A DNA stretch of 51,777 nucleotides from Gammaproteobacteria bacterium (GCA_018224385.1 JAGTVB010000058.1:1-51777), one strand, 5' to 3'; positions 1-51,777 are shown, counted from the stretch's first letter. Translations and numbers: made by a program. The notes: a model not told the origin generated them from the sequence alone.

Positions 1-132
1 ATACATCCTTGTAGACTTGAGTCCGGCATCCATGCCGGACACACCCTTGTGGCAAGGCGACTGCCTGCCTACAGATTCTGGGTGTGGTTTTAACCTCTGA
101 AGGGTGACGCTGACGAAACGATGACCATGGCC
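1..132 (+). repeat. Dispersed ~133-nt intergenic repeat, copy 1 (may continue left of the window)
   Basis: Aligns by eye with 43079-43210. Shared 5' block is ATACATCC...TGAGTCCGGCAT..TGCCGGAC.CACCC, with a hairpin at about 21-40. Shared 3' block is GACGCTGAC.AAACGATGAC.ATGGCC. The centre has diverged. It abuts the stop codon of the 133-3492 gene. Confidence 0.7.
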
Positions 133-3100
133 TTAATCCCAATTGAAAGTCATTCGCGCTAGGAGTATCCGACCCGGAACCATGGAAGGTAACCTGGCTA
201 TCGATGACCGAAAGCTATCGTCTTGGAATAAGAATTGTTCGTCCAATAAATTCTTGACCTCCATGCTTAGAATGCCCAATCGTTTTGGCAATCGATAGCC
301 AATGGCCGCATCGAGCAAGAAAAAGTCATCGCTATCCTGTGCAAACATGGAAGCGGGGCTCAAGTCCACGTCTTGATGAACGTACCTCGTGCCGAGCGCA
401 CCGAAAAAACCGTGTCGATTAAAATAGCGCATCACTAGGGGGATGCTCGTCGTTTGAACACGTGTCGGAATATCAACCGGTAACGGGAAAATGGTTTCGG
501 TCGTGGCAATCTTGAATTTGTCCAACTGATACTCAGTGCTCACCGCCCAATTGGCGTGGGGCGCCCAGTAAAGATAGGCGCGCAGCAGCGCTTCGCGCCA
601 GTCTTGAGTCTCGAATTCCGCGATTGGCGGTACAAAGAAAGGCGCTTCTAACTCGCGTCTTGAACCCTCCACGCCAGCGTACAGCGTGCTGCCCAGCCGG
701 GCATCGAGACCAAGACCGTATAGCTCGGTTTTTGTCCCATTGATGTCATCGAAGAATTGATTGAATCCCGCCACTTGCGTCGGCTCAATGGTTTGGTCGG
801 CCACCAGCGCTGGCTTGGCAGTCCTCAGGGCGGCAGCGCGTAAACGCACGTTTTCTGTGAGCTGCCACTGCAGGCCCAATTTGGGACTGACTTGATCGAC
901 TAACTTGTGTTGACGTTCCTCATACCTTTCGTAGCTCAGGCCAAGTGTCCAGGTGGTATTTCTTGGCCAAGTGACGTTGCTGTACAAGTAAACCGTGTCC
1001 TGGTCCTCAGCGAAGCTCGACTTAAACGAGCCGAGCTCTTCGTCGACATCGATGCGATAAAAGCTGGCTCCAGCGACGAGGTTATGCCGCTCGGTACGAA
1101 ACAGGTATTGCCCTTGGACCTGATATCCCTTACCAGCCGACACAAATTCGAATGCTCTGTTGAAAAGGACAACGTCGTTCTTCTCATCGGATTCATTGTG
1201 GATGAACGAAAGAATAATGTCCGAGTGGGCTGCCGGCGAAAAACGAGCGCCTGCACGCAGGGTTGTCTGATCCAGTTTTGTGCGATCCTGATCGAAAAAC
1301 TCATTGGGATCGAAGTTCAAAGAAAGATCGCCGTATTGGGCATTTCGATGGCGAGCTTCTGCCTGTAAATTGAGCTTTGGCGTGGCCTCCACTTGCACAA
1401 ACGCGTCATAGGCGCTCTGTAGGAGATCATTGTTCTCCCGGAAACCATCGGTCTCCACATGAAACGCTCCGAGACTGTAGGACAAACGGTTATACAAACC
1501 GGACAGGACGGCTTCGCCGCCTAGCGTATCTCGGTTTCCCCACACCCCGGAGGCGACCAGTTGCGGGCGGTTGGTTTCGAAGAGACGGGTGAACTCGTTG
1601 AAAGATGCCGTTGCTGGCCCGCCAGCACTCAAGATGTTGAGATCCGTTATGGCCAGCTGGGGCTGGACTGGATTCACGTTGATAGGCTGCAGAAGCTGCG
1701 CCTGAAGCAGCTCACTGTCCCGCGCAATCTCATGCCTTGGCCGGCTGGCGTAGGTGTCGGAGAGGAAGCGGTGAGCCGAGTGGTTAGCGGGATCAGCGGT
1801 GAGCGATTTCGTCGCCTCCACCAGCGCGGCCTGCGGAAAACCCAAATCGTCAAATATCCTCGCCAAGCTTGCGCCGCGAGCCGCCTGGTCCTGGTCCAGC
1901 AAGAGGCGTGAACGGTACACGGCGCGGTTGTCGTTAAGCGCGATGGCGCGCTGCATGTTGTGCAGGGCCTCCACCGGACGGTTCACGGTCTGCTTGTAGA
2001 TGGCGTCGTAGAACCAAGGGGTCGGGTCGCTGGGGTCGAGCGCCTTGGCGTTGGCAAATTCGGTGGCGGCGAGCCCGCCGCGTTTTTGCTCGTAGTAGGC
2101 CTTGCCGAGATAGCTGCGAATGAGGGCATTGGCCGGGTCGAGCAGGGCGGCGGTTTCGATCTCGTGGGTGCCCTGCTTAAGTTGGCCCTGGCGGATGTGC
2201 GTAAGACCCAGGCCAAGGCGCGGCAGGGGAGCGGCGGGATCGAGCGCAATGGCCTGCTCGAAGGCCGCTTTGGCTTGCTCAACGTTGATGGTGTGCAGAG
2301 CAGCAAAGCCGAGCACGGTCTGGGTGCGTTCGAGCTTCGGATCGAGCCGGGCGGCGGACTGGGCCGCCGCAAGCGCCCGATCGAGAGAGCCGCTGGCGAG
2401 CCAAAGCTCGGCCAGCCGAGCCCAAGCGAGGGCATTGTTGGGATCGAGCTGCACCGCCTTTTCGATGTTTTTGCGGGCTTCGTCGATGTGAAAGCGTGCC
2501 TGTTGGGCGTAGGAAAGGGCGATGTGGGCTATGGGTGAGCTTGGATCGCGCCGAACGGCCGTTTGGGCCGCTTCGAGCGCCTGGGCGGTGTCATTTTGCG
2601 CCACCGCGATGACGGCCTGTAGCGCGATGGCGGTGGCGTTATCTGGATCCTCGGCCAGCGCTTGGTGAAGGGCAGGGCGCGCCTCATCGAGCCGCCCGAT
2701 GCTGAGCAGAAGCCCGGCGCGAAGGGTGTAGTAACGGGCATCGCGCGCGCTCGAAGGTACCCCCTCGAGGGCATCAAACGCCGCGGGTAAATCGCCGGCG
2801 CGGTAGCTTGCGAGCGCCGCGCGCCGCGCTCCTGCGCCGGGTCCGCTGGCCCAGGCGCTTTCCCGGTAATCGATGAGCGGCGGGTAATAGAGCGCCCACT
2901 GCACCGCATCGCGGGGTTTCACCACGATGATCCGCCGCGGTGGCTTGCCCGCTTCGGCCACGGCCGCTTCACCGCTTGTGAGCCGCAGGCGCCCGGCGGC
3001 ATTGCTGGCCAGCACCTGGCCTTCCAGCACGAAGACGCGCGCTTCTCTCGCCACTACCCGTACCACGAACTCGGTGCCTTCAATGCCGGCATTGACGAAG

Positions 3101-3492
3101 GGGGTGCGGATGTTGAGCCGCTGGGGCACGCGACTCAAGAAATGCGCGGCACCGCGCAGCAGCTCCACCCAGGAAGGCGCGTCGCGTTTGACCTGCGAAA
3201 AGGTCGCGGTGGTGTCCTGGTCGAGGCGCAGGATGGTGTCATTGACGAGCCGCACCGCAGCGCGGCTTCGGGCTTCGATGCGGATCCGATCCCCCGGGCA
3301 GAGCCTTTCGCGCAGGGTGGCGGCAACCCACCGCGGGCTGCCGCCGCGGCTGATGATCACCTCGCCCTGCACCGAGACCACCTGCCCGGCAGCAGGCTCA
3401 CAAGGCGCACCGGCAAACGCCGAACCCAACCATCCCCAACCTAGAAGCGCAAGCCAAAACGACCACGGATGTGTTTGTATGGTCAGTCGCAT
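133..3492 (-). CDS. Secreted FecR-domain / TPR-repeat protein with a C-terminal outer-membrane beta-barrel-like region
   Basis: Long ORF (track 133-3504); I prefer the ATG at 3492, which follows a G-rich RBS. It has a signal peptide (MRLTIQTHPWSFWLALLGWGWLGSAFA) and a FecR-like segment (VVSVQGEV...GDRIRIEARSRAAVRL...DTILRLDQDT). Many TPR-like repeats span roughly aa 230-600. The last ~480 aa show alternating amphipathic strands typical of OM barrels. Confidence 0.75.
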   Translation of the reverse strand: MRLTIQTHPWSFWLALLGWGWLGSAFAGAPCEPAAGQVVSVQGEVIISRGGSPRWVAATLRERLCPGDRIRIEARSRAAVRLVNDTILRLDQDTTATFSQVKRDAPSWVELLRGAAHFLSRVPQRLNIRTPFVNAGIEGTEFVVRVVAREARVFVLEGQVLASNAAGRLRLTSGEAAVAEAGKPPRRIIVVKPRDAVQWALYYPPLIDYRESAWASGPGAGARRAALASYRAGDLPAAFDALEGVPSSARDARYYTLRAGLLLSIGRLDEARPALHQALAEDPDNATAIALQAVIAVAQNDTAQALEAAQTAVRRDPSSPIAHIALSYAQQARFHIDEARKNIEKAVQLDPNNALAWARLAELWLASGSLDRALAAAQSAARLDPKLERTQTVLGFAALHTINVEQAKAAFEQAIALDPAAPLPRLGLGLTHIRQGQLKQGTHEIETAALLDPANALIRSYLGKAYYEQKRGGLAATEFANAKALDPSDPTPWFYDAIYKQTVNRPVEALHNMQRAIALNDNRAVYRSRLLLDQDQAARGASLARIFDDLGFPQAALVEATKSLTADPANHSAHRFLSDTYASRPRHEIARDSELLQAQLLQPINVNPVQPQLAITDLNILSAGGPATASFNEFTRLFETNRPQLVASGVWGNRDTLGGEAVLSGLYNRLSYSLGAFHVETDGFRENNDLLQSAYDAFVQVEATPKLNLQAEARHRNAQYGDLSLNFDPNEFFDQDRTKLDQTTLRAGARFSPAAHSDIILSFIHNESDEKNDVVLFNRAFEFVSAGKGYQVQGQYLFRTERHNLVAGASFYRIDVDEELGSFKSSFAEDQDTVYLYSNVTWPRNTTWTLGLSYERYEERQHKLVDQVSPKLGLQWQLTENVRLRAAALRTAKPALVADQTIEPTQVAGFNQFFDDINGTKTELYGLGLDARLGSTLYAGVEGSRRELEAPFFVPPIAEFETQDWREALLRAYLYWAPHANWAVSTEYQLDKFKIATTETIFPLPVDIPTRVQTTSIPLVMRYFNRHGFFGALGTRYVHQDVDLSPASMFAQDSDDFFLLDAAIGYRLPKRLGILSMEVKNLLDEQFLFQDDSFRSSIARLPSMVPGRILLARMTFNWD

Positions 3493-3805
3493 TCCCCCCC
3501 CCAAGCGAGCGATTGCCCTACCTCCATCCGGGGCTCTATGGGTCGCTGCGCGCGTCGCTAGGCGAACAGCAGCATGGGTGCGGGAATGGAGGGGTAATTA
3601 TTCTTGATATATTTTTTGTATGTTGCTCACTATCGGCGAGCGTCCGCCCCAATTCTTTGCACCGAGACGCGATACGCCGCGGACTTTGACGAGTAAGCTT
3701 AAGTTATTGTCCGTGTTTATATTATCAATATCGGGGGCGATCAACTAGGGCGTCATTTGCAGCCCTCGATCACCTTTGCGATTACACCCACTGCACCTGC
3801 TCGCT

Positions 3806-6103
3806 TCACGATCTCGGTGCTCTCTGCGTGCCAAGCTTCATCCGCGGATTCTGCTCACGAGTCTTGATGATGCCGTCCCAGCCGAGCTGAGACGGGTCGT
3901 GTTGGAGGCGCTGACACAACCCCATATAGAAATGGCTTGGGCCGTCGTGGGGATGCCGGGCTAGCAACTGCCGCAGCATTTTTTGCGCCTCCGCAAACCG
4001 TTGGGCGCGAAAGGCTTCCATAGCCACAGTGAATTGTTGATAAAGTCGCTCCGTTTCCAGGTCAATATCATTTGTCAAGCCCAACAGCTCGTAAACGAGA
4101 AGGGTACGGCGCTTGCCAGCGAGCTGAAAACTGCCGAGCGCCCGCGATATTACGCCGTCCAGCCCCCTGACAACCTCCGCCGAGGCGAGGATGCGGGTGC
4201 CGAGGACCTTGTTGAGCTGCTCCAAGCGGTGGGCGGTATTGACGACGTCCCCCACCGCCCGGTATTCGAAGTGCTCTCCCGCCCCAACATTGCCGAGGAC
4301 CATGACTCCGGCATGGAGCCCAAAGCGTGTGGGCAGCGCAGCCTGCCCGGGCTGTAATCGGTAGCGGTTGATCTCCTGGAGTATGTCGAGAGCGGCGCGG
4401 CAGGCTCCTTGACGCAGCTTTTTTTCCGGTAGGGTGCCGGCCCAGATAGCCAGCATGGCATCGCCTACCACATCCGAGATGAAACCACCGTGGCGGCTCA
4501 CCGGATCGAACAGCTCTTGATAATAGCGATTCAGGAAGCGGCGAAGTTGGTCTGGGGATAAGGTCTCCGATAGCCTGCTGTACTGCTCGGCATCGGTTGC
4601 CAGGCAGGCCCCGTACACAAAGCGTCTGCAATTGGTCAGTGCGGCACGATCGCGTATCAGCGTTCCGACCATGCCTTGCGGTACGTAATGGCCAAAGGTG
4701 ACGTGCGCTTGCTGATGCTGACGCTGCGCGTGCGCATGACGCCAAAGCAGTGCCCCCAGCAGTGCCAGCGGCAGCTGCAATAGGAAAGGAACGGCGAGGG
4801 GCAACCAGGTTCCGTCCAGCAGAAATGCCCTATGGGCGCTGGTGACATAGCCCAGTATGATGCCGGCGGCGGCGAACGGTATGAAGACCGGGGGGAGCGC
4901 CAGCAACAGGGCGCCGGTCACGATCCCGAAGCCCCCGATTAGCGCAACATAGGTCCATCCCCGCACGAGCTGAACGCGGCGGCCTTCGAGAATATTGGCG
5001 AAGGCGGTCGCAGCGATTTCCACGCCGCTGAGGTCGACGCCATCCGGACGCGAGAAGACTGTGTAAAAACCATCCCTTTGCTCGGCCTGCAATTGTTCGG
5101 CGAACCCGACGAACACCACCTTACCCGAGAAGCTCATCGGAGCAACGCCATGCTTTCCCGATAAAGTAGGGTCGAGCAGGTGATGATAAGGAACGGTCAG
5201 GATGCTCTGCGCAGGACCATAGAAATCGAGATAGTGCCCGTCTTCGCCAACATAGAGCGCCAACAGCGAGGAAAGCACTCGGCGGGCAGCCGGTGTAGCA
5301 ACATGGCGCCGATCCTCGAGCCGCTCGAACAGCCGTTGCGCGAACCCGGGATGGGTGCGCAACAGGTGGCGCAAGCGGCGCGCAACATCAGCCGGATCCC
5401 TACTTGCGCTGAGCTCGGCGATGGCCTGGGGCGGCGGGGTGTCGGGATCGGCTCCTGCTGCGTGCATCAAGCGGAGCAAATGAGCATGGAACCCCAGCGC
5501 ATAGGCTTGGAAGGCAACCGCCGGTAGCGTCGGTATATCGCCGGCACTGCCTTTGAAAAACCAACATCCGTCCACCCTCACGGGAACCTTGGGCAACGGA
5601 AAGGGGGCGATACCCCATGCAGCGCGGGCAATTTCCGGCAACAGAGGCTGCTGTTGCTCAATTTGAATCTCCAAGCCAAATTGTCCACCGGGTCCCTTGA
5701 CATGCTCAAGGTCCCTGCGCAGGAACTGAAAGAGAACGACATTTTCCGCTTCTTGCAGTGCCCGCGCGAGTAGCCGGTCCTGTTCTGGGTGCTGCGGTTT
5801 TTCGAACGCAATGTCCAACGCGATGACGCGTGCCCCCCGGGCGCTCAGCTGTTGCACTGCCCGCGCATGCAGGGCTCGGGGCCACAGGGCCGGTTCATCG
5901 CGCAGGCGAAAGTGATCCGCCGATTCTCGCCCGATGGTGACTATGACGACCTCCGGTGGCGCAGGGCGTGGGCCGCGGAGCCAAAACAGAAGCTTGAGTC
6001 CGAGGTGGGCTTCAACGTCGAGCACCAATGGCCACGAGCTTGCGATGATCCCCAGGATCCCGACCGCGGCTCCGAAAAGCAACGCCTTTGCTGCAGTGGG
6101 CAT
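3806..6103 (-). CDS. CHASE2-sensor class III adenylate/guanylate cyclase
   Basis: N-terminal TM helix followed by a CHASE2-like extracytoplasmic region (VVIVTIGRESADHF...VIALDIAFEKP). A cluster of TM helices sits at about aa 385-460. The cyclase catalytic domain shows SDVVGDAMLAIWAG, FGLHAGVMVLGNVG and YRAVGDVVNTAHRLEQLNK. The tail is TPR-like. Confidence 0.85.
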   Translation of the reverse strand: MPTAAKALLFGAAVGILGIIASSWPLVLDVEAHLGLKLLFWLRGPRPAPPEVVIVTIGRESADHFRLRDEPALWPRALHARAVQQLSARGARVIALDIAFEKPQHPEQDRLLARALQEAENVVLFQFLRRDLEHVKGPGGQFGLEIQIEQQQPLLPEIARAAWGIAPFPLPKVPVRVDGCWFFKGSAGDIPTLPAVAFQAYALGFHAHLLRLMHAAGADPDTPPPQAIAELSASRDPADVARRLRHLLRTHPGFAQRLFERLEDRRHVATPAARRVLSSLLALYVGEDGHYLDFYGPAQSILTVPYHHLLDPTLSGKHGVAPMSFSGKVVFVGFAEQLQAEQRDGFYTVFSRPDGVDLSGVEIAATAFANILEGRRVQLVRGWTYVALIGGFGIVTGALLLALPPVFIPFAAAGIILGYVTSAHRAFLLDGTWLPLAVPFLLQLPLALLGALLWRHAHAQRQHQQAHVTFGHYVPQGMVGTLIRDRAALTNCRRFVYGACLATDAEQYSRLSETLSPDQLRRFLNRYYQELFDPVSRHGGFISDVVGDAMLAIWAGTLPEKKLRQGACRAALDILQEINRYRLQPGQAALPTRFGLHAGVMVLGNVGAGEHFEYRAVGDVVNTAHRLEQLNKVLGTRILASAEVVRGLDGVISRALGSFQLAGKRRTLLVYELLGLTNDIDLETERLYQQFTVAMEAFRAQRFAEAQKMLRQLLARHPHDGPSHFYMGLCQRLQHDPSQLGWDGIIKTREQNPRMKLGTQRAPRS

Positions 6104-6515
6104 GCCTGGCCTCCGTTACCCGCGAACGTACTCACCACGATGACGTCAGGACTTCGAAATCAGCGCCGCCTTTAAGACAGGATCGCCGAATGCCGCGGCA
6201 TGTCAATAGCTCTGTTGCGTGGTACTTCATTTGGCTGATCTCGCCGCGGCGCGGCCAGTGGCTTACCGGCCGGATACGCCGTGCCGGGCTGTGCGGCGAG
6301 CAGGTGCAAGGGTAATTCAGTGAACTCAGCCGTCTGCAAAATCACCTTGAAATGGAGGCAACCCTTCCCGCAGAATTCTGCAGGGGCTCATGAAAGGGGG
6401 CGCTCGCCTTACATGTCGTCTTGAGTTTGAAACCGCTTGTTAGCGCCAGCCACTCAACAGTAACAGCGTTCCTGATCCTCAGGATCCGGTAGCCGCAATT
6501 CCCTTGGAGGTTCCG

Positions 6516-7160
6516 ATGTCTCTCGATAGCCCGTTATTTCCCGAGCTCACGCCGGAAAGCCTTAAGCACATCGCCGAGCACGGCACGGTGCGCACCTATC
6601 CCAAAAACGTGGTGTTGATCCACGAAGGCGATCAAACCGATTCCTTTTACGTGATTTTAAAGGGGAAGGTGAAGGTCTACGCGAGCGACGAGGACGGTAA
6701 GGAGATTATTCTCAATATTCAGGGTGCGGGGGAGTATTTCGGCGAGCTCGCGCTCATCGATGCCGCTCCGCGCTCGGCGTCGGTGATGACGATGGAGCCC
6801 TGCAAGCTCGCCGTGGTGTCGCGAGCCGATTTCGAAGGCTTCTTGACCCAGAATCCACGATTCGCAATCGAGCTCATTCGCTCACTGGTGCAACGGGTTC
6901 GCTCCCTTACCGAGAGCGTGAAAAGCTTGGCGTTGCTGGATGTCTATGGACGGGTTGCGCGCACTTTGTTGGATCTCGCCACCGAGGAGGAAGGAGAGTT
7001 GGCGGTCCGGCAACGGTTGACCCATCAGGATATCGCGAACATGGTGGGCGCGTCTCGGGAGATGGTCAGCCGCATCATGAAGGATTTGATCAACGGAGGC
7101 TACATTCGCATCGACGATCGGCGCATCAGCATTCGCAACAAACTTCCGCCAGGCTGGTGA
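6516..7160 (+). CDS. Crp/Fnr-family cyclic-nucleotide-binding transcriptional regulator
   Basis: cNMP-binding barrel (FYVILKGKVKVY...GEYFGELALIDAAPRSASV, with the Glu and Arg-Ser ligand residues retained) plus a C-terminal HTH (THQDIANMVGASREMVSRIMKDL). GGAGG lies 5 nt upstream of the ATG at 6516; the track ORF opens at TTG 6504. Confidence 0.9.
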   Translation: MSLDSPLFPELTPESLKHIAEHGTVRTYPKNVVLIHEGDQTDSFYVILKGKVKVYASDEDGKEIILNIQGAGEYFGELALIDAAPRSASVMTMEPCKLAVVSRADFEGFLTQNPRFAIELIRSLVQRVRSLTESVKSLALLDVYGRVARTLLDLATEEEGELAVRQRLTHQDIANMVGASREMVSRIMKDLINGGYIRIDDRRISIRNKLPPGW

Positions 7161-7379
7161 AACCAACGGCGTGAGTGGTACGGGGTTGCCGCGTCCGGCA
7201 AGGGCAAGGACTCTCGGTGACCCTAGAAAAAGCGAGGAGCAGCTGCTGGACGCGCCCCTCGTGCCGACGTGATGCCCAGGCCGAGGGTTCTAGGGTTCAC
7301 CGACAAAGACCACAACTGGAGCGAGTCAAGCGACGTTGGTTTCCTTAGAAACAGTTTTTTGGACAGCTTCTTAAGGCCG

Positions 7380-7916
7380 TCACTTTTTGATGTGATCCCA
7401 GAGCTGATCGAGCCACACGACGTCATCGGCGTACATTTGCAGGTTGCTCGAGATGCTTCCTTCGAAACCGCTCAGCCAGAACTCTTTGTGCAGCTCGTCT
7501 TTAACGTAGGCGATAGCCTCCTCCAAGGCACCGTCGCGTGCCGATAGAACCAAGCGGTCGTAATGCCATTGCGCAGCGAGCTTGACGATCAGCGTCGCAA
7601 TGCCTACCTGAACGCTCTCTGCAGAATTCGCCACGAGCTGCTGCGGCCCGCAGGACGGACAGGTTGCCGGGGTCGAGCCGAGCTCATAGAGCTTCACCCG
7701 CATTTTAGGTCCCTGAGGGGCGGCGGTTTTCAGCCAGGTATGGAAGCTATCTTGAATATCGGCGGCGGGATTACGCGTTGCATTCACGTAAAAGCTCTCG
7801 GCAAAGTGCGCTCCCACTTTATCTTGAAGTGTTTCCTTGAGCTTGAAATAGTCAATCTGACCATCGGAATAACTTTGCAGGTAAGCGGCGTCAACGATCC
7901 AAATCGTAGGGCTCAT
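7380..7916 (-). CDS. NYN (LabA/DUF88-like, PIN-fold) domain protein
   Basis: N-terminal IWIVDAAYL and C-terminal LVLSARDGALEEAI...WLSGFEGSIS...ADDVVWLD match the NYN-domain pattern. There is a CPSCG insert. Confidence 0.65.
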   Translation of the reverse strand: MSPTIWIVDAAYLQSYSDGQIDYFKLKETLQDKVGAHFAESFYVNATRNPAADIQDSFHTWLKTAAPQGPKMRVKLYELGSTPATCPSCGPQQLVANSAESVQVGIATLIVKLAAQWHYDRLVLSARDGALEEAIAYVKDELHKEFWLSGFEGSISSNLQMYADDVVWLDQLWDHIKK

Positions 7917-8081
7917 GGTTTATCCTCCTCTCTCTTCACTTAGACACGTTACATCGAACTCATGACCGCGCATCGGCGCTCCCCCTGTGGCCGAGGCTCG
8001 CGAACTTGCAGCAATTCGCGCCCTTGCGCCCCGGGGCAGGCAGGTAGCGCGGGTTGTGTGTTCCATCAATTCCCATCGGCA

Positions 8082-8528
8082 TTAGCGATCGACCTTGCAC
8101 GGTGCGCTGAACTCGAATATCCAAGGGCTGTCGCGTTGTGAGCCACAGGTTGACGTATGGGTGTCGGCCTCCCATTCTGCATTGCGCAAGGCGCAGTGCA
8201 GTCGGTACTCACCGTCGGCCGTGCGTTCTACCGTGCAATGGCTTGCAGCGGGTTGTTCCGATTCCAAGCGGTTGTTTTGAAAGTGCCGAATGAACAGGAT
8301 CGGTACCTCAGCGCAAACCGCGCGTAGGGTTCGAGCGAGCGCCAAGTTGTCCCGCTGACCGCAGGTGCTTTCCAGCAGAATTCCCGCGCACCGTTCCCGG
8401 GATAAGCGCAAGATATCTATGGCCTCTGATTCGGTGCGGCAGTAGCGCACCCCAGTGCCTGCAAGCTCTGCGAGCTCTCCGTAGAACGATGGCTTGGTCT
8501 GGGAATTTCCAATGACGACGATATTCAT
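8082..8528 (-). CDS. Hypothetical 148-aa protein: receiver-like N-terminal half lacking acidic phospho-acceptor residues, Cys-rich C-terminal half
   Basis: Its start codon overlaps the luxI-like stop as ATGA (8525-8528), so it is co-translated with the AHL synthase. The beta-alpha pattern MNIVVIGNS...AGILLES...VPILFIR resembles a CheY-like fold, but the conserved Asp positions are not evident. It contains eight cysteines. Confidence 0.5.
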   Translation of the reverse strand: MNIVVIGNSQTKPSFYGELAELAGTGVRYCRTESEAIDILRLSRERCAGILLESTCGQRDNLALARTLRAVCAEVPILFIRHFQNNRLESEQPAASHCTVERTADGEYRLHCALRNAEWEADTHTSTCGSQRDSPWIFEFSAPCKVDR

Positions 8529-9151
8529 GCCACTTCTCCGTATGCCTGGTTGAGTTCCGCTTCGCCAAATACGGTGCTCCGGCAGTGATCGTCGACGTCG
8601 ATCCAGCAGGCAACCGATAGCACATGACCAATGCGCTGCGCCTTACCGTCGCCGAAGCGATGAATGTTCAGTCCAATGCGCTTTAGCAGACGCTCCACAG
8701 CAACGCTGGTGACGAAGACATAACGACGAATGCCGTGCTCGTCGGCAAACTGCACCGCTTTTTGGAGCATCTCGAAAGTTGCTGCCCCTAGGTTCGCCTG
8801 GCGGGCATCCTGCGACGAGGTCGGCGCCATCGCGAAGCGGCTGATCTCCCAGGTGTCTGCACTCGAAGGCGCCGCTTCTCCCTGCAACAGCTGCGCAAAG
8901 GTGTTCTTGAGCATGTAGGGTCCCAGGGTGGGTAGCAAACGCCAACACCCCCGTATCTGACGGGAATTATTCCTCACGACCATGTAGACCGGATGCAGGT
9001 CATCAAAGCTGTCCTGCTCCCAGCCGTTTCGCGTCTTGAGATTCCAGCCGAGGCGTTTGTTGAAGACTTGGTCCCGAAGCCGGAACATGCCTGCCAGAGT
9101 GGGTTTGGAGATATGTGGGTCGGTAGGTTTTCCGACCAGGACTGTGTTCAT
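8525..9151 (-). CDS. luxI: Acyl-homoserine-lactone synthase (LuxI family)
   Basis: LuxI-family signature blocks are present: FRLRDQVF..RLGW, EQDSFDD, RLLPT, WEISRFA, FVTS. A GGGGAG RBS precedes the ATG. A lux box lies about 65 nt upstream of the start. Confidence 0.9.
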   Translation of the reverse strand: MNTVLVGKPTDPHISKPTLAGMFRLRDQVFNKRLGWNLKTRNGWEQDSFDDLHPVYMVVRNNSRQIRGCWRLLPTLGPYMLKNTFAQLLQGEAAPSSADTWEISRFAMAPTSSQDARQANLGAATFEMLQKAVQFADEHGIRRYVFVTSVAVERLLKRIGLNIHRFGDGKAQRIGHVLSVACWIDVDDHCRSTVFGEAELNQAYGEVA

Positions 9152-9215
9152 CGCTGCTCCCCGGGCTGTAGGCTAAACGCTGTGGGGTAGTAGACGCTGA
9201 ACGCCAAAATCACAT

Positions 9216-9235
9216 AACTGTCAGATCTTACAGGT
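9216..9235 (-). promoter_or_regulatory. lux-box-like 20-bp imperfect palindrome upstream of luxI
   Basis: The minus strand reads ACCTGTAAGATCTGACAGTT, against the classical lux box ACCTGTAGGATCGTACAGGT. It has CTG-N10-CAG dyad symmetry with 8 of 10 half-site positions paired. It ends 65 nt upstream of the luxI ATG. Confidence 0.75.
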
Positions 9236-9696
9236 AAGGATAACGTGCTGAATTATCTAGAAGATAATGGTCGATCATGAGGTACGTCCGTGTTTTTACT
9301 GAGTTAAACCATAAATCCCTATGATTTATCTGATTTATTCTTGTAGTTGGTGCAACAAGAGCGGGTTCCAACACTCTGCGGGGAAGGCAGGAGCGCCGCC
9401 TGGATGGGACCGCAAGCAGCGGATTCGGAGCGGCGTCTCGGAGGAAACTGGGGGTGGGTCGTGCGCACGCCAACGCCGCCTAGACGCTGTTTACAAGACG
9501 GCTGCTCGTCATCGCGGCATGGCGCGGCGGCGCGCGCTTCGCCTGTACGCCCCGGTACACGGCTGTTGTTACTTACCTCCATCCCTAAGGCATATCATTC
9601 GCGGCCAGCTGAGCGCTGTCCGAAATCGTTCCCAACGATTTGCTCACCACCCTGCCGAGGCGCTTGGGCCGCTCGCTATGTTGTATTCACCCGCTC

Positions 9697-10446
9697 TCAG
9701 CCGAGCTGCGGCGTGATCAGCGCCTGCGAAACGGCACGGGCAATAGCGTGTTGCCGATTGCTCACATTCAGCTTGGTGGAAGCATTCTGAATATGAAAAA
9801 TGACGGTTCGTTCGGAAATATTGAGGATGTACGCCGTTTCCCAGGTGGTCTTGCCTTCTGCCGCCCACAGCAGGCACTCCTTTTCCCGTTGCGTCAGTCG
9901 CGGCTTCGCGATGGGGAGCTCTTTTTTGGCGAAGATGCGTCGTGCAGATTCGTGGATATAGCCGGTGATGAGATGGCCGTGGGGTAAGGATTGGATAATG
10001 GAGTCCTCGGCGGCCTTCTGCTCATCTTGGGAGACAAGACTCAAAATGGCGGATTCGCCTCCTCCTCCATGAGCTGGGAAGCTCACGCCGCTTTTCAATC
10101 CGTGATCGCGAGCTTCCGCCATGAGCTGACATGCCCGCGGTTCGGTAGCTTGAACAGTGGATTCGAGGTCTTTCCAGAGAAGAGGTGTCAGTCGGCTTGT
10201 GCAGTGGATGACGGTGGGATCCACCTTCATGTAACCGCAGGCTTTGTAGTGCTGCCACCACTGAGTCGGAAAACCACTGATGATGGCGACTTGCGGTTTG
10301 ATAAAAGACGTGGGGAACTGCGTGCCGTAAAGGAAGTAATCGAAGCCGAGTATCTCGCAGACTTTTGAACAGACCGAGTGGAGATCTTCAACCGTCTCCG
10401 CCGCTAAGGCTAAGCCGATGAGTTCCTGGAAAGACGACCGTACCAT
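9697..10446 (-). CDS. luxR: LuxR-family AHL-responsive transcriptional regulator
   Basis: N-terminal autoinducer-binding domain (...PTQWWQHYKACGYMKVDPTVIHC...) and a C-terminal LuxR/GerE HTH (LTQREKECLLWAAEGKTTWETAYILNISERTVIFHIQNASTKLNV). Confidence 0.9.
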   Translation of the reverse strand: MVRSSFQELIGLALAAETVEDLHSVCSKVCEILGFDYFLYGTQFPTSFIKPQVAIISGFPTQWWQHYKACGYMKVDPTVIHCTSRLTPLLWKDLESTVQATEPRACQLMAEARDHGLKSGVSFPAHGGGGESAILSLVSQDEQKAAEDSIIQSLPHGHLITGYIHESARRIFAKKELPIAKPRLTQREKECLLWAAEGKTTWETAYILNISERTVIFHIQNASTKLNVSNRQHAIARAVSQALITPQLG

Positions 10447-10673
10447 GACCCATTGCTCCCCTCTTGTACGCTTTTCTGTATCGTTATTGTGGTTATGGAT
10501 TCCATTGGTAGCTCTTGCAACAGGCTGTCGGTATGAACCTCAAGGGGGAGTGTGTTTTGTCAACCCGAAGCCCACCTGGAAAGGTTTTCGGCAGGAGTCG
10601 CTTACCTCAGAAGCTGTTTTAACAACCACTGCGCTAGCCTGAGCGGCGTTGTGCGACGGCCCTCAATGCTTAT

Positions 10674-10756
10674 GTACTCCCTTGTACAATGCGGTTGTTC
10701 ACCGCCGTGCGCCTTGCGACTTCGGCGCACGCGCCATTTTTGGAATAGCTTCTCAG
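10674..10756 (+). repeat. Dispersed ~83-nt intergenic repeat (family 2), copy 1
   Basis: GTACTCCCTTGTACAATGCGGTTGTTCACCGCCGTGCGCCTTGCGACTTCGGCGCACGCGCC... aligns with the reverse complement of 45997-46078, roughly three-quarters identical by eye. It contains the hairpin CGTGCGCC-N10-GGCGCACG. Confidence 0.65.
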
Positions 10757-11120
10757 TGGCCATGATCCGATCTTACCGGTAACACCGACGTCGAAACGAT
10801 AAATAATATCAGCCTACCACAATATTATCGTCAGATTCTAATATATGTTCCATAGAGAAGGCACTATCGTGGTGAAAACACAATGACACTAGAGCGCAGT
10901 TAGTCTTGTCGAAGTGTTAGATACGGATTGTGCAGCCGAGCTTCTGTCACAGAATTTTGTTCCGAGCATCGGGGACCCGTATTGTGGGCGGAGTGATGCG
11001 CCATGGCGTCCGGCATGTGCTGGTGAGGCAATGGCGCAACAGCGCGCAAGCTCAGGGTCGTTGTGGTAGGAATCTGATAGTATTATGTGGCAACCTTTAT
11101 GGCATCGTAATGGAGGAAGT

Positions 11121-11405
11121 ATGGTGAAGGCAGGGCCTGCGGCTGACGGAAAAACGCTATCCGAGGGTGGTATGTTCACGATCGAAGCAGCGCAAGACGG
11201 CGCCGGCCGCGTTATCGTGATGGGTAAGCCGAGCCGAAAACGCGCCAACACGTTTATCAATATTCCGATCTCGGGTGAGCTGCGCGATCGTCTTGGCGAG
11301 CAGGTTCTCGGCTCGTTAGCGATGGGCACTGGCGCGCTCATTGAGTGGGCGCTCAAGGAGTTGCAGCGTCAGGGGATCTCTATCAAGGTGGTTCCTCGTA
11401 ACTAA
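11121..11405 (+). CDS. Small conserved protein, predicted ribbon-helix-helix-like DNA binder (paralogue A)
   Basis: Paralogue of 14812-15129. The shared core is K..RKRA.TFINIPIS..LR.RL..Q..GSLAMGTGAL.EWAL.EL.RQGISI. The strand-helix-helix pattern suggests an RHH fold (inference). The ATG at 11121 follows GGAGGAAG. An internal Met (MFTIE) is an alternative start. Confidence 0.6.
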   Translation: MVKAGPAADGKTLSEGGMFTIEAAQDGAGRVIVMGKPSRKRANTFINIPISGELRDRLGEQVLGSLAMGTGALIEWALKELQRQGISIKVVPRN

Positions 11406-11535
11406 GAGCGCGCGTGGTGTGAGCGCAGCCAAGGTATCGGCGAACAGTAGGTCATCAATGCGCTTTCAAGGCCACGATGACCATGGCCGCAAAATGAACC
11501 GTTGGCGGCGCGCCGGACTTTTGCTCATCGGTCTT

Positions 11536-12999
11536 CTATACGCTGAGGACGGTTATGGAGGGGGCGTTTAGCACGAGGTCGCTGTGGAAGCCCTGAACGA
11601 GAAGGATGTGGTTTCCCGGAATGGCGATTTCGATACGTTTGACCGCCTGTCGGGCGAGCGCCGCCGGATTGGCGAGCTCTCCTGGAGTGGCTGCCATGGG
11701 AATGACACCCCACAGCAGGCTCATGCGACGATAGGTGTGCTGATTGGCCGAGAGCGCGATGACTGGCGCCGCCGGGCGCGCCGAGCTTACGGTTACGGCG
11801 GTGCGTCCGCTTTCCGAGATGACGACGATGGCGCGCACCGACAGCAGTCGGGAGAGCAAGGCGGTCGCATCGGCGACGGCATCCCCGAACGGGATAGGGG
11901 GGTCAGCTTGTGTTCCCGAACCGATGGATCCAAAGGCGCCGTGCTGCCACAAGTAGCTCTCCGTTTGGCGTGCGATGCGGTCCATCATCTCAACGGCCAC
12001 GACGGGATGAGCGCCAATGGCCGTCTCTGCCGAGAGCATCAGGGCATCGGCCCCGCTGGAGACGGAAAGGGAGACGTCGGCAACTTCGGCTCGCGTGGGC
12101 CGCGTGTTGACGATCATCGATTCGAGCATCTGGGTAGCGATGATGACGGGTTTGTTCAGTGCCAGCGCCTGATCGATGAGCTGCCGTTGGGCGACCGGAA
12201 CATGCTCGGGCAAGAGTTCGACGCCAAGATCGCCGCGTGCCACCATGATGCCATCGGAACACTCGAGGATCGCCTCGCTGTTGATCAGCGCTTCCGGGCG
12301 CTCGATCTTGGCTATCACCGCCGCCTGACCTCCCCAGTCTTTAACCAAGCGTTTCAGCTCGACCAGATCCGCTGCCCGCCGCACAAATGAAAGAGCGAGG
12401 AAGTCGACCCCGAGCTCCACGGCAAAACGCGCGTCGGCGCGATCTTTCTCCGTGAGCGAGGGGGCCGAAACGCTCACGCCCGGGAGGTTCATCCCGGCAC
12501 GCTCTTTCAATACTCCTCCCTGGGTTACTTCGCACACGACCTCGGTGGCGGCGATGCTTCGCACCCAAAGCTCCATGACCCCATCGGCCAGGAGAATGCG
12601 ATCTCCGGGGGAAACATCCTGCGCCAAGGACTGATATTGGGAGGGGATAACAGCCTCGTCCCCTATGATGTCTCGGGTAGTGACGGTGATGCGATCACCG
12701 GTCGTTAGAGTGATGCGGCCTTGTTTGAGCCGACCGACTCGGATTTTGGGACCGGCAAGGTCGGCTAAAGCGGCCACCGTGCCGCCTGTGGCTAGTGCGG
12801 CCGCTCGAAGCTGCTGGTACGCGGTGCGGTGCTCGGCCCGGTCGCCGTGCGACAGGTTGAGGCGGAACACGTTCACCCCCGCTGTGATCAAGCGGGCGAT
12901 GATGGCGGGATCGCGGCAAGCCGGCCCAAGGGTGGCAACAATTTTCGTGCGTCGATTCTTCAGAAGCCGGAAAGTCGTCTCAATGGACATTGGATCCAT
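11536..12999 (-). CDS. pyk: Pyruvate kinase
   Basis: Full-length match to pyruvate kinase motifs (RRTKIVATLGPA, NVFRLNLSHG, IIAKIERPEAL, MVARGDLGVE, ATQMLESM). The start could instead be the ATG at 12990. Confidence 0.9.
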   Translation of the reverse strand: MDPMSIETTFRLLKNRRTKIVATLGPACRDPAIIARLITAGVNVFRLNLSHGDRAEHRTAYQQLRAAALATGGTVAALADLAGPKIRVGRLKQGRITLTTGDRITVTTRDIIGDEAVIPSQYQSLAQDVSPGDRILLADGVMELWVRSIAATEVVCEVTQGGVLKERAGMNLPGVSVSAPSLTEKDRADARFAVELGVDFLALSFVRRAADLVELKRLVKDWGGQAAVIAKIERPEALINSEAILECSDGIMVARGDLGVELLPEHVPVAQRQLIDQALALNKPVIIATQMLESMIVNTRPTRAEVADVSLSVSSGADALMLSAETAIGAHPVVAVEMMDRIARQTESYLWQHGAFGSIGSGTQADPPIPFGDAVADATALLSRLLSVRAIVVISESGRTAVTVSSARPAAPVIALSANQHTYRRMSLLWGVIPMAATPGELANPAALARQAVKRIEIAIPGNHILLVQGFHSDLVLNAPSITVLSV

Positions 13000-13115
13000 C
13001 CATGCCAGGGAACGTTGCGGTATCGCGCTCTCGCGAGAGAGGCCTTGACACTATTTTCTTGTCGAGCGGCCACCCCGAACGAAACGATGACCACGGCCAA
13101 ACATCCTTTAAGGCA

Positions 13116-14801
13116 TCATCGCGCCATACTTTGCAGAGGCCGCGGCCTGCCGATGGTATAGCCTTGGGCGTAGTCTACGCCGAAGCTCTTGAGCATCTCC
13201 AGTATGGCCGCATTCTCAACACACTCGGCGATGGTTTGGATTCCCATCAAATGACCGACTTTGTTCATGGCGCCGACAATGGCTTGGTCCACCGTGTCCT
13301 GGACCATGTCGCGCACGAAGCTGCCATCGATTTTCAGGTAATCGACCGGCAGATGCTTTAGGTAGGCAAAAGAAGACAGTCCGCTACCAAAATCGTCCAG
13401 GGCAAATCGGCAGCCCAGAGTCTTTATGGCATTGATCAGTTGAGCGGCCTGGGTGAGGCTGTTTATGGCGGCTGTCTCGGTAATCTCAAAACATATCCGG
13501 TGTGGCGCCACGGCCGAGCTGGCCAACTGAGCGCGCACGAAGTCGAGAAGAGAGCCGTCATTTAAGGAGGTGCCCGAGAGATTGATGACGATTCCCGACT
13601 GCAGAACGCCGTTCAGTACAGGCGCCGCATCGTGTAAGGCGGCGTGGATTACCCAGCGGTCGATGGCTGTCATCAGGCCATAGCGTTCCGCGGTCGGGAT
13701 AAACGCTTCTGGCGCAACCACTTGATTTCTCCGGTCCAGTAGCCGCAGCAGCAGCTCGTAGTGCAGCGGTGGCTCTGTCTGCGCCGACAGTGCGACGATC
13801 GGCTGCGCATACAGCTCAAAGCGGTTGTTGGCCAAAGCATCTTGAAGCCTGGCCAGGTGTGAGCCATGGGAGGGTTGGCGCTCGACTGTATCATGGCTTG
13901 GCAGGTGGATATGGACCCGATTCTCTCCGCGCCGTTTCGCTGTGCTACAGGCAAGATCTGCCTGTTTCAGCAATACGTGGATATCCTGACACTCAGCCGT
14001 GACGGGCACCAGGCCGATGCTCGCACCGAGCGCGCACTGCGTGTCACCGCGGCAGAACGTGACTTGACGTATCGCACCGATCATGGATTCTGCAATCTGG
14101 CTTGCCTTGTGTTCTGGGCAATTTTCCAGAAGCAGCGAGAACGCGTCCCCGCCGGTTCTCGCCAATGTGTCCCGTGCCCGCAGCTTGTCAAGGAGCAGGT
14201 TCGCGACCTGCTTGAGCAGAGTGTCACCGGCATCATGACCACAGGTATCGTTGACGAGTTGGAACTGGTCGAGATCGAGGTAGCCGAGCATGTGGCGAAC
14301 GCCTTGTTCCTGAGCGCTGCTCAAGGCGCGATCGAGCCGGCGCTCGAACTCACGGCGGTTCACCAGGCCCGTCAGGGGATCGTGGGCGGCAGGAGGTACG
14401 ACTTCCTGCCACTGAGTTCGTACCCTCGTCACATCGCTGAACACGAGCACTGAGCCGACCACCCGGCCATGCTCGTCGTGCAGCAGGGAGTTCGAATAGT
14501 GGATGGCAAATTGCCGCCCGGAGCGGCTGATCAACACACCGTACTGTGGCAGGTTGACTACCCCGCCTTGCTGCTCGCACTGGACTGCGGTCAGCGGCCG
14601 GCGCGTGCGCCCATGCTCGTCAATAATCGAGACGATGGACTCCAAGGGACGGCCTCTTGAGTCCTCGAGCGGCCATCCGGTCATTTCTTCAGCGGCGGGG
14701 TTGAGGTAATCGATCCGCCCTTGAACGTCAGCGGAGATGACTGCGTCGCCGATGGCTTTGAGAACGAGGTGAGGGTGGGGCACGCAGGGCTCAGGCATCA
14801 T
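13116..14801 (-). CDS. PAS / GGDEF (degenerate GGDAF) / EAL (ELL-type) c-di-GMP signalling protein
   Basis: PAS segment (LKAIGDAVISADVQGRIDYLNPAAEEMTGW). The GGDEF domain reads RARD-TLART-GGDAF, so the I-site RxxD is retained and the catalytic Glu is replaced by Ala. The EAL domain has YELLLR, DDFGSGLSSFAYLK and QTIAECVE. Confidence 0.85.
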   Translation of the reverse strand: MMPEPCVPHPHLVLKAIGDAVISADVQGRIDYLNPAAEEMTGWPLEDSRGRPLESIVSIIDEHGRTRRPLTAVQCEQQGGVVNLPQYGVLISRSGRQFAIHYSNSLLHDEHGRVVGSVLVFSDVTRVRTQWQEVVPPAAHDPLTGLVNRREFERRLDRALSSAQEQGVRHMLGYLDLDQFQLVNDTCGHDAGDTLLKQVANLLLDKLRARDTLARTGGDAFSLLLENCPEHKASQIAESMIGAIRQVTFCRGDTQCALGASIGLVPVTAECQDIHVLLKQADLACSTAKRRGENRVHIHLPSHDTVERQPSHGSHLARLQDALANNRFELYAQPIVALSAQTEPPLHYELLLRLLDRRNQVVAPEAFIPTAERYGLMTAIDRWVIHAALHDAAPVLNGVLQSGIVINLSGTSLNDGSLLDFVRAQLASSAVAPHRICFEITETAAINSLTQAAQLINAIKTLGCRFALDDFGSGLSSFAYLKHLPVDYLKIDGSFVRDMVQDTVDQAIVGAMNKVGHLMGIQTIAECVENAAILEMLKSFGVDYAQGYTIGRPRPLQSMAR

Positions 14802-14811
14802 GAGCGGCTGT

Positions 14812-15129
14812 TTAATCCCGAACCCGCGCCTCGATGGAGATGCCTTGCCGCTTGAGTTCTTCGAGCGCCCATTCCAGCAAGGCGCCGGTGCCCATCGCTA
14901 GAGAGCCGATAATCTGCGTGTCAAGGCGCTTGCGCAAGGATTCGGAAATGGGAATATTGATAAAGGTTTTGGCCCGCTTTCTTGTCGCCTTGCCGACGAC
15001 AACGACTTGGCTCTGGGTGCCCCCCGGACGGGTCTCGATCACAAACATCCCCAGCTCGCCGTCTCGGCCATGAAGGCGGCCTTGTTGGCTGTTTTTATTT
15101 ACCACTACAAACCTCACTGGTCTTGGCAT
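14812..15129 (-). CDS. Small conserved protein, predicted ribbon-helix-helix-like DNA binder (paralogue B)
   Basis: Paralogue of 11121-11405; similarity is visible at both protein and DNA level over the last ~65 codons. It lies 10 nt upstream of the PAS-GGDEF-EAL gene on the same strand. An AT-rich promoter-like region lies at 15130-15200. Confidence 0.6.
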   Translation of the reverse strand: MPRPVRFVVVNKNSQQGRLHGRDGELGMFVIETRPGGTQSQVVVVGKATRKRAKTFINIPISESLRKRLDTQIIGSLAMGTGALLEWALEELKRQGISIEARVRD

Positions 15130-15418
15130 GCAGACCTAAAGTGTTATCACACTATAGTAACATCATTAATATACTGCGAGCCATGATACCTCATTTAGCC
15201 GTGAAGGTATCCGAATTAAGTCGCACAAGACGAGACGGTAGGGTCGATACCTCACGGCTTGTCTGTTCTTGACGGTTCGTTACTGAGACGCGCGTACGTG
15301 TCTACGGAGAAGGCGCACGGCGGTTGGAAGTGTTGTGTGGGTAGATCCCCCAGCCGCCGAGTTGTCGCTCCGCCGCCGCATCCCTCAGGGCAAGCGTTGC
15401 GGCGCTGAATACACTTTA

Positions 15419-18400
15419 TTAGAGACGCGCGCCGTCGAACCGTTCCAGCACGTAATCAAGCCACAGGTCGGTGAGCTTCTCCTGCACGGAATTCTGTCGC
15501 AGGCGAGCGCCCAGATTGATAAAATCGACCTCGTCGAGCGGCTGATCCTGGTTATAGCAGGAGTAGACAAAGCTCACTTCCCCGGATCGTTTCGTGTGCT
15601 TACACAGACACTGCGAGCATACGCCCTTCATCATGCACTGCATGGGCGAATTGATGGAGCCGATGGCGACGAGTTCCCGCTTCAGAAAGGGTTTCAGAAC
15701 ACTTTCTCGGGCCGCCTCGACGGCCCCCATCATGCGATCGGATCCGATCACGATGAGTCGGTCAATCGTTGACAAGGGGATGGTGACGGGGCCCAGCGCG
15801 CCTTCGCCGTAGGCTACCATCGCCTGGACCAGATTACCGACAAAGCTCTTGTCTTGCGGCCGGCTGAGGGGCAACGGTGCTACGCCCGGCCCCGCATCCA
15901 CAGCCCAGACCAACACCTCGGAGGCGGCCTCCAGGTCGGCTCGCCGAAACACATCGACAGGCTTGCGATAGCCGGCAAAGTAAAGGACCCGCGAGCCCGC
16001 GGCGCGCAGCGCGCGCCCGATGGAGAGCAGCACCGCGTTGCCGAGCCCGCCACCGACCAAGAGCACATTCTCATCCGCGGGGATCTCGGTGGGCGCTCCG
16101 GTTGGCCCCATCAGCACGATGGGATCGCCCGGCTGCCACAAGGCGCAAAGCTTCGAAGAGGCACCCATTTCCAGCGTTATTAGCGAAACCAATCCGCGCG
16201 CCGGGTCCACCCAGGCTCCGGTAAGCGCCAGCCCTTCCGCCGCGAGGCAGGTGTTCTCCACCCGTGCAGCGCGGCTTTCGAAATTCTGTACTCGGTAGAA
16301 TTGCCCGGGACGAAATTGGCGAGCTTGCCGGGGTGCTCGCACCACCACCTCGACGATGGTCGGTGTCAGTCGGTTCACTTGCGCCACGGTGGCGAGAAGC
16401 TCCTCATCGAGGCGGCGGTGCAGCGCAGCGAGCGCCTCGTTGCGTGACCCCTGCTGCGATGGATCGAGGGTTTTGAGGTCATTCTTGAACAGACGCGCAA
16501 TGTAGGGATAGCCATCCCTGGCGCTTGCCATGGCTTTGACCACGTTGCCCGCATAGACGGGATGATTGTCTCCAAAAAAGGTGATGTATTTGCCGTCGAG
16601 TTGATAGGAGGTAAACGGCGCAGGTTTACCCCGCTTCGCAGCGGGCGTGTCGGTGACCGGTACGAGTGTCGGAAATGCATTGTCCCAGCGCGGCTCGAAG
16701 CGCCGGAAAAACTTGCCCTCCTTTTCGAAGGTTCCGGGATGTTCGCGTTCGTAGATGAGGTTCGGCGACGTACCGGCCGCGATGAACAGACTGCGCAATG
16801 CCACCACGGGCTGTTCAACAGAGCGAACCCACTGGCCATCGCGCGGCACGAGACGGTGGAATTTAACGGCGCACAGGTGCCCGAATTCGTCCGCGAGAGC
16901 CTCAATCGGACTCATACCCGGTGCCAGGGCAATACCCTCTTCCAGCGCTTTCTGAATCTCCTCGTGGTTCTGACGGTAGGCGGGGGAATCGTTGAGATCC
17001 TTGCGGTAATAGAGGGTTACCCCACCCCAGCTCCTGAGTAACGGCAGAAAATCGGGCGCTCGCATCTCGATCCGAGCCCGTTGCCGTTCGCTACGCACGG
17101 CCCGGCCGTGGGCCAGCAGTTCCTCGAGGATCAGCCGCTCTTCCGCATCATAGCGAGCCATAACGGCATCGGCTCCAAAGCGGGCAACCAAAGCGTCGTA
17201 GCGTTCCAGGCACTTTTCGACTTGCACTGGGTAGTAGGCGAGTAGCTCGGTGGCGGTATCGATGGCCGTCAAGCCGCCCCCGATGACGCCGGCGGGCAAG
17301 CGCACCTGCAGATTGGCTAGCGAGTCGCGTTTGGCGGCCCCTGTGAGCTGCAGTGCCATGAGGAAATCTGAGGCCTTGCGCACGCCACGAATGAGATTGT
17401 TTTCCATGCCAATGACCGTTGGCTCGCCGGCGCCGGAGGCGATGGCGATATGGTCAAATCCGAGCGCCCAGGTATCGTCTATCGTGAGCGTGCCGCCGAA
17501 ACGTATCCCCCCATAGCAGCGAAAGCTGCGACGCCGCGCGAGATTCAGATAGATGACCTTGAGGAAGTTCTTATCCCAGCGGACCGTAATCCCGTATTCT
17601 GCGACGCCTCCGAATCCTGCCATGATGCGCTGGTCGAGTTCATCGTAGAGTGCAGCAAAGTCGCGTATGGGCGCCGGCAGGCTTTCTTGGTTGCCCACCA
17701 GCGCTTCGGGCAACGGTTCGATTTTCAGGCCATCAATGCCGACCACGCCAAAGCCTTCGTTTAGAAGGTAGTGGGCCAGGGTGTAGCCCGCCGGACCCAG
17801 CCCGACCACCAGTACATTTTTTCCATTGTACGCAACGGCGCAGGGCTGCTTGACGTTGAGCGGGTTCCAACGCGTGAGCAGACTGTAGATCTCGAACCCA
17901 TAGGGCATGAACAGCACATCGGTGAGGATGTTGGTCTCGACCTGGGGGATGTTGACCGGCTCGACCTTCTGATAGATGCAGGCCTTCATACAGTCGTTGC
18001 AGATGCGGTGGCCAGTGCCCGGCACCATCGGGTTGTCGATGGTGATGAGGGCCAGCGCACCAATATCATCCCCACTGCGTTTTAGCACGTGCGCCTCGGA
18101 GACTTTCTCCTCCAAGGGACAACCCGCAAGGGCCACGCCCAGCGGATTGTCCCTCAGCGTGCCATCCTTCTTGCGCATGCCTTTGGAACACGAATCCCGG
18201 TCGCGATCGTGACAATAGATACAATGCTCCACTTCAAATAGGACTTCCCGCTCGGAGAAGCGCTGATCGGTCAAGGCAAAGCCGTCGCGCTGCCGGCGTT
18301 TGGCGTCATCAATGGTGAGTGCGCGGTACCCATCCCGCTGATTTGCCTCGAAGGAGACGAGTTGAGAGAAATCGATACGTTGGACAGCCTTGAAACTCAT

Positions 18401-19171
18401 CCAACCTTCGACTCTGGGTTGCGAGTGGGGGTTGTGCAGCGCTTGGTACGTCCAGCGGCGCAGGGTCTCCAGTAACTTCTCGACCAAACCGCCGTGGGTC
18501 GCTTCAGACAGGGCAGGGGCGAAGACCTCACGGGCTTGTGGGTGCCGTGCCAGCCGCTCACGCAGCGCGGTCACAGCGCCGCTGGCCTCGGCGGATGAGG
18601 GCCGATCGGTGTTCTCCTGCGCCTGGATGCTCTGGCGCAAAGCGAGCAGTCGGGACGCGAGCGCACCGAGGGCGCGTTCGTCGTCGGCCTCTTCGGCGAT
18701 CTCCGCAAAGGCGGAACGCTTCAGGATCTGAACGGCCCGATCGAGGGCGGGCAGATCCCATCGGGCCTGGTCTTCTACCCGAAACAGCTTGTCCACCGCT
18801 TGCACGATCTCGCGGCGGTAGGTAAAGACGGCCGCAAATTCGCGCTGAGTCGCGCCCATCTTCGCGCCGCGCTCCGCCTCCACGCCAAACAGGCGTGCTA
18901 CGAACTGACCCATATGGGGGGCAAGGCGCACCAGCAGTGCGGAACGCTGCGGTGCCGTGAGCCCTTCGCCCTGATGCAGGCGATAGGACACGAATTCGTC
19001 AAACAGCGCCGGATCGTCATCTTGTAAGGCCGCGTCGAAGACCTGCAGCAGATCGGCCAGACGTTCCGGGGCATACAGATCCCCATAGGTGAAGCCAGGG
19101 ATGGAAAGCGGAATATCGTTTGGGTGGTTTCCCTTCATCGCATCTCGCCAAATCGCATGGGTGGGATCCAT
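15419..19171 (-). CDS. Large fused oxidoreductase: unknown N-terminal region + GltD-like Fe-S/FAD-NAD(P) module + PyrK-like FAD/NAD/[2Fe-2S] module
   Basis: 1250-aa ORF. Cys clusters (CIYCHDRDRDSC, CNDCMKAC) are followed by a dinucleotide fold (VLVVGLGPAGYTLA), as in the glutamate synthase small subunit. The C-terminal ferredoxin-reductase-like part (RQFRPGQFYRV...LLVGGGLGNAV) ends with C-x5-C-x2-C...C (CMMKGVCSQCLC...YSC), as in the PyrK electron-transfer subunit. An alternative start is the Met at 19138. Confidence 0.75.
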   Translation of the reverse strand: MDPTHAIWRDAMKGNHPNDIPLSIPGFTYGDLYAPERLADLLQVFDAALQDDDPALFDEFVSYRLHQGEGLTAPQRSALLVRLAPHMGQFVARLFGVEAERGAKMGATQREFAAVFTYRREIVQAVDKLFRVEDQARWDLPALDRAVQILKRSAFAEIAEEADDERALGALASRLLALRQSIQAQENTDRPSSAEASGAVTALRERLARHPQAREVFAPALSEATHGGLVEKLLETLRRWTYQALHNPHSQPRVEGWMSFKAVQRIDFSQLVSFEANQRDGYRALTIDDAKRRQRDGFALTDQRFSEREVLFEVEHCIYCHDRDRDSCSKGMRKKDGTLRDNPLGVALAGCPLEEKVSEAHVLKRSGDDIGALALITIDNPMVPGTGHRICNDCMKACIYQKVEPVNIPQVETNILTDVLFMPYGFEIYSLLTRWNPLNVKQPCAVAYNGKNVLVVGLGPAGYTLAHYLLNEGFGVVGIDGLKIEPLPEALVGNQESLPAPIRDFAALYDELDQRIMAGFGGVAEYGITVRWDKNFLKVIYLNLARRRSFRCYGGIRFGGTLTIDDTWALGFDHIAIASGAGEPTVIGMENNLIRGVRKASDFLMALQLTGAAKRDSLANLQVRLPAGVIGGGLTAIDTATELLAYYPVQVEKCLERYDALVARFGADAVMARYDAEERLILEELLAHGRAVRSERQRARIEMRAPDFLPLLRSWGGVTLYYRKDLNDSPAYRQNHEEIQKALEEGIALAPGMSPIEALADEFGHLCAVKFHRLVPRDGQWVRSVEQPVVALRSLFIAAGTSPNLIYEREHPGTFEKEGKFFRRFEPRWDNAFPTLVPVTDTPAAKRGKPAPFTSYQLDGKYITFFGDNHPVYAGNVVKAMASARDGYPYIARLFKNDLKTLDPSQQGSRNEALAALHRRLDEELLATVAQVNRLTPTIVEVVVRAPRQARQFRPGQFYRVQNFESRAARVENTCLAAEGLALTGAWVDPARGLVSLITLEMGASSKLCALWQPGDPIVLMGPTGAPTEIPADENVLLVGGGLGNAVLLSIGRALRAAGSRVLYFAGYRKPVDVFRRADLEAASEVLVWAVDAGPGVAPLPLSRPQDKSFVGNLVQAMVAYGEGALGPVTIPLSTIDRLIVIGSDRMMGAVEAARESVLKPFLKRELVAIGSINSPMQCMMKGVCSQCLCKHTKRSGEVSFVYSCYNQDQPLDEVDFINLGARLRQNSVQEKLTDLWLDYVLERFDGARL

Positions 19172-19218
19172 TATTGTTTAGGAACGGGGATCGCGAGGCT
19201 TGGCCGATGGCAGCGCGG

Positions 19219-19803
19219 TCAAAACGGATTCCAAGAAGGCTTGCGTCGATAGTGCATATAGCCGACGTTGATTCCCGAACGCAGTCCGGCACCAAAGCGG
19301 ATGGGGGCAAGCACGGTGCTGCCGGCCTGCTGATAGTTGACGCTTACCCCGGCGACGAAGTAGAGACTGCCATCGACCGCCGGAAAGCGTTGATAAATGC
19401 TCTCGGGAGCCTCCAGATTATACACCAGGACGAACACTTTGGAGGCATTGCCCCCGGCGTCGAAACCCACTGAGGGCCCTGACCAATGCACCCGGCGTTG
19501 GCCATGCCCTTTGAGGCTCAGTAGGCCGTCACCGTAGCGCGCGCCAACGACGAGGGCGCCGCTCACCTCTTGGCCCATGATGTAGCCGTTGGGCTTTCCC
19601 TGTTCCTGAAAAACCCGCTCCACAACCTTGGCCAGCCCTTGCGCGCCCTGCCCGAAAAAGTCTGTGGCTTCTCGCAACACGGACTGCTGATCATAGGTCG
19701 TATCGCGGCGCACCGCGGGATTCGGCTCTCCCGCTCTAACCTCTGGCGCAATCAGCAGCCAAAGGGTCACTACGAGCAGTGTGTTGGTCGCATGCCGGAT
19801 CAT
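19219..19803 (-). CDS. Periplasmic DUF1134-family protein
   Basis: The ATG at 19803 gives a signal peptide (MIRHATNTLLVVTLWLLIAPEVRA). The conserved core is YIMGQEVSGALVVGARYGDG...WSGPSVGFDAGGN...LVYNL...IRFGAGLRSGINVGYMHY. The longer track ORF (to 20103) runs into the upstream permease gene and is rejected. Confidence 0.65.
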   Translation of the reverse strand: MIRHATNTLLVVTLWLLIAPEVRAGEPNPAVRRDTTYDQQSVLREATDFFGQGAQGLAKVVERVFQEQGKPNGYIMGQEVSGALVVGARYGDGLLSLKGHGQRRVHWSGPSVGFDAGGNASKVFVLVYNLEAPESIYQRFPAVDGSLYFVAGVSVNYQQAGSTVLAPIRFGAGLRSGINVGYMHYRRKPSWNPF

Positions 19804-19943
19804 AAAACGCTCCCTCCCGGTAGCATCGAAAGGCAAACAACGAAGCCACCGCAGCACGTTTTGGGTGAGCGCGCCGCGGAACGAGCAGGTATTAGCAACA
19901 TCAGTACCAACGGTGTTTGAGCGCCGCCGTTCTGGCCATGCCC

Positions 19944-22469
19944 TTAGGTGGCGCGCAAGCTCGCGTTGGGGGGCATGGCGAGCACCGAGCGCGTACCCAC
20001 GAGACCGGCGAGCCCCGCACTGGCGGCGCCACCGAGGATGCCCAGTATCCCGAGCCAGGGATCGAGGTGGAGATCGAGATCGAAAACGGCACTGGCCAGC
20101 CATTTACTGAGAACGGTGGCGCCAAGCGTTGCCACGAGACCGGCAAGTAAGCCGAGTATCACGAACTCGCTGAGCACGCCGAGCATGACCCGGTTACGAC
20201 TGGCGCCGAGTGCGCGCAGGATCGCCGCTTCGACCTTTCGCTCATCCAGCGTGGCTTGAACCGCGGCGTAGAGCACGCCAAGCCCGGCAACGAGGGTAAA
20301 CAGAAACACGTACTGCACGGCGCGTATCGCTTGCTCGACGATCGATCGCGCTTTCTCCAGCAGCGCATCGACGTCCAGCACGGTGATTCCCGGGAAAGCC
20401 TGCACGAGACCGCCAAGCACCTGCCTTTGGGATGCCGGCAAATGAAGGCTCGTGAGGTAGGTTGCAGGGAAACTGTCCAATACACCCGGAGGCAGCATGA
20501 CGAAGAAATTTGCCTGGAAAGAATCCCAAGCCACCGACCGCAGGCTTTCCACCCTTCCCTCGATAGGTTGGCCCGCCACATCAAAAATCAGTTTATCCCC
20601 GACCCGCATTGCCAAGGTTTCCGCTAAGCCCTGCTCCACGGAGAAGGCGGGAACGGGACGCTCTGACGCGGCCCACCACTGGCCCTGCACCACCTGGTTG
20701 CCAGCCGGTAATTGCTCGCTCCAAGACAAATTGAAGTCGCGGGTCGCGAGCCGCCTGGCGCGGGGGTCGGAGTAGTGCGTTGCGGCGACAGGCTGGCCGT
20801 TGATCTGCCGGAGCCGGCCGCGCACCATGGGATACAATGCGGGTGGCGACAGCCCGTACTGTGCCAGGTGGCGTTGCACGGCGCCCACCTGGTGCGGCTG
20901 CACATCGAGTAGGAAGAAGTTCGGTGCCTCGGGTGGGAACTGCGCCTGCCAGCTCGAGAGCAAGTCGGTGCGTATGAATGTGAGCACCAGCAATACCAGC
21001 ATGCCGATGCCCAAGGCAACGATCTGCAGGACGCTCTCCTGGGGACGGCGCGCTACATTGGCAAGGCCGAAGCGCCAGGCGACCCCGACTCGGCTGCGCA
21101 GCCCGGTCAGCCCTTTGACCAGCAGCCTTGCGCTGATGGCCAAGAGGATCAATGTTGCCACGGCCCCTGCGAGGACAGAGCTGGCCAGCCTCGGCTCTAG
21201 GCCGAGCTGGTAACCGAGTGCGGCCAGGAGAAGGATGGCGCCGGCATAGGATGCGCGCATCGGGGCGGGAAAGTAGCCCACATTTCGATTCAGCACTTGC
21301 ACTGGCGATATCGTTCTTAGCTTCAGCAGCGGCGGCAGAGCGAAGCTGAGCAGCGTACCCATGCCGGCCGCCAAGCCGATCCCGATCGGCTTCCACGAGG
21401 GCGGTGGCAAGTCGCCGATGACCAGCCCGGCGAAGAGGTTACTGAGGATTGCTTCACCTGCGCGTCCCAAGGCACAACCCGCGAGGCCCGCCAAGAGACC
21501 CAGAACCAGTACCTGCAGGGCGAAAACCTGAGCGACCCAGCGGCTGCTCGCACCAAGGGAGCGTAACAGAGCGACACTGTCCGCATGGCGTGTCGCATAG
21601 CGGCGCGCCGCCAGCGCCACCGCCACGCCGGCAATCAACACGCTGGTGATCGAGGCCAGGCCGAGGTATTGGCTTGCACGGCTGAGCGCGCTGCGAAGCT
21701 GCGGGCTCGCTTGGTCGGTTCCCTGAAGGCGCTCACCGGGCTGCAGGGCAGTGGCGAGCTGCTTGCGAAAGCCTGCGATGGCCGCTGCCTCTCCCGCCAA
21801 CAGGAGTCGGTGGGTGACGCGGCTGGCAGGTTGCACCAGCTGTGTTGGTGCGACGTCGGCGATGTGCATCAGGACTCTGGGTGCAATGTGAAACAGCTCG
21901 CCACCCCGATCGGGCTCAAGAGCGAGTACCTCGGTGACGGTAAATTGAGCGGCGCCGAGGTGCACGGTTTGCCCGACTCGAAGGCCGAGGGCTGACAGCA
22001 GCCGCCCCTCGAGCCAAACGGTTCCGGGAGAAGGAATTGCCCGAGTCGGGTGGGCCGCTCCGAAGGGCGTTTTGGCCACCTCGAGGCGGCCGCGCAGCGG
22101 ATAGCCCTCGCTTACTGCCTTGACCTCCGCCAACTGGAATCGATCCCCGTGGGCCAGCATGCTGCGAAAGCTCAGGGTGTGCGCCGTGGCCAGCCCGTGG
22201 CGGTGGGCCTGACGGGTCCATTGGGGGTCGATGGGGTTCGATGACGCCAGCAGCAGGTCGGCCGCGAGCAACTCGGCCGCGCCGAGGCGCATTGCCTGCG
22301 CCACCCGATCGGTCGAAAAGCCCACGGCGGTGAGGGCGCCCACGGCGATGACCAACGCTGCGGCCATGACGCGAAGTTCACCGGCGACCAGCTCGCGGCG
22401 CAGCAGCCGAAGCCCCAGACGATAGGGGCCGAGGGTGATGCGCAAGTGGCTGCGAAATGATTTCGGCAT
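19944..22469 (-). CDS. ABC transporter permease, duplicated FtsX-like domains (YbbP-like)
   Basis: 841-aa polytopic protein with two FtsX-type TM bundles. It follows the ATPase gene by 9 nt. The tesA / ybbA / ybbP-type arrangement is conserved. Confidence 0.8.
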   Translation of the reverse strand: MPKSFRSHLRITLGPYRLGLRLLRRELVAGELRVMAAALVIAVGALTAVGFSTDRVAQAMRLGAAELLAADLLLASSNPIDPQWTRQAHRHGLATAHTLSFRSMLAHGDRFQLAEVKAVSEGYPLRGRLEVAKTPFGAAHPTRAIPSPGTVWLEGRLLSALGLRVGQTVHLGAAQFTVTEVLALEPDRGGELFHIAPRVLMHIADVAPTQLVQPASRVTHRLLLAGEAAAIAGFRKQLATALQPGERLQGTDQASPQLRSALSRASQYLGLASITSVLIAGVAVALAARRYATRHADSVALLRSLGASSRWVAQVFALQVLVLGLLAGLAGCALGRAGEAILSNLFAGLVIGDLPPPSWKPIGIGLAAGMGTLLSFALPPLLKLRTISPVQVLNRNVGYFPAPMRASYAGAILLLAALGYQLGLEPRLASSVLAGAVATLILLAISARLLVKGLTGLRSRVGVAWRFGLANVARRPQESVLQIVALGIGMLVLLVLTFIRTDLLSSWQAQFPPEAPNFFLLDVQPHQVGAVQRHLAQYGLSPPALYPMVRGRLRQINGQPVAATHYSDPRARRLATRDFNLSWSEQLPAGNQVVQGQWWAASERPVPAFSVEQGLAETLAMRVGDKLIFDVAGQPIEGRVESLRSVAWDSFQANFFVMLPPGVLDSFPATYLTSLHLPASQRQVLGGLVQAFPGITVLDVDALLEKARSIVEQAIRAVQYVFLFTLVAGLGVLYAAVQATLDERKVEAAILRALGASRNRVMLGVLSEFVILGLLAGLVATLGATVLSKWLASAVFDLDLHLDPWLGILGILGGAASAGLAGLVGTRSVLAMPPNASLRAT

Positions 22470-22478
22470 GGCTATTCG

Positions 22479-23186
22479 CTAGGATGTCAGGCGTCCGTTG
22501 TCCAGCCGGACGACGCGGTTGCAGGGATCCGCGAGGCACGGGTCATGGGTGACCAGCACCAGCGTTGTTCCCCGTTCGCGGTTCAATTCGAACAGCAATT
22601 CGGCAATCGCGCCCCCGGTCTGTTGATCCAAGTTTCCGGTCGGCTCATCGGCGAACAGCACCTTAGGCTGGGTGGCAAAGGCGCGGGCGATGGCGACCCG
22701 CTGCTGTTCACCGCCGGAGAGCTGCCGGGGATAATGGCGACGGCGGTGTTGCAGTCCAACGCGCTCGAGGATGGCCTCGGCGCGTCGCTTTGGCTGGGCA
22801 TTGCCTGCGAGCTCTAGCGGTAGCATGACGTTCTCGATGGCGGTGAGGCTTGGCAGTAGCTGGAACGACTGGAACACGAAGCCAACGAGCTGGCCCCTCA
22901 AGGCGGCCCGGCCGTCTTCGTCGATGGCGGTCAGATCGTGGCCGTCGAGGCGAACAATCCCCTTGGTCGGCAGATCCAACCCCGCCAGCAGCCCGAGCAG
23001 GGTGGATTTTCCCGAGCCCGAGGCGCCGATGACAGCCACCGTTTCGCCCGCAAAGATCGCAAGCTCGACGGCACTGAGAATGGTGAGATCACCCTCTGGG
23101 CTCGGTACGCGCTTTTCCACACCGCGCGCTTCCACCACGGGCGAGCGCGATTTCTGAACCTCAAACGGTCGCAGTTGTCTGGTCAC
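22479..23186 (-). CDS. ABC transporter ATP-binding protein (YbbA/LolD-like)
   Basis: Walker [10 protein letters not shown], signature LSGGEQQR, Walker [10 protein letters not shown]-loop VTHD. Confidence 0.9.
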
Positions 23187-23395
23187 GTGAGGGCTTGCAT
23201 CGACCGGCCAGGGTCAGCTTGCGTCCAGCGGTCCTGCTGGACCCGCCTTGGCGGCAAAGCGATTGCCGGTCTACCAAGTCTGAACACGATGTTACCCTCT
23301 GAACAGTGATGCGGACCAAACCATGACCCTGGCCCCTCGCCAAAACCTCCTGTTGGACCAGGGGGAGGTCAAATGTATCCGAGCCGGGATGAGTA

Positions 23396-24073
23396 ATGAG
23401 TTTACTTGGGAGCAAGGGCGCCTACGAGGCGCATTTCCAGGTTCGCCGCTTGGTCCGGTGGTGGAGCGTCATACTGCTGCTCATGGCAGCGCTTGGGGTA
23501 GAGGTTGCCTCGGGTGCTGCAGCGCCGCCCCCGGTGCTCTTGGTGCTCGGGGACAGCCTGAGCTCAGCCTTTGGCATCGAGGTGGAGGCGGGGTGGGTAC
23601 GGCTGCTGCAGGAACGGCTCGATCAGCAGGGCAGGGCCTATCGCGTGGTCAATGCCAGCATCAGCGGCGATACCACCGCCGCCGGGCTGGCGCGCTTGCC
23701 CCAGGCGTTGGCGGTTCATCGGCCGGCTGTGGTGCTGGTGGAGCTTGGTGGCAACGATGGGCTACGGGGGCTCGACCTGGGGGACATACGCAGCAACTTG
23801 GAGAAGATGGTGAGCCACATCAGGGAGAGCGGCGCGCAGGTACTGTTGGTCGGCATGCGTATCCCGCCCAATTACGGGTTTGCCTACAGCGAACGGTTTC
23901 ACGGCATCTACCGTGAGGTGGCGGCACGGTTCGAGGCGCCGCTGGTGCCGTTCCTGTTGGCCGGTGTTGCCGATGACCGGCAGCTCATGCAGGGGGACGG
24001 CATCCATCCGAACGCCTCGGCCCAGGAAAGGATCTTAGAGAACGTGTGGCCTTATCTTAAGGACCTGCTGTAA
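23396..24073 (+). CDS. tesA: SGNH-hydrolase arylesterase / thioesterase I (TesA-like)
   Basis: Signal peptide followed by the SGNH blocks GDSLS, GGNDG and DGIHP. It is divergent from the ybbA/ybbP-like genes, as in enterobacteria. Confidence 0.85.
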   Translation: MSLLGSKGAYEAHFQVRRLVRWWSVILLLMAALGVEVASGAAAPPPVLLVLGDSLSSAFGIEVEAGWVRLLQERLDQQGRAYRVVNASISGDTTAAGLARLPQALAVHRPAVVLVELGGNDGLRGLDLGDIRSNLEKMVSHIRESGAQVLLVGMRIPPNYGFAYSERFHGIYREVAARFEAPLVPFLLAGVADDRQLMQGDGIHPNASAQERILENVWPYLKDLL

Positions 24074-24098
24074 TTTGGCGTGATGGGAGATACCTCTT

Positions 24099-25223
24099 GT
24101 GCCAGGCAACGGGTGCACCAGGCGATTTAGCTGGGCTTTGCTGGCCCTTGGGGCGCTGGCCCAGAGTGGGTGTTCTGGATTGAGCTACTATGCTCAATCG
24201 ATCCACGGTCAGCTCAGCCTCCTCGCCAAACGCAAGCCGATTGCGGCGCTCAGCGAGAACCCCAAGCTTTCCGAGGAGCGGCGTCACGCGCTGCGCACCG
24301 TCCTCGATATCCGCTCCTTTGCCAGCGAGGAACTTCACCTGCCGGTGAACGCCAGCTATCGGACCTACGCCGACCTGGGTCGCCCCTACGTGGTTTGGAA
24401 CGTCTTCGCAACGCCGGAGTTCTCCCTGCAACCGAAGGTGTGGTGTTTTCCTGTGGTTGGCTGCGTGAGCTACCGAGGGTACTTCTCCGAGAAGCGAGCT
24501 CAGGCCTACGCCGAGCAGTTGCGTGCCGCGGGATTGGACACCTATGTGGGGGGGGTGCGCGCTTATTCCACCCTGGGTTGGTTTGCGGATCCGGTCCTGA
24601 GCACCATGCTCGATCAATCGCCTGCGGCGTTGGCGGCGGTAATTTTCCATGAGCTCGCCCATCAAAGGCTGTATCTCAAGGGGGAGACGGCCTTTAACGA
24701 GGCTTTTGCCGTCACCGTTGAGCGCGCGGGCGTGGAACGGTGGTTACGCACCCGCGGTGGTTTGCAAACGCTGCAAGCGTATCGGCGAAAAGGAGAGCAA
24801 CGGGAACGCTTCCTCGCGCTCGTCAACGCTACCCGCCGCCAGCTCATGGCGCTGTACCGACAGCCCATGGACGCCGCACCCAAACGTCAACAGAAGGCAC
24901 TGATCCTGCGAGGCTTGCAAGAAGCGGTGGAGCGTAGCGAGGAACTTAATGAAGCGCACGACTATGCGGTGTGGCTCGCCGCGGGCTTAAACAACGCCAA
25001 GTTAGCATCGGTAGCTACCTATTATGACTTGGTGCCGGCTTTTCAAAGGCTCCTGGCATTTCAAAATGGCGACTTGGCGGCTTTCTACCGCGCCAGTGAA
25101 GTGCTGGCAACGCTTGACACCGATGAGAGGCGTATCCTGCTCTCGGAATTGCTGGAAAGTCAGCCGATCGAGCTGGTTGCGCAACATCCGGCGAGTCAAG
25201 AGGACACCGCCCAGAGATTGTGA
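24099..25223 (+). CDS. Putative lipoprotein zinc aminopeptidase (DUF2265-type)
   Basis: Lipobox LAQSGC after the signal sequence, and a HExxH motif (IFHELAHQ). Length and layout match the family usually annotated as aminopeptidase. Confidence 0.65.
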   Translation: MPGNGCTRRFSWALLALGALAQSGCSGLSYYAQSIHGQLSLLAKRKPIAALSENPKLSEERRHALRTVLDIRSFASEELHLPVNASYRTYADLGRPYVVWNVFATPEFSLQPKVWCFPVVGCVSYRGYFSEKRAQAYAEQLRAAGLDTYVGGVRAYSTLGWFADPVLSTMLDQSPAALAAVIFHELAHQRLYLKGETAFNEAFAVTVERAGVERWLRTRGGLQTLQAYRRKGEQRERFLALVNATRRQLMALYRQPMDAAPKRQQKALILRGLQEAVERSEELNEAHDYAVWLAAGLNNAKLASVATYYDLVPAFQRLLAFQNGDLAAFYRASEVLATLDTDERRILLSELLESQPIELVAQHPASQEDTAQRL

Positions 25224-25314
25224 GAGAATTCATGCGGCCCACCGGGAGCACGAGGGATGGTGCAGTCGTTTTACTCACCTGCATGGCGCCCGCAACGGGA
25301 CTCGGCGCGGCGGG

Positions 25315-26055
25315 CTAGCTCGAGGGAGCGCACACGGCGGTTCGTTTCTTGGCGACCAGCAGCCCGTGGCGCTTTTTGACCTCGATGGCAAAGTCGAGCT
25401 TATCGATTTCCAGCGCCAGGTCTCGATCGTTCGGGTGGAAATGCAGCTGCTCCGGATCGCCGAATTTGGCTGTCTCGGCGCCGACCAGGATGAGCTGACG
25501 AACCGCTTCGCGATCCGGCTGGCTGCCCAGCAGCAGGTTGCGAAGGTAAAGCGCGCACTGTTCATCTTCGTCGGTACGCAGCTGCCCCTGCGAGCCCATG
25601 GCCACCAGCGTGACCACCCGCGGCTGAGCGGCCCGCACCACATCCGCGGTGGCGTGGGCTGTGAGCAACGAGGCCGCATAGAGAGCCTCACTCTCGCCGA
25701 CCGCGCAGACGCCAACGGTGCCGGCTCGCGTCGATTGAATGAGCGTTTTGCCCTGGACCGATGCCTGAGAAAGCTCGTAGGGTGAATTACCGAAATCAAA
25801 CTCCGGCGGTCTCTTTCCGTCCACCTCGCCCATGCACAGCTCACCGATCCCCGCCGCGCGAAGCGCCAGCGCGGCCTCCGGCTCGGCGGTCAGTAGGATC
25901 GCTCGGGCGCCCCGGGCGAATGCGATAGCGGCGGTGGTAAAGGCCCGAAACACGTCGATGACAATGACGGTGCCAACGGCGCGGCGGGCGCCTTCCACCA
26001 GGCTTTCGATGCGAACTTCCATGGCATGTAACGCTATTGCCGTTGATGAACCCAA
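25315..26055 (-). CDS. 2-phosphosulfolactate phosphatase (ComB) family protein
   Basis: The N-terminal VIVIDVFRAFTTAA motif and overall length are typical of the ComB family. Confidence 0.7.
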   Translation of the reverse strand: MGSSTAIALHAMEVRIESLVEGARRAVGTVIVIDVFRAFTTAAIAFARGARAILLTAEPEAALALRAAGIGELCMGEVDGKRPPEFDFGNSPYELSQASVQGKTLIQSTRAGTVGVCAVGESEALYAASLLTAHATADVVRAAQPRVVTLVAMGSQGQLRTDEDEQCALYLRNLLLGSQPDREAVRQLILVGAETAKFGDPEQLHFHPNDRDLALEIDKLDFAIEVKKRHGLLVAKKRTAVCAPSS

Positions 26056-26471
26056 GCCGTTCCGTGCCGTTGGCCCGTGATTTGGACTCGTGGCAAACGC
26101 GATTGTTCAGGATAGAACAGAGGGACCTGAATCGCCGCCCTGGCCATGATACCGATGCGCCCGGGACACGTTATGGCGGTGCTTACTTGGCACGGTAACA
26201 ACTTATCATTTTGAGCGATGGTTTCGCCAAGGTCATCGTTGCGGCACTTGATGAGCTTTGCGCCGGTGTGGCGGTCAATCGCCTGGTCATCAGCGTGCTT
26301 CTGCATGCATGCTGGACTCAAGCCGGCCAAGATAGGCTCACGACCTCCCGCAAGGCACGGCGATTGACCGCCTATAGCGTCCGGGCAGGGTTATGACCCT
26401 TTGAATGCGGATGCGGAGAAAACCGATGAGCATGCCCGAATGCAACCTAACGTAACACTCTACTGGGGCTA

Positions 26472-27323
26472 ATGGCTAGGATTCTGATTTTTGGGTGTGG
26501 CGATGTGGGCATCGCCCTCGGGCGCTTGCTCGCCGCCGATGGCCACCACGTCTACGGGCTGCGCCGCGAGGCGGGTGCCATCACCGCACCGCTGATTCCC
26601 CTGGTGGGAGATGTCGCCAAACCCGACACTCTCGAAAGTTTACCCTGCGTCGATTATGCGTTTTATCTGGTGGCGGCTACCGGCTATTCCGACGCCGCTT
26701 ACCGGGCGGCCTACATTGAGGGCGTCAGCAATGCCATGGCCGCCTTAGGGCAGTCCGGGGACGTACAGCGGTTTTTCTTCGCCTCCAGCACGTCGGTGTA
26801 CGGCCAATGGGATGGGGCGTGGGTGGACGAAACGGCGCCTGCCGAGCCAGACGGCTTTGCAGGGCGGCGGCTGCTGGAAGGCGAGCGTACCCTGACCAAC
26901 GGGTTTTTCCCCGCCACCGTGGTTCGCTTTGGGGGCATCTACGGACCGGGGCGCCGGCGTCTCATCGAGCGGGTGCGAAGCGGCAAGCCCTGCATCGATG
27001 ATCCGCCGCAGTATACCAACCGCATTCACCGTGACGATTGTGCTGGGGCGCTGCGGCACCTGATGGGCCTCAAGGCCCCGGAATCGCTGTATCTGGGCGT
27101 TGACTGTGAGCCTGCCGCGGAATGCCAGGTGATGACATGGCTCGCACACACGTTGGGAGTGGCCCCCCCGCAGCGGGTGCCGGCGAAGACGGCCGAAGTT
27201 TCGCCGCAGCGTGGTAACAAACGCTGCCGTAATGCTCGGCTGCAAGCATCCGCTTATCGCTTCAAGTATCCGACCTTCCGCGAGGGCTACCGTGCCGTGC
27301 TGGAGCGTTGCGACACCCAGTGA
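26472..27323 (+). CDS. NAD(P)-dependent epimerase/dehydratase-like SDR protein
   Basis: Rossmann motif ILIFGCGDVG at the N-terminus. Extended-SDR layout of about 283 aa. Confidence 0.75.
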   Translation: MARILIFGCGDVGIALGRLLAADGHHVYGLRREAGAITAPLIPLVGDVAKPDTLESLPCVDYAFYLVAATGYSDAAYRAAYIEGVSNAMAALGQSGDVQRFFFASSTSVYGQWDGAWVDETAPAEPDGFAGRRLLEGERTLTNGFFPATVVRFGGIYGPGRRRLIERVRSGKPCIDDPPQYTNRIHRDDCAGALRHLMGLKAPESLYLGVDCEPAAECQVMTWLAHTLGVAPPQRVPAKTAEVSPQRGNKRCRNARLQASAYRFKYPTFREGYRAVLERCDTQ

Positions 27324-27417
27324 ACCGGGTTTGCCCAATTTGGGTGCCTGTGCGGCCGCAGGCTCTCAGGGCTGAGGCGTACCGGCTGGCGAGCGGTGGC
27401 AGAGGAGCAATAGGCCC

Positions 27418-27849
27418 ATGTTAGTTCAGAAAAGCTTTTCCGTGGCCACGCGTGGGCGCGGGACCTACGACGTCACCGAGCAGATCCAGGCAGTGGTCGC
27501 GAATTCCGGTGTCCGTGCCGGATTATGCCATGTCTTTATTCATCACACGAGCGCGTCGCTGATGCTGTGCGAGAACGCCGACCCGACGGTGCGCCGCGAT
27601 CTCGAAACGTTTCTGTCGCGCTTGGTCCCCGATGGCGATCCTGACTTTCAGCACACCATCGAAGGGCCGGACGATATGCCCGCGCATATTCGCAGCGTGC
27701 TGACTCAGAGCGGATTGCAAATCCCTGTGGCGCAGGGGCGCTGTGCCCTCGGAACTTGGCAGGGGATCTATGTCTGGGAACATCGCTTCCAAGCGAATCA
27801 TCGCCGGCTCACGGTGACGGTCCTGGGCGAGCTGGCCGCTGGCGCGTGA
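27418..27849 (+). CDS. YjbQ/UPF0047 family protein (secondary thiamine-phosphate synthase)
   Basis: HTSASLMLCENADPTVRRDLE...GPDDMPAHIRSVL is characteristic of the family. Confidence 0.85.
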   Translation: MLVQKSFSVATRGRGTYDVTEQIQAVVANSGVRAGLCHVFIHHTSASLMLCENADPTVRRDLETFLSRLVPDGDPDFQHTIEGPDDMPAHIRSVLTQSGLQIPVAQGRCALGTWQGIYVWEHRFQANHRRLTVTVLGELAAGA

Positions 27850-27851
27850 TG

Positions 27852-28457
27852 TCAATCTCCCCACGGCTGCATGACATGGTGCCGGATATTGAGGTGATCG
27901 AGAATCCGCGCCACAACGAAATCAACCAGATCCTCGATGCTTTTCGGCCGATGGTAAAAGCCTGGATTGGCCGGCAGGATGACGGCGCCGGCGCGGGCGA
28001 GGCGAAGCATGTTCTCCAATTGAATGATCGATAACGGCGTCTCGCGCAGCACCAGAATCAGTTTGCGCTGCTCCTTGAGAGCGACGTCCGCGGCCCGTTC
28101 GATGAGGTTTCGGCTGTGGCCGGCGGCCAGCGAGGCCAGCGTCCCGCTCGTGCATGGGCACACCACCATGGCCTCGGGGGCGTTCGATCCGCTGGCAACC
28201 GGGGCGGTCCATTGCTCCTTGCCGAACACGCGGATACGGTCGGGCGGTGCGCGATAGTGCTCGCACAAGCGACGCTCCATGTCGCGCGGTCGTGTCGGCA
28301 GTTTCAGACCCGCTTCCATCTCCAGCACCACCCGGCCCGGGGTGGAAATCATGAAATAAACCAGCCGTTCTGCCTGCAACAATAACTGAAGCAAACGCAG
28401 TCCATAGGGGGCCCCCGATGCGCCGGTCATGGCGAGCGCTATGGCCCCGTTAGCCAT
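27852..28457 (-). CDS. ubiX: Flavin prenyltransferase UbiX
   Basis: MTGASGAPYGLRLLQ...VVCPCTSGTLASLAAG... matches the UbiX/Pad1 flavoprotein pattern. It overlaps the mpl stop by 8 nt, consistent with an mpl-ubiX operon. Confidence 0.9.
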   Translation of the reverse strand: MANGAIALAMTGASGAPYGLRLLQLLLQAERLVYFMISTPGRVVLEMEAGLKLPTRPRDMERRLCEHYRAPPDRIRVFGKEQWTAPVASGSNAPEAMVVCPCTSGTLASLAAGHSRNLIERAADVALKEQRKLILVLRETPLSIIQLENMLRLARAGAVILPANPGFYHRPKSIEDLVDFVVARILDHLNIRHHVMQPWGD

Positions 28458-29814
28458 GGGCGGCCTTGAGCGTTGCCATCAGGCGCTCGTGGATCCCCCC
28501 GAAGCTGCCGTTGCTCATGACCACGAGATGGTCGCCGGAGCGCGCTGTTGCCGCCACCTCATCGACAACCGTTTCCACCCGATTGCATACGTGGACACGC
28601 CCACCCAGCACCGCCAAGGCGCCTGGCAGGTCCCAGTGAATATCTTCGGGACGATACATCCAAACCAGGTCGGCCTCCCGCAAGGCCGGAGCCAGCGTGT
28701 CACGGTAAACACCGAGACGCATGGTGTTGGAGCGGGGCTCGATTATGGCCACGATGCGCTGTCTTCCAATACGCGCGCGAAGCCCGCTGAGGGTCGTGGC
28801 AATTGCCGTGGGGTGGTGGGCGAAGTCATCGTAGAGGGTGATTCCGTCGATCCGTGCCCTGACCTCGAGACGCCGCTTGACGTTGCGAAAGTTTGCCAAT
28901 GCCGCGCATGCCTGGGCCGGGGCGACTCCGGCATGCCGCGCCGCCGCCACGGCCGCCAGCGCGTTGTGCACATTATGCTCACCGATCAGATCCCACTGCA
29001 CCGTGCCCACCGTGAGGCCGCCAAGGAGGACCTCGAAGCGGCTCCCGTCAGGGTTGAGGGGATGTGCCGTCCAGCCGTCGGCGGGGCCCGCAAAATGCTC
29101 CAGCGGCGTCCAACAACCACGGGCCAGTACCCTGGACAGGTTCTGATCACAACCCGAGGCAATGATGCGCCCGCTCGCCGGAATGATCCGCACTAAATGA
29201 TGAAACTGCTGCTCGATCGCGGCCAAGTCGGGAAAAATATCGGCGTGGTCATATTCCAAGTTGTTCAGCACCAGGGTTCGTGCGGGATAATGGACAAACT
29301 TCGAGCGCTTATCGAAAAATGCGGTGTCGTATTCATCGGCTTCCACCACAAACAGCGGCGAGTCCCCCAGGCGCGCGGAGCGACCAAAGTTCTCCGGTAC
29401 ACCGCCCACGAGAAACCCCGGGCGAAGTCCCGCGGACTCTAACATCCAGGCAATCATGCTGGTGGTGGTGGTCTTCCCGTGGGTGCCGGCAACGGCGATC
29501 ACGAAACGTTGCTGCAACACGTTCTCGGCTAGCCAATGCGGACCGGAAGTGTACTTCAGACCCCGATCGAGCAGGTATTCGACCGCCGGGTTACCCCGTG
29601 ACAGCGCGTTGCCGACGAGCACACAGTCCGGTGCCGGGATGAGGTGGCGCGCCGCGTAACCGCTCTGCACGGCGATCCCCTGAGCGGCGAGTTGCTCGCT
29701 CATGGGCGGATAAACGGCGAAATCCGATCCGGAAACCTGGTGGCCAAGTTCTCGGGCAAGCCCGGCGATACCGGCCATGAACGTGCCGCAAATACCGAGG
29801 ATGTGGATGTGCAT
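28450..29814 (-). CDS. mpl: UDP-N-acetylmuramate:L-alanyl-gamma-D-glutamyl-meso-DAP ligase
   Basis: MHIHILGICGTFMAGIAGLA...AVAGTHGKTTTTSM... shows Mur-ligase architecture with an Mpl-type N-terminus. Confidence 0.9.
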   Translation of the reverse strand: MHIHILGICGTFMAGIAGLARELGHQVSGSDFAVYPPMSEQLAAQGIAVQSGYAARHLIPAPDCVLVGNALSRGNPAVEYLLDRGLKYTSGPHWLAENVLQQRFVIAVAGTHGKTTTTSMIAWMLESAGLRPGFLVGGVPENFGRSARLGDSPLFVVEADEYDTAFFDKRSKFVHYPARTLVLNNLEYDHADIFPDLAAIEQQFHHLVRIIPASGRIIASGCDQNLSRVLARGCWTPLEHFAGPADGWTAHPLNPDGSRFEVLLGGLTVGTVQWDLIGEHNVHNALAAVAAARHAGVAPAQACAALANFRNVKRRLEVRARIDGITLYDDFAHHPTAIATTLSGLRARIGRQRIVAIIEPRSNTMRLGVYRDTLAPALREADLVWMYRPEDIHWDLPGALAVLGGRVHVCNRVETVVDEVAATARSGDHLVVMSNGSFGGIHERLMATLKAAHG

Positions 29815-30002
29815 GCAACGAAATCCTTGTCTCAGAGCCTGTCAATAACCCTACTGCGCCCCCCAGAGCGGCGTTGGGTAGCACTCGCTCGTCGCCCTCC
29901 TAGCGACGCGCCTTGATCGCCGGGCACCGTGCGCCTTGGTTTCGGGCCGTTCGCTGCGATTTCCGCCCAACCTCCCGGGTGAGGAGGGAACGCGTCAGGC
30001 GA

Positions 30003-30533
30003 CTAGATGGTTACCGGAAAGATGGCGTTGAGGATATTAATGGTAATCCAGTAGAAAACCATGGCGAGCACCAGTCCCATGATGAATGCGGTGGAGAGCG
30101 CATGGCGCAGAATGTGACCGGCGACCGTCAGGCTCCAACCGATGAGCAGCAACAACAGCAACGCGGGCACCGCGGTTTCACCGTTCGCCTCGTTCGCGCT
30201 GTGCAGCCAGCTGGACAAGGGGATAGCCATCATCCCAATGAGCGTGCCAGTCCCCGCCAGGGCGGTCAAGGTCTGCTTCAGGCGATTTTGCAACCGCTGC
30301 AGATGTAGAACCGACATCGTCATGGCGGCGAGCAAAAGGGTATCCAGCATCCCCGCCAGGAGCGCTTCCCAGAAAGGCAGGGCGATGCTTGACAGTACTA
30401 CGGAGCTTAGTGTCTGGCCGATCAGTACCAGTCCAAGAAGCGGCGTCGATTCCGGCAGATCCTGCGGCCGCAGCCGGAGCAGGCAGATCTCGAAGAATGG
30501 CCTTATTATTGCCAGCAAAGGGTTATCCATCAC
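30003..30533 (-). CDS. Hypothetical integral membrane protein (about 5 TM, Yip1-like)
   Basis: 176-aa ORF dominated by hydrophobic helices. No recognisable catalytic motif. Confidence 0.55.
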   Translation of the reverse strand: MMDNPLLAIIRPFFEICLLRLRPQDLPESTPLLGLVLIGQTLSSVVLSSIALPFWEALLAGMLDTLLLAAMTMSVLHLQRLQNRLKQTLTALAGTGTLIGMMAIPLSSWLHSANEANGETAVPALLLLLLIGWSLTVAGHILRHALSTAFIMGLVLAMVFYWITINILNAIFPVTI

Positions 30534-30806
30534 CTGATGGGCTTGAGCTAGGAAGCCCCGGCGCCCCGGTTGGCTCGCCAGCCGACAGCAAAGGTGCGAT
30601 GTCGAGCCTCGGGGCGAGCCTCGAGCGCTGCGCCAAGCGATGCTTGCTCACAGTATCGCACAGAACGCCGGTCGCGCCGCCATAGATCTTGAGCAGGATC
30701 TGCTCGCCCCTGGCAACACCGGTGCTTCATGGCGAGGGCGAATCGTGTTGCCCGCAACCGAGGGAACCTGGGACGCCTTAGCGCCCCTCGGCCGAGCAAG
30801 GATCGG

Positions 30807-31235
30807 CTAACACTGTTCCCAGGGCAGGCCGCGAAAGCGCCAGCCGCCGAGCATACCGCGATGGTGATGTTCGTCCAGATCGCCTTCGAAGCCCTCGTTC
30901 ACGTGGTAAACTTCCTGGAAACCCGCGCCTAACAGTCTTGCCCCAGCCTCCAATGAGCGCTTGCCACTGCGGCAGATGAGGATGATCGGCGCACAACCCA
31001 CGCCCTCTTGGCAGGTGACGCCGCCGAGCATGAGCTTACGGATGTCGGTCACGAAATGCGGGTTGACCACCCACTCGGGCTCATCGATCCAGGGTACGTG
31101 CACCGCGCCCTTGGGATGACCGACGAAGAGATACTCCATGGTCGATCGGATATCGATCAGGACCGTGCGGGGGTTCTCCTGGAGCATCTCCCAGGCTTGC
31201 GCAGGAGCGAGTGCGTTGGGCGCTTTGGCCGACAT
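30807..31235 (-). CDS. Single-domain rhodanese-like sulfurtransferase
   Basis: Active-site loop CRSGKRS, with the flanking rhodanese fold pattern (VLIDIRS...EY..GH). Confidence 0.8.
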   Translation of the reverse strand: MSAKAPNALAPAQAWEMLQENPRTVLIDIRSTMEYLFVGHPKGAVHVPWIDEPEWVVNPHFVTDIRKLMLGGVTCQEGVGCAPIILICRSGKRSLEAGARLLGAGFQEVYHVNEGFEGDLDEHHHRGMLGGWRFRGLPWEQC

Positions 31236-31545
31236 AAACTATTCCCATTGTCTAGCAAGAGGCATGAATGAAATAAGGCTTTTTTGTAGCTATATAAGCC
31301 TGCTTGCCATTTGTCAATAACAGCGCGGCCGCTGGCCCCTGCACGGCGGAGCTTGGCGGCTGGATGAAGCCCGCGCGCTAAGGGCGCACCGCAGGGCTTG
31401 TTACCCTGGTCTGGTTCGCCTTTCTGGGCCGCCCAGCGGACGAAACAACAAAAAATGCCGAAACGGTGACTTGGTCCTAAGCCTTGGCGGCGCTCATCAT
31501 GCGGCAATGAGGTTGAGGCCGCAGCGGCTATAATGGAGCCCGCCA

Positions 31546-33417
31546 GTGCAACCGGTGACGCCTTCCATGCGCTCAAATTATCCCCGCACCGCCAGACCGC
31601 ACGGCGAACGACACGATCTGAAGAACCTGCGAGCCATCCTACCGTACGCGTGGGAGTTTCGAGGCCGGGTGGCGCTGGCGTTGTCCTGCCTGGTGCTGGC
31701 GAAAGTGGCTAACGTCGGCTTGCCGCTGGTGCTTAAGCAGATTGTCGACAGCCTGGGTGCGGGCCCTGGGCGCGAGATCACGCTGCCGATTATTCTGCTG
31801 CTGGGCTACGGATTGCTGCGGCTTTCTAATTCTTTATTCAATGAGCTGCGCGATGCGATTTTCGCCAAAGTGCGTTATCGCGCCATGCGGCGGCTCTCCG
31901 CCCAGATCTTGAGTCATCTGCATCGGCTGAGCCTGCGCTTCCATTTGGAGCGCAAGACGGGAGCGATTTCGCGAGACCTTGAGCGCGGGACCCGCAGCGT
32001 CAGCTCCATTCTGAACTACCTGGTCTTCAACATCCTGCCAACGGCGGCGGAATTCGCGCTCGTGGCCAGCATCTTGTTAATAAATTATGAACCGGCGTTC
32101 ACCGTCGTCATCTTTGGAACGGTGGCGACATACGTGGCCTTTACCTTCGCCCTGACGGAATGGCGGATGCATTTTCGGCACACCATGAATGCCCTCGATT
32201 CGCGGGCCAACACCCAAGCCGTCGACAGCCTGGTAAATTATGAGACCGTTAAGTATTTCAATAACGAGCGCTTCGAAGCGGACCGCTATGATCAGACCCT
32301 GGCGCGCTGGGAGCAGTCCGCCGTCAAGAGTCAAACCTCGATGTCCGCGCTCAACTTCGGTCAGGGTGCGATCATCGCCGTCGGGGTTACCCTACTCATG
32401 GTGTTTGCCAGCCAGGGGGTGGTGGAAGGGCGGTTGACCATCGGCGACTTGGTGATGGTCAATGCTTTTCTGCTGCAGTTGTTTATTCCCCTCAATTTCC
32501 TTGGCATCGTCTACCGCCAGGTCAAGTACGCTCTTGCCGACATGGACCTGATGTTGCGGCTGTTGGAGAAGCGCGCAGAAGTCCAAGACGGCCAGGACGC
32601 GCTCGAATTGGACGCCGGACGCGGCGAGGTGGCATTTGACAAGGTGAGCTTTGCGTATCATCGCAATCGTCCCATTTTGCACCGGGTGAGCTTTACGGTC
32701 TCGCCAGGGCAAAAGGTCGCTGTTGTGGGGGCCAGCGGTGCAGGCAAGTCCACGCTGGCGCGTTTGCTGTTTCGCTTCTACGACGTAACCGAAGGGAGGA
32801 TCGTGCTCAATGGGCAGGATATCCGCGACGTCACTCAGTCCAGCCTTCGTGCCGCCATCGGTATCGTCCCCCAGGACACGGTGCTGTTTAATGCATCGAT
32901 TTACTATAACATTGCCTACGCTCATCCCGAGGCGGGGCTCGAGGAGGTGATAGGCGCAGCCCGTCTTGCTCACGTTCACCACTTCATTGAAACCTTGCCT
33001 GAAGGTTACGACACCGTTGTCGGTGAACGCGGATTGAAGCTTTCCGGAGGCGAAAAGCAACGCATCGCAATCGCTCGCGTTATTTTAAAGAAGCCGGCGG
33101 TTTTGGTCTTTGACGAGGCGACCTCGGCGCTTGATTCAAAATCCGAACAGGCGATCTTGGCGGCGCTAGCGGAGGTGGCCGCCCACCATCCCACCTTGGT
33201 CATCGCGCACCGGCTCTCCACCATCATCGATGCCGACGAGATCCTGGTTATGGACGCCGGACGTATCGTCGAACGAGGATCCCATGGCGCCTTGCTTGCG
33301 GCAGGCGGCCCCTATGCACAGATGTGGGCGTTGCAGCAGCAAGGGCGGGAACGCCGGGGGCCTCTCCCCACGGCTGACGAGACCGCCGCCCTATTCCTGG
33401 AACGGGACCAGGGCTGA
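31546..33417 (+). CDS. ABC exporter, fused permease/ATPase, Atm1/HMT1-like
   Basis: Six-TM exporter domain followed by an NBD (GASGAGKST, LSGGEKQR, LVFDEATSALD). The start is either GTG 31546 or ATG 31567. A TATAAT hexamer lies just upstream at about 31524-31529. Confidence 0.85.
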   Translation: MQPVTPSMRSNYPRTARPHGERHDLKNLRAILPYAWEFRGRVALALSCLVLAKVANVGLPLVLKQIVDSLGAGPGREITLPIILLLGYGLLRLSNSLFNELRDAIFAKVRYRAMRRLSAQILSHLHRLSLRFHLERKTGAISRDLERGTRSVSSILNYLVFNILPTAAEFALVASILLINYEPAFTVVIFGTVATYVAFTFALTEWRMHFRHTMNALDSRANTQAVDSLVNYETVKYFNNERFEADRYDQTLARWEQSAVKSQTSMSALNFGQGAIIAVGVTLLMVFASQGVVEGRLTIGDLVMVNAFLLQLFIPLNFLGIVYRQVKYALADMDLMLRLLEKRAEVQDGQDALELDAGRGEVAFDKVSFAYHRNRPILHRVSFTVSPGQKVAVVGASGAGKSTLARLLFRFYDVTEGRIVLNGQDIRDVTQSSLRAAIGIVPQDTVLFNASIYYNIAYAHPEAGLEEVIGAARLAHVHHFIETLPEGYDTVVGERGLKLSGGEKQRIAIARVILKKPAVLVFDEATSALDSKSEQAILAALAEVAAHHPTLVIAHRLSTIIDADEILVMDAGRIVERGSHGALLAAGGPYAQMWALQQQGRERRGPLPTADETAALFLERDQG

Positions 33418-33495
33418 CAGATCAGAGGGCGTTTGGTACGATCAGCCTGGTCAACAGGATCTCAGCCAGGACATGCGAGTCAAATTGTTGTGCGA

Positions 33496-33831
33496 GTGAG
33501 CGAGGTGGGAACGGTAACCGAGCCGACAACGTGCGTCGAAGCCGAGCCTTTCGCATTGAGGGTGACCGATGACAGCATGGAGCCGGAATTCAAGGCCGGC
33601 TGCATTATCATCGTTGATCCGACCGGGCTGGTTAAGCATGACGTCTATGTGATTGCCGAGCATGGCGATGGCCATATTTTTCGGCAGTTGAAAAAAGTAC
33701 TCGAAGGCTATCATCTTGCGCCGCTCAACGATCGCTACCCGGTTATTGAGCTGCCTTCCGGGCTCGCCGCCATTAAAGGCGTGGTGGTCCAGCGAGCGGG
33801 CCCGCGACGGCGCGATCACAAACACTATTGA
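33496..33831 (+). CDS. Stand-alone S24 (LexA/UmuD-like) peptidase domain protein
   Basis: FALRVTDDSMEPEFKAGCIIIVDP...IFRQLKK contains the Ser (SMEP) and Lys (RQLK) dyad of S24 peptidases. No N-terminal HTH is present. The start is uncertain: GTG 33496 was chosen, and the track ORF opens at 33433. Confidence 0.6.
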   Translation: MSEVGTVTEPTTCVEAEPFALRVTDDSMEPEFKAGCIIIVDPTGLVKHDVYVIAEHGDGHIFRQLKKVLEGYHLAPLNDRYPVIELPSGLAAIKGVVVQRAGPRRRDHKHY

Positions 33832-33974
33832 GCGTAAAGAATAATTCCGCGGACGTGGCGCTGGGCTTGTAACAAGCCGTGTAAGACGCCAAAGAAGTCC
33901 TGCGCTCGCCCTAGCGGGCGTACCGTCGTCAAAGAGAGGTGCCCCAGGGGCGCTTTGCGGTTGCGAGACGAAGG

Positions 33975-34433
33975 TCAGCGCTTTCGAGAGCGCGTCCGGC
34001 GCCGCCCTCGATAGCTCGCGATGGAGCGCATAATCTGGGAAAAGGGGAGTGATTCCAGCCTCCCATGGATTTTTTTTGCGGCCCGAATGAGGGCATAGAC
34101 ATTCTCAACGTCTCTCATGTCAGCCGTCTCAGCTACTAATTGCTGAAGACCGAGCAGCCCGCCCACCTGGACCTTCATTTCTTTTCCGTGGGGTAAGGCC
34201 CCCGGCGAAGTCGCCATGCCGAGAGCGAATTGAGCATTGGTGCGCAGCAGCCTCAGCAACTCCTGGCATACCGCCGGCGCCGCCGGAGAGCGGCAGCCCG
34301 CCGCCTCGCGATCAGCGATTTGCAGGCGTTGCACATGCTGACAGCCACACTGGCGGCTAAGGATGGCCTTTTCAAAGGGGCAGGCGCGCTCGTTAATTGC
34401 TTGATAGGCGCCTTTGTATTCGTCTTCGTTCAT
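33975..34433 (-). CDS. Hypothetical Cys-containing protein (152 aa) with a basic tail
   Basis: Clean ORF with six Cys in the first 60 aa (CPFEK..., CGC, GC, VC) and an Arg-rich C-terminus. No family recognised. Confidence 0.5.
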   Translation of the reverse strand: MNEDEYKGAYQAINERACPFEKAILSRQCGCQHVQRLQIADREAAGCRSPAAPAVCQELLRLLRTNAQFALGMATSPGALPHGKEMKVQVGGLLGLQQLVAETADMRDVENVYALIRAAKKIHGRLESLPFSQIMRSIASYRGRRRTRSRKR

Positions 34434-34579
34434 GCGAACACCTGCCGTCGAGAGCCGCCTTGCGGGTTTCGGAAGAAAAGGTCGCCAACCATGGCGTTGA
34501 CCGCATTGTTTTCATCAAAGCGCCACGGACGCCTTCGCTCACTTACCTGGGCCGGCCCGGCAGGGTTGCGGATCGGCTG

Positions 34580-34984
34580 CTACCGCCCCTGCAGTTCTGT
34601 GAGCTTGCGGCGGTCCCGCTTAGTCGGTCGGCCTGTGCCCGGCGTGCGCTGCACTGCCAGCGGCCGGCGTTGCTGCGCCTGCTGGGCGCGATAAGCCCTA
34701 CTCTCCGGCGTTTCCTCATAGAGTAGCACGGCCTCTGATGCAGGCCGACGCTCTTTAGAGAGGCCCTGCACGGTGACCTCCCACAGCAATTCCCCTTTCC
34801 GAATGCTGATCCGATCCCCGGTTCGAACCAGCCTGGCAGGTTTCACCCGCTGGTTTGCCACCTGCACTTTTCCGCCCGCGATGGCCACAGCGGCAAGGCT
34901 TCGAGTCTTAAAGAAGCGTGCGGCCCATAGCCACTTATCGAGTCGTTGTGCTCCGACGGCAGTCGCATAAGCTTCTCGCATCAT
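34580..34984 (-). CDS. hslR: Ribosome-associated heat shock protein Hsp15 (S4 RNA-binding domain)
   Basis: RLDKWLWAARFFKTRSLA...GGKVQVNQRVKP pattern of HslR. Confidence 0.85.
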   Translation of the reverse strand: MMREAYATAVGAQRLDKWLWAARFFKTRSLAAVAIAGGKVQVANQRVKPARLVRTGDRISIRKGELLWEVTVQGLSKERRPASEAVLLYEETPESRAYRAQQAQQRRPLAVQRTPGTGRPTKRDRRKLTELQGR

Positions 34985-35086
34985 GAAGCGAGTCGACCGT
35001 TACGAGTTAGTCTCCGGCCCCATTGCCGCGTCTGTTCGACTTGACGCCCAAGCCCACCATGGTATGCGGGGCGGGATGAGAAGCGC

Positions 35087-35524
35087 CTATCCGGCTAACC
35101 TTGCGATGGCTGCGTCGATGTGCTTTTGGCGCTCTTTCATGGTTGCGATTGCCGCTTGAGCCTTGTCCGCAATGGTCTCATCGGCCTTCAATTGACCGTA
35201 CGCCTGCACCACATCGATCTCATCACTCAGGCCCAGCGTGTCGCGTAGCGGGGTTCCGGTTAGCGAGCTGAGTTGACCACCCGCATCCCTCTGGTCTTGG
35301 TAGATGCGGTACAGGGCCTTTGATCGCTCTGCGCCAATCGACAGCAACACGGTAAACTTATTGTCGCTTACCGGCGCCTCGTTTTGCAGTTCCTCCCAAA
35401 TTTTAATCGCTGCACCCATGTTCTCGGTGAGTTGCTGCAGCAACGCAAGGCACTGCTTTCGCTCGTCGTCGCGCTGTGGCCCCCATTGCTTGACCACTTC
35501 GACTGTTTGCTCCAAAAGACTCAT
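35087..35524 (-). CDS. Hypothetical helical protein (145 aa)
   Basis: The ATG at 35524 follows GAGGGAG; the track ORF extends to 35635. No recognisable domain. Confidence 0.45.
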   Translation of the reverse strand: MSLLEQTVEVVKQWGPQRDDERKQCLALLQQLTENMGAAIKIWEELQNEAPVSDNKFTVLLSIGAERSKALYRIYQDQRDAGGQLSSLTGTPLRDTLGLSDEIDVVQAYGQLKADETIADKAQAAIATMKERQKHIDAAIARLAG

Positions 35525-36001
35525 CACGAACTCCCTCTGCAGAACCAGCCCATAATACCCGCCAAAGGTCGGAGTTACGGCGTTGGTTTCAATAAATGCG
35601 CTGTATTCTTGTTCAGTGAACCACACATGCACCACGGGCTACTGACCCTGCTTACCGCCAGGCAGCGCGCTCTGAGCCGCGCCGTTGGTCCAGCGTTCAA
35701 GGACTTTCCCGCGCGTCGCAATCGTCGATCATCACCCTCTCACCCATGCCGGCGGTATCGTCTTGTGCGCCTGCCGTCCTCCCGACTGACCCATTGCGCC
35801 CGGTGCAGGGCCGCATTGTTATTACCGATCGGTCGTTTGGGAGCGATTATTAATTGTCCGAGCTTGGTGGTCGACACGCGGGCAGGGGAAAAAAACCCGG
35901 CGGACGATCGACCGCTACCCTTGACTTGTGACTTGAACGAATGTTTCAAACGCTGGACCGGCGCCTTCGACGCTGCGCAGAGTGCCGACCCGATGGCGAT
36001 T

Positions 36002-36202
36002 TCACTTTCTTACCCACTCCTCGAAACTGGAGCTGTCGCGATTTTCACCCGCTTCGTAGCCCGCCTCATAGGCTTCCGTGATCCGCTGCTCTTCGCGTTT
36101 CGGATTCTGCAGGTAACCTCCTATCCAGCCTTGGATGTATTCCTGGTCCACGCCGCTTTTTTCCATCTTGTCGACGGCCTCGTAATAGGTCTTCATGTCC
36201 AT
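36002..36202 (-). CDS. Hypothetical small acidic protein (66 aa)
   Basis: The ATG at 36202 is preceded by GAGGTGG. It is divergent from the MoxR-like gene across an AT-rich 170-bp region. Sequence: MDMKTYYEAVDKMEKSGVDQEYIQGWIGGYL... Confidence 0.45.
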   Translation of the reverse strand: MDMKTYYEAVDKMEKSGVDQEYIQGWIGGYLQNPKREEQRITEAYEAGYEAGENRDSSSFEEWVRK

Positions 36203-36375
36203 TTCTGCCACCTCAAAAGACAGGTCCGCCCCACCGGTTTATAAGAGTTTGTTTATTATCCATACCCATTAGTCTATCAGCAAGTAATAATGTACCCTAT
36301 CACAAATACAGGGGCTGGGGCGGTGCGTGCGCGATGAGGTCAGGGTTGGGAGTAGTTTTGCCAAGCGAGTGAGTT

Positions 36376-37422
36376 ATGCGCCCATATCATCTGCGTACCG
36401 TATTGGATCAGGAGTTTTCCAGCACTGACGCGGGGCACCATACCCCAGTCATGATCTGGGGACCGCCGGGTGTGGGTAAATCCCAGGTCATCGCCCAGGT
36501 GGCGGCGCGTTACGGGGTACCCATCATCGATATACGCTTGTCGCAGCTCGAGCCGAGCGACCTGCGGGGCATTCCCTTTCGCGTCGGTGAGCACGTGGAC
36601 TGGGCGGTACCCTCGATGCTGCCTGACGCCAGACGCCATGGTCCAACCGGCCTGTTATTCTTGGACGAGATCACTTCGGCGCCGCCCACGGTTTCCGCCG
36701 CAGCCTATCAGCTGATCTTGGATCGGCGTCTTGGCGCCTATGCGATTCCCGGTCGATGGGCCATTTTTGCGGCCGGAAATCGCCAAGGTGACCGAGGGGT
36801 GACCTATACGATGCCGGCGCCGCTCGCCAATCGTTTCGCTCATTTTGAGTTTGAAGTCAATCTCGACGATTGGGTCGCCTGGGCCTATGCCAGCGGCATC
36901 GACGAGCGCATCATCGGCTTCTTGCGTTTTCGCCCGGAGCTGCTGTTCGAATTTGACCCGGCGCACAATCCGGTGGCTTTTCCGTCACCTCGCTCCTGGG
37001 AGTTTGCCCACCGGGCGCTGCAAAAATTTTCCGATCATGCTGAGGTGCTGCTCGGAACGTTGCAGGCTTGTGTAGGGCCGGCGGCCGGGATCGAACTCCA
37101 TGCCTTCATCAGCAATTTGGACCGCATGCCCGACCTGGATGCCGTCGTTCGCGGGGAGGATGTGCCGATTCCGGGGGAGATTGATCTGCAATACGCTATT
37201 GCGAGTGCCCTGGTGGGGCGTGCCATTCGCGCCAAGGACACCCCGGAGGCGCCGATCGTCCACGGTAACATCCTGAATTTCGCGAAACGCTTGAGGCCGC
37301 GCGAAATGGGCGTGATGCTGGTGTCCGACATGCACCAGGCAGTGGGACAGACGCTCTTCAGCCTGCCTGAATTCGGCCAGTGGGCAAACGCTGTTGCCGA
37401 CGTCATGCTGTACGCAGATTAG
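36376..37422 (+). CDS. MoxR-like AAA+ ATPase (AAA_5 type)
   Basis: Walker A GPPGVGKS, Walker B LLFLDEI, sensor-1 AAGN, and a single AAA+ module plus a helical C-terminal region. Confidence 0.85.
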   Translation: MRPYHLRTVLDQEFSSTDAGHHTPVMIWGPPGVGKSQVIAQVAARYGVPIIDIRLSQLEPSDLRGIPFRVGEHVDWAVPSMLPDARRHGPTGLLFLDEITSAPPTVSAAAYQLILDRRLGAYAIPGRWAIFAAGNRQGDRGVTYTMPAPLANRFAHFEFEVNLDDWVAWAYASGIDERIIGFLRFRPELLFEFDPAHNPVAFPSPRSWEFAHRALQKFSDHAEVLLGTLQACVGPAAGIELHAFISNLDRMPDLDAVVRGEDVPIPGEIDLQYAIASALVGRAIRAKDTPEAPIVHGNILNFAKRLRPREMGVMLVSDMHQAVGQTLFSLPEFGQWANAVADVMLYAD

Positions 37423-37498
37423 CCTCGTGAAAGCGATCTCAAGAATGTCCCGAGCGCCGTCGTTTTTATAACCGCTTCGCAACGGCGACTGATTTTCT

Positions 37499-38755
37499 AT
37501 GAGTGATGACCACGCCGACAACCTCGTAACCAAATTATCCGCGGCGCGTACCCGGCTGATTCTCGATAAACCCTTCCTGGGGGCGCTGGTGTTGCGTCTG
37601 CCAACCAAGGCGGCGGATCCGAAGTGGTGCCCTACGACTGCCACCGACGCCCGCTGCTTCTATTACAATCCACAATACATCGAGGCGCTCAGTCTCGCTC
37701 AGACCGAGTTCGTGCTGGCCCACGAAGCGCTTCACTGTGCCCTGTCGCACTTCGCGCGGCGCCAGCACCGCGTCAAATCCCGCTGGGACGTTGCCTGTGA
37801 TTATGCGATCAATCCGCTATTGATCAAGGAAGGCTTTGCGCAACCTCCAGGGACGCTCTGGGAGCAAAGTTTCGATGGCATGACGGCAGAGGAAATTTAT
37901 CCTTACATCGACGAGAACAATGCCGAGCAGCCGATGGACCGGCATATTTATGATGCGCAGGAGAGCAGCGGCAGCGGCGCCGCGCCGGACACCGCACACC
38001 CGCACGGACCACCATCGGCAGGCGGATCAGGTGATTCCGGCTCCGAGGGTGAACAGCCGCGGGCCGATGCGGCGGTCCATCCTGAGGCCGGGGGCGCAGC
38101 GCAGCCGCCGCCACTGAGCGAGGGCGAACGCGAGTCGTTGGCAATCCAGTGGCAGCAGCGGCTTGCAGCGGCCGCCCAGCAGGCGATGCAGGCCGGCAAG
38201 CTCGGAGGGGAGATGGCACGCCTGGTCGACCATCTCTTGCAGCCAAGACTCCCCTGGCGCATGCTGCTGGCGCATTACGTGCGCGCCGCAGGACGGGATG
38301 ACTTTAGCTACACCCGTCCGTCGCGCCGGGAAGGTGCCGCGATCCTCCCAAGCCTGAGAAGCGCAGAGCTTGACGTGGTCGTGGCCGTCGATACTAGCGG
38401 CTCCATCAGTGAGCAGGAGCTGACCGAGTTTCTTGGCGAGGTCGACGCTATCAAAGGCCAGATGCGCGCCCGCATCACCTTGCTGGCTTGCGACGCTGAG
38501 CTTGCCGAAGGCTCACCTTGGGTGTTCGAACCGTGGGAGGAATGCCACTTCAGCGACGCAATCCAGGGAGGCGGAGGCACGCGGTTTTCGCCGGTTTTCG
38601 ACTGGATCAACGAACGCGACCGCGCACCCGACCTGCTGCTCTACTTCACCGATGGAGCCGGAGAATTTCCCGCCAGAGCGCCGCCGTACCCGGTGCTCTG
38701 GCTGGTGAAGGGAAAGCGGCCGGTGCCCTGGGGACAGCGCGTTCAGCTCAACTGA
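37499..38755 (+). CDS. VWA-domain protein with N-terminal putative metallopeptidase domain (DUF2201-type partner of MoxR ATPases)
   Basis: HExxH (LAHEALHCALSH) in the N-terminal domain, then a low-complexity G/S/A/P linker. The C-terminal VWA-like domain has a MIDAS-like start DVVVAVDTSGSIS and LLLYFTDG. Confidence 0.8.
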   Translation: MSDDHADNLVTKLSAARTRLILDKPFLGALVLRLPTKAADPKWCPTTATDARCFYYNPQYIEALSLAQTEFVLAHEALHCALSHFARRQHRVKSRWDVACDYAINPLLIKEGFAQPPGTLWEQSFDGMTAEEIYPYIDENNAEQPMDRHIYDAQESSGSGAAPDTAHPHGPPSAGGSGDSGSEGEQPRADAAVHPEAGGAAQPPPLSEGERESLAIQWQQRLAAAAQQAMQAGKLGGEMARLVDHLLQPRLPWRMLLAHYVRAAGRDDFSYTRPSRREGAAILPSLRSAELDVVVAVDTSGSISEQELTEFLGEVDAIKGQMRARITLLACDAELAEGSPWVFEPWEECHFSDAIQGGGGTRFSPVFDWINERDRAPDLLLYFTDGAGEFPARAPPYPVLWLVKGKRPVPWGQRVQLN

Positions 38756-38908
38756 GCACTGGGGAAGAAATCGAAGCGCGCCCAGAGGGCGCGGCGCATG
38801 GCGTCCAGCGACGAGAGAGCGCAACTGATGGGCGCGAGCAGCGCACCATCCAACGCCGCTCTCGGGAGGCGCAGCAGGTTCATTCACGAGCTCTGACGGA
38901 AGGTGAGG

Positions 38909-40057
38909 ATGGAGCTGTCTCGAGAAGACGCCCTGCGACTCAATGTGCTGTTGGCTGGCGAGGTTCATGCGATCCGCATCGACGAGTCGGCTATGACCGT
39001 GTATGGCTTATGCGAGCGCGGTGAAGCCCAGATCAAGCTCAAGCCGAGCGGGCGCAACGATCACTACCTGCGGTTAGTGCGTGAAACCATCTCCGGCCAT
39101 GTGCTGGGATCCCCGGGCGGCTATCCGGTGTATCTCAAACGTTGGACGCGGATGGGGCAGGCGCGTGACGAAAGCCTGACGCAGCTCCTGAAACTGGGCG
39201 AGCCGGAGGCGGTCTCAGCCGTGGTGCATGCGCGGGGACTGACCGAGATATTGGCAAGGCACGCCTGGTGGGCCGAGCCCTCGGCGGAAAACGCGCGCAG
39301 CATGTTGCGCCGAACAGCGGTAGTCAACAGTACCCTGGGCCCGGTATTGGCGGAGTATTTGCTCGATTATCTGCCGTTCGAAACTGAGCCGTCCACGACG
39401 GTGGAGACGGTGCGGCTGGTTCTTCAACAACCGCCGCTTATCAGTCCAGAGGTACGTCACGGGATCTGGAACAAGGCAAAGCACAAGACCACTTACCAGG
39501 TGGGATTTCTACTGGCCTGCCCGGACGATCTCCCGCAACCTCGGGGGCCCCGACCCGGTGTGCAGCCGAGCGCGGCGCGGATAGAGCCTTTGCTGGCCGC
39601 GTCAAATCCTTTTGCCCAACAGCTGGTGCGGGTTTGGTCCGCCAGCGGGCAATCCTTTTTGTATGCCGCGGAGCAGGTGTTGCGTAAACCCGCCGACCAG
39701 GACATCGTATTGCTGCTGTTCCAAGCCATCGCAAGTTATTTCCAATCGGTTCGCATGGACGATGAGCCTGAAGCGGATATGGAGACGTTGATGCGGCAGG
39801 CGGCGCGCTTCTGTGTGGATGATGGCGACATCGGGACGAAGCAGCAGGCGGCGCTGCGGCAGGTTCTTCAGTGTTGCCCCGAGTGCCGGGCGGATCTCGA
39901 AGGGATGCTGGTCCTGGCCCGCCTTGGCTATCCGGCCGTACGCCCGGTGTTTTCGCGCACGACCGCCATTGGCAGCCTGATGCGGCGCAAGCTGGAATCC
40001 GTGACCTGCCATTTGTTTGCGTACCTGCGCCAGCTTCAGGGGCAGGGCGGGTCTTAA
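38909..40057 (+). CDS. dsrS: DsrS-like protein (accessory protein of the sulfur-oxidising dsr system)
   Basis: Recognised from memory of DsrS sequences: MELS.ED.LRLNVLLA...AIRIDES.M.V..L.ERGEA...SPGGYP.YLKRWTRMGQ...LGEPEAV. The size of about 42 kDa matches DsrS. The ATG at 38909 follows GGAAGGTGAGG. Needs HMM confirmation. Confidence 0.55.
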   Translation: MELSREDALRLNVLLAGEVHAIRIDESAMTVYGLCERGEAQIKLKPSGRNDHYLRLVRETISGHVLGSPGGYPVYLKRWTRMGQARDESLTQLLKLGEPEAVSAVVHARGLTEILARHAWWAEPSAENARSMLRRTAVVNSTLGPVLAEYLLDYLPFETEPSTTVETVRLVLQQPPLISPEVRHGIWNKAKHKTTYQVGFLLACPDDLPQPRGPRPGVQPSAARIEPLLAASNPFAQQLVRVWSASGQSFLYAAEQVLRKPADQDIVLLLFQAIASYFQSVRMDDEPEADMETLMRQAARFCVDDGDIGTKQQAALRQVLQCCPECRADLEGMLVLARLGYPAVRPVFSRTTAIGSLMRRKLESVTCHLFAYLRQLQGQGGS

Positions 40058-40074
40058 CCAGCTGGTGTTTGCAG

Positions 40075-41118
40075 ATGTCATCTACGGTCACTATCCAACC
40101 GAGCGGTCATGTCCTGACGGTAGCAACGACCGAGACCATCCTTGAGGCCGCGCTTCGGGCGGGCTTGGCCCTCGATTACGGCTGCACCAATGGCAGTTGC
40201 GGGAAGTGTAAGGCGCGGGTGACGGCGGGCGACGTTCGAGAGATCCATTTTCACGACTACGTCCTCAGTGCGGCGGAGCGCCAAGCAGGTTTTTGCCTTC
40301 TTTGCTGCGTGGCGCCGCAGGGCAACGGGGTAAGCATTTATGCCGAGCAGGCGCGCATCGGCGAGATTCCGATTCAGTCCATCACGGCGCGGGTACACAA
40401 GCTTGAATCATTCGGCGCCGGGTTAGCCGTGCTCAGTCTGCGAACGCCGCGTTCGCAAGTGCTGCGCTTTCTGCCGGGCCAGCAGCTGATCCTCAAACGT
40501 GAGGGGATCGGCGCTGCACGCGTGCCGATAGCCAGCTGCCCTTGCGATGGTATGCACCTGCGGTTTCACTTGCGCTATCGACCCGGAGATGCCTTTAGCG
40601 AGTGGGTCTTTCGTCACTCGAAGCGGGCTGATTCCGTGCACCTGGAGGGACCCTGGGGACGCTTCAGCCTGGATGAGGAATCGACGCGGCCCATTATTTT
40701 TGTTGCCAATGACGTAGGATTTGGAGCGGCGAGCAGCCTCATCGAGCATGCCCTCAACATCGATCTGCCGCAGTCGATGCATCTCTATTGGTATGCAGCG
40801 CGCCCGGAAGAGCACTATCTCGACAACCAATGCCGCGCTTGGGCCGATGCCTTGGATGCGTTTTCCTATACGCCACTGGTGGCCGCCGCCGACGCTGCGC
40901 CAGCGGGCGGTGGGGCGACCGGCGCCAATGTGCTCAGCGAGGCACCGCGCGTATCAGGGGAGGTGGGGCGCGCGATCGTCGAAAATTATCCCGATCTGAG
41001 CACGTTCGACTGTTACCTCATTGGCCCAAGGGCTTTCCGGGCGGCGGCGAAGCGACCGCTGTTGGCGCATGGGCTGCCCCAGCAGCGCCTGTTCGAGCAG
41101 GACATTACCCCGGATTAG
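40075..41118 (+). CDS. Plant-type [2Fe-2S] ferredoxin fused to an FNR-like reductase module
   Basis: C-x4-C-x2-C...C (GCTNGSCGKCKARV...LLCC) followed by a flavin-reductase-like barrel (RFLPGQQL) and a nucleotide-binding-like half with an atypical motif (IIFVANDVGFGAA instead of GGTG). The ATG at 40075 is 18 nt after the dsrS-like stop. The track ORF start at 39871 overlaps dsrS and is rejected. Confidence 0.75.
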   Translation: MSSTVTIQPSGHVLTVATTETILEAALRAGLALDYGCTNGSCGKCKARVTAGDVREIHFHDYVLSAAERQAGFCLLCCVAPQGNGVSIYAEQARIGEIPIQSITARVHKLESFGAGLAVLSLRTPRSQVLRFLPGQQLILKREGIGAARVPIASCPCDGMHLRFHLRYRPGDAFSEWVFRHSKRADSVHLEGPWGRFSLDEESTRPIIFVANDVGFGAASSLIEHALNIDLPQSMHLYWYAARPEEHYLDNQCRAWADALDAFSYTPLVAAADAAPAGGGATGANVLSEAPRVSGEVGRAIVENYPDLSTFDCYLIGPRAFRAAAKRPLLAHGLPQQRLFEQDITPD

Positions 41119-41175
41119 TTCTGGGGGGGATCCCTGCGCCTCGGCGAGCGGCCCACTTGAGAATTGGAAAGGGCG

Positions 41176-41859
41176 CTATTGCATGGAAACAAACAAGTTC
41201 GCCATGCTTTTTTTCAGTTGTTTGAACGTTTCCGGTGCCTGGATGTCCATGATTTGATCGATCACCCAGCGGTTGGTCTGATCCTCTCCCATGATTTTCA
41301 GTACCTGGGATCCGAAGTAGCGCAGAAAATCGTAACCCGGTTCGCCATTACGAAACGTTTGCGTGGCATAACCTGCCAAGCGTTCGTTCAGCAGCGCAAT
41401 GAACGCCCGGCGGTAGTTACCCGGTCCGGCAATGTCGACCAAGTTATCCTGCATCTGGTTGGCGAGTTGCTGAGCAAAGGCGTTGATGAAACGTTCCCGG
41501 TCTTCGTCGTCGAGCGGCCCGTACACGAGGCGATCGGCTGAGTGCACCAGGAAGGCCACGAATTCGCTGATGACACCGACGCGCTCTTTATCGGTCAGGT
41601 AATTAAAGCCCTCACCGTGGAGTTTTTTCGCCCCCTCTAGAGACAGGCGCCAGGTGATGAATGCGAGCGCATTGGCGTTGTCCTCAAGGGATTTTTGCGA
41701 AGGCTTGTTGCGCTGCGAGTGATGCCAAGTACTCTTGATTCGGATAGCCACCCTAGCATTTTCCCCCTGAGAAATTCCTGGTGGGGCGGTGGCCTTTCGG
41801 TGGTAGGCCGCCCACGCCCTAACGGTTTGGCCGACGTCGGCGTAATCAAGCTCGTGCAC
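41176..41859 (-). CDS. Hypothetical protein (227 aa), no recognised domain
   Basis: Clean ORF with typical codon usage. It is divergent from 41956-43002. Confidence 0.55.
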   Translation of the reverse strand: MHELDYADVGQTVRAWAAYHRKATAPPGISQGENARVAIRIKSTWHHSQRNKPSQKSLEDNANALAFITWRLSLEGAKKLHGEGFNYLTDKERVGVISEFVAFLVHSADRLVYGPLDDEDRERFINAFAQQLANQMQDNLVDIAGPGNYRRAFIALLNERLAGYATQTFRNGEPGYDFLRYFGSQVLKIMGEDQTNRWVIDQIMDIQAPETFKQLKKSMANLFVSMQ

Positions 41860-41875
41860 GCCATCTTTGCCACTG

Positions 41876-41904
41876 TTGACAATACTTTAGTATTTTCCTA
41901 AGTT
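41876..41904 (+). promoter_or_regulatory. Sigma70-like promoter with an embedded palindromic operator
   Basis: TTGACA (41876-41881), a 17-nt spacer, then TAAGTT (41899-41904). The perfect palindrome AATACT-TT-AGTATT (41881-41894) sits inside the spacer. It lies 52 nt upstream of the ATG at 41956. Confidence 0.6.
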
Positions 41905-41955
41905 TCTAAATCTGATGCAACCGGGTCGAGTGGATGATTTACGGGTTTGCCGCCA

Positions 41956-43002
41956 ATGGTTGAGAATCTAGAGCATTTACGGGCCGCGGTGCAGCGCAAC
42001 TGCGATGTGTCGGATGCCTTGTTTGCAGGCAATTACACGCTGTGCACTTATCTGCTGAAGATGCGTGAATACTTCCGATGGCATCAGGGTTACGCCCTCA
42101 CCGACGCCCTCTCAGGTGACGCGGTGGGGGCGTGGGTGGAGCATCGAGAACAACTATGGGAATCCTTGGCTTGTGAAGATTACGGCTGTCTTCCCGTGGA
42201 CTCCAATTGTTACGATCCCTTCGACAACGAATCCATCAATCGCGCTTTGATTCCCCAGGGATTCGTGTACAGCGGCGGCTATGGCGGGGGCGGCAAGCCG
42301 CATTTCTTCCTCGGCCGGCTGCTGTTCGTCGAGCCGCGCGACGACCTGATGGTTTATGTTTCCTCGTGTGAGTACGCACGTGATCTGACGGCACCGCCTG
42401 CCATGATACAAGGAAAGCAGGTTTTCGTGCGCCGTGAATCGCTGCGCCGTTCTATCTGGGAGCTCATCGAAGAGTGGCAGTGGACGCGACACGAGGGGCC
42501 GATGACCCGTGCCCTCAAGGACTACGCCTTCGATCGTGATCCGCAAGCGGCGCTGGAGCGCATCACCGAAGATCAAGTCACCACGGTGGTGCTCCACGAA
42601 ATGGGTGAGGCCCTGGCGGCGCAGCGGCTCGGCGAGGCCTGGGAGCAGATGTTGGTGACCGTGGCGGGCTCTCCCGCAGAGCTGGTGGCGCGCGCGGTGC
42701 GCGACCACATGGCGGATTGTCTGATGACTTTGCCAAGGTTGCTGGACTCGGGAGGGGCGCCGCCGGTGCATTTCTATTTTGCGGGCTTGCGGGGCATGCG
42801 CCGGCAATTGTTTCCTGAAGCGCTCGCCGCCTATGAGCAGTGGGTGAGTGAGGGCACGCTTTCTCCTCTACAGGCGGTATTGCAGTGGGGCAGCGAGCAC
42901 TTCAGTGCGTTATCGGCAGCCATGCTTGAGCTTCACCGGGAGGACGCGCCGCGGCTGGCGCGCGCCATTGAGGATTTGGTTGGCTTGCCCACGCGCCGAT
43001 GA
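41956..43002 (+). CDS. Conserved hypothetical protein (348 aa)
   Basis: Long clean ORF; ATG at 41956, with the track ORF opening at TTG 41947. It has a Gly-rich loop (YSGGYGGGGKPHFFLGRL). No catalytic motif recognised. Confidence 0.55.
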   Translation: MVENLEHLRAAVQRNCDVSDALFAGNYTLCTYLLKMREYFRWHQGYALTDALSGDAVGAWVEHREQLWESLACEDYGCLPVDSNCYDPFDNESINRALIPQGFVYSGGYGGGGKPHFFLGRLLFVEPRDDLMVYVSSCEYARDLTAPPAMIQGKQVFVRRESLRRSIWELIEEWQWTRHEGPMTRALKDYAFDRDPQAALERITEDQVTTVVLHEMGEALAAQRLGEAWEQMLVTVAGSPAELVARAVRDHMADCLMTLPRLLDSGGAPPVHFYFAGLRGMRRQLFPEALAAYEQWVSEGTLSPLQAVLQWGSEHFSALSAAMLELHREDAPRLARAIEDLVGLPTRR

Positions 43003-43078
43003 GGCGCCATCGTCATCGTTTCGGCACTTTTGTTCGCCGGTGTGACCACCCTGCTGCCGGCCTCACGGGGCGCCGTGA

Positions 43079-43210
43079 ATACATCCGTATAGGCTTTGAG
43101 TCCGGCATCGCTGCCGGACGCACCCGGGTAGCCAGCAGCGGGGCTGCCTGCACATCTCGGCACGCTTCCCCTGGTTACTTGGCGACGCTGACAAAACGAT
43201 GACGATGGCC
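43079..43210 (+). repeat. Dispersed ~133-nt intergenic repeat, copy 2
   Basis: See 1-132. The hairpin GTCCGGCA-TCGC-TGCCGGAC lies at 43100-43119. The 3' block is GACGCTGACAAAACGATGACGATGGCC. Confidence 0.7.
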
Positions 43211-43267
43211 GAATAATCGCTCAAAATGACGCCTTGTTACCGAGCCAAATAAGAGCCGCTATAAGTC

Positions 43268-43879
43268 ATGAAGTCACTACGGCACCCGCACAGTCCACAC
43301 CCCGTGGCTATCGACGAGTTGCGACCTTTGAGTTTTATTTTCGAGGTGCGAGACGGGCTCCCGCGGGAGGTCTGTCGAGAGATGATCCGCCGCTTTGAGA
43401 CGTGTACGGAGCAGCAATACCAAGGGCTGGTCGGTCAACGCCAATGGAAAGAGCGCTCTATCAAGAAGTCCACCGATCTCACCATGAGCGGCAAGGCAGA
43501 CTGGAAGGACATCGATGCCATGCTGTTTGCTTCTATGGCGCGCGCCATCGGAGCGTTTCGTCATCGCTATCCGTATTTCCAGGGGCGCTTCAAGGACATG
43601 GGCTATGTCATGCAGCGCACCCTCCCTGGAGAGTATTATCACTGGCATATTGACGGCGGCAGCCACGAGTTCAGTCAGCGGCAACTGGTGGCAATCTGGT
43701 ACTTGAACGATGTCGAAAGTCCCGGGGGGGAGACGGAATTTCTTTACCAAGATGTAAAAGTTAAGCCGAGCGAAGGTAAGTTGCTGCTGTTCCCGCCCTT
43801 CTGGACGCACCAGCATCGCGGCGTGACCCTGGAAAAGGGAGTGAAATACATCGCCACGACGTGGGTGGTGTTTGCCTGA
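43268..43879 (+). CDS. 2OG-Fe(II) oxygenase (prolyl-4-hydroxylase-like, ~200-aa type)
   Basis: HxD (HWHIDGG) and a distal His (FWTHQHRG) on a double-stranded beta-helix pattern. Confidence 0.75.
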   Translation: MKSLRHPHSPHPVAIDELRPLSFIFEVRDGLPREVCREMIRRFETCTEQQYQGLVGQRQWKERSIKKSTDLTMSGKADWKDIDAMLFASMARAIGAFRHRYPYFQGRFKDMGYVMQRTLPGEYYHWHIDGGSHEFSQRQLVAIWYLNDVESPGGETEFLYQDVKVKPSEGKLLLFPPFWTHQHRGVTLEKGVKYIATTWVVFA

Positions 43880-43901
43880 TCGATGCCTGGGGGAGGTTGT
43901 T

Positions 43902-44573
43902 TTGCTTCTGGAAATCGCCAGCGTCGTGGATGCCCAGCAATTGGCCGTTATCCGTCAGCTACTTGCCAATGGGCGCTTTGTGGATGGGAGGCAATCGGCG
44001 GGCATCACCGCAGGGCGGGTAAAGCGCAACCGCGAGCTGGATCCCCAAACGGCCGAGCTAAAACGGCTTAACAGCATGGTGCTGGGCAGCCTCTATCGCC
44101 ATCCAACCTTTCGTAGCGCTGCCTTGCCATACCGCATGTCGGGAGCTTTTTTTGCTCGCTACAGCGAGGGCATGGCGTACGGCGATCACGTTGATGACCC
44201 GGTGATGGGAGAACGGGAGCGCTACCGCTCCGACATTGCCATCACAGTCTTTCTGAATGATGTGGCGGATTACGAAGGCGGCGAATTGGTCATCCGCACC
44301 GCGTTTGGTGACAAGGCGGTGAAGCTTGCCGCTGGCGATGCGGTCATTTATCCCGCTTCCAGCCTGCATCATGTGGCCGAGGTGACCCGCGGTGAGCGCC
44401 TCGTGGCGGTTGCCTGGAGCCAGAGTCTCGTGCGGGACGCTGCCAAGCGGGAGCTACTCTATGAGCTGGACACGGTGCGGGAAACATTGCGCCGGGCGAT
44501 GCCCGCGGCGTTGGTGACGGCCAAAGTGGACCACTGCTATGTCAACCTGGTCCGCCTCTGGGCGGAAGTCTAA
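43902..44573 (+). CDS. Fe(II)-dependent oxygenase, PiuC/YbiX (PKHD-type hydroxylase) family
   Basis: The N-terminus aligns with YbiX-type proteins (..IASVVDAQQLAVIRQLL..GRFVDGR.SAG......KRN.ELD). HxD is YGDHVDD, and the distal His/Arg is SSLHHVAEVTRGERL. The TTG at 43902 lies 6 nt after GGGAGG. Confidence 0.8.
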   Translation: MLLEIASVVDAQQLAVIRQLLANGRFVDGRQSAGITAGRVKRNRELDPQTAELKRLNSMVLGSLYRHPTFRSAALPYRMSGAFFARYSEGMAYGDHVDDPVMGERERYRSDIAITVFLNDVADYEGGELVIRTAFGDKAVKLAAGDAVIYPASSLHHVAEVTRGERLVAVAWSQSLVRDAAKRELLYELDTVRETLRRAMPAALVTAKVDHCYVNLVRLWAEV

Positions 44574-45955
44574 ATAACCTGCAGCTGCTGTTCAGTAGGC
44601 TCAGCGCAGCAGTACCATGGTTCGGTGAGGTGTGGAATAGGGTCTCCCAGGTGATCGGGTAGATCGGGGGGGACCCCACCGAGGGTCTCATGGGCCATGG
44701 CCCAAATGCGGCTAAAGATAGCGCGCCGCGGCATGCCCAATTCATCCGCTCGCGCCACCAACGCTTGGACCTCCCGCTGCAACAGGTCTAGACGCGGATC
44801 ACGATGTCGCCAAGGGTAACCGAGCAGTCTCGGGTCGAAGGGGTCGACGAGCCCGCGGAAACCGGGCAACTGGAGTAGATGCGACCCTTCGGGCACCAAG
44901 AGACGAATGCTAAGCTGAACAGGGGGAACGCTCTCGACCAGCTTGAGCTCGACCAGCCGCCGCAGCAGCTCGATGTAGCCCTCGACCGTGGTCCAAGGGG
45001 TGAATGGGACGAACGTCGGGGCCAGTGCAATGCCGAGCCGGTGCATCAGCGCCACCGCCACCTCGAAGTCCCGATCGGTGTGCCCCTTGCGCAGGTGCAA
45101 CAGAATCTCATCGTCCACCGCTTCGACGGCTGAGGTGATAAACAAACATCCGGCCTCCTGCAATCCCGCCAGCCGCTCCCCCAGACCGACGATATGCTCG
45201 ATCTTAATCGTGGCGTCGAAGGTTACCTCGGGAAATTCCTGGTGCAGCGCACTGAGGATTCGCAAGGCATGGGTTGGACCATTCATAAAATCGGGATCGC
45301 CAAAGGATATGTGCTCCGCGCCCTGGGCGACCTGCTCACGGATATCGGCGAGCACCACCTGCGCCGGGACGACGCGAAAGCGGCCTTCATAAACAGGGAC
45401 CACCGGGCAGTGCCGGCAAAGGTGCTTGCAGCCGCGGCTCGCCTCGGTGAAACCCACTACTTTGCACTGCCCGTCCGGCAGCCGGAGTTGCGCATAGCGC
45501 CGCAGCGCGGGCAATCCTGAGCGGTCGGGTTTGATAAAGGCTATTTTGCTGCGATGCACAGTGGGCTGGAATGTTGGCACGGTGCCGCCTGCGTCGATCC
45601 GTTGCGCCGTCACCAGCAAAGCCGGCTCGAATTCCCCGCCAAGAACCGTGCCAATCCCGAGGGTTCGCAGCAACGTTTCGTTGACCGGAGCATACAGGCC
45701 ATAGGCGCACAGGTGGGCCTGCGGAGCCAATACCCGGATGCGTGGAAGCGCTTCGACAGCAATCCGCGTGGCGGTGTGCATGCCCAGGGAAATGGCAACC
45801 AACCGGGCTTCCCGCAGGGCTTCGCCATCGAGTCTTTGCAACGACAAGTCGATGCAGGTGACCTGAAAACCCGAGCGCCTTAACCAGGCGGCCGGTTCTG
45901 CCAGGCTGAAGGGTTGGCGACCGAGCTCATAGGGACTGACGAGAACAACGTGCAT
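44570..45955 (-). CDS. B12-binding-domain radical SAM protein with a CCAEP C-terminal tail (CUAEP/CCAEP-tail family)
   Basis: Radical SAM cluster motif CKHLCRHC, an N-terminal Rossmann-like B12-type domain, and a C-terminus ...EPWYCCAEPTEQQLQVI carrying the diagnostic CCAEP motif. Confidence 0.8.
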   Translation of the reverse strand: MHVVLVSPYELGRQPFSLAEPAAWLRRSGFQVTCIDLSLQRLDGEALREARLVAISLGMHTATRIAVEALPRIRVLAPQAHLCAYGLYAPVNETLLRTLGIGTVLGGEFEPALLVTAQRIDAGGTVPTFQPTVHRSKIAFIKPDRSGLPALRRYAQLRLPDGQCKVVGFTEASRGCKHLCRHCPVVPVYEGRFRVVPAQVVLADIREQVAQGAEHISFGDPDFMNGPTHALRILSALHQEFPEVTFDATIKIEHIVGLGERLAGLQEAGCLFITSAVEAVDDEILLHLRKGHTDRDFEVAVALMHRLGIALAPTFVPFTPWTTVEGYIELLRRLVELKLVESVPPVQLSIRLLVPEGSHLLQLPGFRGLVDPFDPRLLGYPWRHRDPRLDLLQREVQALVARADELGMPRRAIFSRIWAMAHETLGGVPPDLPDHLGDPIPHLTEPWYCCAEPTEQQLQVI

Positions 45956-45996
45956 CGTTTAGTGGCCCTCGCGGGCGGCGGCGCTTTGCGCAGGGG

Positions 45997-46078
45997 CTCA
46001 GAAGCTGATCCAAAAGGTCGTGAGCGCCGCACGCGCAAGGTGCACGGCGGCGCGCAACCGCAGGGTACACGGGAGTAC
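45997..46078 (-). repeat. Dispersed ~83-nt intergenic repeat (family 2), copy 2 (inverted)
   Basis: Its reverse complement, GTACTCCCGTGTACCCTGCGGTTGCGCGCCGCCGTGCACCTTGCGCGTGCGGCGCTCACGACC..., aligns with 10674-10756. Confidence 0.65.
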
Positions 46079-46213
46079 CCGGAGATTGCCGCCGCGCACC
46101 GCGGCAATGACCAGCGCCTGGTTTTTCAAATACCTTCTCAGGGCATGATGACGGGCGACGGCGAAACGTGTCGACACCACCCTAAGCCGCCGCCAGACGC
46201 TCGCACGCGCGCG

Positions 46214-46552
46214 CTAATAACCGCCCTTTCGGCGGCTTTCCGGGAGTCCGGCCACGCGGCCCGCTTGTTTGCTCGGGTTGCCTGGAAACAGATCGAAGAG
46301 GGTCTTGGTATCAACCTTTTCCCCCCACAGCTGACCCATCGCCTTGACCATCGTGCGGGTGTTTGGCTGATTTTCGTGATTGTTGAAATATTCATCGCGC
46401 AGATAATTAACAACGTCCCAGTGGCGGTGCTGGAGCTCGAGGCCGTCTTGTTGTGCAAGAGCTTCGGCTACCGCTTCATTCCATTCATCCAGGTTGACGA
46501 GGAAACCGGTTTCGGTGAGTTCCAGTTCCTTCCCGTCCACAACCAGCTTCAT
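46214..46552 (-). CDS. DsrC/TusE-family protein lacking both C-terminal cysteines
   Basis: Family pattern: ...L.ETGFLVNLDEWNE.VAE.LA...G.EL...HW.V.NYLR.EYF......P..R..VK..... The C-terminal arm ends ...AGLPESRRKGGY, with no Cys where DsrC has Cys-x10-Cys. Confidence 0.8.
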   Translation of the reverse strand: MKLVVDGKELELTETGFLVNLDEWNEAVAEALAQQDGLELQHRHWDVVNYLRDEYFNNHENQPNTRTMVKAMGQLWGEKVDTKTLFDLFPGNPSKQAGRVAGLPESRRKGGY

Positions 46553-46602
46553 GAGTGACCTCCTCGACGTCGACAGTTATCATTTTATCAGACCCTGGGA
46601 AC

Positions 46603-47292
46603 CTAATGTTGGGCTTTGCTCCCCACCGGCTCAATCCCCTTGTGGGGGATGAACAGCCCACAGCCGATGGTGCGTCCCGGGCCCAGCCCTTGTTGCTGCA
46701 ATCGTACCGATTCTTCCGGATTGAGGCCCGCCACCATCACACTGCGGGTGAAGATGTTCTCTGTGGGGGTGGTGATGACATGGGCGATCCCACAGAGCAG
46801 CTTGCGCACGCGTACACCCATACCCGCAAGCTGGTCCGCAGCATATTCCACGAAGTGCAGTTCGTCCTGGTTCTCGGCGGTGATGACATAGCGGGCAAAC
46901 AGCGTCTCAATCGGGTTCAAGGACCGTACGCTCGGTAGTTGCACCTGCAGTGCGTGGCCGGCTATGTCGAGCGTTGCGCCGCTCAGCCGAGCGGCATCAT
47001 CGATGCGGTGTGCCGGGACGCGCAACGTCAACCGAGCGCGCCGGGAGAGGTGCAGGAGCGCTTGTCCGGAATCCTCGGGGCGCATCCAGCCATTGCCGGA
47101 GGCCGCGCCGTGGATAACATGAATGCCGGCACGCTCCTCGTCGCTTAACCAGGGGAGTTGTGTCAGGATCGCCGCGGACAGGGCGTGGGCGTGATCCAAC
47201 GGCAACATTCGACAGTCGATGCGAAACGACACATCGACAACGTCATGGGCAACCTCGGGTGCCACGGGCGGCGCGTCTTCTTGCCAGAACAT
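46603..47292 (-). CDS. Cas6/Cmx6-like RAMP protein, orphan (no CRISPR or other cas genes in the window)
   Basis: Matches the remembered Cmx6 pattern: LPLDHAHALSAAIL..LPWL......GIH.I.G...GNG, LTLRVPA.RI, LDIAGHAL, VMVAGL..EESVRLQQQGLGPGRTIGCGLFIPHK (C-terminal glycine-rich loop). The ATG at 47292 lies 2 nt after the upstream stop (TAA-CG-ATG). Confidence 0.65.
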   Translation of the reverse strand: MFWQEDAPPVAPEVAHDVVDVSFRIDCRMLPLDHAHALSAAILTQLPWLSDEERAGIHVIHGAASGNGWMRPEDSGQALLHLSRRARLTLRVPAHRIDDAARLSGATLDIAGHALQVQLPSVRSLNPIETLFARYVITAENQDELHFVEYAADQLAGMGVRVRKLLCGIAHVITTPTENIFTRSVMVAGLNPEESVRLQQQGLGPGRTIGCGLFIPHKGIEPVGSKAQH

Positions 47293-47294
47293 CG

Positions 47295-47999
47295 TTAGTT
47301 CACCGGTAACTTTTCTTGTAACGCCCTGCGATCGAACCACCACTGGTCTTGGACCAGCACGTCGACCACGTTGCGCAACCGCACGAGGAACTTGGCCGGA
47401 TCGTCGAGCTCCAAGCGCTTCACCCAAGCGTCAAACTCCGGCTGTTGGTTCACCTTGCTGTGTTGGCGAGCAACGGTTGCCAGCATGCGACTGGTGAAGA
47501 AGCCGAGATTTTCCCGCTCCTTGTCTTGCGCGCGCAGCGCCACGATGTAATGAGCGGCAGCGGCCGCCACCGCCGCGCCATCGGCATCCTTTGGCGTTTC
47601 ATGCACGACGTGCTGAAGCATGGCTACCGTCAGTTCCGGGTTAACGGGATAGGTCACCGACAGCCAAATGGCATGACCGAGGGCCACCAGGGAATCCGGT
47701 TGATCGGTCAAGAACAAGATTTCGCTCGCCTGGGTTGCGTGTTCCCACTGCTCCAAGCCAATCAAGCGATCAAATGCCTCTCGTGCTGGCCCCCACGCTT
47801 CGTTGCCTCTCTCCAGGTCCATCAGAACCCGCGCAATTTCCAACTGAAGTAGGGCTTGAGACAGCGGTGCCTGTGACTCTGGCGCCATTGATCGTTCGCG
47901 CAGTGCCGTCAGGCGCGATTCCAGCAGTGCTTTCGACTCCTGAAAATCGGACGCCAGCTCCTGGCTCGGAATTGCCGAGTCCGGTTTAAGATAGTTCAT
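47295..47999 (-). CDS. Hypothetical helical protein (234 aa)
   Basis: Clean ORF, translationally coupled to the Cas6-like gene. No domain recognised. Confidence 0.55.
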   Translation of the reverse strand: MNYLKPDSAIPSQELASDFQESKALLESRLTALRERSMAPESQAPLSQALLQLEIARVLMDLERGNEAWGPAREAFDRLIGLEQWEHATQASEILFLTDQPDSLVALGHAIWLSVTYPVNPELTVAMLQHVVHETPKDADGAAVAAAAAHYIVALRAQDKERENLGFFTSRMLATVARQHSKVNQQPEFDAWVKRLELDDPAKFLVRLRNVVDVLVQDQWWFDRRALQEKLPVN

Positions 48000-48047
48000 T
48001 GCGTTGGTGTCCCGCGCGTTGAGTAGATCCGTCGGCCCCCTAATTTC

Positions 48048-48287
48048 TTACCTAAATTTTTGCGACGTTGCAAACGTGCTTGGCAATGCGCTTGTCGGAG
48101 AGCTCAGATAGCCATTGAAAGCGCTCTCTAATCGATCCTCCCAGTTCTCTGGCGTGTCGGGGAAGGGGGGCTTGATGTCCATGCGAAAGAATCGCTCTGC
48201 CCTGGCACCCTCGCGCACGGCTTCGATCAACTCCGAAAACGAGGTCATGTCCGGTCGTTTCAGCAGGATTTCACTTAGATTAAGCAT
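48048..48287 (-). CDS. Hypothetical small protein (79 aa)
   Basis: The ATG at 48287 has GAGGGA 8 nt upstream. It sits between the TauD-like gene and the 234-aa gene on the same strand. Confidence 0.45.
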   Translation of the reverse strand: MLNLSEILLKRPDMTSFSELIEAVREGARAERFFRMDIKPPFPDTPENWEDRLESAFNGYLSSPTSALPSTFATSQKFR

Positions 48288-48382
48288 TTTTCAGATCCCT
48301 CACGTACCGCTCGGGAGCGCGGCGGCCTATGGGTAAGTCGCATAGCGCGATTTGACGGGCTGTGCTCGTGGCTACTCTCGCG

Positions 48383-49318
48383 CTACAGACGGGGCTGCCC
48401 GATGCGATCGAAATAGCGCGCTCGAAGAACGACGCGCTCTTTGCCTCCTGCTTTATCATCGGAGAAGGCTTCCCGCGTGTGTAATACATTGTTGCAGATG
48501 ATTCCCTCGCCCGGGTTAAGACGCACCCGCCGCATGTAGGGCAAATCGCTTGCGAGTAATTCCTCCAAGAACCCGATCGCCTTGCGGGTAAGCGCATCGT
48601 TGCGCCAGCGGATGGAACGGGTACGCGCCGTATAGCGCATGTGCAGGGTTCCATCTTGGTCATTGACTGAGAACACCGGTCCCGATCGCTCCGGTCGCAA
48701 CAGACGACCGTTGTCACTGTGGCCCGGAATGGTCATGGCATCGGCTGCGCTTAGGGCGGCCAAGTACTCTGGATTTTCGTCCCGAATAAGGATGTACAGA
48801 ATTTCCGGGTCCAACAACGCATTGGCGCCGCCGATGGCCGCATCGCAGACGCAGTGCATGATTATGGCGCCAACTTGATGCGCCTGATCATTGTAGTATC
48901 CGTCCGTATGCCAGTTAAGGGCCCGATCGGAATAAGGAATGTATTCGTGGGGCCTACCTTCTGCAACAACGCGGATCGCCGCGATACCGTCTTCGTCGGC
49001 GCATAGGTTTTGATCGAGCCGAATCAGCCCGAGCTGTCGTCCCAGAGCGCGCACCATGCGTTTGCTGTGGTGTGCGGAACTGCCAAGACGGTACACCGCC
49101 ATGTTGGCTTTGCGGCAAATCGCGGTCAGCGACTCGTGTTCCGCCGAGGTAAGGGCATAGGGATCGGCGATGTCGATCTGCAACGGCTGGGGCGTTGGCG
49201 GGTAGTCGCGGAGCTTCTCCGTGCGCCAGCGCGCATAGGCGGTGTGGTTGGTCAAACGAAAGGGAGTTTCGCTTGCCGTTGTCTGCGCTGAGCGCTGAGT
49301 GCTCGATATCGGTACCAT
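48383..49318 (-). CDS. TauD/TfdA-family Fe(II)/2OG dioxygenase
   Basis: HxD (NWHTDGYY), a distal His (NNVLHTREAF) and an Arg near the C-terminus. Length is about 311 aa. Confidence 0.75.
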   Translation of the reverse strand: MVPISSTQRSAQTTASETPFRLTNHTAYARWRTEKLRDYPPTPQPLQIDIADPYALTSAEHESLTAICRKANMAVYRLGSSAHHSKRMVRALGRQLGLIRLDQNLCADEDGIAAIRVVAEGRPHEYIPYSDRALNWHTDGYYNDQAHQVGAIIMHCVCDAAIGGANALLDPEILYILIRDENPEYLAALSAADAMTIPGHSDNGRLLRPERSGPVFSVNDQDGTLHMRYTARTRSIRWRNDALTRKAIGFLEELLASDLPYMRRVRLNPGEGIICNNVLHTREAFSDDKAGGKERVVLRARYFDRIGQPRL

Positions 49319-49560
49319 GCGTGATCCGCAAGCCTGTTCACAGGGTTAAAGTTCTATGATACTGTATTTTAGAATAGTCTGAATTACTAAAGGATTTGCG
49401 GTACGAAATTGTTGAAAACGATTCTGTACAGCCGCAGGCTTGCCCTGCAAGGGCGAGTCCCGGGGACGGGGCGCGTGAAGCGCAGTGTACCGGAGAGTGT
49501 CTGAGGATTTCGAGCCGGCGCGCGACGCTGCCAGCACGCGCCAGGTTTTGATACATTCTC

Positions 49561-49580
49561 TTCGATCAATTTCGATCAAT
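49561..49580. repeat. Perfect tandem duplication TTCGATCAAT x2 in the dsrA / TauD-operon divergent control region
   Basis: Read directly: ttcgatcaat ttcgatcaat gatgcgatcgg, with a third CGATC core following. It lies about 257 nt upstream of the dsrA ATG. Confidence 0.6.
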
Positions 49581-49836
49581 GATGCGATCGGAAAGCAGTA
49601 AGGGCTCTACACCTTCGCCTTTGATGTTGTATCCCATTAGAGATAAAGCGGGCGTTCATCGGCCTCCCATTCGGAGGGTAGGAAGGATAGTGTCGAATCC
49701 CTAGACTACGCGCTCTGAGTCTGAGAATGCGAATGATTTCATTTTCGAAACTGCGGCGCGTGGCTAGCGGTTCATGTAAGCAAACGGACGGTTACCAGGC
49801 GAAGCCCAATTTATTTGCTTTTAAGGAGATACGGTA

Positions 49837-51096
49837 ATGAAGAAGCATGATACCCCGATGCTCGATCAGCTCCAGGATGGCCCGTGGCCTAGCTTTATTT
49901 CAGGGATAAAGAAGCTGCGGGATGATCACCCGAGCGAGCGCATCAACGAGATGACCAATGATCTCCTAGGCCAGCTCGAGCATTCCTACGAGACCCGTAA
50001 GGGGTATTGGAAAGGTGGCACGGTCAGCGTCTATGGCTATGGCGGTGGCATCATTCCCCGCTTCTCCGAAGTCGGTCAAATGTTCCCGAAATCGCGAGAG
50101 TTTCATACGCTGCGCGTGCAGCCGCCCGCGGGCAACTTCTATACCACCGACATCCTGCGCAAGCTGGCAGACAGCTGGGAAAAGTGGGGGTCGGGCTTAG
50201 TCACTTTTCATGGCCAGACCGGCAACATCATGTTTATCGGGACGACCACCGAGAACACGCAACACTTCTTCGACGAGATCAACGATTACGGGTGGGATCT
50301 CGGCGGTGCCGGTCCGTGCGTGCGCACATCGATGTCGTGTGTGGGCTCGGCCCGGTGCGAGCAATCGTGCGCCAACGAACACAAGATTCACCGCACGCTT
50401 GTCAACAATTTTACCGATGATGTGCATCGGCCGGCGCTGCCTTACAAGTTCAAGTTCAAAGTCTCGGGCTGCCCGAACGACTGCGTGAATTCCATTGAGA
50501 GGGCGGACTTCGCGGTTATCGGCACGTGGCGGGATGACATGAAAGTAGACCAAGAGGCTTTCAAGGAATATCTCGTCAAGAAGGGGCGCAAGTATATCAT
50601 CGACAACGTGATCACCCGTTGCCCGACCAATGCGCTTTCGCTCAATGACGATGACACCATCGCGGTAGACAATCGCAATTGTGTGCGCTGCATGCACTGC
50701 CTCAACGTCATGCCTAAGGCCCTGTCCCCAGGCGATGACAAGGGTGTTAGCATCCTCATCGGTGGCAAGCGTACGCTCAAGATCGGTGATTTGTTCGGTA
50801 CGGTGGTGGTGCCGTTCATGAAGCTCGAATCGGAAGAGGATTACGAGCAGCTGGTGGAGATGGCTGAGAATACGATTGACTTCTTCTCGGAAAACGCGCT
50901 CGAGCACGAGCGAATCGGTGAAACCATCGAGCGTATTGGGCTGGTTAACTTCCTAGAGGGCATTGGCCTTGAGGTCGATCCCCACATGGTGGCGCATCCG
51001 CGCGAGAGTTCCTATGTCCGTATGGATACTTGGGACGAGGAAGCCGAAAAGTGGTTTCAGCGCAAGGCGGAGGAGAAGCAAGCCGCCGGGGCATGA
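49837..51096 (+). CDS. dsrA: Dissimilatory sulfite reductase alpha subunit (reverse/oxidative type)
   Basis: AAGGAG RBS. Siroheme/Fe-S motifs CVRTSMSCVGSARC, a ferredoxin-like insert CPNDC...CPTNAL...CVRCMHC, and full-length similarity to DsrA of sulfur oxidisers. Confidence 0.9.
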   Translation: MKKHDTPMLDQLQDGPWPSFISGIKKLRDDHPSERINEMTNDLLGQLEHSYETRKGYWKGGTVSVYGYGGGIIPRFSEVGQMFPKSREFHTLRVQPPAGNFYTTDILRKLADSWEKWGSGLVTFHGQTGNIMFIGTTTENTQHFFDEINDYGWDLGGAGPCVRTSMSCVGSARCEQSCANEHKIHRTLVNNFTDDVHRPALPYKFKFKVSGCPNDCVNSIERADFAVIGTWRDDMKVDQEAFKEYLVKKGRKYIIDNVITRCPTNALSLNDDDTIAVDNRNCVRCMHCLNVMPKALSPGDDKGVSILIGGKRTLKIGDLFGTVVVPFMKLESEEDYEQLVEMAENTIDFFSENALEHERIGETIERIGLVNFLEGIGLEVDPHMVAHPRESSYVRMDTWDEEAEKWFQRKAEEKQAAGA

Positions 51097-51208
51097 TGGC
51101 CGTACGGGGTTAGTTTCCTGAAGACACGAAGGGGGGCATCGCCGCGCGCCGGAGAGACCCCTCAGGAATAAGTACAGCGATTTCAGGCGAATTTTGGAGG
51201 TTAGGAGT

Positions 51209-51777
51209 ATGGCCCAGATGCAGCAGCGGACGCCGATTGAAAGCGGCTGTCCGGATGGTTTTCAGTATATGCATCCCGTCATGTTGAAAAACTTCGGGCA
51301 ATGGAAGTACCACGAGGATCCGCGCCCCGGGGTGTTGCGCCACGTGGCGCACAGCGGCGAAGAAATTTGGACCGTGCGGGCGGGAACACAGCGCATCCTC
51401 GACGTGTTTACGCTGCGTAAACTTTGCGAGATTGGAGACAAGTACGCCGACGGGCACGTGCGGTTTACCATCCGCAGCAACATGGAATTCATGGTGGCAG
51501 ACGCCACTAAGGTGGAGCCGTTAGTCGCGGCTTTGGAGCAAGCAGGGTTTGTCGTCGGTGGGACGCGAAACTCCGTTGCCATGATCTCCCACACTCAGGG
51601 ATGGTTGCACTGCGATATTCCGGGAACCGACGCCTCCGGCGTGGTGAAGGCGATGATGGACGAGCTCCACGAAGAGTTTAAGACGTGGAACATGCCCAAT
51701 CGCGTGCACATGACCACTTCCTGTTGTCAAATCAATTGCGGCGGGCAAGGTGACATCGCCATCAACATACAGCACAC
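51209..51777 (+). CDS. dsrB: Dissimilatory sulfite reductase beta subunit, 5' partial (runs off the window)
   Basis: The ATG at 51209 follows GGAGG/AGGAG. The translation is MAQMQQRTPIESGCPDGFQYMHPVMLKNFGQWKYHE...GWLHCDIPGTDASG...TSCCQINCGGQGD, typical of DsrB. It is absent from the ORF track because there is no stop codon before the window end. Confidence 0.85.
   Translation, partial: MAQMQQRTPIESGCPDGFQYMHPVMLKNFGQWKYHEDPRPGVLRHVAHSGEEIWTVRAGTQRILDVFTLRKLCEIGDKYADGHVRFTIRSNMEFMVADATKVEPLVAALEQAGFVVGGTRNSVAMISHTQGWLHCDIPGTDASGVVKAMMDELHEEFKTWNMPNRVHMTTSCCQINCGGQGDIAINIQH

What the first reader, a model, noticed from the sequence alone, without database searches (positions are those of the whole stretch)
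36376..41118. MoxR-type AAA+ ATPase and VWA/metallopeptidase pair in one operon with a DsrS-like protein and a ferredoxin-reductase fusion
Four same-strand genes with gaps of 76, 153 and 17 nt. MoxR/VWA pairs act as chaperone-like remodelling or metal-insertion machines, but the DUF2201-type pair has no defined substrate. Here it sits immediately upstream of a homologue of DsrS, whose biochemical role in sulfur oxidisers is unknown, and of a [2Fe-2S]-FNR fusion with an atypical nucleotide-binding motif. This suggests a maturation or remodelling system for a redox or dsr-related client. I am not aware of this link having been described.
Basis: partly seen in the sequence, partly recalled or inferred. 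Interest (0 to 1): 0.7.

Follow-up and report, generated by a model that had tools for sequence, protein, structure and literature searches.

The report
Conserved MoxR–VWA–DsrS sulfur-oxidation gene trio
A chaperone-type ATPase and its adaptor protein sit next to dsrS, a sulfur-oxidation gene of unknown biochemical role, in dozens of sulfur-oxidising bacteria, which points to an undescribed three-protein machine and gives DsrS a testable function.

Summary
Four same-strand genes lie at the stated coordinates with gaps of 76, 153 and 17 nt. They encode a MoxR-class AAA+ ATPase, a DUF2201 zincin-plus-VWA protein, a DsrS orthologue and a [2Fe-2S]/FNR-like fusion.

MoxR–VWA–DsrS is a conserved gene trio.
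- It occurs in 22 of 74 informative DsrS-seeded genome loci.
- It occurs in 45 of 72 informative VWA-seeded metagenome loci.
- 55 complete trios have at least 10 different gene families on each flank.
- Carriers include Sulfurifustis variabilis and a betaproteobacterial Sulfuricella MAG.
- After MoxR itself, DsrS is the commonest neighbour of this VWA gene.

The fourth gene is not part of the module. It occurs in only 4 of 81 loci, and the two more distant homologues I looked up lie in unrelated contexts.

The trio is optional from DsrS's side, because most DsrS genes lack it as a neighbour. The window is the accessory region upstream of dsrAB.

The mechanism is inferred, not shown. I propose an ATP-driven remodelling or maturation machine for the Dsr apparatus, with the alpha-solenoid DsrS as adaptor or client. 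I found no paper linking DsrS with MoxR. I rate it a new variant of a known kind, interest about 0.6.

The parts
36002..36211 (-). Alvin_2107-family small 'globule sulfur oxidation' protein (69 aa), divergently transcribed from MoxR
   Evidence: NCBIfam NF049856 at 108 bits, cutoff 60. Its cluster is present in 52 of 81 DsrS loci.
36376..37422 (+). MoxR-class AAA+ ATPase (348 aa)
   Evidence: Pfam AAA_5 and AAA are above cutoff. The closest solved relatives are midasin AAA domains and NorQ. Walker A GPPGVGKS, Walker B LLFLDE, AAGN, PLANRF and PSPRS are conserved, and 43% of positions are >=98% identical in 64 orthologues.
37499..38755 (+). DUF2201 protein: N-terminal zincin-like HExxH domain, disordered acidic/Gly linker, C-terminal VWA domain with MIDAS
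   Evidence: Pfam DUF2201_N and DUF2201. H75-E76-x-x-H79 and H84 are invariant, as are D298, S300 and S302 of the MIDAS motif D-T-S-G-S, whose T299 is nearly invariant. In the AF2 model the C-terminal domain matches VWA/I-domains (Foldseek prob 1.0) and the N-terminal domain matches selecase.
38909..40057 (+). DsrS orthologue (382 aa)
   Evidence: More than 4,500 homologues, named DsrS by NCBI. It is 50% identical over its full length to the gene that follows dsrL-O-P-N-R in Thiohalocapsa halophila. AF2 gives pLDDT 89 for a small N-terminal beta domain plus an alpha-solenoid, with no PDB relative.
40075..41118 (+). [2Fe-2S] ferredoxin fused to a degenerate FNR-like module with a conserved ASCPC motif; lineage-specific passenger, not a core member
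   Evidence: Fer2 at 54.7 bits. All NCBIfam reductase equivalogs are far below cutoff. RxYS and GGTG are absent and ASCPC is present in 116 of 120 homologues. It is next to DsrS in only 4 of 81 loci.
41176..41859 (-). Conserved 227-aa protein of no known family, always paired divergently with the DUF6866 gene
   Evidence: No Pfam, NCBIfam or PADLOC hit. It lies within the 10-kb flanks fetched around DsrS in 49 of 80 genome loci.
41947..43002 (+). DUF6866 / Sfum_1244-family protein
   Evidence: Pfam DUF6866_N and DUF6866_C, and NCBIfam NF045620 at 438 bits. Linked to DsrS in 49 of 80 loci.
43268..44573 (+). Two 2OG-Fe(II) oxygenases (43268-43879 and 43872-44573; the second is PKHD/YbiX-like)
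   Evidence: Pfam 2OG-FeII_Oxy_3 and NCBIfam PRK05467. Conserved with the DUF6866 block.
49837..51775 (+). dsrA (49837-51096) and the start of dsrB (51194-51775, runs off the window)
   Evidence: TIGR02064 dsrA at 630 bits. TIGR02066 dsrB at 259 bits over the partial ORF.

Best explanation
MoxR, the DUF2201 zincin-VWA protein and DsrS form a conserved three-gene module of Dsr-type sulfur-oxidising Gamma- and Betaproteobacteria. In this window it lies in the accessory region upstream of dsrAB.

Proposed mechanism (inferred):
- The MoxR hexamer hydrolyses ATP.
- It transmits mechanical work through the VWA/MIDAS domain of the DUF2201 protein, as in NorQ/NorD, CoxD/CoxE, CbbQ/CbbO and the chelatases.
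- DsrS has no invariant Cys or His and so does not look like a metal or cofactor binder. It acts as the specificity adaptor, or as the client itself, that connects the motor to a component of the Dsr apparatus.
- The output is post-translational maturation, assembly or repair of Dsr proteins. The siroamide-[4Fe-4S] enzyme DsrAB is the most plausible target.
- The HExxH domain of the VWA protein adds a processing or quality-control step.

What is shown: gene identities, intact catalytic and MIDAS motifs, and conserved linkage across many contexts. What is inferred: physical interaction, the client and the biochemical output. The ferredoxin/FNR-like gene is a lineage-specific neighbour and not part of the module.
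For: Linkage:
- MoxR-VWA lies directly upstream of DsrS in 22 of 74 informative GTDB species loci.
- DsrS lies directly downstream of VWA in 45 of 72 informative metagenome loci that were seeded on VWA, not on DsrS.
- 55 complete trios are flanked by at least 10 shared gene families on each side, plus unique genes.
- The trio also occurs in Sulfurifustis variabilis AP014936 and a Sulfuricella MAG, in wholly different flanks.
- Half of the VWA-to-DsrS gaps are 31 nt or less.
- After MoxR, DsrS is the commonest neighbour of this VWA gene: 42 loci against 18 for the next family.

Machinery intact:
- MoxR Walker A and B, sensor and Arg-finger motifs are conserved, and 43% of positions are >=98% identical.
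- The HExxH and MIDAS motifs of the VWA protein are conserved. Its VWA and selecase-like folds appear in the model.

DsrS as adaptor:
- The AF2 model is confident (pLDDT 89) and is an alpha-solenoid. No Cys is invariant or nearly invariant, and no His is invariant (H107 is nearly invariant).

Sulfur and cofactor context:
- dsrA and dsrB are in the window, and an Alvin_2107-family gene is divergent from MoxR.
- In other loci DsrS is followed by a glutaredoxin-like gene and a siroheme synthase (cysG)-like gene, identities that I assigned by eye from the sequences.
- In Chromatiaceae DsrS follows dsrN (siroheme amidase family) and dsrR (IscA-like).
- All named VWA homologues at >=62% identity come from sulfur-oxidiser lineages.

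Precedent: MoxR-VWA pairs act on specific client complexes, for example NorQD inserting FeB into cNOR (PMC9976466, PMC13036017) and the review in PMC7159879. From my own knowledge, not retrievable here: Grimm, Dobler and Dahl 2010 (Microbiology 156:764) reported that an A. vinosum dsrS deletion slows oxidation of stored sulfur and suggested post-transcriptional control of Dsr proteins.
Against: - The trio is optional. About 70% of informative DsrS loci lack MoxR-VWA next door. The purple-sulfur-type operons (dsrN-dsrR-dsrS) have none adjacent.
- Thiohalobacter thiocyanaticus keeps the pair unlinked from DsrS, next to an HDOD gene.
- In 27 VWA-seeded loci the pair is followed by other genes: an M48-peptidase/TPR gene (13 loci, 6-7 of them with SoxY and SoxZ further on) or HDOD (6 loci).
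- Much of the linkage sits in one large DsrS clade, so the number of independent events is smaller than the number of loci.
- There is no expression, interaction or phenotype data for MoxR or VWA.
- Promoter and terminator scans around the genes are no better than shuffles. The 153-nt gap before dsrS would allow a separate promoter, as reported for A. vinosum dsrS (PMC3368242).
Confidence: 0.5

Rival explanations
1. The module is an ATP-gated protease switch. The MoxR motor unfolds or presents a substrate, which may be DsrS itself or a protein bound by DsrS. The invariant HExxH zincin domain of the DUF2201 protein then cleaves it. The module would regulate Dsr protein levels by proteolysis and would not mature a cofactor-containing enzyme.
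For: H75, E76, H79 and H84 of the HEALHC..SH motif are invariant in the 20 aligned VWA homologues. The N-domain resembles the minimal metallopeptidase selecase by sequence (E 0.05) and by fold (26% identity, prob 0.92). A post-transcriptional effect of DsrS on Dsr protein levels (my recollection of Grimm et al. 2010) would fit regulated turnover.
Against: No peptidase activity has been shown for any DUF2201 protein; only 4 papers mention the family, none functionally. The N-domain model is of only moderate confidence (mean pLDDT 70.6). Characterised MoxR-VWA pairs mostly remodel clients and do not degrade them (PMC7159879).
Confidence: 0.2
2. MoxR-VWA serves a different client within sulfur-oxidation islands, such as Sox proteins, sulfur-globule proteins, or the Alvin_2107 and DUF6866 block. 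DsrS would be only a frequent neighbour because both genes reside in the same island, with no direct functional coupling.
For: In 27 of 72 VWA-seeded loci DsrS is absent. In 13 of these an M48/TPR peptidase gene follows, with SoxY and SoxZ beyond it in 6-7, and in 6 an HDOD gene follows. The pair often keeps its place next to Alvin_2107, the 227-aa gene and DUF6866 even without DsrS, as in L102, L114, L147 and L153. From DsrS's side, the Sel1 gene, the glutaredoxin-like gene, Alvin_2107 and the cysG-like gene are more frequent neighbours than MoxR-VWA.
Against: The trio stays intact outside the island, in at least 10 different flanking contexts where Alvin_2107, Sel1 and DUF6866 are absent (for example L083, L084, L086, L088, L111, L162 and L164). 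DsrS is more than twice as frequent next to VWA as any other non-MoxR family. Many gaps are 0-30 nt.
Confidence: 0.15
3. MoxR-VWA and DsrS would mature or remodel the adjacent [2Fe-2S]/FNR-like fusion, which would be the redox client.
For: The gap between dsrS and the fusion gene is 17 nt on the same strand. The fusion lies directly downstream of DsrS in two further loci (L001, L002) and 2.6 kb away in a third (L030). The fusion is unusual because it lacks the FAD and NAD motifs and carries ASCPC instead.
Against: It is present in only 4 of 81 DsrS loci and in none of the 80 VWA-seeded loci. The family has at least 1,957 homologues. In the two homologue contexts I looked up, Sulfuricella denitrificans and a gammaproteobacterial MAG, no DsrS-sized or MoxR/VWA-type gene is nearby. 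In most trios the position after DsrS is held by a different 182-aa gene.
Confidence: 0.05
4. The trio is a MoxR-vWA 'ternary' conflict or defence system of the kind described by Kaur, Burroughs, Iyer and Aravind (2020). DsrS would play the role of the all-alpha third component (VMAP-like).
For: The architecture is similar: MoxR, a vWA protein and an all-alpha-helical third protein. Metallopeptidase domains occasionally occur on the vWA component of those systems (PMC7159879). There is a weak bpMoxR Pfam hit (E 0.0035).
Against: The bpMoxR score of 16.9 is below the cutoff of 27. VWA and DsrS have no PADLOC hits, and MoxR has only marginal P-loop matches. MoxR is 70-80% identical across classes with 43% near-invariant positions, the opposite of a diversifying conflict system. 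The distribution is restricted to sulfur oxidisers. DsrS sits inside the dsr operon in Chromatiaceae. No effector-domain variability was seen.
Confidence: 0.03

Closest known systems
NorQ/NorD (MoxR AAA+ plus VWA protein that inserts FeB into cytochrome c-dependent NO reductase)
   Same: A MoxR-class ATPase is encoded next to a VWA/MIDAS partner and next to genes of the respiratory enzyme it serves. NorQ is the closest solved bacterial relative of the window ATPase (E 1.5e-7).
   Different: The VWA partner here carries an N-terminal HExxH zincin domain (DUF2201_N) that NorD lacks. A third dedicated protein, DsrS, travels with the pair. The client is unknown. The ATPase has an extra C-terminal region of about 150 aa.
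CoxD/CoxE, CbbQ/CbbO, RavA/ViaA and the BchI/BchD or CobS/CobT chelatases
   Same: They follow the same two-component logic: a MoxR-clade AAA+ motor plus a VWA adaptor acts on a specific metalloenzyme or tetrapyrrole (PMC7159879). A link to a siroheme enzyme would parallel the chelatases.
   Different: The window proteins matched none of the NCBIfam or Pfam models for these families. A different Pfam family, DUF2201, describes the VWA partner.
MoxR-vWA ternary systems (VMAP, iSTAND, FtsH and beta-propeller types; eLife 2020, PMC7159879)
   Same: Three-gene core of MoxR, vWA and a third specificity component, which is often all-alpha-helical.
   Different: Those are diversifying conflict systems of multicellular prokaryotes with variable effectors. 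This trio is highly conserved, single-architecture, confined to sulfur oxidisers and embedded in dsr gene neighbourhoods. bpMoxR is below cutoff and there is no PADLOC hit.
Canonical DsrS of Allochromatium vinosum (Alvin_1265), last gene of dsrABEFHCMKLJOPNRS
   Same: Same protein family. The window protein is 50% identical over its full length to the Thiohalocapsa gene in the same operon position, and NCBI gives the same name.
   Different: Here dsrS is detached from the dsr operon. It lies about 10 kb upstream of dsrA on the same strand and is preceded by MoxR-VWA in place of dsrN-dsrR.

Membership tests
MoxR-class AAA+ ATPase (AAA_5 / dynein-midasin-MoxR clade) | Pfam AAA_5 or AAA match above the gathering score | tested here: met
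   AAA_5 at 33.5 bits (cutoff 22) and AAA at 33.1 bits (cutoff 21.2). The best PDB relatives are midasin and NorQ.
MoxR-class AAA+ ATPase (AAA_5 / dynein-midasin-MoxR clade) | Intact Walker A, Walker B, sensor 1, Arg finger and sensor 2 | tested here: met
   GPPGVGKS, LLFLDE, AAGN, PLANRF and PSPRS are all conserved in 64 orthologues. The motif assignment is by eye.
MoxR-class AAA+ ATPase (AAA_5 / dynein-midasin-MoxR clade) | Encoded next to a VWA-domain partner | tested here: met
   The VWA gene lies 76 nt downstream. MoxR was found beside the VWA gene in 68 of 80 VWA-seeded loci.
MoxR-class AAA+ ATPase (AAA_5 / dynein-midasin-MoxR clade) | Hexameric ATPase activity | not testable with these tools
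   Needs purified protein.
DUF2201 (PF13203 + PF09967) zincin-VWA proteins | Both Pfam domains above the gathering score | tested here: met
   DUF2201_N at 156.1 bits (cutoff 23.2) and DUF2201 at 79.4 bits (cutoff 26.4).
DUF2201 (PF13203 + PF09967) zincin-VWA proteins | HExxH metal site and MIDAS DxSxS motif | tested here: met
   H75, E76, H79, H84, D298, S300 and S302 are invariant in 20 homologues. Foldseek matches VWA domains (prob 1.0) and selecase (prob 0.92).
DUF2201 (PF13203 + PF09967) zincin-VWA proteins | Peptidase activity | not testable with these tools
   It has never been shown for the family, as far as the 4 papers that mention DUF2201 indicate.
DsrS | Full-length homology to the gene that follows dsrN-dsrR at the end of the dsr operon of Chromatiaceae | tested here: met
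   50% identity over 99% of its length to L048 10001-11128 of Thiohalocapsa halophila. That gene is preceded by dsrL-, dsrP-, dsrN- and dsrR-type genes.
DsrS | Match to a curated DsrS profile | tested here: inconclusive
   No Pfam or NCBIfam hit. The operon-encoded Thiohalocapsa DsrS also gives none, so these libraries appear to hold no DsrS model. NCBI names homologues 'sulfur reduction protein DsrS'.
DsrS | Genome encodes oxidative-type DsrAB | tested here: met
   dsrA at 49837-51096 (630 bits) and the start of dsrB at 51194. The oxidative type is inferred from the neighbours, not from a tree.
DsrS | Role in oxidation of stored sulfur | not testable with these tools
   Needs genetics.
Ferredoxin-NAD(P)+ reductase-type electron-transfer component (BenC/MmoC/AntC class) | Plant-type [2Fe-2S] domain with four Cys ligands | tested here: met
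   Fer2 at 54.7 bits. C-x4-C-x2-C and a distal Cys are present.
Ferredoxin-NAD(P)+ reductase-type electron-transfer component (BenC/MmoC/AntC class) | RxYS flavin-binding motif and GGxGxxP nucleotide-binding motif | tested here: not met
   These align to R-V-P-I-A-S-C-P-C and A-N-D-V-G-F-G. RxYS is absent from all 120 homologues and GGTG from 117. There is no Pfam FAD_binding_6 or NAD_binding_1 hit.
Ferredoxin-NAD(P)+ reductase-type electron-transfer component (BenC/MmoC/AntC class) | Score above the curated cutoff of any NCBIfam reductase equivalog | tested here: not met
   The best is BenC at 114 bits against a cutoff of 430.
MoxR-vWA ternary conflict systems (Kaur et al. 2020) | bpMoxR-type ATPase with a VMAP, iSTAND, FtsH or beta-propeller third component and variable effectors | tested here: not met
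   bpMoxR at 16.9 bits is below the cutoff of 27. DsrS has no family hit. Architecture is uniform and conservation high.

The most novel reading that the evidence does not exclude
MoxR-VWA(DUF2201)-DsrS is the missing maturation or repair machine of reverse dissimilatory sulfite reductase. DsrS would dock onto apo- or damaged DsrAB (or DsrAB-DsrL). The AAA+/VWA motor would open it so that the siroamide-[4Fe-4S] cofactor can be inserted or exchanged. This would be a chelatase- or NorQD-like step for a tetrapyrrole-containing sulfur enzyme. It would give DsrS its first biochemical role and explain its recurrent neighbours: cysG, glutaredoxin, dsrN and dsrR.
Probability: 0.15. Interest if true: 0.8.

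Novelty: new variant of a known kind. Interest (0 to 1): 0.6.

Why it matters
DsrS has been known for about two decades as part of the dsr cluster, but no biochemical role has been assigned to it. DUF2201/MoxR pairs have no known client. A conserved physical linkage of the three genes across several gammaproteobacterial lineages (including Acidiferrobacterales) and a betaproteobacterium gives both problems a concrete, testable hypothesis. It points to cultured organisms that carry the trio, such as Sulfurifustis variabilis, where it can be tested. If the module matures or controls the Dsr machinery, it would be a new accessory step in a globally important sulfur-oxidation pathway. It would also be a new client class for MoxR-VWA chaperones.

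Tried and rejected
- HMM confirmation of DsrS: Pfam and NCBIfam give nothing for the window protein. They also give nothing for an operon-encoded DsrS, so the test is uninformative, not negative.
- Fold assignment of DsrS: a profile search against PDB sequences found nothing below E 0.4. Foldseek against the PDB found nothing below E 0.098 or above TM 0.3, only generic ARM/HEAT/PUF solenoids.
- Defence-system reading: VWA and DsrS have no PADLOC hits, and MoxR has only weak P-loop matches.
- Regulatory RNA in the 153-nt gap or elsewhere in 35500-42000: no Rfam match at E <= 0.1.
- Promoter and terminator scan of 35900-42000: counts equal those of shuffles, so there is no operon-boundary evidence either way.
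- The Fdx/FNR fusion as a conserved fourth member: rejected.
- Literature: no paper contains DsrS with MoxR, or dsrS with dsrAB and ATPase. The key DsrS and DsrR papers (Grimm et al. 2010) are not held, so what I say about the dsrS mutant rests on my memory.
- The 35384-36244(+) ORF upstream of MoxR has no family. It overlaps the conserved Alvin_2107 gene on the other strand, so I treat it as spurious.

Full report
**1. The observation**

All are on the + strand, with gaps of 76, 153 and 17 nt.

The ATG at 38909 is the right start for the third gene. It follows GGAAGGTGAGG, and the product begins MELS..ED.LRLNVLL like its homologues. The start at 40075 fits the N-termini of the homologues of the fourth gene.

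**2. Gene identities**

- Gene 1 matches Pfam AAA_5 and AAA above their cutoffs. Its closest solved relatives are midasin AAA modules and NorQ. Its Walker A and B, sensor and arginine-finger motifs are intact and conserved. In 64 orthologues, 43% of positions are >=98% identical.
- Gene 2 matches DUF2201_N and DUF2201 strongly. Twenty homologues share invariant H75, E76, H79 and H84 of the HEALHC..SH motif and invariant D298, S300 and S302 of the MIDAS motif DTSGS, separated by a variable acidic/Gly linker. In an AF2 model of moderate confidence, the C-terminal domain matches VWA/I-domains and the N-terminal domain matches the minimal zincin selecase.
- Gene 3 has no Pfam or NCBIfam hit, but this is uninformative. 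The gene that follows dsrL-O-P-N-R in Thiohalocapsa halophila DSM 6210 is 50% identical to the window protein over its full length, and it also hits nothing. The window protein has more than 4,500 homologues, which NCBI names 'sulfur reduction protein DsrS'. I therefore accept it as a DsrS orthologue.
- Gene 4 has a normal plant-type [2Fe-2S] domain, but its FNR-like half is degenerate. RxYS aligns to R-V-P-I-A-S-C-P-C and GGTGxxP to A-N-D-V-G-F-G. All reductase equivalogs score far below cutoff. This is a family trait: 116 of the 120 closest homologues carry an A/S-S/N-C-P-C/S motif, none has RxYS and 117 lack GGTG.

**3. Where the window is**

The 69-aa gene divergent from MoxR (36002-36211, minus strand) belongs to the NCBIfam 'Alvin_2107 family globule sulfur oxidation protein'. 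The finding therefore lies in the accessory region upstream of dsrAB of a gammaproteobacterial sulfur oxidiser.

**4. Is the linkage conserved?**

Forward test. I fetched 80 genome loci (GTDB species representatives) around DsrS homologues. I clustered their ORFs with those of the window.
- MoxR-VWA lies immediately upstream of DsrS in 22 of 74 loci that have enough upstream sequence.
- Half of the VWA-to-DsrS gaps are 31 nt or less.
- MoxR is 72-78% identical to the window protein in loci where DsrS is only 46-53% identical.

Reverse test. I fetched 80 metagenome loci seeded on the VWA protein, independent of DsrS.
- DsrS lies directly downstream in 45 of 72 loci with room for it.
- After MoxR, DsrS is by far the commonest neighbour of this VWA gene: 42 loci against 18 for the next family.

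Pooling all sets gives 55 complete trios. The genes immediately outside them belong to at least 10 shared families on each side, plus unique genes.

The trio also occurs in Sulfurifustis variabilis AP014936 (Acidiferrobacterales) and in a Sulfuricella MAG (Betaproteobacteria). None of the flanking genes there are shared with the window. This is the signature of a gene cluster kept together by selection.

**5. Limits of the linkage**

- Most DsrS genes do not have the pair next door. The commonest arrangement runs as follows: the 227-aa gene, a divergent Alvin_2107 gene, a Sel1-repeat gene, DsrS, a 182-aa gene, a glutaredoxin-like gene and a cysG-like gene (I read the last two identities from the sequences by eye). 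MoxR-VWA is an optional insert between the Sel1 gene and DsrS.
- Chromatiaceae-type loci have dsrN-dsrR-dsrS with no adjacent pair.
- Thiohalobacter thiocyanaticus has both DsrS and the pair, but unlinked.
- In VWA loci without DsrS, the downstream genes are an M48/TPR peptidase (13 loci, with SoxY and SoxZ beyond it in 6-7) or HDOD (6 loci), the latter often with a GGDEF gene further on.
- On a rough neighbour-joining tree, most linked DsrS genes form one large clade with a few outliers: the window lineage, L002/L061 and an Acidiferrobacteraceae sequence. The number of independent events is therefore smaller than the number of loci.

**6. The fourth gene**

The Fdx/FNR-like fusion accompanies DsrS in only 4 of 81 loci and in none of the VWA-seeded loci. 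Its family is large, with at least 1,957 hits. In the two more distant homologue contexts I looked up, Sulfuricella denitrificans skB26 and a gammaproteobacterial MAG, it sits among unrelated genes. In most trios a different 182-aa gene, often overlapping the DsrS stop codon, holds that position. That gene is absent from the window. The fusion is a lineage-specific passenger.

**7. What DsrS looks like**

AF2 gives a confident model (pLDDT 89, pTM 0.85). A small N-terminal three-stranded beta unit is followed by about 20 helices forming a solenoid. Nothing in the PDB resembles it beyond generic ARM/HEAT/PUF repeats. No Cys is invariant or nearly invariant, and no His is invariant (H107 is nearly invariant), among 87 homologues. 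This argues for a binding or scaffold protein and against an enzyme or cofactor carrier.

**8. Mechanism (inferred)**

Characterised MoxR-VWA pairs use ATP-driven conformational work, passed through the VWA/MIDAS adaptor, to remodel a specific client. Examples are FeB insertion by NorQD, Cu/Mo cluster maturation by CoxDE, Rubisco repair by CbbQO, and the chelatases (PMC7159879; PMC9976466 and PMC13036017).

By analogy, I propose that MoxR and the DUF2201 protein form such a motor and that DsrS is its specificity adaptor or client.

The recurrent neighbours of DsrS point to the siroamide-[4Fe-4S] enzyme DsrAB as the most plausible ultimate target. These neighbours are cysG, glutaredoxin, and in purple sulfur bacteria dsrN (siroheme amidase family) and the IscA-like dsrR.

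The invariant HExxH domain leaves open a proteolytic processing or regulated-turnover variant, which I list as the main rival.

From memory, because the paper is not held: Grimm, Dobler and Dahl 2010 found that a dsrS deletion slows oxidation of stored sulfur, and they suggested post-transcriptional control. Both variants would fit this. PMC3368242 confirms only that the function of DsrS is unresolved and that dsrS has an additional promoter of its own.

**9. Alternatives**

- A conflict or defence 'ternary system' reading is unlikely. bpMoxR is below cutoff, VWA and DsrS have no PADLOC hits, conservation is extreme and the architecture is uniform.
- Simple co-residence in a sulfur island does not explain why the trio persists in at least 10 foreign flanks.
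- No Rfam element lies between the genes, and no promoter or terminator signal stands above shuffles.

**10. Novelty and score**

No paper in the searchable library holds DsrS together with MoxR, or dsrS with dsrAB and ATPase. DUF2201 is mentioned in only four papers, none of which looks functional from its title or abstract; I did not open them.

The thing itself is a MoxR-VWA chaperone-type system, which is a known kind. Its particular features are a zincin-fused VWA partner, a dedicated third protein (DsrS) and a sulfur-oxidation context. I class it as a new variant of a known kind.

I score interest at about 0.6. The linkage is solid, and it makes the long-open question of DsrS function directly testable.

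Noticed in passing
window 41176-44573; also L004-L079 (most loci): A block of four genes lies within the 10-kb flanks fetched around DsrS in 49 of 80 genome loci: a 227-aa protein of no family (minus strand), a DUF6866/Sfum_1244 protein and two 2OG-Fe(II) oxygenases. In other genomes the block is upstream and inverted relative to the window, so the linkage survives rearrangement. No paper mentions Sfum_1244 or DUF6866. Its function is unknown.
   Followed up: partly
window 46214-49318 (minus strand): A conserved set of genes sits next to dsrA in about 20 loci. It comprises a DsrC/TusE-like protein with no cysteine in its C-terminal tail (46214-46552), a Cas6/Cmx6-family protein (46603-47427, PF09559 at 226 bits), a 79-aa protein and a TauD-like dioxygenase (48383-49318). 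A Cas6-fold protein in a dsr neighbourhood is odd; I did not look for a CRISPR array.
   Followed up: partly
window 40075-41118; P0241-P0360: The Fdx/FNR-like fusion belongs to a large subfamily (at least 1,957 hits) found in sulfur-oxidising Beta- and Gammaproteobacteria among others. The subfamily has lost the RxYS and GGTG motifs and carries a conserved A-S-C-P-C motif at the former flavin site. Many members have an extra ~150-aa extension (about 480-500 aa in total). In Sulfuricella denitrificans the gene lies next to a DsrC-like gene.
   Followed up: partly
L010, L023, L028, L033, L036, L050, L059 and others (downstream of DsrS); absent from the window: A 182-aa protein of no known family follows DsrS, with gaps of -11 to +6 nt in most trio loci (31 of 80 DsrS loci; 26 of 55 trios). 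It may be a fourth module member. In several trio loci it is followed by a glutaredoxin-like gene and EgtB/EgtD-like genes, identities I read by eye from the sequences.
   Followed up: partly
L102, L129, L147, L153, L155, L159 and others (VWA-seeded metagenome loci): In 13 of the loci where this MoxR-VWA pair is not followed by DsrS, it is followed by an M48-peptidase/TPR (BepA-like) gene. In 6-7 of these SoxY and SoxZ come next. This is another sulfur-oxidation context for the same pair.
   Followed up: no
window 44570-45955 (minus strand): A CUAEP/CCAEP-tail radical SAM (seleno)protein (NCBIfam NF040546, 613 bits) lies between the oxygenase pair and the DsrC-like gene. It is shared with only one other locus (L001).
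   Followed up: no
window 8525-10446 and 15419-19171 (minus strand): There is a LuxI/LuxR-type quorum-sensing pair (autoinducer synthase 8525-9151, LuxR 9697-10446). A 1,250-aa ORF has only a weak Pyr_redox_2 match (15419-19171). Neither is related to the finding.
   Followed up: no
window 34580-34984 (minus strand): An Hsp15 (HslR) homologue lies near MoxR in the window and recurs upstream of the MoxR-VWA pair in 11 VWA-seeded loci and in Thiohalobacter thiocyanaticus, there together with HtpG and DsbA. This may be a heat-shock or proteostasis neighbourhood.
   Followed up: no
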